A stretch of 63,447 nucleotides of DNA, counting the filler. It is 5 parts of 5 records of this genome, joined end to end, with 100 filler letters (N's around TTAATTAATTAA, not from the genome) between each part and the next. Parts side by side here need not be neighbours in the genome. Positions count along the whole stretch, not along the records: positions 53,689 to 63,447 come from SRR20825019_3090; 4 more parts are not named here. The stretch is one strand, 5' to 3'. Below are positions 1-63,447 of the stretch, piece after piece (the stretch's first letter is position 1; the number at the start of each line of letters is the position of its first letter). A model generated the notes under the pieces. The model was not told the origin of the DNA and made no database searches. It was given only the letters and a program-made list of their open reading frames with translations. The position numbers and the translations under genes are program-made.

Positions 1-651
1 GGGCAGCTCGGGGGCCTCCGGCGAAAAATATGAGACAGGAAGCTTGGTGTCAAAAGTTTTGCCATTGGTTGTGACACTCCCGACCATGTGGTCCAGCTTG
101 GAAGTGCCTTTCCTGAAGTAGACCGTAAACGCAAAGGTAATTTCCCCGACGGTCCCGTTCTCCTTATTGTACTTGAAGCAGTCATATTCCTTAGGCTGCT
201 CGGCGCAGGCATCAAAGTCTTCTGCGATAAATTCGAAAGGCATGCCGCTAGGTCCAGGCTCGATGGTAGTGGTCTCGGGGAGGCAGACTTTCACTGCAGC
301 ATTGAACCGGTACGTTTTCCCATCCTTGAAGTAGTCGCCCTTTAGAGTATTCTCGCTTTTCGTGTCGAAGGAGCCATCCATCCTTAAGGTGCCATGCTCC
401 TTCGTTGAAATGATGGTAAACCCGGCAAGAAGTGAAAAGCCCTCTTCTGAAGAGAATATGCTGTCCGTCACCATCACGTACCCTTCAGTCTTAAGCGGCC
501 ACTTGGGAGCGGCGGCGGGTGCACCAAAGAGGTACGCCCAGGCAGTCGAGAGGTAGGTGCGGGGCGTCGTTGAGCGCAGACTATTCGCGCGACAGCAAAC
601 CACCACAGCTGACAGAAGCAGAATGCGGCATAGGAAGTGCGACCTGGCCAT
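1..651 (-). CDS. Secreted protein, 3'-truncated by window start; possibly ependymin-related/LolA-like fold
   Basis: Not in the ORF track because it has no stop in the window. Open frame from ATG 651 to base 1: MARSHFLCRILLLSAVVVCCRANS (signal-peptide-like) ...AAAPKWPLKTEG...VSYFSPEAPELP. The P-x-W-P start and F-x-P-x-x-P end only loosely suggest ependymin-like proteins. Confidence 0.6.
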   Translation of the reverse strand, partial: MARSHFLCRILLLSAVVVCCRANSLRSTTPRTYLSTAWAYLFGAPAAAPKWPLKTEGYVMVTDSIFSSEEGFSLLAGFTIISTKEHGTLRMDGSFDTKSENTLKGDYFKDGKTYRFNAAVKVCLPETTTIEPGPSGMPFEFIAEDFDACAEQPKEYDCFKYNKENGTVGEITFAFTVYFRKGTSKLDHMVGSVTTNGKTFDTKLPVSYFSPEAPELP

Positions 652-2804
652 TCCGGATATATCACAAAGTTCGGTTTTAAGACATAATTTTCATGACTGT
701 CACGCCGCGGCGAAGCATGTTTGCCTGCCGCTGCTTGAGATCTTGGCGTAGGAGGCCCGTGGCGGCCGCGGTGGGCCACGGCGCAGTACTGACTCTACCG
801 GGCGGCCACAGCCTCACTTTGGTTTCAGTCAACGAGCTGTATTGCCGAGCAGTGCCACTCAGGCTTTGGGGTTGGACGCCCGCCCGGCGCGAGTCCGTCG
901 TCCGGGCCGGCCGGGCCTCCGGCCCCGCCGGCTCCCACCCCACCGGCTCCGGTTTCAGTTTTGTGGTAGTCCCGCCGGCGCGTTGTTCATTGGCGGGCTC
1001 TGCTGTGGGCCTGGTTGCCAGCCCGACGCTTCCGTCGGAGCTGCGCGGCCCGGCCGGCGGCCGGCCTCCAGTCCGCCACGGCCACCCACCGATGGTAAAG
1101 GTACCAGTAACCGTGAAATAACCAACCAACCCAGATGAGAACTGAAAGAGAGCACAATTGAGCTCCTGTGCGTTGCCGTAGGTGAGCCGCGTGGGCCTTG
1201 TATGCTACCGTACGGTAGCTGATAGGGGTCATCCTTCCCGGCAACCATCCGCGGATGGTTTAGATACCCGGGTGCCGAGTCATCAGTGAGCTGCTGTGTG
1301 TCTGCCCGTCCAGCGGCGGCCGCCACAAACCCAATCACTGACGGATCGTCCCAGCATGCGGCGCCCGCCGGTGGCGGTAGCCCCCAAAAATCGGAGCCCG
1401 GACCCCGCCGGCTGTCAGGGCCGCCCGTCGAGATGATCACTCACCCCTGAGCCTCGACCCTCAGCCCTGAGCCCGGGCCGTGACCAGGCCCACGCCCGTC
1501 TGTCATCAGGGCAGGCGGTGGCCGCGGGGGTGCACGGCCGAGTGGTACTGGTGGTCATATCCAAAGAACATAGGCACCGACCATATAAGACTCATCGGGC
1601 TTCCCTTGTTGCGAGCCGTCAGGACTCCATTCCTCCCTGATGGGTCCGTTCTGTCAGAGCCCTGCACTTAGAGCCAGCTTTTGAATTACGGCTCGAAGTA
1701 TCCGGTGCCGTCGTTTGTCAATCAATGTCTTACCGGGTTCTCGCATTATCGTTTGAATTGTCTCTCAGTATTTACACGCCGAGCCCTGTGAAGCTGGCCT
1801 GCCGAAGCCGTGCTGTATGCGTTATTCTCGCTATCCACTCCTGTCGACGGCGGTTCTTCCTACTCCATATTTTGACGCTGTTTCTAATACGTCTCCCATA
1901 CGTCTGGAGGTAGCTTTCATGGGACCGGAAAATGTGTTTCGAATACTGCGCCGAAGGGTGGACATGACACTCACTAGGGGACCGGACCCAGCGTCCGATC
2001 CGATCGGCCGGGTTGATTCAGCACTTATTAGCGTTACCGACGGATGACGGATTCCGATTGATCGGGAGCACGGCACGCCCGGATCACGGCCCGGCTTCCA
2101 CGGGGGGCGCGGCCCGGCGGGGCGCGGCCTCCCGGGCCGGGCCGGCGGCCCGCGCTCAGCCCGGCGCCCGCCCGCGCCACCCGGGGCGGCCGCCCGGCGC
2201 ACCGCCGGGCCCCCGGGTGGATCACCGCCGGCCGGTGCCGGTTCCGCCGGCGTGGGCCGGGCCGGGCCGGGGCCGGGCCAACTTCGAAACTTTTCGGGGG
2301 TGGCACTGCTGGGGTGCCCGGTGCCGCGGCCGCGGTCCCCGCTGAGGGGGCCAAGCCCGGCCCGGGGCGCCCGACCCGGCACACCGGCACACTTGGCGGT
2401 CCAGTCTCGTCCCCCGCCGGCCGGCCACGCCACGGTGCCGGGCACGCCGCGCCGGCTCAGGCGGCCTCGAACACATCTGCACTGCCTGGCCGCCGGGCCG
2501 GGCCGGGCCGGTGACTGCGGCGGCGGCCGGGCGGCCGGGCGTCGCCCGCCCGGCCGCAGTGAGTGCCGGCGGCGCCGGGCAGGCTCAGCGGGGCCCAGCG
2601 GCTCCGCGCTGGCTACCGAGTATTGTACCGCTGCCAATCAGCCTCGTGAGTGGCCGAGCTTGACAGTGATCAGCCCTGCCCGCCCCGCTGGCACGGTCCG
2701 GCATAAGTAGAGTAGGGGTTCGCTGAAGAGAATTTCAGTCTAATCATCAGTTCAGTTCTATTCTCAGTTCAGTTCTCCATTCAGTTGCATTCATCAGATA
2801 TCAT

Positions 2805-4204
2805 ATGAGCGATAGCTGGCGCTCTCAAGAGATACTTAGTCGTTTCGATGCTCCGGGCCAGAGTGGTGGTCCGTCAAGTGCAAAAGCCCCTCCCGCCGCG
2901 GAAGGACAGCCTGCAGGACATCCTGACTGGTATAGCAATGTTAACGAGGCAAAGTTGCCCTCAACTGAGGACTTTGTAATACCCGTCGTGGAAGTTATGG
3001 CAAAGCTTGATGGAGTAGGAGGTGACCATAAACCTGCGAGCAGCACCGTTAAGAAACCGATGGCGAAGGAAGAGAAATGGGTCCTCGTGGGCTTCTCGGC
3101 TCTGTTTTCAACTGCTGCTGCGGTAGTCTCTGTCATCCTTTGTATTGGTATTGTGGCCAGTGTTGTTATTGCACTCTTGGGTCAATCATCCGTTTCGCCA
3201 AACCACACCCTCACAGCCAACACAAAGTGGTCATTACTAGCGTGGGGCTTTCCTGATGGTGGCAAGGACACGGTGGATGGGACCAGCATGGTTCTTGTTG
3301 ATATCGACTCAACTGACACCATCACTAAGTATGCAGAGTCTGGGTATGTGGTTATATGCTATCTCAGCGCAGGCTCCACTGAACAGTGGCGAGATGACTA
3401 CAAGAACAGGTGAGGGAGTGGTGGCCGCACTGTACCGTTCACGAAATAGAATGACAGAGTGACAATGGCAGGCAGGCGGAATGGGATAGTCTGACAGTAG
3501 GGAAGATGGACAACTTCGATGAGAAATGGCTTGATATTACCCGCTTAAGCGAGCTAAAGGCGTTGTATGCTCCACGTTTTGATGAAGCCGCAGAGAGGGG
3601 ATGTCATGGCATTGAAGCAGACAACATCAACTGTCATAGCAATTCTGACTGCAGTACTTCAATCCCGGGTTCCCATTCGGCTGCAGAACTCAAGGCAGCT
3701 CAGGTTCGCTGACGGCACATATGCACCATGCGCACACCACTGACTCACAATTGTTGCGCAGATTGCATATTGTGAATGGCAATTGGGGTATATACACAGC
3801 AAAGGTATGCTGGCAGGAATGAAGAACGCAATGGATCTGTTGAATGAATCGACGTTGGGTACACAGTATGACTTTCACGTCAATGAAAGTTGCCATCAGG
3901 TAGTGGAATTTCATTCTGATTTCGACTGTTCTGAACAGATTCCTGCAGTATGATGAATGCCACCTGCTGTCGACCTTCACCGACCAAAACAAGCTCATTG
4001 CACAGGTACCATTTGCATCGCCCATATATCTAAATTGCTGGAACTAAACTCTGCTTGTAGGTGGAGTACTCACTTCCTGCAGACCCATCCGATTACTGCT
4101 CAGACGATACATCCAACAGCGTGACCACAAGAATGATGACCAAATACTGTGATGGAAGCAGCGGCTTGTGCTCATCTTCATCATCCTGGACGAACTGCTT
4201 CTAG
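2805..4204 (+). CDS. Type II membrane-anchored glycoside hydrolase family 114 (endo-alpha-1,4-polygalactosaminidase-like), 4 introns
   Basis: Manual splicing over four GT-AG introns joins ORFs 2805 and 3506 and later exons. Product has VICYLSAGSTEQWRDD, EKWLDIT, RFDEAAERGCHGIEADN, GMKN, DFHVNESCHQYDEC, VEY (GH114 pattern). TM segment WVLVGF...VVIALLG; stop TAG at 4202-4204. Confidence 0.85.
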
Positions 4205-4239
4205 ATCAACAATTCATATGGAACTAGGTTATCAATTGT

Positions 4240-5366
4240 CTATTGTATATTGCAGCGGCGACCTTTCGTCTCTTCTGCATCCTTTGAGCTAATGAGGGAG
4301 TTGATGGCATCTACAATATACTTTTCTGCGCGTTCCTCTGCAAACAGGTCAGCGAGCGTATTCAGGATCCCTCAAAGAGTATCCTACCAGGGGGAGCCTT
4401 TGCCGACTTGTATTTCTGAACCCCAACTACCCTAGAAGACCCCTTCACCTTCACAAATGTCTCGAATATCCAAGCATAAACATCTTGCACAGCATCGACG
4501 TCCTCTTCTCCCAAATAAAGTGCCGGGCCGTACGGACCCGCAATGTTGTGCGCCTCGTCAGGTAACCGGGAATCTTTCTCTTCATACCTATTACAGTCAA
4601 GTTAGGTGGCGGTGCTCATGGTGCATGGGCTGCCTTACGGATTCTCAGGCTTCTGCGGGAACCCATCTTCCTCTCCCTTGACATATGCCTTCGTGTTGAC
4701 TCCTACAAGGATGCCAGGACCAATCTTCTCAGCCAGAGGCGGCTCGGGCAGTGCAAGGATAGATTCGTCATCCATGGTTACATTTACTTCTGTTGGGCCT
4801 TCCTTTGGCCCGCCCCCTCGCGCCTTTGGCACAACACCATCCTTAGTTGCCAACCTACGAATCAAGTCAGTAGGAGATATATCTGCACGAGGAAGCACAC
4901 ACATTTGGATAAGTTTCTTTGCCTTTCTTAGCGATTGGTCATTCCCCCATGTGTACGTGACTATGACCTGGTTGTAGGGTTCTGTTGCAGTGTTAATTAA
5001 AAATGGATCCATCAAATACTCGTCCAGTGAGACGAAGTTGACATTGATCCAGTAGTTCTTTTCATCACAGAAGAGCTGGGTCATACGGCTGATACCCAAG
5101 TAAGTTACATGAGTATTTCTCTGCTCAAGCTCTGTCAAAAGAGTTGACAGTCTAAACGTTTGATCGCCCACAACCAGGACATCGACCTGGAATTCTGGGG
5201 TCAGTCTCACCACAACAAGGGAACTACTGAAAAAACGTACAACGATGGGATCTGTGGGAGGGAACTTTTCTTTCCTCTCTTCTTCCTTTTCTTTCCTCTC
5301 CTTTTCTTTATGCTTCTCGGTTTCCTTCCTATCTAGCTCTTTCAAGCTCACAGATTTCTTAGGCAT
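4240..5366 (-). CDS. Degenerate Ras-superfamily-like protein with C-terminal CaaX (RRCNIQ*), 3 introns
   Basis: ORF 4635..5366 plus two further exons from manual splicing. VDVLVVGDQTFRLSTLL, VIVTYTWGNDQSLRKAKKL and PGILVGVN echo small-GTPase strands; ends KGRRCNIQ-stop. Confidence 0.55.
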
Positions 5367-5778
5367 TTTGAAGCCGTGCCAACCGGTGGTCAGACAATAC
5401 TTGAGAAGTGAAATACAACTCCAAATTAAATAGTTGGTGTGCTTAGCTCCATGGTGTCTTGCAAACCAGAATGGCTTGGCCGGCCGGGGAAGAATATGGG
5501 GTTAACCGGCCTGCTTCGCGCCTTCGGCGGCCACAACCCCGGCGTGCCTCCCAGCGGCGGCGGCTCGCCCCATAGCCGGGACATGCGGACGCGTCCGGGC
5601 CCGCCCGGTCCGGTCGCCCGGCCGCCCAGGCGGCCGGCAGGCAGTGCCGGGCCGGTAGCCGCACCCGGCCCCGATGAGTCGTCCGGGGAGAAATAGTTCC
5701 ACCGCAGTTTATCGTATGAATAACGAAAACATTTCTTTTCTTGTGAATCGACTTCGAAACAATCATCATCAGACTCTC

Positions 5779-5817
5779 GCGGGAAAAGTGACCGTTGTTC
5801 GGTGGACTTTTGGCGCG
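5779..5817. promoter_or_regulatory. Pair of E2F-consensus sites (TTTCCCGC on minus, TTTGGCGC on plus)
   Basis: GCGGGAAAA at 5779-5787 and TTTTGGCGCG at 5808-5817 match TTTSSCGC, within the AT-rich core of a divergent spacer. Confidence 0.45.
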
Positions 5818-6387
5818 ACTATTTGGTGCCCGAGATCCGGGTCCCGTGCATCCGGATGTGACGATCCACTAGCCCAATCCAAACTGCGTGGGTTCAGGGT
5901 GGTGTTGTCATGCGAGGTACGGTAATGAGACACGTTCAGGGCCGGCCAACCGGAATCGCGGCCCAGACAGACATGCAAGCGACGACTCCCGTGTGGGACG
6001 GCGTCGCGGCACCGTTTGCATGGCCCCGGTTCCACGGCCCGGGCCGATCACAGCACACCCGACCACAGACTTGCGGGCCTGCCGTGTCCCTGGCAGGCTG
6101 TGGGCGTATGGTTCAACCTCTTAACGCTCTCGAGATACGGAGGCGCCTATTGCTCCAAGATGCCCCCTCACCAGCCAACCTGACAAACCACCTTACCAAC
6201 CGTTCGTAGGCCTGGGTGCCCAAATCTCCAACCAGGGGCTCCAACTGAAAGCTCAAGTCCTTTCACAACAAGGTGTTGATTCCGCTTGTTGATTTCCGGG
6301 TTTACATACTTGAGCTCGGCGTAGGTTTGGAAGGCAGAAGCTGGTCCACTGCGGGGAGTGCCCCCCCTTGTTAAGTGTTGTGCCAAC

Positions 6388-8547
6388 ATGATGTCAGGCG
6401 GTGCTAGTCGAGTGGTGAGGGCCAAGGTCCTCCGCCCTCCAGGCAGAGTTGGGACAGCGGAAAAGGAAAAGGAAAACCAAGTAGCTGGTGTTGCGAAGCG
6501 TTCGGGTTCTGTTGGCCGCACTGGCCTTCATGCTCCCAAAACAAACGTGACAGTTGCCGAGAAAAGTGCCCCAGAGTCAAAACTCGCGAAGCCTCGCAGC
6601 GTGGCTGACTTCAAACTCCACTTCAGTAAGGTGCAGCAGCAGCGTGACACGTCTCGGTTGATTGCTGCGAAAAGCGAGGCGAATAAGACTGCGAAGTTGT
6701 CAACGAAGCAGTTGACGGTTCCAAAGGAGTTCAGTTTTTCGACATCCTCTCGGGCCGATAGAAAGAAAACCACCGCAGAGAATAGCGCTGATGATATCAA
6801 TGGCGGCAGCGATAATACCGAGATGAAGAGGCCTCGCACCGCTCCGGCTGTTGCGCCGAGAACTCCAGCCAAGTCCAACATTGCACCCACAGTCCCCAAG
6901 CCCTTTTCCTTTTCAACATCAGCCCGCGCCGAGCGCGACAGGCAGTCCATTGGCCGGCCTGAAATGGAAGTCTCGCATGCGAAGATATCGCCACCCGGGA
7001 CTCCGGACAGCTTTGAAGGTGGGGGGTTCGTTGCGGACGCAGGTGCCTTGGATAGCATTTTGAACAGCGAGTCCAATAATATAATGGGCGACAACCCTCC
7101 CACAGCTGCTGGTAGACGAATCACGTTTTCTGCAAACGTTGTTGCTCCAGGGTCGGCAACTGCGGATAAACGCAAGTCTATATACGGTGGGGCACTCCGT
7201 GTCCCCGTGAAGAAGGCTCCCCAAAAGGTGGAGGCAGTAACCCCCAGGAAGAGTCTTGGACCCCCATTTGTTGTTCCAGCTCGCACACCAAGCCCAACCA
7301 GGGCACGGGCGAGTATGTATGTAGCACCATCCCGTGCGGCGCGGAGCCCTCATCACGCGAAGAGTACACCTACTTCGGTGAAGTCCGCCCGGATGATGAT
7401 TTGCCCCGGATGTTCCAGCTCGGTTGCAAAAGGCAACAGGTTCTGCGGAGGGTGTGGAAGCGCAATCGTGCAAGCGTGCCCGTCGTGTACGGCTCATGTT
7501 CCTCTGGGGGATCGATTCTGTGGTCAGTGCGGTGCTGACCAGAATCCCGCAATGCAGCACAAGCAATTGCCAGCGAGCCCTCCCGCTAGTCCAGTGAGGC
7601 GCACGCCCGAGCGGGTACCTGTAACAACCCCAGGGAGGAGTGCAACCGGAGCCACCCCGGGCCGTGCTCCTACTACTCCGGGCCATTCCATTGACTTTTC
7701 TGATCCTAGTGTTATGGATGCGCTGGCTGATCAATTCACGCAGGCGACCAGGACTCCCGCGGAGAAGAGTGCACGAAGGCGCCTTGGAGTCGGAGAGGTG
7801 AGCAAGTTTACTGTGAATGCTCCGCCAAAACAGAATGGAGAGGTCAAACCAACGTACATGGCCTCTTTCCCCCTGCGCCAAGTCAGCAACGACTTGGAAA
7901 ATGAGGAAGTGAAGGAAATTGTGCGCACCGAGTCCACAGAGGTTCCCTCTCAGGTGTCTGCATCGGCGTCTCCTGTTCTTGGACAGCCCCATTTAGCAAC
8001 TAAGGTCGCCTGGTCCGAGGATCTGGAGAATGAGAAAGCTCCAATGAATGCCGAGGACGCGGAGAAGCTCAGGCTTGAGGAGGAGGCCCTTCTGCGGGAG
8101 ATTGAGGCATTGGAAAGGATGGAGAAAGAAAAGGGAAAAGGCGGCAAGGACTCCACTGTAGTCCCTGATCGGAGCTCCATGGTTAGCCCGACTCCAAGCA
8201 ATAAGAATGTCAGTTTCTTGCCGCCCTCCCCGGAGATCCGGCGGTCTCTGGAAGCTACAGCAGAGGCTACTGCGGCACCTGAATTGGAGCTTGAGACCCT
8301 TAACATCGTTGATGACGACGACCTTATCGTGGGCCAGGATAATAAGGATATCCACAGAAAAGCGCGACTTCAGGAGCCGATCGCAAAGATGTTGGACTTC
8401 AACCAAACACCTGTGAAGGCCGGGGCTTCTGAAATCGCCGATGCCAGTCCGGTTTCCACGCCAATTTTCCGTCGTTTCTCCGTGGAGCTTCCATCAGATG
8501 GTCTGATTGTAAGGCCGCAGGTTGCTAAGCGCTCGCCATCACCATGA
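6388..8547 (+). CDS. TPX2-like microtubule-associated protein with double zinc ribbon
   Basis: Two TPX2-type motifs (LTVPKEFSFSTSSRA, PTVPKPFSFSTSARA); DZR CPGC..RFCGGCG..CPSC..RFCGQCG; many S/T-P sites; first ATG at 6388. Confidence 0.6.
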   Translation: MMSGGASRVVRAKVLRPPGRVGTAEKEKENQVAGVAKRSGSVGRTGLHAPKTNVTVAEKSAPESKLAKPRSVADFKLHFSKVQQQRDTSRLIAAKSEANKTAKLSTKQLTVPKEFSFSTSSRADRKKTTAENSADDINGGSDNTEMKRPRTAPAVAPRTPAKSNIAPTVPKPFSFSTSARAERDRQSIGRPEMEVSHAKISPPGTPDSFEGGGFVADAGALDSILNSESNNIMGDNPPTAAGRRITFSANVVAPGSATADKRKSIYGGALRVPVKKAPQKVEAVTPRKSLGPPFVVPARTPSPTRARASMYVAPSRAARSPHHAKSTPTSVKSARMMICPGCSSSVAKGNRFCGGCGSAIVQACPSCTAHVPLGDRFCGQCGADQNPAMQHKQLPASPPASPVRRTPERVPVTTPGRSATGATPGRAPTTPGHSIDFSDPSVMDALADQFTQATRTPAEKSARRRLGVGEVSKFTVNAPPKQNGEVKPTYMASFPLRQVSNDLENEEVKEIVRTESTEVPSQVSASASPVLGQPHLATKVAWSEDLENEKAPMNAEDAEKLRLEEEALLREIEALERMEKEKGKGGKDSTVVPDRSSMVSPTPSNKNVSFLPPSPEIRRSLEATAEATAAPELELETLNIVDDDDLIVGQDNKDIHRKARLQEPIAKMLDFNQTPVKAGASEIADASPVSTPIFRRFSVELPSDGLIVRPQVAKRSPSP

Positions 8548-8564
8548 ATTGCCATGGAGCTCTG

Positions 8565-10875
8565 TCATACGCACATGCGCAATTGCCGTACTAGGAACTT
8601 CGGAACCGCCGTTGTCGGCTTGTTTGTATTGTACAACAATAAAGTAGAGGAACACTGTGGTGATCCCTTATAAGACCCGACATCCCTGGCTATTAGCTGG
8701 TATCGACTATTTTTACTTGCTGATGGTGATCCCTTTACAACTGCAAACCCGGAGGAGGCACATGGCCATCGCACTTGTGATATCCAGTGACCCACATTGG
8801 GCACATTTGCCACAGGAGCTTTTCTCCAGGAGTGTGTCGGAAAATGCGACTGGTCATGGGGTCGGTGCACCTCTTCGCAATATCCTCTAGCAAATGCCTT
8901 GCGGCCGCGGCCACCTGCTCGTTGCGTGAATCAAGCTTGGCTGTTAAGCTTTGAAGATATTCATCATCATAGTCATCAGGTGCAAATGAAACCGATGCCT
9001 CTGCAATGCTATTGCTTGGATTCTTGAAAGACCGTTCCGTTCGCATCACCTTGGCTAGGATTTTGTTTCGCTCACGAGATGCGTATGTACTGGATCACTC
9101 CGTCAAATGCGAAAACTTCCACAAACCTAGCACTCACCTGTGGCAGAATGGGTCCCGAACCGAGTCATATGGCCGAACGATCGGCCCTGATGGTGTCATA
9201 TTCTGATCCCAATTCATCTCAAGAAGCTTTAACCTGGGCACCCGATGCACAGGCAAAGGTTTCGGCTTAGCCGACTTCGACTTCTTCTTTGGCTTTTTAG
9301 TCTTCTTTCCATCCTCTTTTACCTTTTCCATGAGTTCTCTGAAACGTCTGGTTAAACAATACACACCAAATGGCAATTCCACATGGTACGCACTGGAATT
9401 GGTTCTTGATATCATCTTGGATCTTATCTAGAGTTTTCTTGGCGGTTTCAGCGATGTGATCAGGGGGGTATTCGTGTGTTCGCTCCTTCAAGACGAATCG
9501 TGTCCTTTTGTGGCCCTCCTTATCCTTCTTGTCCTTGGGAGGTTGTGGAATTAAGTCTGCGGCTTCATCGAGCTGTAGATATCACTTGTCAGTAACATCG
9601 TTGGATGGTGCTCACCATTACCTTTACCTCATTACCCTCTTCGGCGTCGTCAGGGTTGACAGCCTCATCCTTCATCGAACAGCAGATAATCATACTGCCA
9701 ATTACCCTGTTTCCCTCTAACATATCTGTTACTTCAATCTCTACACCATCCGGGTTGTCCAGCTGAAGAAACATGAGAGTTTTAGATAATATCTCGCATG
9801 AGCACCTCACATGTCGTACCGCTCCCAAGTCAGACAAAAGCGCCTCATACTTTCCAATTTCTTCCTCCTTCGCCTCAAAGCCATCATCGTCTTCCTCGTC
9901 TTCGTTCACTCCCCTCTCGTTATCAGCCGCGGCATGCGGTAAAGATGTCACAACGGTGATGATAAACTTGCTGTCATCCTCCACCCCACGTATATTCCTA
10001 CTGAGCATTAGCAACATTGGTGACGCTGTGATGCGAATCCTCACATTTGAAGCTCTCTTCCTTGACCCAGGTCAAGTTCCCAGAGGTCGTGCGCACCTGC
10101 CTCGCCTGTCTCATCCGCGACGATACTTTCATCCGGCTCCTGTTCAATTTTTTTCGCGGAAAGTCCACTAATGACGTCCTGTACCGGCCCCGCTTGGACA
10201 TCAAACAAGAACGTGCGCTCCTCCGAAGCATCCTGAGATGTTCTGAACTGAGCCCTGGCTATATTTACATCCAAAGTTTTCTTGTTTTCCCATCTGACGA
10301 CTTGATTTTCCATTTTGATGGTCCCCAGACCATCGATATCAATGCATTGATCCTTCACAACCTTCAGCAAAGGTAGTTCGCAACCACCGCCCGTCAAATC
10401 TGTTCCTTCATACAAGACTTTAGCCCGTACAGTGGCACTTTCGGCGTTATCAATCCCAGTTCTGCCATTAAGTCAGGAGTGAAGTGGAACAAACAAATTC
10501 CTCCTTACAATTTCATGGTTGAATTCCATATCAATGACTCGTCGACACTAGGCAGCGCCTGCGGGGTTTCATGCGAGTGAGGGCCCACCTCAAGAGACAC
10601 AGAATAAAGTGCACCATCCAAGTACTGTTCCAAGAACCCCTCGACCACTAAGGGAAAGTGAGAACATGAAGCACTCTCATATACTCACGTTTACCTGTAA
10701 GCTTTACGTTCACAATGCTTGAGAACTCACGAAAGCTGATTCGTGGCGCCCTCTCTTCAGGTTCTTCTGCACCAGGATCATCGCCTACGTGTTCACTGTC
10801 CTCAACCGGTGTGTTGGCCTCGGTCCGTTTCTCATCAGCAATAACTTCGTTTACAGGGGCGTCGTCCTCACTCAT
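8565..10875 (-). CDS. Multi-exon hypothetical protein with N-terminal C2-like domain
   Basis: Minus ORFs 10648-10875, 10041-10415, 9589-10044, 9297-9491, 9134-9415, 8735-9049 and 8565-8870 appear to be exons of one gene; GT-AG introns were traced at several junctions, not all. YSVSLEVG..ET..LIWNSTMKL..VRAKVLYE..GGCELPL resembles a C2 domain. Confidence 0.6.
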
Positions 10876-10962
10876 GATTGCAGTCGATCACGCACACCGA
10901 GACTCTTGTGACCGCACGTTTCTTTTGCGTTTGGTCAACTCGACAAACTACTTGTATCTAAC

Positions 10963-10982
10963 ATATATATATATATATATAT
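10963..10982. repeat. (AT)10 microsatellite
   Basis: atatatatatatatatatat read directly, about 90 nt upstream of the 10875 start codon. Confidence 0.9.
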
Positions 10983-11832
10983 TGAACTGTTTAGTCGTTA
11001 CTAAGTTTCCGGAGGCAGTGAGAGATCGTTGGCGGCCCAGTGGGCAATTGCCCAGAGCCGGGCTAGGGCGCGTGGCCAGGCTAGCCCTAGCGGGGTAGTG
11101 CGGCTGGGCCCGAGCGCTGGTCGCGGGTACCGGTGCCGGCCCGCTCGCCCGGACCGGGCCGCGATCAATACTAATGACTGATGAGAGAAGTGAAGCTCGC
11201 GGAGTACACTGTTGGTGGCGACCGGACGGACCGACGGTCGCATCCACAAGTTGCGTAACGCCCACACGGTTGCTCACGATCTCGAATAATCTCGATATCT
11301 CTCCTAATTCGAGATTGACATCGCTTTGATGATAGGGCGTTTCATCGCACGTTGCGCCGGCGGCGGCCCTCGCCGGGACTCGGGGCGGGCCCGCTGGCCC
11401 CCCCCCCACCCGACGCGGGCCGGCGAGCGGGATCACGCCGTGCGGGCCGGGGGCGGCGGCCCACCGGCCCGCCGGCCGAACGGAATGGCGACAGGAATGG
11501 CGACACCCTCCCCGTGGAAAAAAAGGAAACCTTCTCAGTGGCCGGTGCCATCAAGCGACGTCAGCCACGGGTGCGCGTTTCGGAACATGCTCTGCCATTC
11601 CGAAGGGCACGAATGGTCCTAGCGCCAGTCTCCTCTCAGTGGCCGACTACACGAGGACAGTGAACGAGGCTTGATCAGACTGAGGCAGTTTTCTGAAAGG
11701 TGCCACTTCACCATGTAGTCCGTCGATACTATGGGTTAGACTAGTTAATATATGTTTACGGGCACCTTTTGAATCGATAAGCGTAAAAACAACAAAAGCA
11801 CTCTCCATAGGCGTCTACATCTTGTGGCCAGG

Positions 11833-14800
11833 ATGTCGATTACATCCAGGAATCAAGAGAACCCGGCATGTAAGTACTTTGTTCTCGTAATGTTTCCGGT
11901 GGTGTCTTACGAAGATTTCAGTATTTGCGAACGAGAACCGGGTGCCCCTATGGACCTTTGGGGTTGGGGCACGCGGCAAGCTTGGTCATGGAGAAGAAAC
12001 GAATAAGCTTGCGCCAATGAGAGTTGAGTCTCTTCGTGATAAGGACATTGTTCTATCAAGTGCTGGCACATACCACAGTGCCGCAGTCAGTGCAAATGGT
12101 GAAGTGTATACATGGGGAGAAGGCATATATGGGCAGCTGGGTCATGGAGACAGAGACATTTCTCGGGTGCCGCGTGAGTGCATTTTCTTCAGACGGATGA
12201 ACATTGTCAAGGATATCTCATGTGGGGGTGTTCACACGATTGTCATGCTAGATAACCATGATGTGTACACTTGGGGTGAAGGCCTCTATGGGAAGTTAGG
12301 CCACGGAGATGACAAAGACTGCTTGATACCCAAGCGAGTTGAGGCATTGGATAACAAAATGATTAACGCAGTGTCCGCCGGATATCGACATTGCGCTGCA
12401 CTGTCGGTGCACGGCGAGGTGTACACTTGGGGAGATGGATCTAGTGGTCGATTAGGACATGGCAGTGAGTCCGACTGTGTTGTGCCAACCAAGATTCAAG
12501 CAATTGTCGGCAAATACGTCAGCAAAGTTTCGTGCGGTGGATCCCACACATTAGCTATTATCAATGACCAGGTATGGTCCTGGGGTGATGGCGGAGACGG
12601 GCGTTTGGGACATGGGGACACGAAGAACAGATGGGCTCCCACCCGCATCACACAAGTTCCACAGGTCATGTTTAATGAAGTGAGCGCCGGCGACCGTCAT
12701 TCGGCCTGTGTGAGCAAACTCGGCCAGCTGTTTACATGGGGACGTGGGTATGGTGGACGACTTGGCTTGAACGATTTCTCGGACAAGCTTGCCCCCATGG
12801 TAGTGAAAAACCTCTCCAAACACGTCGTGAGATCAATATCCATGGGCCACAGTCATAGTGCTTGTATTACGGAGAAAGGAGTTTTATTCACATGGGGAGA
12901 AGGCAATGGAGGAAGGCTGGGGCTTGAGGATGATGCCGATCGCGGGGAACCCGAAGATGTTGCAAGTCTGGGTGAGACTGTTGCCCGGAAAGTTAGTTGT
13001 GGTGGAGAGCATACACTGCTCGTGACGGATAGGATAGCCGTGCACTATATCCCTGGGAGCACCCTCTCTACCACAAAACCTAAGTCCCAGCTGGATGCTG
13101 GACCAACGCTGGCTGAACAACTAACGGGTGATCAGCCACAAAAGATAGGCGACGACACCATGAAGCGTTTTAAGAATCGGGAGCAGTACTACTACCAACT
13201 ACTCTCGAAAACGCAACCGTTGTCCAACAGCACTATTGGCCAGGCCATGAAAGCAGTCGGAGGGCCACCGCAGGCAGGGATGCTGTCATCAATGGCTCCG
13301 TACAAGAATGATGTTTTCAGTGAGTATGCCCCACCAATTCGCGGGGCCCCTCGCATGAAGCACACGTCGAAGACAGCTGTCCGCACAGGCGCCGGTCAGA
13401 CTCCGCTCCCGGACGATCCCACGATTGCGGCAGTCAAGGAACTCAGGCTCCGGGCGGAAGAGGAGAAGGCTATGCACGCCGGCCAGGCCATTGCTCGAGA
13501 GAATAACGATTGGGGTGGTATTCGTGAGGTCGGAAAGGGGATCAGGACAAACAAGACGCAAGGTCCTTCCAGAAGCAAGACGCCTTCGGGACGCTCGTCC
13601 GTGCCTGGCCTCGACATGAGTAGAGTGCGGCGGGGCGGTGGCTCGAGAACAGACCGACCGCGGACTTCCCTAGGTGGGTCACATCGGGGCCCAGGTGGTC
13701 GCTCCAGCAGTGCGCGTGGGTCCATTACAGCTCGGGGCAGCCAGCAGTCAGTTGGCTACTCCTCCAGTGGAGGCCCCAAGGCGACACATTTCTCATACCC
13801 CGGGTGTACTTTTGGAGCAGCGGAGAGGTTTGCTCGCAACAGAGAGGTTCCCGATAGCCCGGGCCCTGCGTATGGTCTTGATTCGACGCTTGGCCGTAAA
13901 ACCACCAAATTCACACAGGCACCTCGATTTGACAAGCCACAGACTAAAAAAGAAGCGGATCCTCCATCGCCAGGGCCGGCCGAGTACCAGGATAACTGCG
14001 TTTACTTCAACGATGAAGTGCCCGACAGCGGTAAGGGGATCACGATGGCTAAGAGATTTGAGCTGTCGCCACCACCGCCGCCGCCGCCGCCACCTGAGGA
14101 AGGCGAGGATGAGGATGAGGAGTACAAACGATTGGTGAGGGAAAACAATCGCTGGGCAGTAATAGATCAGAAGCGACGAACGGCTAATCCCGGACCTGGA
14201 AAGTATCGTGCGCCATCTGCTTTTGACAAATACGAGGTTAAGAATGACAGAGAAATCTTCCAGAACGGATCCAAGATGGCCCAGGAGCTGAGAGGGATGC
14301 CTGTCTCGTCAGCACCGGGACCGGGGCCTGGTAAGTATGACACACGAAGTGAAAGTGTGTTGAAGCAAAACTATTTCCATGGAAAATCGACATTCACCGG
14401 AAGTCAACGTACCAAGGCGCGCGGATCCGATGTGCCTGGCCCAACTTATGATGTGGATGTGGAATTGTCACACATGAGGCACCCGCCTGCGTTTTCCTTT
14501 GGCGCAGAGAGGGTTGTCGACCAAGCGCGTGGTGCAACGGGCATGTCTCCTGGGCCCGACGAATACTCTACAATACATCCTGGTGGGGCAAGCTCTCCCG
14601 CTGCCCACATGGGTACCGGCACCCGAGGAGCTGTCTACAGGGCCTATGCAGGACCCGGATTCTATGTCCCACCCGACGACACTCCAGGGCCTGAGTATGA
14701 CACAAGTTTCAAGGAGTGCCTAAATCCCCGTGCCCCGGCCGCAGTTATGAGCCAGGCCATGCGGGATTGGGCTGTGGAGGGCACTTGGCAACCTGGCGTG

Positions 14801-15268
14801 GGAGCATATGACCCAGATGACTCGATACTTCAGGCAAAGAAGCCGGAGGCACGGATGGTGGGTAAGAACTGGCCACCCAACATGGCGGACAAGGTGCCCG
14901 GGCCAGGAGCATACGATGACTTCCAGAAAGTACCGCGTGCGCAGCCTCCTGACACATTCGGACCTCGTTACAAAGATCCTAAGAGCAAGAAACAAGTACC
15001 AGCACCTAATCACTACAAACCGAACTACGAAGGGCGGTTTACTCGGCAGTCATACGTGCCCCCGGCGTTCACAATAGGGAGGAAATTGAAGGATCCCTTG
15101 GCAGACGACCCATCTCCTGGCCCAGCCAAGTACACGCAATGCACTAAGCAGGACGCCTGCAAACGTGTGCGGGGTCGACACTTCAGTACTTTTGGTAAGC
15201 AGAGGCGTTTCAAGGCTAATGATGGTCTTACCCCGCGCATTGCGGACGTGGCACCCTTTGATGAATGA
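11833..15268 (+). CDS. RCC1-repeat beta-propeller fused to SHIPPO/PGP (ODF3/STPG-like) repeats; 1 intron near start
   Basis: Seven RCC1 blades (xYTWG..G.LGHG..S.G..H) followed by about 11 PGPxxY motifs. ATG 11833 joins the 11942 frame via intron gtaagt...tttcag. Confidence 0.85.
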
Positions 15269-15303
15269 CATGGCTGAACCTTTTGAATAAATGCCAATTG
15301 GAC

Positions 15304-16608
15304 TCATTCAGGTCTCTCATGCAGATTCGGGTGACCAAGCATTCCCAGAAACCTTCGCCTTATGATTTCGCCCACCTTATCGTTGCATAAACTATTCGCC
15401 ATCATATTTAAGGCGGCTCGGGTCAAGCCTCCAGGAAGGTAGCTCCATGCATTCATCGGGTTCACTACTGGTGGCCCTTGCCCCTCAGCCGGTGAATGCA
15501 AGTCGATATACTCCACACTCTGGGCCTCGGCATGTTCATGCGAGCACTGTGCCATCTTGCGAGTGGTGTTGGATGCACCAAAAGTACTTGATGACTCCGC
15601 CTCTTCAACGACGGGAGGCGCCGATACCACAATGAGGCTATCTATTCCTGCAAGCTGGCGAAGCAGTTTGACAAGTTCACCAATACATTTGCACTCGGCG
15701 ACATGAGCACCCACATGCATATGCCGGGAGCTCGTCTTCCCAGACATGTTGCAGCTGAGGAGAACCACCTTTTTCGCAGATTGCAATCTGACAGTGACCA
15801 CCTCAAGCATTTCATCCTGGTATGTTTTATCGTCCACAAGCTCGCAGCATGAGCGGATTGGCCAATACCTGGCCACTGCGTTTTCTCCATAATCATCGGA
15901 TATTTCGGTAATACAGTTGAGGTTGTCCGGCCGCCCAGTCGTAGTGTTCCACGAGCATTCAACAGCATTTGAGGGTACATTCGGTGGAGGTAAGGATGGG
16001 GTATAAACTGTCTGGATATGCTCTTCTGCGCCAGACAGTATCCTCAATATTGTATGTCCCAAATGCATGAGGTGTGGGGGGCCTATGATGGATATGTCCA
16101 GATTTCCAAAGCATCTTTGAAGGTCGTCCATCGAATAAGGGACAAGAGAGCAACTTGAAGGACCTGAATCTGCCTTGGGCGCGGACACCCATTGCCCATC
16201 CAGCCACTTCCCATCAATACCTCGAACAGTGGCACACGGGCGCGTGCTGAGAGATTGAAACCACTCAACAGTACCCGAGTCTTCTTCTATGCCTTTGCGC
16301 GAGTACCTTTCTGAATACGACAGGAAAACCCTGGCATCGTGTTCCACCGTTAGATTCCCGTGGACCACACCTAGGTTCGAATGCACTGGAGTGACAAGGC
16401 CAGAGCCACCCATATTGTTTAGTACCACAACAGAGACCACAAGGACCAACGCGGCAATGATAAGGTGATGAGGAATAGTACGCACTACTTCAACCAACGT
16501 GCATGTTGGCTTAGGCTGGCCCATCGTTATTTGTTCTTGCATCGTTGTTTGTTCTTGGTTATTGGTGTTGAGTTCCGACGGCGAGACACCATCCTGAAGG
16601 TCAAGCAT
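15304..16608 (-). CDS. Type II membrane PC-esterase/SGNH-like protein, catalytic motifs degenerate
   Basis: TM LIIAALVLVVSVVVL. GQWVSAP..CSLVPYS..LQRCFGNLDISIIGPP and C-terminal NMMANSLCN resemble the NXPE/CASD1/TBL scaffold, but GDS and DxxH are absent. Confidence 0.55.
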   Translation of the reverse strand: MLDLQDGVSPSELNTNNQEQTTMQEQITMGQPKPTCTLVEVVRTIPHHLIIAALVLVVSVVVLNNMGGSGLVTPVHSNLGVVHGNLTVEHDARVFLSYSERYSRKGIEEDSGTVEWFQSLSTRPCATVRGIDGKWLDGQWVSAPKADSGPSSCSLVPYSMDDLQRCFGNLDISIIGPPHLMHLGHTILRILSGAEEHIQTVYTPSLPPPNVPSNAVECSWNTTTGRPDNLNCITEISDDYGENAVARYWPIRSCCELVDDKTYQDEMLEVVTVRLQSAKKVVLLSCNMSGKTSSRHMHVGAHVAECKCIGELVKLLRQLAGIDSLIVVSAPPVVEEAESSSTFGASNTTRKMAQCSHEHAEAQSVEYIDLHSPAEGQGPPVVNPMNAWSYLPGGLTRAALNMMANSLCNDKVGEIIRRRFLGMLGHPNLHERPE

Positions 16609-17561
16609 CACCACGCTTTGGAGTAAACCGTGCGGTCACACGGACCCGAAAGCTATTGCCAGGATATTTAGCCATTCTGACTTCTTGTCTGGAAGAGAAC
16701 TATATCTCGCACACTCGCCGAACTCGTATGGTAGGGCACTGTAGTCTGGACAGTTCCCGCCACAATATACACGCGAGACTGTGATGGTCTGCCACCCCCG
16801 GCGACGGCAACCGCCCGGGCCCCGGCCGGGGGAGCGCCTGCCACGGACCCTGGCGCGCGGCCCGACCGTGGGGCCGTCCACGGGCAACGGGCCGGTCGGT
16901 TGGCCGCCGGCCCAGCCTGCCCGGCCGGCACCCGGCGGCCCCGCCCGCGCTCAGGCAGAGTCACGGCCGGGGCGGCCGGGCCGGGCCGGGCGGGCCCTCG
17001 CGGGGCCGGGTCCCCGACTCCGGCTCGGCTCGCAGCGGCGCCCGCCACGGTGACCGGCCCGGTCCGGTTCCGCCGTCCGCGCCCGCGGCGCCCCGCCGCC
17101 CGGCCCGGCCCCGCACGGCACTCACTGATTCGGCATTCAACTGCATCCGTCCTCGAAACAATCAGGTATTCTTGGCTGCCAGGCTGGTCCAGACTGGAGA
17201 GAAGATCGAGGGTGGCACTCCAGTCAGCGGGCGGATAGTCGTTGAGATCGTGTGCTCGCCGGCCGATGACGGGACTGCTGGCTGGACCATTGATTAATAC
17301 CAGCCTCCGTGTGACCGGTGCCGTGGCACCGGCCGGGCACTGCAGTGCCGGCACCGTGGGCTGCCACTTGAGAGACCCGGACCTTGCGGGCGGTGACGCT
17401 AGGGCCTCCGACTCCCTCGGTGCGCGGAGGGAGGCCGCCCCCGGGCGCCGGACGCCTGCCCGGCTGTGGCGACTGCAGGGGGCGCCCGGCGCCCGTCCGC
17501 CCGACCGGCCACCGCAAGCACTGCACTGATGGCCGCTCGCACCCGTCACTGAGTTCCGCTT

Positions 17562-17587
17562 CCCCCCCCCCCCCCCCCCCCCCCCCC
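17562..17587 (+). repeat. Poly-C tract (26 nt) at contig end
   Basis: Read directly; also C19 at 17688-17706 and G24 at 33899-33922. Confidence 0.9.
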
Positions 17588-17687
17588 NNNNNNNNNNNNN
17601 NNNNNNNNNNNNNNNNNNNNNNNNNNNNNNNTTAATTAATTAANNNNNNNNNNNNNNNNNNNNNNNNNNNNNNNNNNNNNNNNNNNN
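17588..17687. other. Artificial contig linker
   Basis: N44-TTAATTAATTAA-N44; the 12-mer gives stops in all six frames. Confidence 0.98.
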
Positions 17688-18778
17688 CCCCCCCCCCCCC
17701 CCCCCCGGGGCCGCCCCTCCCCATTCTCATCCACAGCGCGCACGTGTCATTTGCTTAATCTCCCAGTCAGTCAATAACATACCATGGCTACGGTGGGCAA
17801 TCCTCAGCGGGCGTGCTTTATACTCTATGTGTGAAGGGGCCATATATCACCCATTGGGCTGGGCACCGGCAACCAACACAACTGCTAGAGAGACGAAGCA
17901 TCCACGATGCCAGAGAGCCCAAAGAGACGACAACAAACTCAGCAGAAAGATGGGGTGGTCAGTGGACCTCGCAGTGTGCGTTCCATCCTTACCACCATAC
18001 AGCCGACCCGACCGAGGACTAAGCCGTGGGCATCATCGGCTGACCCGGACAAGATGATTGGGCAGGCGGTACCATTTGCAAGGGGTGACAACACTGCAGT
18101 CCGCATGGCAACCAAGTCAAGCATGGTCAATGTCCGAAAATCATAGGCCGTATCGGACAGCTAATATTACCGTGATTATCTCTGTATAATGAATACTTTG
18201 GAATGGATGAATCAGATCCAAGATTTCGAGGATAGTTTTGACTGTAACGCTCCCTTAGAAAGAGAAGGCGCACGTTTTTTGGATCCGGACTGATTCCATC
18301 CCCACGCGTTATGGCCCCGCCCAGCCTGGCGAGCCGCCCGCCGGCGGCCGCCGAGGGCCGAGCCGGCCGGCTGTCGCACACAGTGAGCCCCGCCAGCTGC
18401 CCGGCCGCCGGCCGCCCGGCGGCGGCCCCGCCGGCCGGCGGCGGCCGGATCGGGCGGCCCACACTTTCAGAGTGTTTGGTGGCCCGGCTTGGGCTGGGGC
18501 CGCGGCCCGAAGCTCCCGGTATGACCAGTCCGTCTTGGGACAACGCGGCACTTGGTTCGGCCTGACGGTGGCGCCAACACAGTGTCACGGGATGGGCGGC
18601 AACACCACTGCAGCCGTTGTCCCTGAGGGTCACGCACCGGTGACACACAGTCATAACGCAGAGCTTGGGACCCCCACTCATGTGGCGAGCTAGCGACGAG
18701 AAGTGCTATGAACACTGGGAGCGTCGGCTTCCATTGAGCAGCGCTATCGTCCAATTGCAATAATACAAAATCAAGGAC

Positions 18779-21700
18779 ATGCCTTTAGGTGTAGTAGTTC
18801 AGAATATAGTACAGATAACCATGCCAATACAGACACAGATTCTGAGATGAATATTATCCCATTGAAAACGTTTTCAGAGTTAAAACTTGATGAGGGAAAG
18901 TTGTCGCTGCTTTGCGTTGAGTGCAATGTGCCCCTCACTGCCGAACACTATGCCAGTCATGGCTACGTTACACCACGCCCAATGCTCGTCACACCCCAGG
19001 CTGCCGCTGGCAGGAAAGGAGGTACAAGGCTAGGTTTCGATATATTTTGTGAAGTTCTGCTGACACTATGACAGGTTTAGGAGTTAAGATTGCACGAGGC
19101 GATGAGTGTAGGCAGATCCAGGAGGCAGGCTGGGCAACTCATCGGGCATGGCCTCAAAAGGGGAGCGAGAAAGTTGTGCAGCCGCAAAGGCCAATGGTGT
19201 GAAGTTGATGTGTATGGTTAAGTGGGATACTAATGATTGTTCAGACTGCGCCTATACACCGCGCTAGGGCAAGCCCGCGAGTTGCAAACATGAAGAAAAC
19301 GTCTGCTTGTTCAAAGAAAACAAGTGTGAAGACCACCGCTTCCAGCGGACTGTCCAGAAAGCCTCGAATCGAAAGTGTTACAGCTTTGTTAAACTCGATG
19401 AGGCAGCAGCGGGCGGAAAGGCCACAACCCGAAGAATACAAGGCGCATGAACAAAAGGTGGCCCAAAAGACCACTCAAAAGGCAAAATCCAAGGAGGAAA
19501 AATGGATGGACGAGGCTAGGATGCGGGTGTCAATTCAGGAGAAACAGACTAAAGCGGGCAACCGATGCATGCCGGCATCTTCATACCAAACGTATCAGAG
19601 CACTTTCCAGACGCTTGACGCTGAAGGAAAACCCAAGCGCCTCACTGCATCAGAGAGATTAGAGGCATCCCTTCGATGTTCCTTAAGCCAACCGTCTCCT
19701 CGGCATACGAGCACTCCGCGCGTCAACCCAAGTATCACACAACCAGGCGCTTTTGACGGGGAGATACTTGAAGTTCAAACCAATGGCAATGTCATTGCTG
19801 CTGGAAATCATCGTAACAACGAAGGGGAATGCATGGGATTATACGAAACTACCAAATTGAACACTATCAAAAAAAGCGCGGCTATTGATAAATCACGAAA
19901 GGAATCGGAAGAAATCAAGCCAGTTCCAGGGCCAGATGACAGCGTTTTGGCAGCTGTGGAGGGTGCGCGTGCTTTCGCCTTTCGCGGGAGTGAGAATGGA
20001 CGTATTCATGTCATTGATGATGAGTCAGTCACCGATGATGATACTGTCGAAGGCGAAGAGCCCACCAAAAATGATGCCACGGAGTCGGAACTAGAGGCCG
20101 CAGAAACAATGGCCGCCAGAAGGGCTGAAATGTCGGATGATCAAAAAAATAACCTGAAATCCCTACCACTAGCGAGTGGTGATCACAGCAGTCGAATAGA
20201 AAAGATAAGGGCAGCCAGAGAAGCAACGGCTGAATCAGTTCGCCGTCTGCGTGAACAGAGGGAAATGAAGGTGCCCTCGGGCAGTGGAACAGTAGGTGGA
20301 CGCAAGAATTTGGAGAAGAAGTTACTCACAGGGAGCGAATCCGTTGGACAGGATATCACGAATGATCAGGCCTTGGTGGGCTCGTCTCCAGTGCAGTATA
20401 TCGGTGTCAAGATGTTGGATGTTCCTGAGGTCACAACAATTACCTCTACCGAAAGAAGTGTGATCACAAGACCACAGACTGCGCGTCCGACTTCCAAACA
20501 ACCATCAAGGGACACAAACACAGGTGGCTCTCAAACTGCACGCGCGGTCTCAAGTGAGTTCGAAGGTCCACGTGCGGAGTATAGGAAGGTGCTCCGACCG
20601 CAGAGTGCAGGGCGCACAAAAGCGAGGGGCACGGGAAAGGCCAGCGGAAGCAAACGACTTGTTCGACCAAAATCGGCAAAGGGGAGGTTGACCCACTTCA
20701 CAAATTACACTTCACAGTATGTTAGTACATCAGGGACCTATGCTGCTAGCACCCTGGCAAAAGTATCAAAAGATGACATTGACCATCGGGTGAGGAAATA
20801 CAGAAAATCTTCAGGAAAGGAGGAGCCTTCAGCGAATGCCAAAGGTTTCTTTGGGGTGGGCATTGCTAAATATAACGCGGCAAAGAACGACCTTGAGAAA
20901 GCAGTGACCAAATGGGGATTGGAGATTAAAGACAGTCAAGCTGCCAGTTTAATCAACAGGATCTCGGGTGAAGGGAGGCCTAAGGTGATGAAATTGAACC
21001 TGGATGTTGACAAAATAATACAAGATAGAAAAGATCGTGTGGACAGAAAGAAAAAGGAAGAGTATCAAAAGTGGTTGGCATCTGAGGAAAAGCAGGAATA
21101 CGCTTCCTGGAATTCAGATGTGAGAGTTGAGGAAGAATCTCCTAATGGAGACAAAAAAACAATTAGTCAAAAGAAAGAGAATCCTCGCTCACAGCATGCG
21201 TCTCCTCAAAGGTCTGGTTCAATCAGTTTCCAGAAGGCAGGAACCAAACGAGCAGCACCTGCTGCTAAGATTAAGGAAGAGACAAAACATCTATCAGCTG
21301 AGGACAGGTTGGAGAAAACTCTGCAAGAGAAAGAGTATGATGTGGCGCCTCCATACTTGAACAAACCTGAGGAAAACCTAGTCAAAGCGGCGAATCAGTA
21401 CATGCCAAAGCCACAGATCGAGTCATCTGATCCCATCGAGGTATGTGTTGATGCATGTGCATGCTTTCAAATGTTAACCTCACATCCATAGGTTTCCATA
21501 TTTGACACCGTAGACAAGTCTACAATGGCTTTGGTCGACTATGTTAAGGGTGAAATGGATCTCTGGCAGAGTGAGTCCAGATTCTGGTGCTGATCGATCG
21601 TGTCGTCTAATTTCTGTTTGTAGCTTTGGGGGATACTGATTTCAAGATTGCGGAGTGTAAACAATTCGTCGTGAGAGAAAAAGCGCGCTTGGAAGCAGAG

Positions 21701-21898
21701 ATCCAACAACGGAAGAGACCAAGCAGCAAGCCTCAACAACAGCCTCAACCGAGTGCCACTGGGCGCGCCAAACACGCGTCCGGGACTCCGCATAGGTACA
21801 AAAAGCTGTTGGACATGGACAAAGAGTGCTACTTCGGCCTTGAGACGGAAAGAGAGACATCGCATTTATCCATGGCCCTACACAAATGGTCCGGATAG
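18779..21898 (+). CDS. Large low-complexity/coiled-coil hypothetical protein, about 5 introns
   Basis: ORFs 18847, 19233 (752 aa) and 21626 join via GT-AG introns. Contains RPQTA/RPQSA/RPKSA motifs often seen in ciliary proteins; function unknown. Confidence 0.65.
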
Positions 21899-21916
21899 AA
21901 ACTTACAAGAACAACT

Positions 21917-24329
21917 TTAGTACAGCAGTCCATCATCAATCACATCAGTATCAGGCTGAACACCTGATCCGGGATCCTCTTTCGGTGGAATCGCAAATTG
22001 AGCAAACGATGTTCCTTGTTCGAAAGACCCACCAACAAACGGCTGAAATACATGCACGTCAAAATTTGTTGATTCCAAGTTATGAGGGACTTCTTACCTT
22101 CGGCGAGACGAATTGCCTCCCATGCTCATCCCCAGAGGCCCCATCATCACTACCATCGCCGTCTCCTTGATGGGAGTCGGCCACAAAGTCTTTCCACACT
22201 GGTGCGGCTACCTTTTCCTGACCCGCTCTATCATAGATCCTTTTCAGGATATCTGCCCCAGCCCGCTCATCTTCACTGTCACTCGATGACACATCAACAA
22301 ATCTGGAAGATACACCTGCAGTCTTCCTGTTATCCTTGCTGAAATCAAATTCCCCAACCCAGGTCGAGTACTTGGGCGCCGGGGCATTTTTCCGCGGCAT
22401 TATCACAGCCTCGTCATCACTACTGCTTGAATACGTTGTAGCAGCACCAAGCTTTCGAGAGCCCCCGTCCAAGAACCTGTGCCTATACCCGGCAGTGTCA
22501 CCAGATACAAAAAAGGAACTGATATCACTTCGCAAGAACCTATCCGCAATATTCACCGCTTGGCCGTTTTCCTCAGATTCTTTGCGATATATGACATTTC
22601 GTGGAGGTACAGGCGCGGTGCGGTCCTTGCGTCCGATCGCCTTTTCGACTTCCTTCGCCCTAGCCTGGAATACCAGTTTGTTGTAAGCCCTATCCTGCTC
22701 AATTTGCGCCTTCACTTTTGATTCCACATTCTTCAGATTCTTCTTCCCGGCAACGGTGCTTGGTGTTTTGGGCTTAGCCGCACGACTAACTTCCGGTTGC
22801 TTCTGCACAGTCTTGGGGGTTTCACTATCATCTTTCCCTGAGGGGATGGAAACTCTCCGCTGGCCGGGTTTGGCCGACTCAGGACGCTTCAAGGCTGGTT
22901 TGGGCTGCGGTTTTTCAGTTTCCTGCTGAGATGCAGAGCCTGAGGGGCGAGTTTCAAATGGCCATGGGGCTACAGAGCTTGGTGGATTAGGGACTGGATC
23001 AGAAGTTGCACCTGGCCCCATTGAAACTGTCCAAGAGACTCCCTTGGGCGCTTTCTCGGCAGCCTGTTCCTTTGGCGGCTGGTTAACTACCGGTTTTGTG
23101 CCAAAGAGCTTATTGAAGACCTCATCCACAGCTGCGGCATTGGCTTCTTGGGTAGCAGTCTGCGAATTCCCAGGACGGGTGGCAAAGGGATTCGTGGAAG
23201 CGGTGGATCCGGGAGACGCTCCGTCAACACTAGTCGGGGACGGCTGAGCGTCTGATTTCTGCACCCCAAGCCCTGTCCCGGCCACATTATGATACGCTAG
23301 CGTCGCCATATCACTCTTAGATACACTTTCATCCTTGTTTGATGCCGCGGTTTTCTCTACACTGTAAGCGAGCCGGGGCGCATTACGGCTCTGTCCGGGA
23401 ATATATTTTTTTCGATTCGCTGCTTCTTGGTTCTTACGGGTAGCCTCATCATCATCCATCCACCAGTTAGGCGCTCTGTACGGCATGGCTGGTCCACAAG
23501 CAGCGGGATTGCCCCCATAGAGAATTTCTTCAACGGACGCCCGGGGATCCTGCACATGCTGCCTCCGGGCCCCCGCAGGACTCAGAGAACGGGCCTTGAT
23601 AGACTCATATGTGTCTGTTGTTTCGCCTCGTCGCCACTTAGATGATGCTTTCTTATGGTATATACTCTTCTTAGGCCCGCTGTCAACAACTGCTTTTGTT
23701 TGGGCCGATTCAGCCTTGTTTGCTTCCTGCTGTTGCATAGTCGGCTTAGGCGCCGCGTTTGCTGCTACGGCCTGCTCGCTTGGAAATACAGTCAGCTCGC
23801 CGAATTTTGGCGCAGTGGCGGCCGGCTGTTCCCGAGATTCTTTGCTTTGTTCTTTCACGGAATCTTCGGATGCACTCTTCGTCGCACTAGCTGACTCTCT
23901 CACATCTGCCTGTGAGAGGGACAACCCCGCCTTAATCTGCTCAAGTTGTTTCGTTATGTCAGGAATCTTATCCTCAAACGCCAACGCAACGTTGTTTTCC
24001 TCAACCAAATCTTGAAGGTCCCCCACCGTCATTTTCTCCACTTGGTGCCTGGCTCGCAGGGCCTGAACTCCATATAGCACCGTCAGCCTTACTACACGGT
24101 CCCAGTCCTCTTCCCTGAAGTGTGCCAGGTAGTTGCGCACCATTCTGTTTTTAGCGACTTCGTAAGCCGCACCAAGTTTTGACCGTGTCGCAGTCAGGCG
24201 CTGCCCGTGGCTCTGTTTCTCGGGTTGCCGAGTCTTGGGGGTCGTCGTATGCATTGCCCCAGCTCGTACCCGTGCGCCAGTGGCCGTTGTGGGCCGGCCA
24301 CCGGTCTTCTCAGGATTCTTGGTAAGCAT
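21917..24329 (-). CDS. Hypothetical protein with conserved-looking N-terminal helical block and disordered tail, 1 intron
   Basis: 792-aa frame, first ATG 24329; NYLAHFREEDWDRVVRLTVLYGVQAL block. Terminal intron gtaaga...tttcag gives last exon PFVGG...DDGLLY* ending at 21917. Confidence 0.7.
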
Positions 24330-25657
24330 GAAGCGAGGAAACTCTTTCCAAAGCCTGGCGACGGCTAAAGGACAACAACGATGATATATTAAATCCGGAC
24401 TGTTCGGCAGCGGCCCGGAGCGGCTGCCCGCCTGGCCCCGCACTAACGGCGTAGTCACCAGTGAAGCAGGTGGTGAGCCAGAGTCGTGGACATCTCCCAG
24501 GCGTTCCGCACCGAGCGGATGGGGCAGTCATGATCGGAAGGGGTCGCCGGGCCCGGGGGGAAGGACCCGGATGGCCGCCTAAAGTGTGACCCCACTGGCG
24601 GCACCCCCGCCGGCAGTGACCGCCCGGCGACGAGACGTGCTCACTCTCCAGTGAGCGGCCGGCACCGGCCGGCCCCGCGGCGGCGCGCGGCCTGGGGGGT
24701 CCGGCTGGGGGCCGCCGCGCACTGAACCACGGCTGAGCGCCCGCCCTTGTCATGGCAGGGCAGTGGGCCAACTCGGAGTCGTCGGCGCGGCCGCCCCGGG
24801 CTGACGGAGTCTCCTCGGCACCTCTCCGTCCGACAGTCTGCCGGGAAGGGAGCTGCGGGCGGGCCGGGCCCCGGCCGGGCCCGGGCGAGGGCCCGGGCGG
24901 CCCGCCGGGCGGCGCGAAGCAACTGCGTGAAATGGCGCGAAAATCTTGTGGTCAATACACCCCGATCGCTGGGAAACTATCGCATCAGGACATCCCCATT
25001 CGGGATGAATAGATTGCAGCTGACGGAAGAGGTCGAGTCGTGCGGGATTGGGCCACCCGGCAGCCGGCCGGCGGCCCAAACTTTGACCCCGGCCGGACCT
25101 CGTCAGATCCCACCCGCACGGCACTGTCGGGCACTGGATGAGTGCCGCGCGGTCCTCCCCGGTGTCTTGGCCGCCGTCGGCCCCGCGGCCTGAGGGTTCC
25201 GGCCGCGGCGGGCCGGCCAACAAGGGCGGATTATCCGAAGCTGATGACTCGTGTCAGTGAGGACGATGATGAAGTTGCCCTCCAGCAAGCCGGCGTCTGT
25301 CTGACGCAGTATTGTCGGCGGCATTGATTGACGTCCGTGACTTGGTGGCCCGCGCCCGAGTCATGGGACCTGGGCCGGGGCGCTCCGGACTCTCAGTGTG
25401 CTAGCCGCTGGTGAGAGTGGGATCGTGATTTCGCCATGGTCACGCCCAAACCTCAAGACAACGGCCGATAGACCCAAACTCCCCTCCGACCTGTGACCAC
25501 CTATCGAACATCGTAAGTACCCCCCAAGGACTACAAAATTGATAAATTACTTGCACAGGCAAATAATTTTCATAGGTACCAGAAAACTGCTGTACCTTGA
25601 TCGAGTATCTTGTCGATGCAGTAGAAGGTTATCGCTTTGCAAGAAGGACTGCTCAAC

Positions 25658-26380
25658 ATGGCGTCTCAGAAAACTAGGCAACGCGTTGATACGCGAGTCA
25701 GGAGGAACCGCTGCAAGTTTTCTGAGAACCTTAGGAGTCATATTATGAACTACGTGTTGACATCTTCTGTGCACACACCCCGTAACGTATCAGAACTCGA
25801 TTTCCTGCAGGTATACTTCGCACTTCTCGCGCGGAAAAGGCATCTAGATAGAGTACGTGTAGGAAAGAAGAGGACAAACTTTCGATTTTTGCCTAAAGTA
25901 GTTGAAGCAATGATGTATGAAATTATTGGTCCGACCGTCGAGACAACGGATAAAGAAGCAGAGCAGACGTTGCTTTGGTACCGATCGGGTCCTGTTGAAC
26001 TTCGATATGTGCAGTGGCCGAGTCTAGTTAGAGACCTCGATCGCCTTCGAGTTAGAAAAGACTTCAAGAGCGTATTCGGAGAGCGGCCACTGCTGGAGCC
26101 AGGCCTTGGTCGCTTACAGGAGAAGTCGGTCGAATTCGGTCGTGAACGGAGATGTCGTGAGACCCAGGCGGACTATGATACTGATAGTACTGTGGAGAAG
26201 GAAGGGAGTACCCTGTCAGGGGAGTCTGAGAGTGTGAGCCTCGATCCCGTTTCCGCGCCTGCATTTGGGCCACTCGCTACTCGAACTGGCCGTTGTTCGA
26301 GCAACGTCCTTAAGCCAGTCCCTATCAAGCTTCGGCCGACAGTAGGGACCTCAGCGTTTTCAACAGTTCAGAGGAGATGA
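25658..26380 (+). CDS. Hypothetical basic protein
   Basis: 240-aa frame from ATG 25658 with normal coding composition; no family recognised. Confidence 0.55.
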   Translation: MASQKTRQRVDTRVRRNRCKFSENLRSHIMNYVLTSSVHTPRNVSELDFLQVYFALLARKRHLDRVRVGKKRTNFRFLPKVVEAMMYEIIGPTVETTDKEAEQTLLWYRSGPVELRYVQWPSLVRDLDRLRVRKDFKSVFGERPLLEPGLGRLQEKSVEFGRERRCRETQADYDTDSTVEKEGSTLSGESESVSLDPVSAPAFGPLATRTGRCSSNVLKPVPIKLRPTVGTSAFSTVQRR

Positions 26381-26599
26381 TGAAAGCAAAATCGAGTTGA
26401 TAGTCAGAACAGAAGGCCTATAATGAATATATGGCTCCAACAGATTTGTCTGATACTACCTCGGTACTCGGGCCGAAGTTATGTAATTGTTAATGATCGC
26501 TGTGGACATCGCAGCAGTCTTATTAAAGTGATTCCTATAGAAAGAACCTATGCATGTGGAACAAGGTTGTCAAGAATCGAATGGACAAAATGCTCGGAT

Positions 26600-28631
26600 T
26601 TACTCATTGCCCATAAAAGGAGCAACCACTTCGGCAACACGACCCTCACGAATGAGGCGAACAGTGGCTTCAATGTCGGGGGACATTACACGATCTTTGT
26701 CCCATGGCGCAACCTTCTCACGCAGAAGAGCGTGGACAGCTTCCAAAGGTGCCGTCGTTTTCAAGGGTCTCAAGAACTCAATAGCCTGAGCTGCTGCCAA
26801 AAGCTCGATGGCAAGTACAGTCTCAACGTGTTCTACAACACGTAGGGCTTTGCGCGCTGACCAGCCTCCCATGCTCACATGATCCTCCTTAGAAGCCGAC
26901 GTGGGGATAGAGTCAATGGAAGAAGGATGGCAGAGTACCTTGTTTTCAGACACCAGAGCAGCAGCAGTGCAGTGAGCAATCATAAATCCAGAGTTGAGGC
27001 CACCCTCCTGAACAAGGAATGCAGGCACACCGCTCAAAGCGGGGTTTGTCATTCTCTCGATACGGCGCTCGCTGATATTGCAAACCTCGTGAATTCCAAT
27101 GGCCAAGTAATCCAACACCTTGGCGGGGTATTCACCATGGAAGTTTCCTCCTGAGATGATGTCATTGCGCTCGGCAAACACCATAGGGTTGTCGGTGGCA
27201 CTGTTCATTTCAGTTTGGAGCACACTGCGCACGAAGTCCACAGTATCCAGTGCAATACCATGGACCTGTGGCACACAACGCAGGGTGTAAGAGTCTTGAA
27301 CCTTATCACAATCCTTGTGGCTCAAGGCGATTTCTGATGGGTATCGGTCAGAATTGAGCAAAGCGCGCAAACGTGCAGCCACACGCTTCTGGCCGTGGTG
27401 AGGGCGAGCGTTGTGAATGTCAGGATCAAAAGCACGGGTAGTTCCCTTCAGAGCCTCTACCGTCAAAGCGCAGATAATGTCAGCTTGAATGAGGCAATTG
27501 CGCGCACGAGTGCAAGCCTCGGAACCCAGAGCAGTAATCAACTGGGTGCCATTGATGAGAGCAAGTCCCTCCTTAGCCTTGAGGCGCAAAGGCTTCAGGT
27601 TGTGCTTCTTCAAAATATCACCTGCGCTACCCCAGCCAGTAGCCGCGCTCCACATATCACCTTCTCCCATGAGACCCAGCGCGAGGTGAGACAACGGAGC
27701 AAGATCCCCCGACGCACCAACAGTCCCTTTCTCGGGAATGCAGGGAAGGCAATTGTTATTGAAGGCATCCAAAATACCCTGTAGTGTCTCACGCGAAACA
27801 CCACTGCGACCCTTGGCCAATACATTGATACGAAGAATCATCATCATACGAACTCTCTGGGGAGGAAGCGGGTTACCAACTCCAGCGGCATGAGAACGAA
27901 TGAGATTATCTTGCAACTCCTCTAGTTTTTCATGAGAAATGACGGTGGTCGCAAAGTTTCCAAAACCAGTGTTGATTCCATACACAACGCGCCTTTCAGC
28001 TACGATATCGTCCACCATTTTCCTGGACCGGGCAACCCTGCCCCATGCTTCCTCAGAAAGATCAAGAAGAGTCTTACCATCACTCAGAGCAAGAAGGGCC
28101 TCAGGAGTTAAGGTTTCGCCATCAAGATAAACTTTGTTGGCGTCAAGAGACAAGGTGGACAGGTGCTGCCTGGTATTGAAAACTCAGAGTTATTCGCGGT
28201 ATCTACTCACATTATACATACTGTTCGTGAGCGCGGTATTTCAAGTCAATGTCGCCCTCAGTTTTAGTCAAAAAGTCAGAGTGCTCTTCCCAAGCAGTAG
28301 TAGCTTGGCCACCGAAAGCAACCGGGCGATAAACTTCAGCAGAAACAGGCACTTGGTCAAAAACGGCAACGAGATGGTCATTGTCGTCAAGAACATCGCG
28401 AATATCGTCATCGGGATCCAAAACCCCGGCGTCGACCTTAAGCTAATGCTTCAGCTTGAGGGGTTGTAATGAAGAATGCATACGTACCTTATGAAGGACA
28501 TTGACCTTCTTGTCCAAGCCCTGCTTGGTGGCACGCCGTTCAATCTCCTCAATGAGGCTCTTCACTGAAACCAGGGTTTCCTTACAAGGAACAACAATAG
28601 TTTTACTTCCAAGCGCAACAGAAAATTTCAT
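26600..28631 (-). CDS. HAL: Histidine ammonia-lyase with Par3/HAL N-terminal domain, 2 introns
   Basis: [21 protein letters not shown] (MIO Ala-Ser-Gly), [28 protein letters not shown]. Upstream exons [16 protein letters not shown] and [15 protein letters not shown] splice in frame. Confidence 0.95.
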
Positions 28632-29778
28632 CCTGATAAAGATATCAAGATGTCATGGCTGGACCACATATTAAAACCCTGCAGTGGGTTGTTTTGCATA
28701 TCCGGCGCTTTTGCCAGCTGTGACAGACCGCAAGGATTCGCCCAGCCTTTCACAGAGAGGAGTGCGCCCTTCGAGCTTTGTCGTATGCGGCAGCACTGAA
28801 CACAAGCGCTTCAAGCGCTTGGGTGGGAGCACGTGGCGCCGCGGCTGCCCCGAAGAATGTTGGGCCTTTGTTAGAAAGCTTGCAAACTCGGGATGGCCCG
28901 ATTCAACGTGGCCAATCACGCATCGGTCCGCCCACCGTCGTTCATTGGACACTTGCTCAGAGTCTCATCACTGCGGACCATGCACTCGGCGGCCGCTGAC
29001 CGCAGCCGAAGGAGCCGACGAGGGTACGGGGGGGGCCGGGGTCGGGTCGGGGACGACTCCACAGGCACGACCACTGGATCGCACCATTGCTCGGGCGGCT
29101 TGCGCTCAATCAGTGCCGCCATGAGTGCCGTGCTGTCGTCCCTCTGGCGGGCTGTGGTGTGCGGTCTGGGTGGCCGATTGATCCGGATCAGGCACGGGTC
29201 TGGGTCAGCTGGCTATGCCACCTGCCAGGCTGCCAGTGAGGGCCTCCGGCCCGCCACCTCAGACTGATATAATGGACACGTGTACAACCGTCGGGGCGCC
29301 ATCGTCTTGGCCTAGTTGAGAGTGTGTGTGATGATGAGACCCCGGCGCCCGCGCCGTGAGAGAGCGTCGGAGTTCGCTCGGCCGGCGACGGCCCGCCCCC
29401 CCGGCCCGGCCCGGCCCCTCATCAGTCCTGACGGCTAACGGCGCGAGCCCCCGGCCCCGGGCGCCCCCGCCGCGCCCGCCGGCCGCCCGTCATCATGATG
29501 GCGATGCCCGGCGGCGGGCGGCCAAACACGGCACTGCGTACGCAGTGCCCAACAACTAGTTTGGGGACCTGAGTGGCCGGGTTGGGGCAGCCCACCGCCG
29601 GGTCAGTCGGGAGCCGCGGCTGGACGCGCGGAGCAGAGATGCCTGACGGCCCTTCAGCCAGTGGAGTGGGAGTCGTTACTTGCTCTTGCAGGCACTCGGT
29701 GGCAGCGTGGAAATATTTATGTGACCCTACGACAATTCTTTTGACACTAGTTGAGACAAGCATAGTCAGTTCATTTGT

Positions 29779-31038
29779 ATGAGTGGCTCCAAGAGAGATG
29801 TTCAGGAAAGCTCGGACTTGGCTCCCCCGGCGAAACGGCAAAAGGCAGAAGCCATCCCAGATATGGAGAAGGACGTTGTCGTGAACGGCTGCTCTTTGAA
29901 ATACTACATAAGAGAATCAGAAGGTGCAAGTGCCAAGCATACGATACTGTTTCTACATGGGTGGGTACTGCTCTCTCCCCCTTTTTTCTGCAGGGACGGT
30001 GACACTCTAGTGCAGATGGTGCTCTTCTCATGAGTGCTGGGAGTCTGTTCGAAACAAACTGAGGGGCGATGTTCGTAGTGTCGCAGTAGATCATAGAGGT
30101 TGTGGCAATAGTGCCGCTGTAGGCACACCGGAGGAGAATACCATTGCTCAAATAAGGTGCGTGAATGAAGGAGAGAAGCTACAATACCTTGTTGAGAACG
30201 CTCTGGTAGGGATGATACCATTGCCTTTATTGAGGCAGTACTCAAAGACCATATTCCCGTGACGCTATGCGGTATATCTTTGGGTGGGTTGCCGTTGTAT
30301 TTTAGTGATCCATGATGTGAACGATTGAAAATACACAGGGGCTGCTGTGTGTTCGGAAGTTATAGCTCATCGGGGGGACCTTGTCGATCGAGTCATCATG
30401 ATAGCATCTGCTCCTTTTGACGGCTTGGGGTACGTTGACTGGAGCACATAAATGCTCTTATTCCTTGGGCTTAAGACTTCTTGCAGAAACAAGGTGCGCG
30501 AAAGTTACTTGAGTGACCAACTAGAATTGAGAAGAAAGGCCAAGGAGAGTGGGGTTCGTGTTTCCATTTCAGAATCTGCATGTTAGTGTCCTTAACCATA
30601 TAGCAGGACACAAGCGCTCTGTTGTCTGGTAAACTAGACCATCGCGTACCGAATCCGGATGCGCTACGGCGGGCGACTGAGACAAATTTGAAATGCTCTG
30701 ATGAGCATTTCATTGGTCTCTTTAACTCTCTGAAGACATGGAGCATTCCGGAGTACATGACTTCGAAAGAAAGGAAGCATCACGTACTTATAATGGTTGG
30801 AGATTCGGACATCTTGTCTCCCTTCCAGATCAGAGACTACCTTACATGCCCCAAGGAGTAGGGAATGCGTGGTGAAATTTTGCGGGAATATTGCACTAAT
30901 GGGCTTATTCGCAGCACGACCGGGCTGCAGGTGTTTGTGAGGGTTGGCCACGGAGTCTGTCGAGAAATACCAGATGAAGTTGTTACAGTGCTGGAAGATT
31001 ACCTGGAGCACGGTATCCAAAGGATGCCTCAACCCTAG
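29779..31038 (+). CDS. Alpha/beta hydrolase, multi-exon
   Basis: ILFLHGW, VAVDHRGCGNS, GISLGAA nucleophile elbow, VGDSDIL acid, VGHG histidine. Some internal micro-exon boundaries are uncertain. Confidence 0.85.
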
Positions 31039-31117
31039 AGAGTGTTTGTTTCTCTAATTACTGTGGCGTGCCAATGTATCGCAGGATTAAGTAAATCAAT
31101 GTAGGGCTACACTCCAT

Positions 31118-32901
31118 TTATATCTTGAACATGGACATGTCGATGTCTCCAACAGCATATTCCCGTGCAATATTTCGGATCAATTCCTTCTTTTCAGTGC
31201 TGCGATGACAAGACAAATCATAGAGAGTTGCCAAATTGAACACGATCGAGTCGGTTAGACCTTCCTCCGGATATTTCTTGATGAGAATTTCCAGTGTTTC
31301 TGTACAACAATCAACTCTATGATACCCAGATATTCCATGCCAACCCGCAACTTACCAATCGCCTTGTGTAACTGACCCACATATAGTCGCGCTATCGCGA
31401 GGTTATTTACCGCTGCATCATTGCATTGGTAATTGATGAGGGTTTGGCGAATGCATTCACCCACCTGCTATATTCTTTGGATTATCCTCTACAGCAGCCT
31501 GGAAATCATCAACAGCCGCCCTAAAATTCCCTTGGCATACATTCAAGAGCCCACGGCTTAAGTTGAAGTTAATGGCGTGGTCATCTGACGCGAGGCATTC
31601 GACTTTGTCAAATATATCTTCGGCAGCCCTCAAGTTTCCCATCTGTTCTCCACTCAGCTGAAATCTTGGCACCTCCACTGCGCAACCAGCTCACCTGAAG
31701 AAATACCAGTCCCAAGTTATACAAAAGCGTAGGATCTTTCCCTGAGTAAGCATTAAGATACTCCAGCAATTTTACAGCAGAGGAGAACTCCTTCTGCATG
31801 ATGTGGAGATTGACCAAGACAAATATAACTCTCAATTCCCTATTCCGCCAATCCTCCAGAGTCCCTCTGTCTACAGCCTTTGCCTTTGTAGCACCGCCCT
31901 CATCAGCAGCGAGGCCGTCCAAAATATTTGCCACTCCCTCTTGTGGAAGAAACTATGGCCACATGTTAGTGCAGTTTCGAAAGCCTTCCCACCCACGTAC
32001 ATGAGGGGCACGCCCCGGCTGGCTGTTGACCTCTACACTGACAGCATTGCTCTCGCTCTTTAGAACTTCCGACCACGTGGATGCACGCCTACGACCAGAC
32101 AGGAAGTCAATCCATTATTTAGTGCAGAGAGGCCAAGATACCTTGTACGGGCCAAGTACGGTCCAACCAGAATTGTCAGATCTCTCTCGCTTTCTTCCTC
32201 CTTTGACTCCAAAGCCGCAATATTCTCAGAGCAGACATGAAGAAGATGGAACAGCCTATCAATCGATGTGCGAGTATTCCCCAGAAAGTGAGGAAGTACG
32301 GCAAACAGCATTTCTAGAGAGAAGGGGACCATCGAGCCCTTCTTGCCTTGGTACTTCTCTTCATATGTTTCATATCTGTACGTGGTATCGTCTAGGGGCT
32401 TTAGAGTTGCAAACTCATTCGCGGCGTCCTAGTCCGATCAGTCTCATACCCTCACATGGTCACTAACACCCACCAACCTGGTATGCCTTCCTTTTGGTGA
32501 GCGCCAATACTCTGGCTAACTTGAGCCGTAGCTCCTCTTCCATACCGTCGGGTGTAATTCGACTAGAGAGGGTTATAACCTCAACCCACCTTTCCTTCCC
32601 CTACATTCGTATGTGAATGCGAAGCACTGACATCTCACTTCCTGCTATCCATACCACTAGCTCTGCAAGAGCCTCCATAGTCGTTGGCATGTCTTCGACG
32701 CCTTTCTTCTTTTCAGGAACCTCTCTGCCCATGAACTGCGCCACATTCAACGCGTCTGGTGAATGTGCAGCAGCAACAGCTGGCGGTGGACCCGCGAGAG
32801 GGTGCGATATTGCCTCTGGACGCATTTTTAGAAAGATTGCCTTCGTGGGCTCTCACCAACCACTCCTTACGCTGAATTCCAGCTTGCACCTTTTGCTCCA
32901 T
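31118..32901 (-). CDS. TRAPPC12: Trafficking protein particle complex subunit 12 (TPR protein), multi-exon
   Basis: YRYETYEEKYQGKKGSMVPFSLEMLFAVLPHFLGN..SIDRL, NNLAIARLYVGQL and IVFNLATLYDL match TRAPPC12/TTC15 motifs. Start ATG 32901 is inferred via an intron. Confidence 0.85.
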
Positions 32902-33922
32902 CACAGAAGTTGTTTTCTGCTTATGTAAGTTAAATGGAAGGACACATATATCGGCCGCTCGGAGTCACGGTGCCAGAGAAAACTCTTGGAAACCATCGCC
33001 GGTGGAGGCCGGGCGGCCACACCTGGGAATCAGACGGCGCCCCCCCCCCTCCTGGCGGGTAACGAAAGCCGGGAGGCCTGCCGGGCCAGTTTCAGTTTGC
33101 CGGCCGGTGTTACCGGCCACTAGGCTAGCCCGGGCCGGCCCGAGCCGGCCGGGCCATTGGAGCAGCAGCTGGACTGGGCGGGCCCCTCGGGACGCGGCGC
33201 GTGTCGTTGCCGGGCCCAGGCCCCGGCCCGGTGACTGCTCAGCCAGCGACCAGCGCCAGGCTTGGTTTGAAGGTCACCCAAGTCAGCACGCCAGAGGCGG
33301 CAGGGCAGCTGCCTCGTGCAGTCGTATGGCCGCGTACCCGGTCGTCAACCACGGCCGGTGCCGGTGTCCTCCCTTCCGAGCGGATGAGGGGTCCGGGGAA
33401 TGCACCCGGACGGAGCCGGAGGTGGCAAGAGGGAGGTGCGGGGTGTTCCCACATCAGTTCGCATCACTCACCGCACCGAGTCGGATGCGGCGAATCCGGA
33501 CCCGGTGGTGCCTCGGGTGAGTTGAGCGATGATCATCCGGCGTAGGGACGGCGGCGGGCCCACGTCACTGACTCAGACTCACAGGCGACCTTGCACGGCC
33601 AGGCCGCCCCCGGCCCCCTCACCGGGTCGGCACGCCGCGAATCACGCCATCCGCGAACCGGCGCCGGAGGAGGCGACGCCTCTCCCGCCCGACCCAGTCC
33701 GGCCTCCCGTCCCAGCTGCCGGTCTGAAGTGATGACCACCCGGTGCGCCAGGCGGCGTCCCTGAGTGCTGGCCGGGTCCGGGGCGGTGAGTGGGCGGCGC
33801 GGCCAGCCGGGAGTACTGGTTGGCCACACTCAGTGCACGGAGTGCCCCCGCCAACTGAATCCGTCGTCCGCCGGTGTCTTGGGGCATTATTCCCGGCAGG
33901 GGGGGGGGGGGGGGGGGGGGGG

Positions 33923-34022
33923 NNNNNNNNNNNNNNNNNNNNNNNNNNNNNNNNNNNNNNNNNNNNTTAATTAATTAANNNNNNNNNNNNNNNNNNNNNN
34001 NNNNNNNNNNNNNNNNNNNNNN
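33923..34022. other. Artificial contig linker (eukaryote to bacterium boundary)
   Basis: Same 100-nt linker; base composition switches abruptly to AT-rich. Confidence 0.98.
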
Positions 34023-34051
34023 AGCGCGTCTACCAATTCCGCCACTCGAGC
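34023..34051 (-). tRNA. tRNA-Leu 5' portion (29 nt, cut by contig end; anticodon not visible)
   Basis: Minus strand GCTCGAGTGGCGGAATTGGTAGACGCGCT: acceptor-stem 5' strand plus the D-arm TGGCGGAATTGGTAGACGCG typical of bacterial tRNA-Leu. Confidence 0.75.
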
Positions 34052-34052
34052 A

Positions 34053-34301
34053 TTATTTGGTGGAATCTCTAAGAGTTTTTAATTTCTCTTTACCTATTCC
34101 AGATTTCCAATACTTTTCTTTTATTCGTCCTTCTTTTCTGTCGTTACAAACTTCAGAAAAAATTAATTCAAATGGAAGATAAGGTTTTGTTGTTCTTTCT
34201 CTTCCTGAATTGTGCCTGTTAATGCGTTCTTTAAGGTTGCTTGTCATTCCTACATATATGTAATTAGTTTTTAAACTTGATATTGCATATACCGTAATCA
34301 T
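34053..34301 (-). CDS. Small stand-alone GIY-YIG nuclease (82 aa)
   Basis: MITVYAISS..YIYVGMTSNLKERINRHNSG..TKPYLPFELIFSE..RIKEKYWKSG: GIY/YIG strands with conserved Arg, His and Glu; ATG at 34301. Confidence 0.9.
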   Translation of the reverse strand: MITVYAISSLKTNYIYVGMTSNLKERINRHNSGRERTTKPYLPFELIFSEVCNDRKEGRIKEKYWKSGIGKEKLKTLRDSTK

Positions 34302-34321
34302 GGTCAATAATTTAAAGCGCG

Positions 34322-34341
34322 CCTGCCTGTCGGTAGACAGG
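34322..34341. repeat. 20-nt palindromic insertion CCTGCCTGTCGGTAGACAGG
   Basis: Imperfect palindrome absent from the other tRNA copy. Confidence 0.85.
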
Positions 34342-34355
34342 TCTACCAATTCCGC

Positions 34356-34374
34356 CCTGCCTACCGCAGGCAGG
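34356..34374. repeat. 19-nt palindromic insertion CCTGCCTACCGCAGGCAGG
   Basis: CCTGCCT/AGGCAGG perfect 7-bp arms; absent from the other tRNA copy. Confidence 0.85.
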
Positions 34375-34437
34375 CACTCGAGCATTATTCTTGAATTAAT
34401 AGAATAGAAAAATAGTAATTCTATCAATTTCGGAATG

Positions 34438-34445
34438 CAAAACTA
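34438..34445 (-). promoter_or_regulatory. Bacteroidota sigma-70 -7 element driving the tRNA/GIY-YIG transcript
   Basis: Minus strand TAGTTTTG(CA) matches TAnnTTTG, about 55 nt upstream of the disrupted tRNA copy. Confidence 0.6.
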
Positions 34446-34510
34446 TAAAATATTTTCAATCTTCAAGCTAAAAATAGTAACAAAATGCTTTAAGAGTTGG
34501 AATAAATTTC

Positions 34511-34518
34511 TAAATTTG
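34511..34518 (+). promoter_or_regulatory. Bacteroidota -7 promoter element for prs
   Basis: TAAATTTG(CA) matches TAnnTTTG, 52 nt before the prs ATG. Confidence 0.65.
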
Positions 34519-34570
34519 CACCTCATTTTACATGAGATAGCGATAATTAACTATTAAACAAGATATTACA

Positions 34571-35512
34571 ATGCCATATTCGGTGCCAGATCCAAAGATT
34601 TTTTCTTGTACTCAGAGTCAAGATTTAGCAGAGAGAATTGCAAAAGCGTTTGGAACAGATTTGGGGATAGTATCTTTTACTAGGTATAGTGATGGTGAAT
34701 TTCAACCATCATTTGAAGAGTCTGTACGTGGGACTAGAGTTTTTATAATAGGCTCAACAAACCCAAGTTCAGAAAATTTAATGGAAATGTTATTAATGTT
34801 GGATGCTGCTAAAAGGGCATCAGCAAGACACATTACTGCTGTAATGCCTTATTTTGGATGGGCAAGACAGGATAGAAAAGATAAACCTAGAGTTCCAATA
34901 GGAGCTAAATTAGTAGCTAAATTATTAGAATCTGCAGGAGCAACCAGAATTATTACAATGGATCTTCATGCAGACCAAATCCAAGGGTTCTTTGAAAAGC
35001 CAGTAGATCATTTATTTGCATCTACTATCTTTTTACCATATTTAAAGAGTCTTAATTTGGAGGATTTAACAATTGCATCGCCAGATATGGGAGGTTCTAA
35101 AAGAGCTTACGCATATTCTAAATTTTTAAATTCTGATGTGGTAATATGTTACAAGCAGCGTAAACAAGCCAATGTAATAGACCACATGGAGCTTATTGGA
35201 GATGTAACTGGAAAGAATGTTGTTTTGGTAGACGACATGGTGGATACTGCAGGAACGCTAACAAAGGCTGCCGACTTGATGATGGAAAGAGGGGCTTTAA
35301 GTGTTAGGGCAATATGTACACACGCATTACTTTCGGGAAATGCATATGAAAGAATTGAAAATTCTAAGCTTACGGAGTTAATCGTAACAGATTCAATTCC
35401 GCCAAAACAAAAGAGTGATAAAGTAAGAGTATTAAGTTGTGCAGATTTATTTGCAGATGTTATGCATAGAGTGCACCATAATACTTCTATTAGCTCGAAA
35501 TTTTTAATGTAA
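34571..35512 (+). CDS. prs: Ribose-phosphate pyrophosphokinase
   Basis: YSDGEF, PYFGWARQDRK, DLHADQIQGFF, VLVDDMVDTAGT. Confidence 0.97.
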   Translation: MPYSVPDPKIFSCTQSQDLAERIAKAFGTDLGIVSFTRYSDGEFQPSFEESVRGTRVFIIGSTNPSSENLMEMLLMLDAAKRASARHITAVMPYFGWARQDRKDKPRVPIGAKLVAKLLESAGATRIITMDLHADQIQGFFEKPVDHLFASTIFLPYLKSLNLEDLTIASPDMGGSKRAYAYSKFLNSDVVICYKQRKQANVIDHMELIGDVTGKNVVLVDDMVDTAGTLTKAADLMMERGALSVRAICTHALLSGNAYERIENSKLTELIVTDSIPPKQKSDKVRVLSCADLFADVMHRVHHNTSISSKFLM

Positions 35513-35533
35513 ATTATTTAATTTTTATATATA

Positions 35534-36145
35534 ATGAAGTCAATTACAATTAAAGGATCTCAAAGAGAAAGCGTGGGCAAAGTGTCAACTAAGGCCTTAC
35601 GTAATGCTGGACAGGTACCTTGCGTATTATACGGAGGGGATAAGCCATTACACTTTTCAGCTGAAGAAATAGCATTTAAAGACTTGGTGTACACTCCAAA
35701 TGCGCACACAGTAGTTATTTCATTAGATAACGGGGATACGTACAATGCAATTTTACAGGATATTCAATTCCACCCAGTTTCTGATGCAATTATGCATATC
35801 GATTTCTATCAGTTATTTGATGATAAAGAAGTAACTATGGAAATTCCTGTAAGAAGAATAGGAAATTCACCAGGGGTTATTGCTGGGGGTGTTTTACGTA
35901 TGAATCAGCGTAAACTTAAGGTAAAAGCATTACCTGCTAACTTGCCAGATTTTATTGATGCTGATATTTCTAAATTAGAAATCGGTAACAAATTATATGT
36001 TACAGCTGTTGGAAATAATGATTATAAAATCATGCACCCAGAGAATACAGTAGTTTGTCAAGTTAGAGTATCTCGTGCTGCGATGAAAGCTGCTCAAGAT
36101 GCTGCTAAAGAAGAAAAAGCTGCTGGTAAAGCTAAAGCTGAGTAA
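35534..36145 (+). CDS. rplY: 50S ribosomal protein L25/Ctc
   Basis: [28 protein letters not shown]; canonical prs-rplY-pth order. Confidence 0.95.
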
Positions 36146-36166
36146 GCATTCAACTTTTATAGATGT

Positions 36167-36196
36167 AAAAGCACCTCTTTTTCGAGGTGCTTTTTT
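36167..36196 (+). terminator. Rho-independent terminator after rplY
   Basis: AAAAGCACCTC-tttttc-GAGGTGCTTTTTT hairpin plus U-tract. Confidence 0.85.
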
Positions 36197-36223
36197 ATTT
36201 TTGTAGTATAACCAACCAATGGG

Positions 36224-36850
36224 ATGTTACAATTTTTAAAGAAATTCTTTTCAGAAAAAGAAATAGAAGATATAGATTTAATGAAAAAGTTTTTAATAGT
36301 AGGTTTAGGTAATATAGGTACTGAGTACGAAAATACTAGACATAATATAGGTTTTAAGATACTTGATTTTTTTGCATCTGATGAAGAATCGGTTACTTTT
36401 GAAACTAATAAATTAGGGGCAACAGCAACTTATAAATTCAAAGGGAGAACTTTTATTTTTTTAAAGCCAAGCACCTATATGAATCTTAGTGGAAAGGCTG
36501 TGAAATATTGGATGACCAAAGAAAAAATACCTCTAGGAAATATATTAATAATTACAGACGATATTAACTTACCTTTTGGTACCATTAGAGTAAAAACTAA
36601 AGGGAGTGATGGCGGACACAATGGACTAAAAGATATCCAAACGCAGTTAGGAACAACAAATTATTCGCGTTTTCGTTTTGGTGTAGGAGCCGAATTTTCT
36701 AAAGGTCGCCAAGTTGATTATGTGCTTGGAGAATGGAATCAGGAGGAAGAATCTCAAATGAAAGAGCGTTTAGAGAAATCTAAAGAGTTAATCAAATCTT
36801 TTGGTACTGCTGGGGTTAATAATACCATGAATGCTTTTAATAACACCTAA
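36224..36850 (+). CDS. pth: Peptidyl-tRNA hydrolase
   Basis: LIVGLGNIG..TRHNIGF, KPSTYMNLSG, GGHNGLK; start may be 36224 or 36281. Confidence 0.96.
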   Translation: MLQFLKKFFSEKEIEDIDLMKKFLIVGLGNIGTEYENTRHNIGFKILDFFASDEESVTFETNKLGATATYKFKGRTFIFLKPSTYMNLSGKAVKYWMTKEKIPLGNILIITDDINLPFGTIRVKTKGSDGGHNGLKDIQTQLGTTNYSRFRFGVGAEFSKGRQVDYVLGEWNQEEESQMKERLEKSKELIKSFGTAGVNNTMNAFNNT

Positions 36851-36861
36851 TTTGTGCTTGT

Positions 36862-37572
36862 TTATTCTATTTTAAACTCAGAAACTTGGGAAGTAGAAAT
36901 GTTTCCATTGGCGTCTTCTGTTTTTATAAGCCAATAGTAAGTGCCTACTGCTGGAGTTGCGTATACAAAGTTTTGTTCTGAAATATTTGTAGCGATGCTA
37001 TTGTCTGGAGGATTATTAGTCCCTAAAAATAAGCTGTAACTTAAAATATCATTATCTATATCTGAAGCTTTCCATAAAAATGAAATACTACTGTTGGTGC
37101 TGTAAACGGTATAACCAGAAGTTGGTTCTAGTAAATCGGCAGGAAATGGTGGATAGTTAGTTGCGCCTTCTCCAGCATTGTAAAATTTCCAAATAGCACT
37201 TTTTGCAGATTCAAGCGTTTCTGAGTTTTTTGAAGTAATATACCAAGAGTATGGAACTCCTCTGTTTAATGTTACTTCTTGAAACCCTGAAAGGCTTGTA
37301 AAAGTTTCAGAATTATTTGTGTTTAAATTGGTAACAGTAAGTTCGTATGAGTCGGTGTTTTCGGCTAATTCCCATTCAAAAGTAATTGTGCTGGTGCTGA
37401 GATTGGAGGCTGTAATTACACCTTCGGTACATTCAGAGTTTTCCAAAGGGAATACAAGTTCGGCAGCAGTTGGAGGTTGAGGTAATGGCGCTGGTCCATC
37501 ATCACCCCCGCCACCACAATTGGCAAAAAACAAAATACATACAATACTATATAGATATTTCTTTACTGTCAT
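36862..37572 (-). CDS. Lipoprotein with two Ig/FnIII-like beta-sandwich modules
   Basis: Lipobox-like FFANC followed by GGGGDDGP; repeated L..P..G..F.W..Y.L..Y.W pattern; 4 nt downstream of the protease stop. Confidence 0.7.
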   Translation of the reverse strand: MTVKKYLYSIVCILFFANCGGGGDDGPAPLPQPPTAAELVFPLENSECTEGVITASNLSTSTITFEWELAENTDSYELTVTNLNTNNSETFTSLSGFQEVTLNRGVPYSWYITSKNSETLESAKSAIWKFYNAGEGATNYPPFPADLLEPTSGYTVYSTNSSISFLWKASDIDNDILSYSLFLGTNNPPDNSIATNISEQNFVYATPAVGTYYWLIKTEDANGNISTSQVSEFKIE

Positions 37573-37576
37573 GCTT

Positions 37577-40500
37577 TTATTCTTTAAGTATTTTTAGGGT
37601 TTTAATATTTTTTCCATTAGTTACATTCAACATATACATCCCTGTTGTAAGTTGGGATAGGTTGAGTTTAACTTGGCCATTAGCATCACTATTTTTAGTA
37701 ATTGCAGTTGCCAATTTTCCTGTAATATTAAAAATATTTATTTCAGTTTTTGTATTAGGAGAAGGGGTGTAAATAGTTACTTCAGTAGTAAAAGGATTTG
37801 GAAAAACAGCAATGTCTCCAGTGCTAATAATAAGCTCTTCATAAAGCCCCTGGCATTCTTTATCAGTATAAACTTTTAGTCTATTAATTCCTTTATTTAA
37901 TGAAAGTTCTATGGAGCTTCTATTAGTTTTAGAAATTTCTCCGTTTAATTCGATGGTAAATAGATCACTTCCAGATAAGTCCAATGAAATTTTATTTTCA
38001 GTTGAATTTCTTCTAGAGAATACACTTAAAGGAAGTGGTTCATTAATGTTGACTTCATAACACTGTTTGTAGCTAGTGCTTGCATCGGTAGTAAAGCATA
38101 GTTGATAGGTGCCAGAACTTAGATTAGTAAATTCGGTAGTTGTTTTAAATGTATTTGAAGTATCAACACCATTGCCTGTAAGTGTTGCGGTATAGTTGTA
38201 ATTTTGCGTAGCTTCAATGGAGATATTACCGTTATTACTATTAATACAGCTCTCGTCGGTTAGTTTTATTTGGTAATTATTTATAGGGAGATTAAAAATC
38301 TCACAACCATTTACATCCACTTTTGCTCCCATAGGGGTGTTCGGGCAGTTGTCTTCACTATCCAAAACACCATCTTTATCTGTGTCTAAATCAAAACCTC
38401 CATTAATACAAAGATCAATTTTAAAGGAATTAATACTTCCTCCATCTTCATCATTAGCATCGTCTACTTTTAACTTCCAAATTCCTTTTATGGGCTCTCC
38501 GTTTAAGGCTTGTAATTGTTGTTGTGGTTTTATAGTTCCAGATAATGTAGGAACAGAGGCTGAGCATGTTACAATACTCCCAGAGTCGTTAAAAGAAGCC
38601 GCTATGTTATCTCTCTCTCCACATTGTTGAGAGAGTAGTGTAATAACAGTTCCAGAAGGAGAAATTAAACTAATGGTTAGATCTTCTAGCCATGTATGAG
38701 AAATATCTAAGGTAACAGTAATGTCGTTTAAAATACCATTATCTACAATATTAAGATTTGAGACTGTTGTGGAGGATCCTGAATTAGAGATGTAATATGT
38801 TGAGTTGTTGGTGTAATCTCCACATGATATATTTACAGTTGAAAAAGAGAACGCAGCGCCAAAGCTACCTTCGCCACAGGCGTTTATTGGTTTTATGCGC
38901 CAATAATACGTGGTGGTTTCTTCTAAGTTTGTAGGCTGATATTGTGTTGCGGTTAACGTTTCAGACACAATTATGGAGCTAAAATCTGAAGTTTTAGAGA
39001 CTTGAAGATTGTAACTATTAGCGTTAGAGTACTCATCCCAACTTAAAACTGTTTGGAGTGGAATTTCTGTGGCTTGATTTACTGGAGCAATTAAATTTAT
39101 GGCATCATATGAGTCTTCAAAAACAGATAGTTCTACTGGATATTCTTTTGTTTCTCCACTTTCAGCAGTAGCTACAATTGTAAAGTCGTTTATTCCTACA
39201 ACTAAATTATCAGTATTTGTTATAGTCGCTTCAATTAAGGTGCCATTTACAGAAGTTTCTGTTTCATTAAAATTAACTGTTAATCCAGTAGGAAGATTTG
39301 TTGCTGAAAATGTTACAGTTTCAGCAAAAGTTCCATAACTATTATAGGTAAATGGAATGGATAAGCTATTTGGTTTGCATATATTGTATTCTAAGGTTTC
39401 AAAAATAAGCGCATAATTGGAAGCCTCTATACTTAAGGTGGCTTCATTTAGCGCAAAATATATATTATTTGAAGCCTTTACCATAATACGGGCATTGGAG
39501 GTAGTAATATCACCAGGAATTACCACCTGCTTAACTCCGGCGTTTTTGGTGTTTTCGGATAGTAGAATTGGATTTTCAAAATCGTTATTAAGAATGAGAT
39601 AAATGTCTACAAAGCTTGTGCTGATAGGAATTTTATTAGTTTCTCCAACATTCCATATAACTTTATAAACAGAACCTCCTTGTAAAGTTTCTGGAGTTGT
39701 TTGAGAAGTTACTGCAAAAGGAGTGCTTGTTTTTACTGTGGAAACAGAGAGGTCGCTCCTTGCTGTTTGTCCTCCATTAGTGTTGTTATCTCTTACTAAA
39801 AGCGAAAAATTTAGCGTTCTAGAAACCGTAGGAATAACCTCCCAAGTTGCTGCTAAATTATTGTTTAAAAGGGCACTTTCTTCTGGGAAATACCTTTTAG
39901 AAGATAAGGAGGGTGGGAGCGATCTAAAAGATGGTCCTTCATCTGCATCTGCCAGAGGAGGCTGTACAGAAATTTCATTATTTTGTTGCTCCCAAGAATA
40001 GGTTAAAACATCGTTATCTCCATCTGTTACTGCAGCGTCTAATACAAAAGGAGTTCCTGCTGGAATTGTATAGTTAGTTAGAGGGGAGATAACTGGTGCT
40101 GTATTGTTAATAGGAGTGGTGGTTGCACAGGTTCCAGTACCTTGCGTGATATTATCCCAAATTTGAGAAATACTTATTGCATGAAAATAAGCATCACTAT
40201 TTCCTTGTACATTACTTGGACAGATTCCTGCGTATGCCATAATTGTAGATCCGCTTCCAGGTTCTACAGAAGTAGCGCCGCTTCTATTTGAATTACACGA
40301 ATTATTAAAAGTATGAGTGGCTCCAAATTGGTGACCAATTTCATGGGCAACAAAATCTACATCATAAGCATCTCCTACAGGACTTACATAACCAGTAACT
40401 CCTCTGGCTTTATTAGTGGTGCAAACAGAAGCCAGTTGGGCAATTCCATCGCCACCACCTGGACTTGTGCTAAAAACATGTCCAATATCATAATTTGCAA

Positions 40501-41392
40501 AACCAACTTTTAAATCTATTACATCTTGGATTTCATCAATTAGCGCTTGTCCGTCGCCATTGGTAAGGCCATCGGTTGCAGCATCTAAAAAAATAAGCGC
40601 ATCGTTATTGTCAATTAATTGTAAGTTAATTGCCAAATCGTTTTCATAAATGCTATTTATTCTTGTTACCGAGGTATTCATGGCGGAAAGTACAGCCGCT
40701 TTTTTTTGTGCTTCTGTTCCGTTTGTTACTCCAGCTCTGTCGGTATGAAATTTAGCATATTCTGCGGTACAAGCAAGTGCAAGTCTATAGGTTCTAAGCT
40801 GACTATCGTCTACTGGTTTAAGACTGTATTGTGTGTCTTTTTTTGAAGTACTTGTTTTTAGCGCTCCTTCTACTTTGCATTCAAAGCCAAAAGCTTTAAC
40901 AGCAGTTTTTTCTACAAAATAATAGAGGTCATTTTTTTCTTCGGAAGGGTTAATATAATATGTTTTTTTATGGTTCCGAATCATTCCATGGAAGCTTGTT
41001 TCGTCCATAGAAAAGTATATTTTTTCAAGAGGATTTTTTACAGATACACCTCGATATGATTTTATAGTAGGGTACTTTTCTGCTAATTTATCGGAAAGCA
41101 CATTGTTTTCTGTAATTCTATAGCTTGTAAATGAATTTTTTCCCGAAGGAAAATCAACTATTACTCCTGCAGTTTTATTTAAAAATTGATTACTTTTTTT
41201 AGGCACATTTTTTAATTGAGAAGCTAGGTTTTGGATGTTAAGCTTAAAACTAGGAATATTCTTTTCTTTACTGATGGAAATATTTCTCTGTTGCATAGTA
41301 ACAGAAGACCATGTAGAATTGTTTTGTGAAAAAACTGATACATAGCTTGTTAATATACTAAAAAGGATAAAAAAGTGAGTAATTTTTCTCAT
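37577..41392 (-). CDS. Reprolysin-like (M12B) zinc metalloprotease with proprotein-convertase P-domain, TSP3 repeat and T9SS C-terminal domain
   Basis: HEIGHQFGATH zinc motif, TIMAYAG Met-turn, DISHTWLEDLTISLISPSG P-domain, DTDKDGVLDSEDNCPNT, VFPNPF..IFNITGK..GMYML..KILKE CTD; start chosen at MRKITHFF. Confidence 0.9.
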   Translation of the reverse strand: MRKITHFFILFSILTSYVSVFSQNNSTWSSVTMQQRNISISKEKNIPSFKLNIQNLASQLKNVPKKSNQFLNKTAGVIVDFPSGKNSFTSYRITENNVLSDKLAEKYPTIKSYRGVSVKNPLEKIYFSMDETSFHGMIRNHKKTYYINPSEEKNDLYYFVEKTAVKAFGFECKVEGALKTSTSKKDTQYSLKPVDDSQLRTYRLALACTAEYAKFHTDRAGVTNGTEAQKKAAVLSAMNTSVTRINSIYENDLAINLQLIDNNDALIFLDAATDGLTNGDGQALIDEIQDVIDLKVGFANYDIGHVFSTSPGGGDGIAQLASVCTTNKARGVTGYVSPVGDAYDVDFVAHEIGHQFGATHTFNNSCNSNRSGATSVEPGSGSTIMAYAGICPSNVQGNSDAYFHAISISQIWDNITQGTGTCATTTPINNTAPVISPLTNYTIPAGTPFVLDAAVTDGDNDVLTYSWEQQNNEISVQPPLADADEGPSFRSLPPSLSSKRYFPEESALLNNNLAATWEVIPTVSRTLNFSLLVRDNNTNGGQTARSDLSVSTVKTSTPFAVTSQTTPETLQGGSVYKVIWNVGETNKIPISTSFVDIYLILNNDFENPILLSENTKNAGVKQVVIPGDITTSNARIMVKASNNIYFALNEATLSIEASNYALIFETLEYNICKPNSLSIPFTYNSYGTFAETVTFSATNLPTGLTVNFNETETSVNGTLIEATITNTDNLVVGINDFTIVATAESGETKEYPVELSVFEDSYDAINLIAPVNQATEIPLQTVLSWDEYSNANSYNLQVSKTSDFSSIIVSETLTATQYQPTNLEETTTYYWRIKPINACGEGSFGAAFSFSTVNISCGDYTNNSTYYISNSGSSTTVSNLNIVDNGILNDITVTLDISHTWLEDLTISLISPSGTVITLLSQQCGERDNIAASFNDSGSIVTCSASVPTLSGTIKPQQQLQALNGEPIKGIWKLKVDDANDEDGGSINSFKIDLCINGGFDLDTDKDGVLDSEDNCPNTPMGAKVDVNGCEIFNLPINNYQIKLTDESCINSNNGNISIEATQNYNYTATLTGNGVDTSNTFKTTTEFTNLSSGTYQLCFTTDASTSYKQCYEVNINEPLPLSVFSRRNSTENKISLDLSGSDLFTIELNGEISKTNRSSIELSLNKGINRLKVYTDKECQGLYEELIISTGDIAVFPNPFTTEVTIYTPSPNTKTEINIFNITGKLATAITKNSDANGQVKLNLSQLTTGMYMLNVTNGKNIKTLKILKE

Positions 41393-41536
41393 GTATTGAA
41401 AAGTATAGTGATAAAAATAATCATTTTTACGCTTCAATTTTTAAAAAATTAATAAATACCTTTTTTAATTTAATTAAATATTCACTTTTAAATTCGTTAT
41501 TTTGTGGTTGATGATGTTTAATTTAAATGCTTTTAA

Positions 41537-42475
41537 GTGATTATAAAGCGTAATCTTTTTGATAAAGAAGAAAATTACTATACAGTAGTAACTGTAGGTA
41601 CCTTTGATGGAGTTCATGTTGGGCACAAAAAAATTATTGATAAAATTGTAGCAAATGCAACTGCAAACGATTTAAAATCGACTATTTTAACTTTCTTTCC
41701 ACATCCTAGAATGGTGCTTCAGCAGGCATCAGATTTAAAGTTACTTAATACTTTAGAAGAGAAAATTTCAATTCTAAAAGAAACAGGTTTAGATCAATTA
41801 ATTATTCACCCTTTTACAAAAGAGTTTTCTCGACTTACCGCAGAAGAGTATGTAAAAGAGGTGCTTGTAGAGAGTATCAATGCAAAAAAAGTGATTATAG
41901 GTTATGATCATCGTTTCGGAAGAAATAGAACTGCAACCATAGACGACCTTATAAAGTTTGGAGAAAAGTACAAATTTGATGTAGAGCAGATTTCTGTAGA
42001 AGAGGTAAATGAGGTTTCGGTGAGTTCTACAAAAATTAGAGTTGCGCTTGAAGAAGGGAATATAAAAACAGCAAATACTTTTCTAGGATATTCCTATATG
42101 TTAACAGGAATTATTACTAAAGGAAAAGGACTTGGAAAGCAAATAGATTTTCCAACAGCTAATATTCATATCAAAGAAGAATATAAGCTTATTCCTAAAA
42201 TTGGGGTGTATGTTGTAAAAAGTGAATACAACAACAAAACTATTTATGGGATGATGAATATTGGGTATAATCCAACTGTAAATGGCGAAAAGAAAACTAT
42301 TGAAGTCCATTTTTTAGATTTTGATGAGGATCTTTATGATAAAGAAATTAGAGTTGAATTATTGGAAAGGTTGCGAGATGAAAAACGATTTGATTCTATT
42401 GAAGATCTTAAAAAGCAACTTATAAAAGATAAAGAAGCTACGTTAGCTTTTATTGCTAATTATCATGCTCAATAA
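41537..42475 (+). CDS. ribF: Bifunctional riboflavin kinase/FAD synthetase
   Basis: GTFDGVHVGH, IGYDHRFG, SSTKIR, FPTANI, IEVH; GTG start. Confidence 0.95.
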   Translation: MIIKRNLFDKEENYYTVVTVGTFDGVHVGHKKIIDKIVANATANDLKSTILTFFPHPRMVLQQASDLKLLNTLEEKISILKETGLDQLIIHPFTKEFSRLTAEEYVKEVLVESINAKKVIIGYDHRFGRNRTATIDDLIKFGEKYKFDVEQISVEEVNEVSVSSTKIRVALEEGNIKTANTFLGYSYMLTGIITKGKGLGKQIDFPTANIHIKEEYKLIPKIGVYVVKSEYNNKTIYGMMNIGYNPTVNGEKKTIEVHFLDFDEDLYDKEIRVELLERLRDEKRFDSIEDLKKQLIKDKEATLAFIANYHAQ

Positions 42476-43784
42476 ATTTTTATTTACTAGAATAGATAAT
42501 GCTTCCTTAACCGTATTTAGGGTTATTTTTGGGTTTCTAATAGCCGCTGAGGCTTTTGGAGCTATTTTTACTGGGTGGGTAAAACGTGCTTTAATCGACC
42601 CGAAATTTACTTTTAATTTTATCGGATTAGATTTTTTGCAGCCATTACCTGGTAACGGAATGTATTTCTATTTTGCGCTTATGGGGCTTTTTGGATTATT
42701 GGTTATGCTAGGTTATAAATATAGGTTTAGTATGGCCGGGTTTACCATTATGTGGGCTGGAGTGTATTTTATGCAAAAAAACTCCTATAATAATCACTAT
42801 TACTTACTCCTACTTTTGTGTTTGTTAATGTTGTTAGTGCCTGCAAGTAGGTATTTTTCTTTGGATGCTTTAAAAAAACCTTCATTTAAAAAAATATCCA
42901 TGCCTCAATGGTGTAAGTGGCTTATTATTTTGCAAGTATGGATTGTTTATACCTATGCTTCCATTGCAAAATTATATCCAGACTGGTTAGACCTTTCCGT
43001 AGCAAAAATGCTAATGCAATCTAAAGCAGATTACTTTTTAATTGGGGGTTTACTCCAAGAGCTGTGGGTACATTTTTTTATTACCTATACAGGTATTTTA
43101 TTCGATTTATTAATTGTGCCATTATTATTAATTAAGAGAACCCGAAAATGGGCTTTTTTTGCTTCTATTTTCTTTCATTTATTTAATTCTTTCGTGTTTC
43201 AAATAGGAATCTTTCCATATATGTCGCTAGCTTTTAGTTTGTTCTTTTTTGAACCTAAAACAATAAGAGATTTATTTCTGAAGAAAAAAGAGTTATACAC
43301 CGCAAATGAAATTGAAATTCCTAATTATAAAAATGCGCTTCTTTTTTTTGGAAGTATCTATTTTGTAGTTCAAATACTTTTGCCGCTTCGCCATTGGGTT
43401 ATAAAAGATAATGTTCTTTGGACTGAAGAAGGACATAGATTAAGTTGGCGAATGATGCTGAGAGGAAAGTCGGGGATTATAACTTTTAAATTGGTAAATC
43501 ATACCACTGGAAAAACACATTTTGTAAACTTAAGAGATTATTTATCGCGTAAGCAACAAAAAATTGTAGCAACTAAACCAGATGTGATTTGGCAATTTGC
43601 ACAGTATTTAAAAAAGGAATATCAAGAAAAAGGAGAAGAAATAAGCGTTTATGCCACCGCTAGTAAAGTAAGTGTGAATGGAAGTGAATATGAGGCATTT
43701 GTAAAGCCAGAGGTAGATCTTGCTAAGGAGCCTTGGCATTATTTTAAGCATGAAGAATGGATTTATCCATACCATCCAAAATAA
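42465..43784 (+). CDS. HTTM-domain, vitamin K-dependent gamma-carboxylase-like membrane protein
   Basis: YNNHYYL, YASIAKLYPDWL, FHLFNS..IGIFPY, WTEEGHRLSWRMML; ATG overlaps the ribF end. Confidence 0.85.
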   Translation: MLNKFLFTRIDNASLTVFRVIFGFLIAAEAFGAIFTGWVKRALIDPKFTFNFIGLDFLQPLPGNGMYFYFALMGLFGLLVMLGYKYRFSMAGFTIMWAGVYFMQKNSYNNHYYLLLLLCLLMLLVPASRYFSLDALKKPSFKKISMPQWCKWLIILQVWIVYTYASIAKLYPDWLDLSVAKMLMQSKADYFLIGGLLQELWVHFFITYTGILFDLLIVPLLLIKRTRKWAFFASIFFHLFNSFVFQIGIFPYMSLAFSLFFFEPKTIRDLFLKKKELYTANEIEIPNYKNALLFFGSIYFVVQILLPLRHWVIKDNVLWTEEGHRLSWRMMLRGKSGIITFKLVNHTTGKTHFVNLRDYLSRKQQKIVATKPDVIWQFAQYLKKEYQEKGEEISVYATASKVSVNGSEYEAFVKPEVDLAKEPWHYFKHEEWIYPYHPK

Positions 43785-43966
43785 GTAATAAATTAAGTTT
43801 TAATTTTTCATGTATTCCTCGCCAATAGTTTATTTTAACTTCATTATAAAAAAAGAGAAATACATTTCTTAATCGCCCGTAAACGTTTAAATTTGTGACT
43901 TTATTTTGCCTAAAAAGAGCAAGATTGAAAGAAAACATTCATTTTATAAATTAAATAAGTATAATC

Positions 43967-45235
43967 ATGCTTCAAGTACAGTTTATTAGAGACAACAAGG
44001 AGGAGGTAATTAAGCAACTACAAGTAAGAAATGTAGCGGCTTCAATTATTGAAGAAGTAATTTCCTTGGATGAAGAGCGTAGAGCACTTCAGGCGCAATT
44101 AGATAACACATTGGCCGAGTCTAATAAATTGTCCAAAGAAATAGGTGGATATTTTAAAAGCGGCGATGTAGAAAAAGCAAATGAATTAAAAGCGCAAACA
44201 GGAACGTTAAAGGAAACGTCAAAAACACTTAGCGAACAGTTAAATGAAAAATCGGATGCGTTAACCAATTTGCTGTATAAAATTCCTAATATTCCGCATC
44301 CTTCGGTTCCAGCAGGAAATTCTGAAGATGATAATGAAGAGGTTCTTAAAGAAGGAGAAGTGCCTAAATTGGCTGGGGATGCATTACCACATTGGGAACT
44401 TGCTAAAAAATACGACATCATCGATTTTGATTTGGGAGCAAAAATTACTGGAGCTGGTTTTCCTGTATATAAAGGAAAAGGCGCACGTTTACAACGTGCT
44501 TTAATAGCTTACTTTTTAGATAAAAATACCGCTGCTGGATATACCGAATACCAAGTGCCACATTTGGTAAATGAAGCGTCTGGTTATGGAACTGGGCAGT
44601 TGCCAGATAAAGAAGGACAGATGTACCATATTGGGGTAGACGATTTGTATTTAATTCCTACCGCTGAGGTGCCTGTAACTAATATTTTTAGAGATGAAAT
44701 AGTTTCTGAAAACGATTTGCCGATTTGTATAACTGGTTATACCCCATGTTTTAGAAGGGAAGCAGGAAGTTATGGGGCTCATGTAAGAGGATTAAACAGA
44801 CTACATCAATTTGATAAAGTAGAAATTGTAAGGGTGGAACATCCAGATAATTCTTACAAAGCACTTGATGGAATGGTAGCGCATATTCAAGGTATTTTGA
44901 GAGAATTAAAACTTCCATACAGAATTTTAAGACTTTGTGGTGGCGATCTAGGGTTTACTTCTGCGCTTACTTTTGATTTTGAAGTGTATTCTACAGCTCA
45001 AGAGCGTTGGTTGGAAATTAGTTCGGTTTCTAACTTTGAAACGTATCAGGCAAACCGCTTAAAACTTCGTTTTAAAGATGAGAATGGTAAAAGTGTTTTA
45101 GCACATACCTTAAACGGAAGTTCTTTAGCATTACCAAGAGTTTTAGCAGGGATATTAGAAAATTACCAAACTCCTGAAGGAATTAAAATCCCAGAAGTGC
45201 TTGTTCCTTATACTGGTTTTGATATGATTTCTTAA
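43967..45235 (+). CDS. serS: Serine-tRNA ligase
   Basis: LIPTAEVP, CFRREAG, RLHQFDKVE, EISSVSN, HTLNGSSLALPR. Confidence 0.97.
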   Translation: MLQVQFIRDNKEEVIKQLQVRNVAASIIEEVISLDEERRALQAQLDNTLAESNKLSKEIGGYFKSGDVEKANELKAQTGTLKETSKTLSEQLNEKSDALTNLLYKIPNIPHPSVPAGNSEDDNEEVLKEGEVPKLAGDALPHWELAKKYDIIDFDLGAKITGAGFPVYKGKGARLQRALIAYFLDKNTAAGYTEYQVPHLVNEASGYGTGQLPDKEGQMYHIGVDDLYLIPTAEVPVTNIFRDEIVSENDLPICITGYTPCFRREAGSYGAHVRGLNRLHQFDKVEIVRVEHPDNSYKALDGMVAHIQGILRELKLPYRILRLCGGDLGFTSALTFDFEVYSTAQERWLEISSVSNFETYQANRLKLRFKDENGKSVLAHTLNGSSLALPRVLAGILENYQTPEGIKIPEVLVPYTGFDMIS

Positions 45236-45236
45236 T

Positions 45237-45264
45237 TGAAGTATGAAGTATACAGTATGAAGTA
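45237..45264 (+). repeat. Heptamer tandem repeat (TGAAGTA)x4, one variant
   Basis: tgaagta tgaagta tacagta tgaagta immediately after the serS stop. Confidence 0.7.
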
Positions 45265-45302
45265 AAAAGAATTAAGAAGGCAGTTGGAAAGATTGAAAGA
45301 AT

Positions 45303-45402
45303 NNNNNNNNNNNNNNNNNNNNNNNNNNNNNNNNNNNNNNNNNNNNTTAATTAATTAANNNNNNNNNNNNNNNNNNNNNNNNNNNNNNNNNNNNNNNNNN
45401 NN
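45303..45402. other. Artificial contig linker
   Basis: Same 100-nt linker. Confidence 0.98.
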
Positions 45403-45777
45403 AGATTGCAATAAATACACTCCTAAAGAATCTTTAAGTAGCTTGCTCTTTTTTGTTTTCTCGGTCTCTTCTTTTCGGCGGATATCTATAGGTGCTTTTA
45501 TTTTAAAAGCAACAAAATTACTATTCCCATTTATAGTGGCATTATAACCTCTCGGAATAGAATCTGTTTTTCCTGTTTTTAGATTTGTAATTACCAGTGT
45601 TCCATCTCCCATTCCTGGGTTGTATTCGTACACTAAATAATTTCCATTTTCTGAAATTTCTCTATTATCTATTTGTTTCCAGGTATCAAAATCGGCAATT
45701 GTAATTGATTTTTTTTGCGCAGTGAGGGAAACGGTTAATAGGAATACTGATACTAAGGAGAGTAGGTTTTTTATCAT
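45403..45777 (-). CDS. N-terminus of a secreted S9 (prolyl oligopeptidase-like) peptidase, truncated
   Basis: Signal peptide, then QKKSITIADFDTWKQI...ISENGNYLVY...GDGTLVI typical of Bacteroidota S9 N-termini; catalytic domain not in window. Confidence 0.6.
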
Positions 45778-45924
45778 GAAACTTTTTTTTTAAAATACTT
45801 GAATAGCGCACAAGATACCTAAATTAGGAATAATGGTCAATCGTAAAAAAATAATTCCTAGTAGGTATTTTTATGAAATACTCATTAACATTTTTATCAA
45901 ATCAACTTATTTGATAATTGGGAA

Positions 45925-46728
45925 TTAATATTCCCATTGCCTTGTTTTATTAAGGTCTTCCATTTCTGCAATAGCTTGTTCTGGAATTACCTTTAAGAAA
46001 GAAGGATGCTGCTCAATTGCATATTCAATTTTTTCGACAATCTCATTTATAGATTCATTTTCATAATCTATTTCCAAAGGCTCTTTAATAACCATCGACT
46101 GAAGAATTCCTTTTTTCTTAACACGAAGTCCTTTTTTATCAAAAGACCTTCTAAATCCGTCTATAACAACAGGAATTACAATAGGTTTATATTGTTTTAT
46201 AATATGTGCAGTTCCCTTCCGAATGGGTTTCCAAGGTTTTGTAGTCCCTTGCGGGAAGGTTATTACCCAGCCATCGTCTAAGGCTTTTTTTATATTAGAA
46301 ATATCACTAAACTTTACCTGTCTGTTTACCTCTTTCCCATCTGCTCTCCAAGTACGTTCAATACTTATAGATCCTGCATATGCCAATATTTTTGGTAGAA
46401 ATCCAGATTTCATGGTTTCTTTTGCTGCCACATAATAAATATTCAATTTAGGCTGCCACAAATAAGTAACATCTTTTATAGAATCTCCACGACCGCTCAA
46501 GCTTGCATTAAAAACATGAAACATAGCTACAACATCTGCAAAGTATGTTTGATGATTTGAAATAAATAAAACCCCTGTTTCAGGAAGATTTTTAATAATT
46601 TCCGACCCTTCAATTTGCAACTCATTAAACCCACGATAACGACGGTGGGTTAATAAACCTGCAATACGAATAAGCCATTTTTTTAAAAATAATATATGTC
46701 CGAAAGGATTTTTCTTAAACAATCCCAT
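45925..46728 (-). CDS. Lysophospholipid/1-acyl-glycerol-3-phosphate acyltransferase
   Basis: SNHQTYFAD (HxxxxD) and FPQGT motifs. Confidence 0.88.
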   Translation of the reverse strand: MGLFKKNPFGHILFLKKWLIRIAGLLTHRRYRGFNELQIEGSEIIKNLPETGVLFISNHQTYFADVVAMFHVFNASLSGRGDSIKDVTYLWQPKLNIYYVAAKETMKSGFLPKILAYAGSISIERTWRADGKEVNRQVKFSDISNIKKALDDGWVITFPQGTTKPWKPIRKGTAHIIKQYKPIVIPVVIDGFRRSFDKKGLRVKKKGILQSMVIKEPLEIDYENESINEIVEKIEYAIEQHPSFLKVIPEQAIAEMEDLNKTRQWEY

Positions 46729-46783
46729 TACTAATAGTTATATGCTAGTGTTAACAAAGTTTCAAAAATACAAAATCTTAACC

Positions 46784-47425
46784 TTAGATTAGCTTTTTAA
46801 ACATTTCTTTAACCTCATTAAGCATCATTGCAGTAGCACCCCATACCGTATAATTGTTTAATTTAAAGGCAGGTACGTTTATATTTTTAGCATAAGAAGT
46901 GGTTAAATTTTCTTCAAAAAGAGCCTTATCATTCATAAAGTCAGAAAATGAAACTTCAATAATCTCTTCTACCTCATCTTCTTGTAATGTAAATTCTAAT
47001 TTTTCTGTAGAAATCCCCACAAATGGTTGTACTAAAAAATTACTTGGAGGGATATATATTTCTGACATTCTCTTAATCAACTCTATTTTATTTGGAGATA
47101 CTCCTACTTCTTCCCAAGTTTCTCTTAATGCAGTTTCTTCAATATTTTTATCTGAAAGCTCTACTTTTCCTCCTGGAAAACCTACTTGATTAGAATGTAC
47201 GCCATTATAGGTTTTACGAAGAATTAATAAAAGTCTAGTTTTTAACGCATCATCTGGATAAAAAAGACTTACAACTCCTGCTCTTCTCGGGTTTTTATCT
47301 TCAATATTTATAGTATCTAATGTCTCCATTCTAGTTAAAGGAGCCATTTTATAATGAGATTCTTGCCCTGGTAGTGGCAGATTTTTTATTTTTGGAACTA
47401 AATCGTAAAAATCAGCAAATTTCAT
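46784..47425 (-). CDS. Nudix hydrolase, CoA pyrophosphatase type
   Basis: HSNQVGFPGGK..ALRETWEEVG Nudix box; VWGATAMML. Confidence 0.9.
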   Translation of the reverse strand: MKFADFYDLVPKIKNLPLPGQESHYKMAPLTRMETLDTINIEDKNPRRAGVVSLFYPDDALKTRLLLILRKTYNGVHSNQVGFPGGKVELSDKNIEETALRETWEEVGVSPNKIELIKRMSEIYIPPSNFLVQPFVGISTEKLEFTLQEDEVEEIIEVSFSDFMNDKALFEENLTTSYAKNINVPAFKLNNYTVWGATAMMLNEVKEMFKKLI

Positions 47426-48154
47426 ATGCAATATTATACAGTTCGAGCATTTACAATAATACTATTATTTATTTTATCTAGTTGTGGAGATTCAGCAAAA
47501 AAAACTAAGAGCTCTTCAGCAGAAAAAGTCAAAGATACCACTGTAATAGATTCAGCAAAAATAAAAGAAACGCAACAAAAAAAAGAAGAAGAAAAGCCAT
47601 TTGTACTGACAGAAGATAATGCTATTCCATTTTTCTTTGAATATCAAAAAGAACATACAGAACACATAGTTAAAATAAACACTTCTATGGGAAGTTTTGT
47701 TGTGGATTTATACAACCAAACGCCCTACCACAGAGCTAATTTTATTTATCTAACCAAGAAAAAATATTTTAATAATACCTATTTCCACCGTGTAGTTAAG
47801 AATTTTATTATTCAAGGAGGAAATACAGATATGATGTCTACCGCTAAAAAAAGAGATAGCATTGGGTTTTATTTGCTTCCTCCAGATACTAAAAAGGGAC
47901 TAAAACACAACCGCGGAGTTATGTCTATGCCTAGTAGTGATGATGTTGCAAACCCTCATAAACTAGCATCTCCATTTGAGTTTTTTATAGTTACTGCTAA
48001 GAATGGGGCACACCATTTAGATGGTAAATATACTGCTTTCGGAAGGGTAATCTCTGGAATGGATGTTGTAGATAAAATTAATAATGTTCCTGCTGGAAAA
48101 GACGAATGGCCTCTAAAAAATGTACTTATTAAATCGGTTGAAATTTTGGAATAA
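47426..48154 (+). CDS. Cyclophilin-type peptidyl-prolyl isomerase, lipoprotein
   Basis: Lipobox LSSC; FHRVVKNFIIQGG, HLDGKYTAFGRVISGMDVVDKI. Confidence 0.92.
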   Translation: MQYYTVRAFTIILLFILSSCGDSAKKTKSSSAEKVKDTTVIDSAKIKETQQKKEEEKPFVLTEDNAIPFFFEYQKEHTEHIVKINTSMGSFVVDLYNQTPYHRANFIYLTKKKYFNNTYFHRVVKNFIIQGGNTDMMSTAKKRDSIGFYLLPPDTKKGLKHNRGVMSMPSSDDVANPHKLASPFEFFIVTAKNGAHHLDGKYTAFGRVISGMDVVDKINNVPAGKDEWPLKNVLIKSVEILE

Positions 48155-48291
48155 GCTGCCTCGATATAAGCACACAAAGTATTTTAAAAAAAGCATTGTG
48201 GTTTTGAGAAAGCCTCGTAGCATTTATACCTCGATACCCATTCAAGCAAAGTCGGGTAAATAAATCCTTTTGGTATTCAAATAAAATACAT

Positions 48292-48897
48292 TTATTTTTT
48301 ATAAACGGTAGGCAATTCTAATTTGTATTTAACTGCTAACAAACGCACCACAATTACAACAATAATTGGAATGGCAAAAACAATATTACTTTTAATATCA
48401 AAAAGTGTCAATATAAAATAACTTACTCCACCAAGAATACATGCGGTGGCATAGATTTCTTTTCTAAATATAACGGGAATTTCATTACAAAGTATGTCTC
48501 TTAATACTCCTCCAAAACATGCACTTATTGTTCCTAAAGCAATGCACATAATTGGATGAAGACCAGCCGCTACACCTTTTTCAACACCTACAACTGTATA
48601 CAAACCAATTCCAATAGTATCAAATAAAAAAAGAGAAAGATTAAAATATTTTAATTTACTTCTAAAAATTATAGCTAATATAACGGTTCCTATAACTACA
48701 AACATATAGGTGGTATTAATTAACCAAGTTACAGGAGAAATTCCTAATAATACATCTCGAATAGTTCCGCCGCCCAGTGCTGTTACAAAACCTATAATAA
48801 AAATCCCAAAGGGATCCAGTCGCTTATTCATGGCTACCATAACTCCTGATATTGCAAAAGCAACTGTTCCTAATAAATCTATTAAATAATAAAACAT
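48292..48897 (-). CDS. TRIC channel / UPF0126 family membrane protein
   Basis: AFAISG, TALGGGTIRDVLLG, FGGVLRDILCNEIPVIF duplicated helix repeats. Confidence 0.9.
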   Translation of the reverse strand: MFYYLIDLLGTVAFAISGVMVAMNKRLDPFGIFIIGFVTALGGGTIRDVLLGISPVTWLINTTYMFVVIGTVILAIIFRSKLKYFNLSLFLFDTIGIGLYTVVGVEKGVAAGLHPIMCIALGTISACFGGVLRDILCNEIPVIFRKEIYATACILGGVSYFILTLFDIKSNIVFAIPIIVVIVVRLLAVKYKLELPTVYKK

Positions 48898-49640
48898 TAC
48901 ATGTGTTGGGTAAAGTAGTTATAATCTTTTAAAACAGTTTTCACAAAGGCATGGGTATTATTGTGAACGGATTGTATGCCTGTTACTTCTTCTATCTTAC
49001 TTTTTAGCTTTAGCATAGTTTGATGGTCGGATGCCTTTCTAGCTACTTCATAAGTTTCTTTTATAATTCTAGCATCATTGTCGGATAACTTAATAACCAT
49101 TGGATATGTTGGTTTATAGTCTTCTGATAAATTTTCTAAAATAGTATGATTAATAGTTACCTTATTTTTTAAGGTAATTACAGAAGTTCCCGCAGTAATA
49201 TCTCCCAATCGCTGACTCTTATCACTTACAATTATAGAAATCAATCCTATAATTCCACTCATCATATTAATGTCTATAATTCTAAAAAACCATCGCACTA
49301 CATAATCTGGAAAAGATGCTTGATATCCATCTATTTTTACCACTTTTATTTTTAAGGCTCTCTTTCCTATAGTTTGACCTTCTAATAACGATTCAAAAAG
49401 TAAGGTATAAAATACTACAGGAAGTAAAAACAATAATATAATTGCCATTTGCGACCAATCGTCCATAGCCTGCATTGTTTCCCACAACCCTGATAAATGA
49501 AAAATAAAATAAGCTATGGTAGAAACATAGGCTATTTTAATAAGAAAGTCTGTTGCATATGCCAGAATTCGTTCTCCCACCGATGCTGCTGTAAACATTA
49601 TGTTTACATTTTGTGTTGTGTTAATTTGTAACTCTGACAT
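48897..49640 (-). CDS. RDD family membrane protein
   Basis: ERILAYATD, GQTIGK, QRLGDITAGT. Confidence 0.9.
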   Translation of the reverse strand: MSELQINTTQNVNIMFTAASVGERILAYATDFLIKIAYVSTIAYFIFHLSGLWETMQAMDDWSQMAIILLFLLPVVFYTLLFESLLEGQTIGKRALKIKVVKIDGYQASFPDYVVRWFFRIIDINMMSGIIGLISIIVSDKSQRLGDITAGTSVITLKNKVTINHTILENLSEDYKPTYPMVIKLSDNDARIIKETYEVARKASDHQTMLKLKSKIEEVTGIQSVHNNTHAFVKTVLKDYNYFTQHM

Positions 49641-49671
49641 TTTCTTACTTAATTTAAACTTTTTATTCTAC

Positions 49672-50649
49672 ATGAGAGAAGTTGCATTTATCAAACAAAA
49701 TAAAGAAAAATGGCTCAATTTTGAAAAGGCTATTTTCCATAATCAATTTAAAGACCCAGACGACCTTGCTTCTCAGTACATTCATTTAATTAATGATTTG
49801 TCTTTTGCGCAAACCTATTACCCCAAAAGTAAAATAATAAACTATTTAAATCAGCTTGCTGCAAAAGCATTTCAAAAAATATATCGGACAAAAAGGCAAG
49901 ATACTAATAGAATTTTATCTTTTTGGAAAACAGAAGCTCCTCTTATAGTATTTCAATACCGAAGATATATTGCTTACGCTTTTATTATTTTTTTCTGTTT
50001 TGTTACTATCGGAGTTATTTCCGCAGCAAACGACACTACTTTTGTTAGACTTATTTTAGGAGAAGATTATGTAAATAGAACTCTAGAGAACATTCAAAAA
50101 GGAGATCCTGTTGCTATTTATAAAACAGGAAGTAATTGGGGTGGGTTTTTAGCTATTACATTTAACAACCTCTTTGTTGGTATAAAATCTTTTATTTATG
50201 GCATTTTTGGGGGATTAGGAACAGGGTTTGTACTCATGCAAAATGGAATTATGTTGGGCGCATTTCAATATATGTTTCAGCAAGAAGGTGTTTTCTGGGA
50301 GAGTGTACGTGGTATTTGGATCCACGGAGCTATGGAAATTTTTGCAATTGTAATTGAAGGAGCTGCAGGCTTACTTCTAGGCGCTAATATTTTGTTTCCA
50401 AAAACTTTTACCAGAATAGAATCTTTTAAAATTGGAGTGAAAGATGGAGTGAAAATTTTAATAAGCACCTTCCCTTTTACCATTGCAGCAGGTTTTTTGG
50501 AGGGTTTTGTAACTCGCTATTCTAATGCTATGCCACATTTTCTCTCTGTAGGAATTATATTAATTACTTTGAGTATTATTTCTTATTACTTTTTAATTTA
50601 TCCAACTATTGTTTTTAAAAAAATAACCAAAAATTATGCAGCTCTATAA
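49672..50649 (+). CDS. Stage II sporulation protein M-like membrane protein
   Basis: MREVAFIKQNKEKW start, DLSFAQTYYP, NG..LG, IHGAMEI, AGFLEGFVT. Confidence 0.85.
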   Translation: MREVAFIKQNKEKWLNFEKAIFHNQFKDPDDLASQYIHLINDLSFAQTYYPKSKIINYLNQLAAKAFQKIYRTKRQDTNRILSFWKTEAPLIVFQYRRYIAYAFIIFFCFVTIGVISAANDTTFVRLILGEDYVNRTLENIQKGDPVAIYKTGSNWGGFLAITFNNLFVGIKSFIYGIFGGLGTGFVLMQNGIMLGAFQYMFQQEGVFWESVRGIWIHGAMEIFAIVIEGAAGLLLGANILFPKTFTRIESFKIGVKDGVKILISTFPFTIAAGFLEGFVTRYSNAMPHFLSVGIILITLSIISYYFLIYPTIVFKKITKNYAAL

Positions 50650-51568
50650 ATCCAGATCTTTTGGAGACTTTTTTTCTGATACATTTACTTTTCTAAAAGA
50701 AAACGGAAAACACTTTTATAAAAACTACTTTATCATCAATGGGATCTTTATTATTCTATTAATGGTAATGATATTTTTCTTTTTTCGCTTTTATAACAAT
50801 ATAATATTCTCAGATTTTACAACTGGTTCTGGAGATCCATTTACCAATTATATCGACGAAAATATAGGCACTGTTTTAATATTTGGTTCTTTATTTTTTA
50901 TACTTGGACTCTTACTAGGAGTTATTAATTATGCATATACTCCAATTTATTTTCTTCTATTTGAAAAGCACGGCGGCAAGAATTTTACTAAAAATGATCT
51001 TATAAATGAATTAAAAACACAGTTAGGAAAGATTTTTATCTTTTTATTAGCAGGGTTTTTAATTTCGATTCCTACATTTATTGCAACCTTAATTATTTGT
51101 GGGATTCTAGCCGTAACTATTATAGGAATTCCATTACTTTTAATTGTTTTTGCATGGCTAGCTCAGTTTTACTTTATAGCTTTTATAGCCTATTTACAAA
51201 CAGACAAAGGAGTATTTGATTGTTTCTCGTACAGTTTTAATCTTTCCTTCAAAAAGTTTTGGTCTGCAAATGGTTGTGTAGCATTATTTTATATAATTAT
51301 TCAAACAGTACAAACTATCATAACAATAATTCCTTATAGCTTTTTAATTGGCTCCTTTGTTTTAGGTGCTGAAAACGGTTCTAACACAAACGAACAAACA
51401 CTAACTGCAATTACTTTAATGACAATTACCTATATGGTTGCCTTCTTTATAAACCTAATAATGGTTACTGTTTTACAAATGAATGAAAGCATTATCTACT
51501 TTAGCTTAAAAGAAGAAACCGAAAACATTAATACAAAAAGTGTGATAGACGAAATAGGAAGTTATTAA
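50636..51568 (+). CDS. Multi-pass membrane protein of the SpoIIM/MoxR cluster
   Basis: 310-aa hydrophobic ORF overlapping the upstream stop; RSFGDFFSDTF start. Confidence 0.8.
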   Translation: MQLYKSRSFGDFFSDTFTFLKENGKHFYKNYFIINGIFIILLMVMIFFFFRFYNNIIFSDFTTGSGDPFTNYIDENIGTVLIFGSLFFILGLLLGVINYAYTPIYFLLFEKHGGKNFTKNDLINELKTQLGKIFIFLLAGFLISIPTFIATLIICGILAVTIIGIPLLLIVFAWLAQFYFIAFIAYLQTDKGVFDCFSYSFNLSFKKFWSANGCVALFYIIIQTVQTIITIIPYSFLIGSFVLGAENGSNTNEQTLTAITLMTITYMVAFFINLIMVTVLQMNESIIYFSLKEETENINTKSVIDEIGSY

Positions 51569-51569
51569 T

Positions 51570-52319
51570 ATGCGATTAAAACGATTACTCTTTTTTTTAT
51601 TATTTCTCACGCTTACTTTTAGTTTTGGACAAACAGCTGCCAATAAAAAAAGTATTGGAGACACACTTACTATTGATAGAAATTCCGCTATAGAAAAACG
51701 TAGTTATACAGAAGGTTTTAAAGACAATTATACTGCTGAAAAATATCAATATGAAGTGGATGCCGCGCCAAATGGTTGGTTTTCTAGACTGAAACAATGG
51801 TTTAAAGACCTTTTTATAAAGTTATTTCAGCTAAACAATGATGTCGAAGCAAATAAGTTAATAGATATTATTTCTCGGATTGTCTATTTACTCATTATTA
51901 TTGTTGTAATCTACATCATTGTAAAAGCTATTTTAAATAAAGAAGGAAGATGGATTTTTGGTCGCTATTCTGATAAAAAAAGTCTTAACATTCAAGACAT
52001 AGAAGCCAATATCCATAAAACCGATTTCAAAACTCTAATTGAGCAAGCATCTAAAGAAGAAAATTATAGACTAGCCATTCGTTATTATTATTTATGGCTT
52101 TTAAAAGAACTTTCAGAAAGAGAATATATAGATTATGACGTTGAAAAAACTAATAGCGATTATATAAATGAACTTAATGATGCTAACTTAAAAACAAAAT
52201 TCTCATACACTTCTTACCTTTATAATTATATCTGGTATGGAGAGTTTCCTATTGAAAAATTGGCTTATACAGAGGCAGTAGATCGTTTTGAAAACCTTTT
52301 AAATTTGGTTAGAAAATGA
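51570..52319 (+). CDS. DUF4129-like membrane protein
   Basis: AIRYYYL..L..L....I.....KTNSDY..EL...Y.YIWYGEF pattern. Confidence 0.75.
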   Translation: MRLKRLLFFLLFLTLTFSFGQTAANKKSIGDTLTIDRNSAIEKRSYTEGFKDNYTAEKYQYEVDAAPNGWFSRLKQWFKDLFIKLFQLNNDVEANKLIDIISRIVYLLIIIVVIYIIVKAILNKEGRWIFGRYSDKKSLNIQDIEANIHKTDFKTLIEQASKEENYRLAIRYYYLWLLKELSEREYIDYDVEKTNSDYINELNDANLKTKFSYTSYLYNYIWYGEFPIEKLAYTEAVDRFENLLNLVRK

Positions 52320-53512
52320 ACAGGACTTTAAAAATATACGTAAGCGTTTTGGTTTTACTGTTTATTGGAGCTATTATTTTTGAAGTTTCAAGACCCAAAC
52401 CTGTTGATTGGACTCCTTCTTTTAGTGAAAAACATACCATTCCCTATGGGCTTAAAGTTTTCCGAGATGAGTTACCGAGTCTCTTTCCAAACGATTCTAT
52501 TGTAAATTTACATCGAACTGCATATGAGTTTTTAAACGACCATTATAATTGGGAAGATTCTACCTATTCTATAAAAGGGAGTTATCTAAAAATTAATCCA
52601 AACTTCACTATTGATGCGGTTTCAGTAGAAAAAATATTAGAATTTGCCAGCCAAGGAAATACTGTTTTTATTGCTTCGGAACAATTTCCACAAATATTAC
52701 AAGATACGCTTCAATTTAAATTAAAAAATAACTATAGTTTTAGTGGAAGCGCTACTTTTAAATTATCTAATAACGCTTTTAAAGGAGATTCTATTGTTGC
52801 ATCTAAAGGAAGTAGTAATTATTATTTCCACGAATTAAATAAAGAAAATACTACTGTTTTAGGCTCTCAAAAATTTAAAGAAGAACATATTAATTTCGTT
52901 AAAATAAAATTTAAAAAAGGAGCTATTCTCTTACATACACAGCCTTATGCGTTTACCAATTATTATCTTTTAAAAGACACTAATTACAACTATGTTTCAG
53001 ATGTTTTAACGTATTTACCAAATGGAACTGTGCTTTTTGACTCAGATTATAAGGAAGGGACGTATGTCTCCGACTCTCCTTTACGCTTTATTTTCTCACA
53101 ACCTTCTTTAAAGTGGGCATGGCTTTTAGCGCTATTTTTTATTATTACTTTTATGCTTTTTAATGCAAAAAGGAGGCAAAGAGCTATAAAAATTATAACT
53201 CCATTACGCAATACTACCGTACAGTTTACAAAAACAGTAGCCAATTTATATTACGAGTCTAAAGACCACACAAATATTATTGATAAAAAAATAACCTATT
53301 TCTTTGAACAAATCCGGAGAGATTATCATTTAAATACAGAACTTTTAGATGACAAATTTATAAGCAGATTAGCATCCAAAACTGGAGTCAGTAAAAATAA
53401 AGTACAAAAACTTATTCAATATATTCTGGCTTTAAGAACTAAAACTATACATACCGAAAAAGACCTTGTAGATTTAAATAAATTAATTGAAGAATTTTAT
53501 CAGAAAAAATAA
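52316..53512 (+). CDS. DUF4350-like protein
   Basis: DWTPSFS..HTIPYG, P..FTNYYLL, FNAKRRQRAI, FTKTVANLY; ATGA overlap with the previous gene. Confidence 0.75.
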   Translation: MNRTLKIYVSVLVLLFIGAIIFEVSRPKPVDWTPSFSEKHTIPYGLKVFRDELPSLFPNDSIVNLHRTAYEFLNDHYNWEDSTYSIKGSYLKINPNFTIDAVSVEKILEFASQGNTVFIASEQFPQILQDTLQFKLKNNYSFSGSATFKLSNNAFKGDSIVASKGSSNYYFHELNKENTTVLGSQKFKEEHINFVKIKFKKGAILLHTQPYAFTNYYLLKDTNYNYVSDVLTYLPNGTVLFDSDYKEGTYVSDSPLRFIFSQPSLKWAWLLALFFIITFMLFNAKRRQRAIKIITPLRNTTVQFTKTVANLYYESKDHTNIIDKKITYFFEQIRRDYHLNTELLDDKFISRLASKTGVSKNKVQKLIQYILALRTKTIHTEKDLVDLNKLIEEFYQKK

Positions 53513-53514
53513 AT

Positions 53515-53588
53515 ATGGACACACCGATAGAAAATCAATCTGAAGAACAAAATAACGATCTAAATAGCGACCAAAACAATGAGCAGAA
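53515..53588 (+). CDS. Start of next gene, probably a MoxR AAA ATPase (truncated)
   Basis: ATG 2 nt after the previous stop, MDTPIENQSEEQNN...; identity inferred only from the usual order of this cluster. Confidence 0.45.
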
Positions 53589-53688
53589 NNNNNNNNNNNN
53601 NNNNNNNNNNNNNNNNNNNNNNNNNNNNNNNNTTAATTAATTAANNNNNNNNNNNNNNNNNNNNNNNNNNNNNNNNNNNNNNNNNNNN
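53589..53688. other. Artificial contig linker (bacterium to eukaryote boundary)
   Basis: Same 100-nt linker. Confidence 0.98.
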
Positions 53689-56042
53689 GTGGTCGGTCGA
53701 GTCACTGTTGGAATAGTAATGATTGTCGTTGGAGTGCTTGTCGATCGAGTAGTAGTGCTCGATGGGACAAGAATAGTACTGGTTGGTGGCGGTGACTCGC
53801 ACTCGCAGGTCAGAATATTAACTGGCTGCTCACCGCACTGTTCCGGATCTAAACTGCACAGTTCGCACTCTCGCCCTCCATATCTCCAACCACAATTGCA
53901 AACGCAAAGATCGGTATCAAGAGTACCACCATGAAAGCATGTTAAGTCGCAAAGCTCACACCTTTGACCAGTCCAGGGCCGAGGGCAATCACATGTGCAC
54001 AACATGTCCCCGCTATCATCTTCAGAGACAAATATTCCCTGGTGAAGACAATCCTCGGGCATCAGACCACATGACTTTGGCTCTGAGCATTCACAAGTAA
54101 TGATATCCACAGAAGAACCGGGCGGGCACTCTTCTGGGTCCAGTGTGCATAACTCACATTCTCGACCACCCCATCGCCATCCGCAGTTGCAAACACACAA
54201 ATCGGTGTCAAGCGTTCCTCCGTGGAAGCACGTCAGGTCACAAAGCTCACAGCGCTGTCCTGTCCACGGCCTCATACAATCGCAACGACATTCGCCTGCC
54301 TCTCCCCAATAAATACCACTATGAAGGCAGTCCTCTGGTTCCAGCCCACACTTTTCCTCCTCGACACATTCACACGTGACTATATCGACAGTCGAGCCGG
54401 CAGGGCATTCCTCAGGATCTATCGTGCACATTTCACATTCTCGGCCGCCCCATCGCCAACCACAGTTGCAAATACATTGATCTGAGTCCAGAGTTCCTCC
54501 GTGAAAGCATATCAGATCACACGCCTCGCAGCGCTGCCCACTCCAGGGTCTCGTACAGTCACACTCACACTTCCCATTTTCCGAACTATAGACACCACCA
54601 TGAAGACAATCTTCTGGGCGCAAGCCACACTGGGGCGGCTCTGAGCATTCGCACGTTACTAGATCGACCACACTTCCCGAAGGGCACGATTCAGGATCGA
54701 TAGAACATAGTTCACACTCCCTTCCACCCCAGCGCCACCCACAATCGCAGATACACGAGTCCGTGTCCAGGGTGCCTCCATGAAAACATGATAGATCACA
54801 TGCCTCGCAACGGTCTCCGGACCACGGACGGAGGCACTCGCAATCGCAAGACTTGCCATCCTTAACAAAAACACCTCCATGTAAGCAGTCTTCCGGCTTC
54901 AACCCGCACTGGTCTGGCTCCGCTTCACAAGAGCACTTGATGACATCAACGACCTCTCCGTCATCACATTCTGCCGAGTCAAGCGAGCACGTATCACACG
55001 CTCTGCCAGCCCATCGCCACTTGCAGTTACATTGGCACGCGTCTGAATCCAGCTGCCCGTCATGATAGCACACAGTGTCGCACATCTCACATCTCTGGCC
55101 CGTCCATGGTCGCACGCACTCGCATTCACACCTCACCGCATCAAGCACACCCCCGTGAAGACAGTCCTCGGGGCTCAGGTGACAGGTTGCTGCTGATACT
55201 GAAAGCAAACGTATTAACATTCCACGGAATGTTGAGAATGCCAACTTCCTACCCTCTATTAGCTCGGTTGCTCCAGCGGCTAGCCTTGCATCCCTTGTGT
55301 GAGCATGAGACGGTCCTGGAGAGGCAAGCCAGTTAGGTGTACGCACAGACCCGGCCGCGGGGGTAGCTCACCCATCAATTCCCTCACAAAACACCTCTGA
55401 GTCCCGTCAGGATTGTACTTCATAGCCCCACTCTTGTACCAATCCCTCTTAGTGGGAATCAACCCGTCTCCCCCCCACTCCTTGTATGGTATACAGTTTT
55501 TGTCTCGAAAATCATCGCAAGGAGATACAATCACAGGCGTTCGGTTCTCTGTTGATTAAACATTTGAGGAAGAACCCCGAATACAACTTACAACAATCCC
55601 ATACCAATACTTCTGCAATGATGGAACTCCTTGGCGCATGCATATTCTTTAACAGAGGACACGCACATATTCGGGTGAAAGAGAAGTTTCAAAATCCTTT
55701 GGTAGTGCTGGTGGGCCCGATTGTTCATTGCCACCCAAGAGTCGCCAGTCTTTCGTCGATACTATGCGGGAAAAGGAAAAGATATCGAAATCAGTTGAAG
55801 GATGCCGACAGCTGAAAAACTCGGGACTCACGTTATACGATATTTGATCACAAAAACTCTTCTCATGCCTCGGAGGAATTGCGCACAACCACTCCTGCTC
55901 AGCCGAGCTGGGCTGCCCCCCTCCCACTCCTGGAAATAGAATAGTTTCAGAGAGGCCGAGAAACGTTATTCTTAGGCAACTTACCCAGCCCCGCCATTAT
56001 GACAACAAGGACAACCCAACTCAGCTTTGGAGCCGGTGTCAT
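53689..56042 (-). CDS. Secreted/surface protein: signal peptide, Frizzled-like CRD, five Cys-rich EGF-like super-repeats, Thr/Pro stalk (3'-truncated); 5 introns
   Basis: Manual splicing from ATG 56042 (MTPAPKLSWVVLVVIMAGLG) through ORFs 55649-55927 and 55280-55534 into the 569-aa frame; five ~95-aa units beginning CxLxPEDCLH. Confidence 0.75.
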
Positions 56043-57248
56043 AATGGATTTGGTCAAGCTCGCTCCGAAAACTTGAAAAAGATACTGGGAAGTTCGAGAT
56101 GCGTACATATGTACATATGTATTCACCCTTCACGGCTTCCGAGGTGGTAGAGTCCGGAGGGGACGTGTTGAAGGGCCCGGAACCGAGTCGGCCCCGCCAT
56201 CGGTTATCAAGAAGACAATCAGCAGCCCGACTCGGCCTCTACTACGGTAGGATAGCAGCACTTCGGTCGCGTTGGGTCTGTTTCGGGCAAGCCAAGGCGA
56301 GCACGAGGTGTCACACGAAGTCAAGTGGGCCGCGGCCGGGCGGGCCGGCGGCCGCGCGGCCGCCGCGGCGTGGGGCTCGGACGCCGGCGGTCCCGCCGGC
56401 GCAGGGGGCCCCCACCAGAGCTGCGTCACCGCGTGGCCGGGGCCGGCGGCTAGGCAAACGAACTTTGTCAATGAACATCTAGGTTGAATGGATTATCTCG
56501 AAACTATGAATTCATGAGATTGTTTTGAGATACACGGAGATGAAGCGGAGATACCAAATGGCAAGAACATCAACCGTCCACGCGTCGCGGTCGGCTCGGA
56601 GCCCGGGATCACTAGGGCCGACCCGGCGACCGGCGGACTGCAAGAGTCCTTCGCCGGTCAGCCGGCGGGAGTCCCGTCGTCAGGGAAGAAGGTGATGATT
56701 CATTGGATAGAATCGCGATGCGGCGGGCTCGCTGGGCCGCGGACGAGGTTGTGACGGCTCGGTGCGGCCTGAGGCTCTGCCAGGGGACGGCACTGCCTCG
56801 GTCGGTGAGGTCTCAATCGTTGGGAAGCAGCTGAGGTCGTCGGCATGCTAGAACCGTGGCTGCTCCGGTCGTCTCTCAGCCTAGGGCTGTCGTGGTGATC
56901 GGATCAACTGAGCCGCCCCGGCGCGGCGGGTCAGCCTGCTGGCCCTGGGGCCGAGCGGTGCCGTCATCTGGTCCGGTCGGCACCAAGTCAGTATGGCGGG
57001 GTACCTCTCAGGTCAACGATGCCGTGTACTGGAGATCAATGGATTGTTGAGCATTCCGAGTCATTGGCGGAAGGGGAGGCATTGGCGCCATCGAGACCAC
57101 ACCGGCTCCGGGCTGCATGCGGACGGCCACGGCACTGATAACCCAGTTATAGGCCAGCCGTCACCAGAGGCACTACATGTACATGTAACAGCTTGGAGAA
57201 CAGGCAAGAACTCGTACGGGTTGACTCTGCCCGAGAGAAGGCGCCGTC

Positions 57249-60200
57249 ATGGCACTCCTGCGTGGTCGCCTGCGCGTTCACCCGATATTTTGGGGATGTG
57301 TAGTGCTCGCTTGTGTAGGAATTAGCAGCTGTGCAAGTAAGTGACAGGCTTGTAGTTGACCTGTAAGTGAATCTGACCGGGTGGACTCAGCCAACGTGGG
57401 AGTTCAGACATATGACTGGATAGCGTACGGTGATGGACTAGAGGCTGGGGGCGCGGTGACGTATAGCCCGAGCATCCCCACCAACTCGTCTGGGGTTGGC
57501 CCGCGGTCGCTGGTACCATGGGGCCTGAGCATGGAAACAGATAAGATGTTTCTCAGCGGGACTGTCACGAACATTACCGCCGCGGGCGATGTCGAGGCCG
57601 GTCCGGGCGAGCCGCGGAAGATGTTTGTCGGTTCCTTCTCCAAGGGGAACACTACCCAACGGCTTAGCTGGAGAGAATTCTCGTCGACCGAGCTGTTTGG
57701 GTCGTCGTTTGGGGGTGGCTTCATAGAGGACCGGACGGGCCGCTCCGCCATGGGTTCGAGTGTATTGTACGTATCCGGCACTGTGGCCGACAGCATAGGC
57801 ATGGATGCTTTTGTGCTGGCCTTGAGCACCACCGATCTATCTCTCAAGTGGAAGAAACGGGTGCGGAACCAAGCCCGTGGGGGTGAGATCGCGAAGATGG
57901 GACACATCGTGACGTCAGGGACCCAGGTCTGCGGCTGTGGCGAGGAAGCTCCGGCCAGCTGGCCTCAAGACAGCCGTGGCTTCGTGTTCTGTCTGCGTAC
58001 TGACACCGGCGCCGTGGCTTGGTTCAAGCAGCTCTTTGCGTCTAGAAATGAGGGTGACCCCATCGGAGATGTATTTCACGCGCTGTCCTTCAGGCCGGAT
58101 GGCGGGCTTGTCGTCGTGGGTGAGAGCTGGGGAGACCACAGCAACGGCGCCGGACAGAGGCTGTCATTCGGTCGTGCTGACAGTGTTGTTTTGGCCCTTG
58201 ACACCAGCCAGACTCTCACATTTGTTGTTCATTATTCCCTTGCAATTCCCACTGCTCTTACTGCAGTAGTGTCCTCAACCGCCGTAGATTATTTCTCTGG
58301 CAGGCTGCAGTCGTATGCGGGGAACACCATGATGAGCGTCGTTTCGCAGAAGCATGGCCTTCTTGCGGCCGAGTACACCCTGATGATCGATCCAACGAGC
58401 CCCAATGGTGATTCGGTCCACGCCCATATCAGAGGCATCTCCCTGGTGAACAATCGTTTGTTTGTGGCTGGCTCTTCAACCAGTTATTTTGGTGATACGA
58501 ATCACGGCTTTGTCGGTCCGTCCGAGGGCATGGTAGCTATGGTAGACAGAGATAACGGAGAATATATGTGGTTCCGATATGTAGGTCAAGAGGGAAGATC
58601 ATCGTTCAATGATCTGGCTTGTGAAGAAGGAGTCTGCTACGCAGCCGGCACCTTCCAGCCGACAGGGGGCGAAGGGAATTTCTTCATGATCATGCGGACG
58701 CCCATCTGCAACAATGGCACTCACGTCCCGGCGAATATTGATTTTCCGACCTCTGTCTATTCTTATGACACATGCTATGAGTGTGCGGCCGGCAATGCGC
58801 AGAACATTTCGGCCCAGACTTCGTGCGAGGCCTGCTTGCCTGGCTATTACGCCCACATCACGAAGCTGGGAAACTGTCTGGCGTGTGACCCTGGCACATA
58901 CTCTGGGACTGGATCCGCGACCTCTTGTGTCCAGTGCCCACTGGGATATAACGCGGCCTCCTCGGCCATGACGAACTGCACTGAGTACGTAGACGGGTCA
59001 TTCTACGGGAATGGTCTTGGTGTTCTGACGCTATTGTCTCCAGGTGTCCCGCGGGAAGTTACGCCGATGGCCTCGGCACGGCGGAATGTAAACTTTGTCC
59101 AGCGGGCACTGCAAGCGCGATCAAGGGTGCAACGAATGCAAACGTGTGTCAGCCGTGTGCGCAAGGAACTTACGCGCCGACGCCTGGTCATGCGCAGTGG
59201 TAAGAGTGACCTTGGGAACATGTCGATCCTGGCCTTATCTGATGAGTTTGATCCAGTCTGCAGTGCCCCAATGGCCATTGGACCAACGAGACTCAGGCGA
59301 CAAGCTGCTTCGCATGTCCAGTCGGTCACCAGCTCGACGCACTTGGAGCGACTTCGTTCTCGCAATGTACACCCTGTGCATTAGGAACTATCGCTCCGAA
59401 CACGGGAACCGGCCAGTGGTAAGTTGGCGATGCTCAGTGCGAACCCAGAAGTCTAATCAGCCCTGCAGCGCTAAATGCCCCGGGGGTACCCACCAGAACC
59501 AGACCGCTCAGACAGTTTGCCACACTTGTCCACCGCGGACTATGGCCAAGCAAGAAGGATCGATCCACTGCGAGCCGTGCCCTCCCGGCACTGCATCGGA
59601 CATCCCCGGCACCGTCAAGTGTGCTCTGTGTCCAAAAGGCACATACCAGGACAAATTTGGCCAGGCCAAATGCAAAGGGTGTGCGGTGGACACCTTCGCG
59701 ATGTATGATGGCTCGATCACCTGTACAGAATGTCCTGGGGAGTCATGGACGCAGGATAATGTGAACTCCGATCATATCCTCATGTGTAAGTGCAAGCGGA
59801 CTTTCTATGGAAGTCCGGGCGAGGGCCGTCATTGCGCTAAGTGCCCTGCGTTTGCGTCATGCGCTTCCACTGATCGCTACCCAAACCTACCGGCGGGCAC
59901 GTGGATGCGCACTAATGATCTAGAGAAGCAATTCAAGTGCCAGCCAGAGATTGCTTGCCCCGGCGGCACTCCGAGCAGCGTTCCGGAACCAGACCCTACC
60001 AATCCCATCTTTCCGCCAGGCGCGCAGCAGCCGAACTTCACCACTCTTGCCACACCAGACACCTTGATAGGGCGGCTGCACTCAATGGCCAGCCGACATG
60101 CCGGCGTGATGAAAATCATGTCCGACACCACGTACGAGTCGGCTTGTGGGGTCGGATACACCGGGGAAGCTTGTAGCTCATGTTCCAGCGGCTACTATCG

Positions 60201-63200
60201 TTCTAAAGGCAATTGCGTTGCCTGTACAGGCTCATCCTTTGCGGGAAGCAGTGCGGTGATATACACCCTGACCACGCTTGGCCTTATTGTCTGTGCTATC
60301 CTGCTGCTAGTGTTCGGTTTATGGAAGGGTTCGCTAACATTGATATTGGAAAAGCAAAAGGCCAAGTTGCAACGGCTGCTGCATTCGAAAGACCCGGAAG
60401 AGACCGTTGAGGAGCTCGCGGCCCTTTCGCACCACGGCGTAGTCACCACAACAGACGCCGATGGGGACACTAATCTGGTTTATGACTCGGCCAAGGGAGC
60501 GAAGGCCGGGGCGGAACTGTCGAATGCTCGGAACCTGGATTCGAACGAGGGTTCCGACGGCGCAAGTGAACAGGAAGAGGAGAAGAAGGGTATTTTCAAG
60601 CGCATTTGGGGCGCCATTACCGGTGTAAAGGATTTCATCGCGGGCACTATTGACGCGATGATATCGCCATTTAAGCTCGTTGTGGAGGAGAGGGACATGC
60701 TGACGGTGCTTGAGCTGGAGAGGCGGGGTTGGAGCGCGCGGCTTTCAAGCGTGATTGCCCGTCTCATTAAGTTTGCCCAGCTGTCCAGCGTGCTTCTAAA
60801 TATCAAGGTGGAATGGCCCGAAAGCCTCACCACCCTGGGCAGCGCGCTGCAGGTGGCATCATTCGACATCAACGACATCATAAGCGTCCAATGCCTCTCC
60901 GGCTCGGATGCTGAGTCCACATACGCGACCCGGTACTACTTCCGTATTTTCCTGCCGATCATATTCATGGGATTGTCTGCGGTATATGCATTCCACGTGT
61001 ACTTGATATCTTGGTCAGTCCGCTGCATGAGTTGGTGCGCGGCACGGTCTCAGAAGAAAGCCAAGAGACCGGCAGTGTCTACCGGCTTGGACAGTAACGT
61101 CCCGAGCATGGAGGGAAGCGAAGTTGGTATGGTTCCGGATGGTGCCGAGAATTCCTCCGTCCCCATGAAACGCAGGGGCACCGTGATGCATCAAGCGCAT
61201 GCTGCTAATGTCCTGAACAATGAGCGGACCGGATGCCTGGTGGACCTGAACCGATCCCTTAGCAACAGCGTTGACACCTTCGTCATGCTCTTCCTGCTGT
61301 TCGGTTCCCTGGCGTACGTGACGATGCACGCGGCTGTCATCGAGGTTTTCACGTGCATGGAACGCGACTCGGGCAATTACTACCTAACATCTGAGCCTGA
61401 GATCAAATGTTTCGTAACCGATGGCACCTGGATGACCCTGATGCCCATTGGCGTAATTGGTTTCTTCTTCATCTCCCTCGGAGTCCCGGCTCTTCTTGCT
61501 GTGTTCATATGCACCCGGCACCCTCGCCGCCATCGCAAGGTGGTAGATGTCCGTTACGGTTTTTTGTGGAACGCATATCGCACGGAGAAGTACTGGTTCG
61601 AACTGGTGAATATTGCTTTCAAGTTTATTCTCGTCCTGATGATGCCACTGAGCTTCTTGTCCTCGGGCGATCAGCTTGCGGGAATGATGTTTGTGTTCAT
61701 CATGTACCTCATGACACAGCTCGTCTATCTGCCGTTCCGCGTGCCGTCGGACAACTGGATGGAGGCCTTCCTGCTTGCGTCCGTCCTGCTGCTTGATATC
61801 TTGGGCATTATTCTGTACGCGAATGCGTCAGGATCGGAGACCGAAATGACCACGTTTGGCCGGGAAACACTGGCTTACATTGCCATCATCAGCATGATAT
61901 TTGTCATGCTGTACTTTTTGTACACCGCGATCGGTGGTCAGGCCCGGACTCAGGGGTGGATGCAGAGCTACAAGAGCAAATTTGCAGCCCAAACGATCCG
62001 AGAGCGGTACGAGTTTGTCTCGTCCGTGTGTAAGTTGGAGCAGGTAGTGGTGTCGGGCGAGGGTGAGCAGACTCCTTTCGAAGGAACACAGAACATAGCT
62101 CGCAAGATCCTTATGCTTCCAGAGAACACGTTTTGGCTTGGCGATGTGAATATGGGACGTATGATGTACATTCCTGTCCACTACTTGGATATGTGGGAAG
62201 CCATCTTAAGGTCGAAGAGGGACGGCCGCCCTGTGACGGTGCTGGCGGGCCCCGGTGGGGGCAAGACATTCTTTGGAGCGTTCCTGGTGATGATGTTTGC
62301 ATACAGAGCCGGCCTTGGCGATGATGAAGGGGAGGAGAAAGAAGGTGGACAAGAGAGTGGGGCGGAGGAAGAGGTCTTGAACCAGGAGGATAGGGACACG
62401 CCAAGTGGCGCCGAGAACGATCCCGTGGACTCTGATTTGGATGATGTATACATCGGCACTTTGTTCTATGAAACGCCGGGGGGGCGAATATTAGAGTTCA
62501 ACCTGGAGTCTGTGACGATTCATATCATGAGTCGAAAGAAGTTTGAGTCCCGACTTCGAAAGCGCAAGGCGCGCAGGGAGTCTGGTTCGTGTGCTATGAT
62601 ATGCGACGGAACGGCGGTCGCCAGGACGATCTTCCCTGATGAGTGCGTCCTTCGTATCCGGCTGGCCTGCCCGGGAGATTTGTCGCTTGGTGAATGGGAG
62701 GACGCCATCATGGCCGGCAGACGCGAAGATGGCGATAACACCTCGCCACTGATCATGGGCCTCACTCCGTGGCATCCGTCTGACTTGCTTAGCTGGACAA
62801 ACCTCCGTCGGCAAAACGACGACCCAATGGAGTTTGTCCGCACACTTCGGTCTTACCTTGTCAGTGGAGGACGCCCGCCCGCGGTGCAGTCCTGGTCCAT
62901 TGCTGACCAGCGGTCATCTATCTCAGCCAAGGTGGAACAGCATGGCGGAATCGGAGCCCTGGAGGAGATTGTGGCCGCTGCGGAGAGACCGGACGAATCA
63001 TCCCTCGAAGATCAGCCCTGCTCGGCCCAGGCACGACTTGTCGAGGCACTGACGTCGCGATTCGGGAGCTTGGTCACGTTCGACGATAGGGTGGCTCCGA
63101 AGGATTGGCGAGGCGCGCCGATGAGCTGCGTGTGCACCTCTCAGGAAATCCTCACACTTCTGGTGGCGCAAGGTCGACAGAACGGGGGTCGGAACCTGGA

Positions 63201-63447
63201 CCTTATTGCCCGTGCGGCCCGGCTGGACTCAAGCGGGTGGTGCGTGGGATTGCTGCGACAGCTGTATGCCGGCCTTGCCGTTACAAGACTAGCAGCGGGG
63301 TGCCGACTGCAATGCCGGTCAATGCTGACTCCAAAGCCGGATGGAGCGGCTACCCTAAACTCACCTCCGGATACTCTAAAATCAACGTTTAAGCTCTCCT
63401 TCCGCAACCCTATTCGCCGCGCGCCGACGGCCACAACATCCGCCGTC
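57249..63447 (+). CDS. Giant surface protein: signal peptide, beta-propeller-like region, GCC2/GCC3 Cys repeats, multi-TM domain, cytoplasmic Crinkler-type P-loop NTPase (3'-truncated); 4 introns
   Basis: ATG 57249 signal exon splices to ORF 57381. Three further GT-AG introns lead to a frame open from ~59469 to the window end (absent from the ORF track). CxxCPxG repeats, RYGFLWNAYRTEKYWFEL TM signature, Walker A AGPGGGKT at 62245-62268. Confidence 0.85.

Follow-up and report, generated by a model that had tools for sequence, protein, structure and literature searches.

Crinklers (CRNs) are secreted toxins of plant and animal pathogens, and cassettes of the CRN NTPase-nuclease type, which secreted effectors carry as cargo, are also known to be related to transposon proteins. 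CRN C-termini of the NTPase, HTH and REase type, a class that Zhang et al. (2016) defined according to a passage of PMC5289972, occur in oomycetes, chytrids and Glomeromycota; again citing Zhang et al. (2016), PMC5289972 also links CRN cassettes to mobile elements. Excerpts of PMC5289972 and PMC11064341 further connect CRN C-termini of the NTPase plus REase type with cell death, the latter paper being concerned with secreted Phytophthora CRN effectors.

The protist locus described here appears to combine such a module with a membrane protein whose layout resembles that of fission-yeast Pkd2: behind a signal peptide come an N-terminal extracellular domain, a bundle of several helices and a C-terminal tail predicted to be cytoplasmic. 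We take Pkd2 to be a member of the Pfam family PF06011, and the likeness of our protein to this family falls under the Pfam cut-off. Pkd2 is described as having nine helices and, at its C-terminus, a cytoplasmic domain that is mostly disordered (bioRxiv 10.1101/2022.08.11.503631), whereas the tail of our protein is NTPase-like. The ectodomains also differ, that of Pkd2-type proteins being a lipid-binding domain, while ours consists of GCC2/GCC3 repeats and an N-terminal domain of no assigned family. As predicted here, the fusion of a CRN-type NTPase module to a multi-pass receptor is unusual.

Gene model and reading frame

All coordinates are positions along the window, by which we mean the whole 63,447-nt stretch of DNA that was analysed; its last part, from 53,689 to 63,447, comes from the record SRR20825019_3090. 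The gene model has five exons on the + strand and extends from 57249 to the window end at 63447, encoding at least 1993 aa without a stop. Four short GT..AG introns of 50-59 nt (57337-57390, 58985-59043, 59200-59256 and 59419-59468) are required in its 5′ part, and once these are spliced out the model comprises 1993 stop-free codons. The portion that precedes the NTPase is composed as follows.

57249..57336, + strand: exon 1, with the ATG start codon and a hydrophobic, signal-peptide-like N-terminus (KD peak at residues 12-30), ending in a GTAAGT donor
57391..58984, + strand: exon 2, with the ~440-aa N-terminal ectodomain and the first GCC2/GCC3 repeats (PF07699, 24.6 bits)
59044..59199, + strand: exon 3, one GCC2/GCC3-type cysteine repeat, in which splicing restores the CxxCPxG pattern
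59257..59418, + strand: exon 4, GCC2/GCC3-type cysteine repeats, from the gene model
59469..60255, + strand: start of exon 5, with more GCC2/GCC3 repeats (PF07699, 35.6 bits, four stretches) and a cysteine-rich juxtamembrane region
60256..60312, + strand: membrane helix 1, adjoining the ectodomain (KD 2.6; Hessa-type sum -3.28)
60742..60798, + strand: marginal ninth hydrophobic segment (KD 1.46)
60952..61935, + strand: seven strong membrane helices with a weak PF06011 (TRP/Flc/Pkd2-type) likeness (E 1.7e-4)
61936..62094, + strand: basic linker past the last helix, with donor-like sites at 62030 and 62063

An open reading frame of 1452 codons (59092-63447, + strand) runs uninterrupted and continues past the window end, and every motif quoted in the first-pass annotation was located in its frame. 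That annotation had also joined the ectodomain, the membrane bundle and the tail in one frame. From 59469 to 63447 this is correct, as a single frame spans the last GCC2/GCC3 repeats, all of the membrane helices and the tail, but it does not extend to the 5′ part, where the four introns are needed. Within the tail (61939-63447, 503 codons) this frame contains no stops, whereas each of the other + frames has 18-20 and each - frame 8-17, and the probability of finding none, given its composition, is 3.5e-9. GC content in the tail was higher at third codon positions (0.65-0.68) than at second positions (0.43-0.51), and the transmembrane (TM) region behaved alike.

We also compared the window with an independent run (X1), the kind of which is unspecified and which contains 31% of the window's words. 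Contigs from this run were collinear with the window, without joints, from 60759, where coverage starts, to 63447, and one of them, 2136 letters long, reaches 952 letters beyond the window end. Ten differences separated the window from these contigs, five of which were synonymous third-position changes, and in the folded parts of the NTPase there were four synonymous and no non-synonymous changes. We regard the locus as real and, judging from its sequence, probably as a receptor-NTPase fusion that would be expressed as a single polypeptide.

Ectodomain, membrane bundle and predicted topology

The family PF07699 (Ephrin_rec_like), which we take to be Pfam's name for the GCC2/GCC3 repeat, exceeded its gathering score of 23.1 bits in the ectodomain, with 35.6 bits over four stretches and 24.6 bits over two. 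The N-terminal ectodomain encoded by exon 2 gave a weak PQQ_2/beta-propeller-like match (PF13360, E 0.007), which lies under the cut-off of that family. Over the last four helices, PF06011 reached 21 bits against a cut-off of 28.5 and was matched only at profile positions 277-403 of 426. Atlas feature scores of 0.93-0.95 placed the TM bundle near TRP-like clusters, and these serve as leads only; a PDB sequence search with the TM region returned chance-level rows only.

Hydropathy identified eight strong membrane helices and one marginal one. We then counted positively charged residues on the two sides of the membrane, and obtained 20 K+R inside versus 5 outside for a 9-helix model, as against 6 inside versus 15 outside for an 8-helix model. 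An N-terminus outside combined with a C-terminus inside requires the marginal ninth segment (60742..60798) to cross the membrane. By the positive-inside rule the tail is predicted to be cytoplasmic; an extracellular tail, which the first-pass annotation had named as grounds for giving up its reading, is disfavoured by the charge distribution of the 9-helix model.

The tail and its Crinkler-type NTPase signature

Beyond the linker, the tail contains the following regions and motifs.

62095..62304, + strand: CRN-type NTPase signature, with the pre-Walker-A element, Walker A and the next helix (39.6 bits, E 2.4e-12)
62116-62142, + strand: LPENTFWLG, which with MYIPVHY forms the pre-Walker-A element
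62248-62268, + strand: GPGGGKT (Walker A)
62317..62445, + strand: acidic low-complexity insert of 43 aa, absent from the CRN family, which separates the Walker A helix from the strand that follows (hhalign and MAFFT alignments; pLDDT 45-56)
62446..62799, + strand: putative remaining P-loop core, with the TLFYE strand, RKRKARR, Walker-B-like MICDG, RLACP and LTPW (hhalign, MAFFT; pLDDT 83-90 with the family alignment as guide)
62458-62472, + strand: TLFYE
62557-62577, + strand: RKRKARR, a basic NLS-like cluster
62596-62610, + strand: MICDG (Walker-B-like)
62659-62673, + strand: RLACP
62761-62772, + strand: LTPW
62800..63447, + strand: helical region (SGGRPP, CTSQEIL) and putative start of a nuclease-like domain, passing the window end (hhalign segment test; weak collinear second domains)
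62863-62880, + strand: SGGRPP
63133-63153, + strand: CTSQEIL
63253-63282, + strand: LRQLYAGLAV, first nuclease-like helix

The first ~75 residues of the tail, through Walker A, are specifically homologous at the sequence level to the CRN NTPase. When the tail was searched with phmmer against 1.84e9 representatives, only three matches were returned (E 6.1e-5 to 7.5e-4, 36-40% identity), and all three carry a Crinkler header (Pfam Crinkler, PF20147). A profile built from 122 CRN proteins matched the tail with 39.6 bits (E 2.4e-12), while the best of 200 shuffles reached 1.5 bits. Of the 28 family-conserved columns that precede or surround Walker A, 16 were identical, and the tail displays the pre-Walker-A element followed by the Walker A pattern G-x-P-G-x-G-K-T-[YF]-F-G of the CRN-type NTPase cassette. 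A metagenome scan with alignment A1 yielded ten CRN-like loci, every one of which matched this same stretch of the tail. The Crinkler-type assignment made in the first-pass annotation, as opposed to another P-loop class, is thus borne out for the N-terminal signature by phmmer and by the 122-protein profile. Even so, the tail has diverged well beyond any of the 122 collected family members, and searches of Pfam, NCBIfam and PADLOC assigned it to no family.

Past the acidic insert, we infer the rest of the NTPase fold, which is not secure. Alignment of the tail with the CRN family by hhalign gave a probability of 96.95 over 342 collinear columns, and hhalign and MAFFT arrived at an identical registration, in which TLFYE, MICDG and LTPW fall on the TVVYE, Walker B YIVDG and MPVW sites of the family; the family TSP motif belongs to the same stretch of the P-loop core. 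TLFYE, MICDG, LTPW, SGGRPP and LYAGLAV follow the order of the CRN family in three methods, a correspondence that is statistically marginal. Five of 150 shuffles matched the whole hhalign score, and the score of the core remainder alone (62446..62799), which is placed on the wrong portion of the profile, was reached by 14 of 90 and is not significant. The C-terminal 216 aa aligned collinearly, with a score that 1 of 90 shuffles reached. In HMMER, the region past Walker A appeared as a second, collinear domain of only -2.1 bits. With MAFFT --add, 19 of 74 conserved columns were identical, whereas 120 shuffles averaged 20.0 and 85 of them equalled or exceeded the observed value, and only 18 of 77 conserved post-Walker-A columns were identical overall. 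The parallel in motif order proposed from the sequence is therefore reproduced as a registration common to hhalign and MAFFT, but finds little backing in the shuffles (5/150, 14/90 and 19 against a mean of 20.0).

At the site of the family motif WGGIxR, in which Trp and Arg are near-invariant, the tail reads SGGRPP, so that both Gly are kept while Trp is replaced by Ser and Arg by Pro. In the first nuclease helix (LRQLYAGLAV), Ala takes the place of the family Glu, which agrees with the earlier remark that the "LFE" glutamate appeared lost, and Val that of the family His; the nuclease core itself falls beyond the window end. Alignment-guided AF2 modelled the P-loop core with pLDDT 83-92, a confidence borrowed from the family alignment, and single-sequence AF2 of the tail gave the same order of strands and helices at pLDDT 35.9. 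A Foldseek comparison of the tail model with the PDB returned nothing at E <= 0.001. Structural neighbours of the modelled core were P-loop NTPases of the mitoribosome, AAA+ and STAND types, at Z 5.3-7.6, none reaching the Z of 8 below which a match may mean merely a common arrangement. Searching PDB sequences with the CRN family profile gave chance-level rows only.

A Crinkler/Ubl header (PF20147) was absent at E <= 1 (Pfam) from the 1452-aa frame, the upstream frame and the tail. Paralogs and further instances of the architecture, which the first-pass annotation had suggested seeking, did not appear in the window, among the 1.84e9 representatives or in the metagenome scans. A six-frame HMM scan of the window gave one significant match, the tail itself; word-index homologue searches found nothing at E <= 0.01 for the tail alone (259-825 aa candidates) or within the long frame (798-2541 aa candidates); and a metagenome scan with the tail produced 289 pattern matches and no relatives. 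None of the ten CRN-like metagenome loci had a membrane bundle upstream on the same frame, which is a weak test because their contigs measure only 1.4-3.9 kb. A full-text literature search showed no membrane-anchored CRN NTPase in the titles and abstract openings among the matches listed, where PMC11064341 alone uses the word Crinkler, and GCC2, GCC3, transmembrane and NTPase in combination matched no full text. The tail is an orphan, with no relative beyond the CRN signature in the databases searched.

Readings of the fusion and comparison with known systems

We consider it most plausible, with a probability of roughly 0.6, that the locus specifies a single large membrane protein, 1993 aa or longer, a receptor whose CRN-derived cytoplasmic NTPase tail would be a switch or an assembly module that depends on nucleotide. 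A signal peptide would be followed by an extracellular region of ~900 aa, made up of the N-terminal domain of no assigned family and the GCC2/GCC3 cysteine repeats, then by one membrane helix, a cytoplasmic acidic loop and a TRP/Flc/Pkd2-like bundle, for a predicted nine helices including the marginal one. The C-terminal cytoplasmic tail would be a diverged copy of the CRN NTPase(-helical-nuclease) cassette that lacks the Crinkler header. The tail is predicted most likely still to bind nucleotide, since it retains both Walker A and the aspartate of Walker B. It has other residues in place of the WGGIxR Arg and of the Glu and His in the first nuclease helix, and the cassette would therefore seem to be no longer a toxin nuclease. 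More likely, it would sit at the cytoplasmic side of a channel-like receptor and serve there as the nucleotide-dependent switch or assembly module.

The fusion could instead be an evolutionary accident, in which a CRN-type or transposon-derived cassette ended up downstream of a receptor gene and is reached by read-through; the fusion would be lineage-specific, and the cassette decaying and without dedicated function. The orphan status of the protein in all searches fits such an origin, as do the low retention of conserved post-Walker-A columns (18/77), the loss of the family Arg, Glu and His, the 43-aa acidic insert and the association of CRN cassettes with mobile elements mentioned above. We nevertheless think it unlikely, given the 503 stop-free codons (chance 3.5e-9), the coding type of codon-position GC in the tail, the enrichment of synonymous third positions among the differences to the independent run (5/10) and the intact Walker A and Walker-B Asp. 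More improbable is a gene-model artefact, in which splicing from the 62030 donor, or some unseen splice that creates a stop, would end the receptor soon after the last helix and leave the NTPase tail as a separate or untranslated unit. The GTAAGT donor at 62030 does match the other donors of the gene, and together with a strong acceptor at 62122 (93 nt) or an acceptor at 62091 would place a stop just after the last helix. Yet upstream of the tail the TM bundle takes up the space, leaving no exon or header that would belong to the tail alone, and the same frame runs through the linker; a putative intron at 62063-62122, like the far end of 62030-62122, would remove an L and a P at conserved family columns. 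Contigs of the independent run, whose kind is unspecified, also span the linker into the NTPase (61688-62289) collinearly.

A signalling or cell-death role of the tail is speculation. Such a role would figure in a ligand-triggered death or immune receptor, in which engagement of the ectodomain activates the cytoplasmic NTPase-nuclease cassette and the cell is killed or arrested, perhaps after release of the cassette and its nuclear import through the RKRKARR cluster. The architecture alone, a surface ectodomain joined to a cassette which CRN effectors use as a toxin module, would suit this, as would the cell-death link of CRN NTPase+REase C-termini and the basic NLS-like insert at 62557-62577. 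However, the first nuclease helix carries other residues in place of its Glu and His, the nuclease core falls outside the window, and we consider this the least probable of the readings. Hardly more credible is the bolder proposal that an NTPase-nuclease toxin cassette derived from Crinklers or transposons was taken over by a protist surface receptor as its cytoplasmic output, giving a membrane-bound counterpart of NLR-type death switches in which ligand binding outside would drive nucleotide-dependent activation or nuclear release.

Should the fusion of receptor and NTPase prove true, it would stand as a clear example of a conflict module turned to the cell's own signalling or to regulated cell death. 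It would also offer a tractable handle on the role of the NTPase part, of which little is understood even for CRN effectors. Were it only a lineage-specific accident, it would still document how far CRN cassettes spread and recombine in protist genomes.

Among known systems, the modelled core has structural neighbours in the STAND/AAA+ NTPases that immune receptors such as NLR, Avs and SAMD9 contain, with Z 5.3-6.3, in the range of common arrangements. The CRN relatives of the tail give weak nSTAND3 matches in Pfam, and the Atlas features of the tail itself lean to nSTAND3/AAA clusters (0.84-0.88). Unlike those receptors, our protein has no repeat sensor domain after the NTPase, and its tail is without a sequence-family match in Pfam, NCBIfam or PADLOC. 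With CRN proteins it shares the pre-Walker-A element and Walker A region, at 36-40% identity, and, in alignments of marginal significance, the order of the later family motifs up to the first nuclease helix. It differs from them in its acidic insert, in the replaced Arg, Glu and His, and in the membrane bundle that occupies the place of the Crinkler/Ubl header; and whereas CRN effectors are secreted, the protein described here is predicted to be membrane-anchored, with the module inside the cell.

The receptor gene and its scaffold

In the window, five contigs are scaffolded with N runs between them, and the gene lies on the last contig. An exon model was derived from reading of the DNA and trial of splice combinations, and helices were located by hydropathy.

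53689-63447, contig carrying the receptor-NTPase gene, last of the window
57360-59384 (+), second open frame, upstream of P0001
59092-window end (+), stop-free frame P0001, 1452 codons
57249-57336, 57391-58984, 59044-59199, 59257-59418, 59469-63447+ (+), five exons
P0001 residues 389-407, 621-639, ~730-750, 788-806, 838-856, 862-880, 892-910, 930-948, eight strong helices
P0001 residues 551-569, marginal hydrophobic segment

The four introns of the model (50–59 nt) have GTAAG or GTACG donors and CAG acceptors. The translation runs to 1993 residues with zero stops, and at every splice the cysteine repeats regain their CxxCPxG spacing. The first-pass annotation had given 57249 as its starting coordinate, and exon 1 does begin there, with a hydrophobic, signal-peptide-like N-terminus. 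The Pfam family Ephrin_rec_like (PF07699, which we take to have formerly been named GCC2_GCC3) scored above its cut-off of 23.1 in both open frames, with 35.6 bits over four stretches in one and 24.6 bits over two in the other; in the N-terminal ~440 residues, PQQ_2 was the only match, and sub-threshold. The last four helices matched PF06011 (TRP/Flc/Pkd2 type), of which fission-yeast Pkd2 is presumably a member, at E 1.7e-4, below the cut-off, and language-model features of the membrane part lay at 0.93–0.95 to clusters from protists and algae, some unnamed and some TRP-domain, which serve as leads only. One open frame joins the GCC2/GCC3 ectodomain, the multi-helix bundle and a Walker A region of the Crinkler (CRN) type, just as had been read from the DNA at first pass.

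Other parts of the scaffold were also examined.

11891-15268 (+), RCC1-repeat protein with SHIPPO (sperm-tail PG-rich) repeat
26600-28183 (-), aromatic amino acid lyase, E 1.1e-190
34023-53588, two AT-rich contigs between N runs (GC ~0.31 vs 0.5–0.6 elsewhere), dense prokaryote-style ORFs
53689-55367 (-), neighbour gene with at least five near-identical cysteine-rich EGF-like repeats and a Thr/Ser/Pro-rich stalk

The RCC1/SHIPPO and lyase genes are consistent with a flagellated eukaryote. The AT-rich contigs, set within a scaffold that looks eukaryotic, are most likely bacterial contamination joined by scaffolding; the identity comparison covered 34023-45302, which matches a bacterial chromosome (genome G001) at 99% identity over 11.3 kb. 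The neighbour gene, which runs into the N gap and gave a Teneurin-EGF Pfam match only, sub-threshold, probably encodes another surface protein.

Crinkler signature of the tail

Behind the last helix, P0001 continues as a tail (61939-63447) that runs off the window. No family for it was found in Pfam, NCBIfam or PADLOC, and word-index homologue searches gave no match. Exhaustive phmmer against 1.84 billion representatives returned three proteins (E 6.1e-5, 1.6e-4 and 7.5e-4; 36–40% identity), in all of which the alignment is confined to tail residues 13–103 and the Crinkler header (Pfam PF20147) sits immediately before the aligned stretch. When the NTPase region of one, a Peronospora matthiolae protein, was used as query, 166 proteins were found at E ≤ 0.001; among the matches listed (the best 120 of 166), the names are those of the crinkler (CRN) family, from Phytophthora, Peronospora, Aphanomyces, Batrachochytrium, Rozella, Rhizophagus and others. 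A CRN profile built from 122 collected proteins matched P0001 1002–1071 at 39.6 bits (E 2.4e-12) across a pre-Walker-A element, the Walker A motif GPGGGKT and the next helix, while the best of 200 shuffled tails reached 1.5 bits. What makes this match specific is that it extends over the element ahead of the P-loop, a part that generic P-loop proteins do not have. The Crinkler-type NTPase signature proposed at first pass is therefore borne out for this stretch, where the predicted Crinkler-NTPase identity is supported. Two GC-rich CRN-like metagenome ORFs, L005 and L009, share the tail's variant wording before Walker A (...TTF(W/L)GSS...MYIRDDY(V/L)GLW...) and are perhaps the cassette's closest environmental relatives; in L009 a ubiquitin-like stretch lies upstream.

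Behind the Walker A stretch lies a 43-residue acidic insert (62317-62445). The first-pass annotation had seen a motif order parallel to that of CRN NTPases beyond this point, and we reproduced its registration with hhalign of the whole tail, with hhalign of the post-insert part alone and with MAFFT.

Tail motifs and their CRN counterparts (hhalign/MAFFT)
TLFYE, CRN TVVYE
MICDG, CRN YIVDG
LTPW, CRN MPVW
SGGRPP, CRN WGGIxR
CTSQEIL, CRN FASxYV
LYAGLAV, CRN LFExHAH

In these alignments the final tail residues continue into the stretch ahead of the nuclease core. Statistical support for the registration is marginal: 5 of 150 shuffles reached the hhalign score of the post-insert part, 21.7, and 1 of 90 reached that of the C-terminal 216 residues; the core remainder alone aligned elsewhere, with a score reached by 14 of 90. 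HMMER added after Walker A one domain of -2.1 bits only, and one of -3.0 bits against the CRN-like metagenome locus L001. As a control, MAFFT was used to add shuffled versions of the post-insert part back to the alignment: 85 of 120 shuffles equalled or exceeded the observed 19 of 74 conserved-column identities (shuffle mean 20.0), so motif-identity counts in such alignments prove nothing. At 105 columns conserved in ≥80% of the CRN family, the tail has the family residue 34 times: at 16 of the 28 that lie before and around Walker A, and at 18 of the 77 that lie beyond. The Walker-B Asp is still present, as are the Tyr of TVVYE, the Trp of MPVW and both Gly of WGG; WGGIxR has lost its Trp and Arg, LFExHAH its Glu and His, and the loss of the LFE glutamate, already remarked at first pass, holds under every alignment. 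Just ahead of the Walker-B strand, 7 residues are inserted relative to the CRN family; they hold a basic cluster, RKRKARR (62557-62577), that resembles a monopartite nuclear localisation signal.

AF2 gave the tail a pLDDT of 35.9 without alignment and a mean of 64.8 with an alignment of the tail and 74 CRN proteins, with an identical strand/helix order in both models. In the guided model the P-loop core reached 83–92, its post-insert strands included, and the insert and last 25 residues stayed below 50, a confidence that stems largely from the CRN-family rows. Foldseek with the tail model found nothing at E ≤ 0.001. In exhaustive structural alignment, mitoribosomal small-subunit chains, which we take to be the P-loop protein mS29/DAP3, came top (Z 7.0–7.6), followed by AAA+/STAND NTPases (Sir3, ORC/Cdc6, Avs5, NLRP9, SAMD9, BrxC; Z 5.3–6.6); no neighbour reached Z 8, and the range below 8 possibly reflects a common arrangement. 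The tail's Atlas features pointed towards nSTAND3/AAA clusters at 0.84–0.88, below the lead threshold. Beyond the signature region, Crinkler-NTPase identity is plausible but unproven.

Is the tail part of the receptor?

The 503 codons between the last helix and the window end contain 0 stops, while the five other frames have 8–20; the chance of such a stop-free frame is 3.5e-9. Codon-position GC in the tail is GC3-rich, in a pattern like that of the membrane region. Contigs from one public sequencing run, X1, are collinear on 60759-63447 with no joints and differ from the window at 10 positions, five of them synonymous third-position changes. The folded NTPase parts hold four synonymous and zero non-synonymous differences; the non-synonymous ones lie at one membrane-region site, in the linker, within the acidic insert and near the end. 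With n = 10, this is only a hint of constraint. Against this background we consider it unlikely that the fusion is an accident of read-through into a decaying cassette. Word depth in X1 was 12.1 for the tail contig (62264-63447, extending 952 letters past the window) and 2.9–4.6 for five membrane-region contigs (60759-62289); word depth cannot rank parts of one gene, and for an RNA run the difference could be 3′ bias, for a DNA run copy number.

The linker between last helix and NTPase holds candidate splice sites.

62030 (+), donor-like GTAAGT
62063 (+), donor-like GTGAGC
62122 (+), strong pyrimidine-rich acceptor

Which pair is used would decide between a truncated receptor and an in-frame fusion. 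A splice from GTAAGT at 62030 with either 62091 or 62122 as acceptor puts a stop immediately behind the last helix, whereas an intron at 62030-62098 (69 nt) or from 62063 to 62122 (60 nt) is in frame and keeps the fusion. The latter would delete an L and a P that match conserved CRN-family columns, and linker stretch 62063-62122 is therefore favoured as coding. A truncated receptor, with the tail separate or untranslated, strikes us as improbable.

The fusion is a new domain architecture from known parts, in one instance and with an incomplete 3′ end. It was seen in none of the three phmmer library matches and not found in the literature searched; a membrane bundle stood upstream of the CRN-like match in 0 of 10 metagenome loci, on short contigs; a metagenome scan with the tail itself gave no relatives, and the window holds no second copy of the cassette.

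Proposed function and side of the membrane

The commonest CRN C-terminus, according to Zhang et al. 2016 as relayed in PMC5289972 (also PMC11064341), is NTPase + HTH + REase, and in the scheme these sources outline the nuclease is toxic and the NTPase regulatory. The tail would be cytoplasmic and folded as a P-loop NTPase; it is predicted still to bind nucleotide, since it has kept Walker A and the Walker-B Asp, and probably lacks at least part of the nuclease chemistry. With this loss and the predicted binding kept, its role would be that of a nucleotide-dependent switch, or of an assembly module, on a channel-like receptor, and not that of a toxin. The ligand-triggered death or immune receptor envisaged at first pass appears very improbable to us.

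For the side of the membrane, we counted K+R within 15 residues of helix ends, with the N-terminus taken as outside, so that eight helices place the tail outside and nine place it inside. The 9-helix model has 20 K+R inside vs 5 outside and the 8-helix model 6 vs 15; eight K/R lie in the loop behind helix P0001 788–806, and a basic stretch directly follows the last helix. Together with the likeness to Pkd2, these charges make a cytoplasmic tail the better-supported reading. Fission-yeast Pkd2 is described as having a signal peptide and nine helices, with its C-terminal domain in the cytoplasm (bioRxiv 10.1101/2022.08.11.503631).
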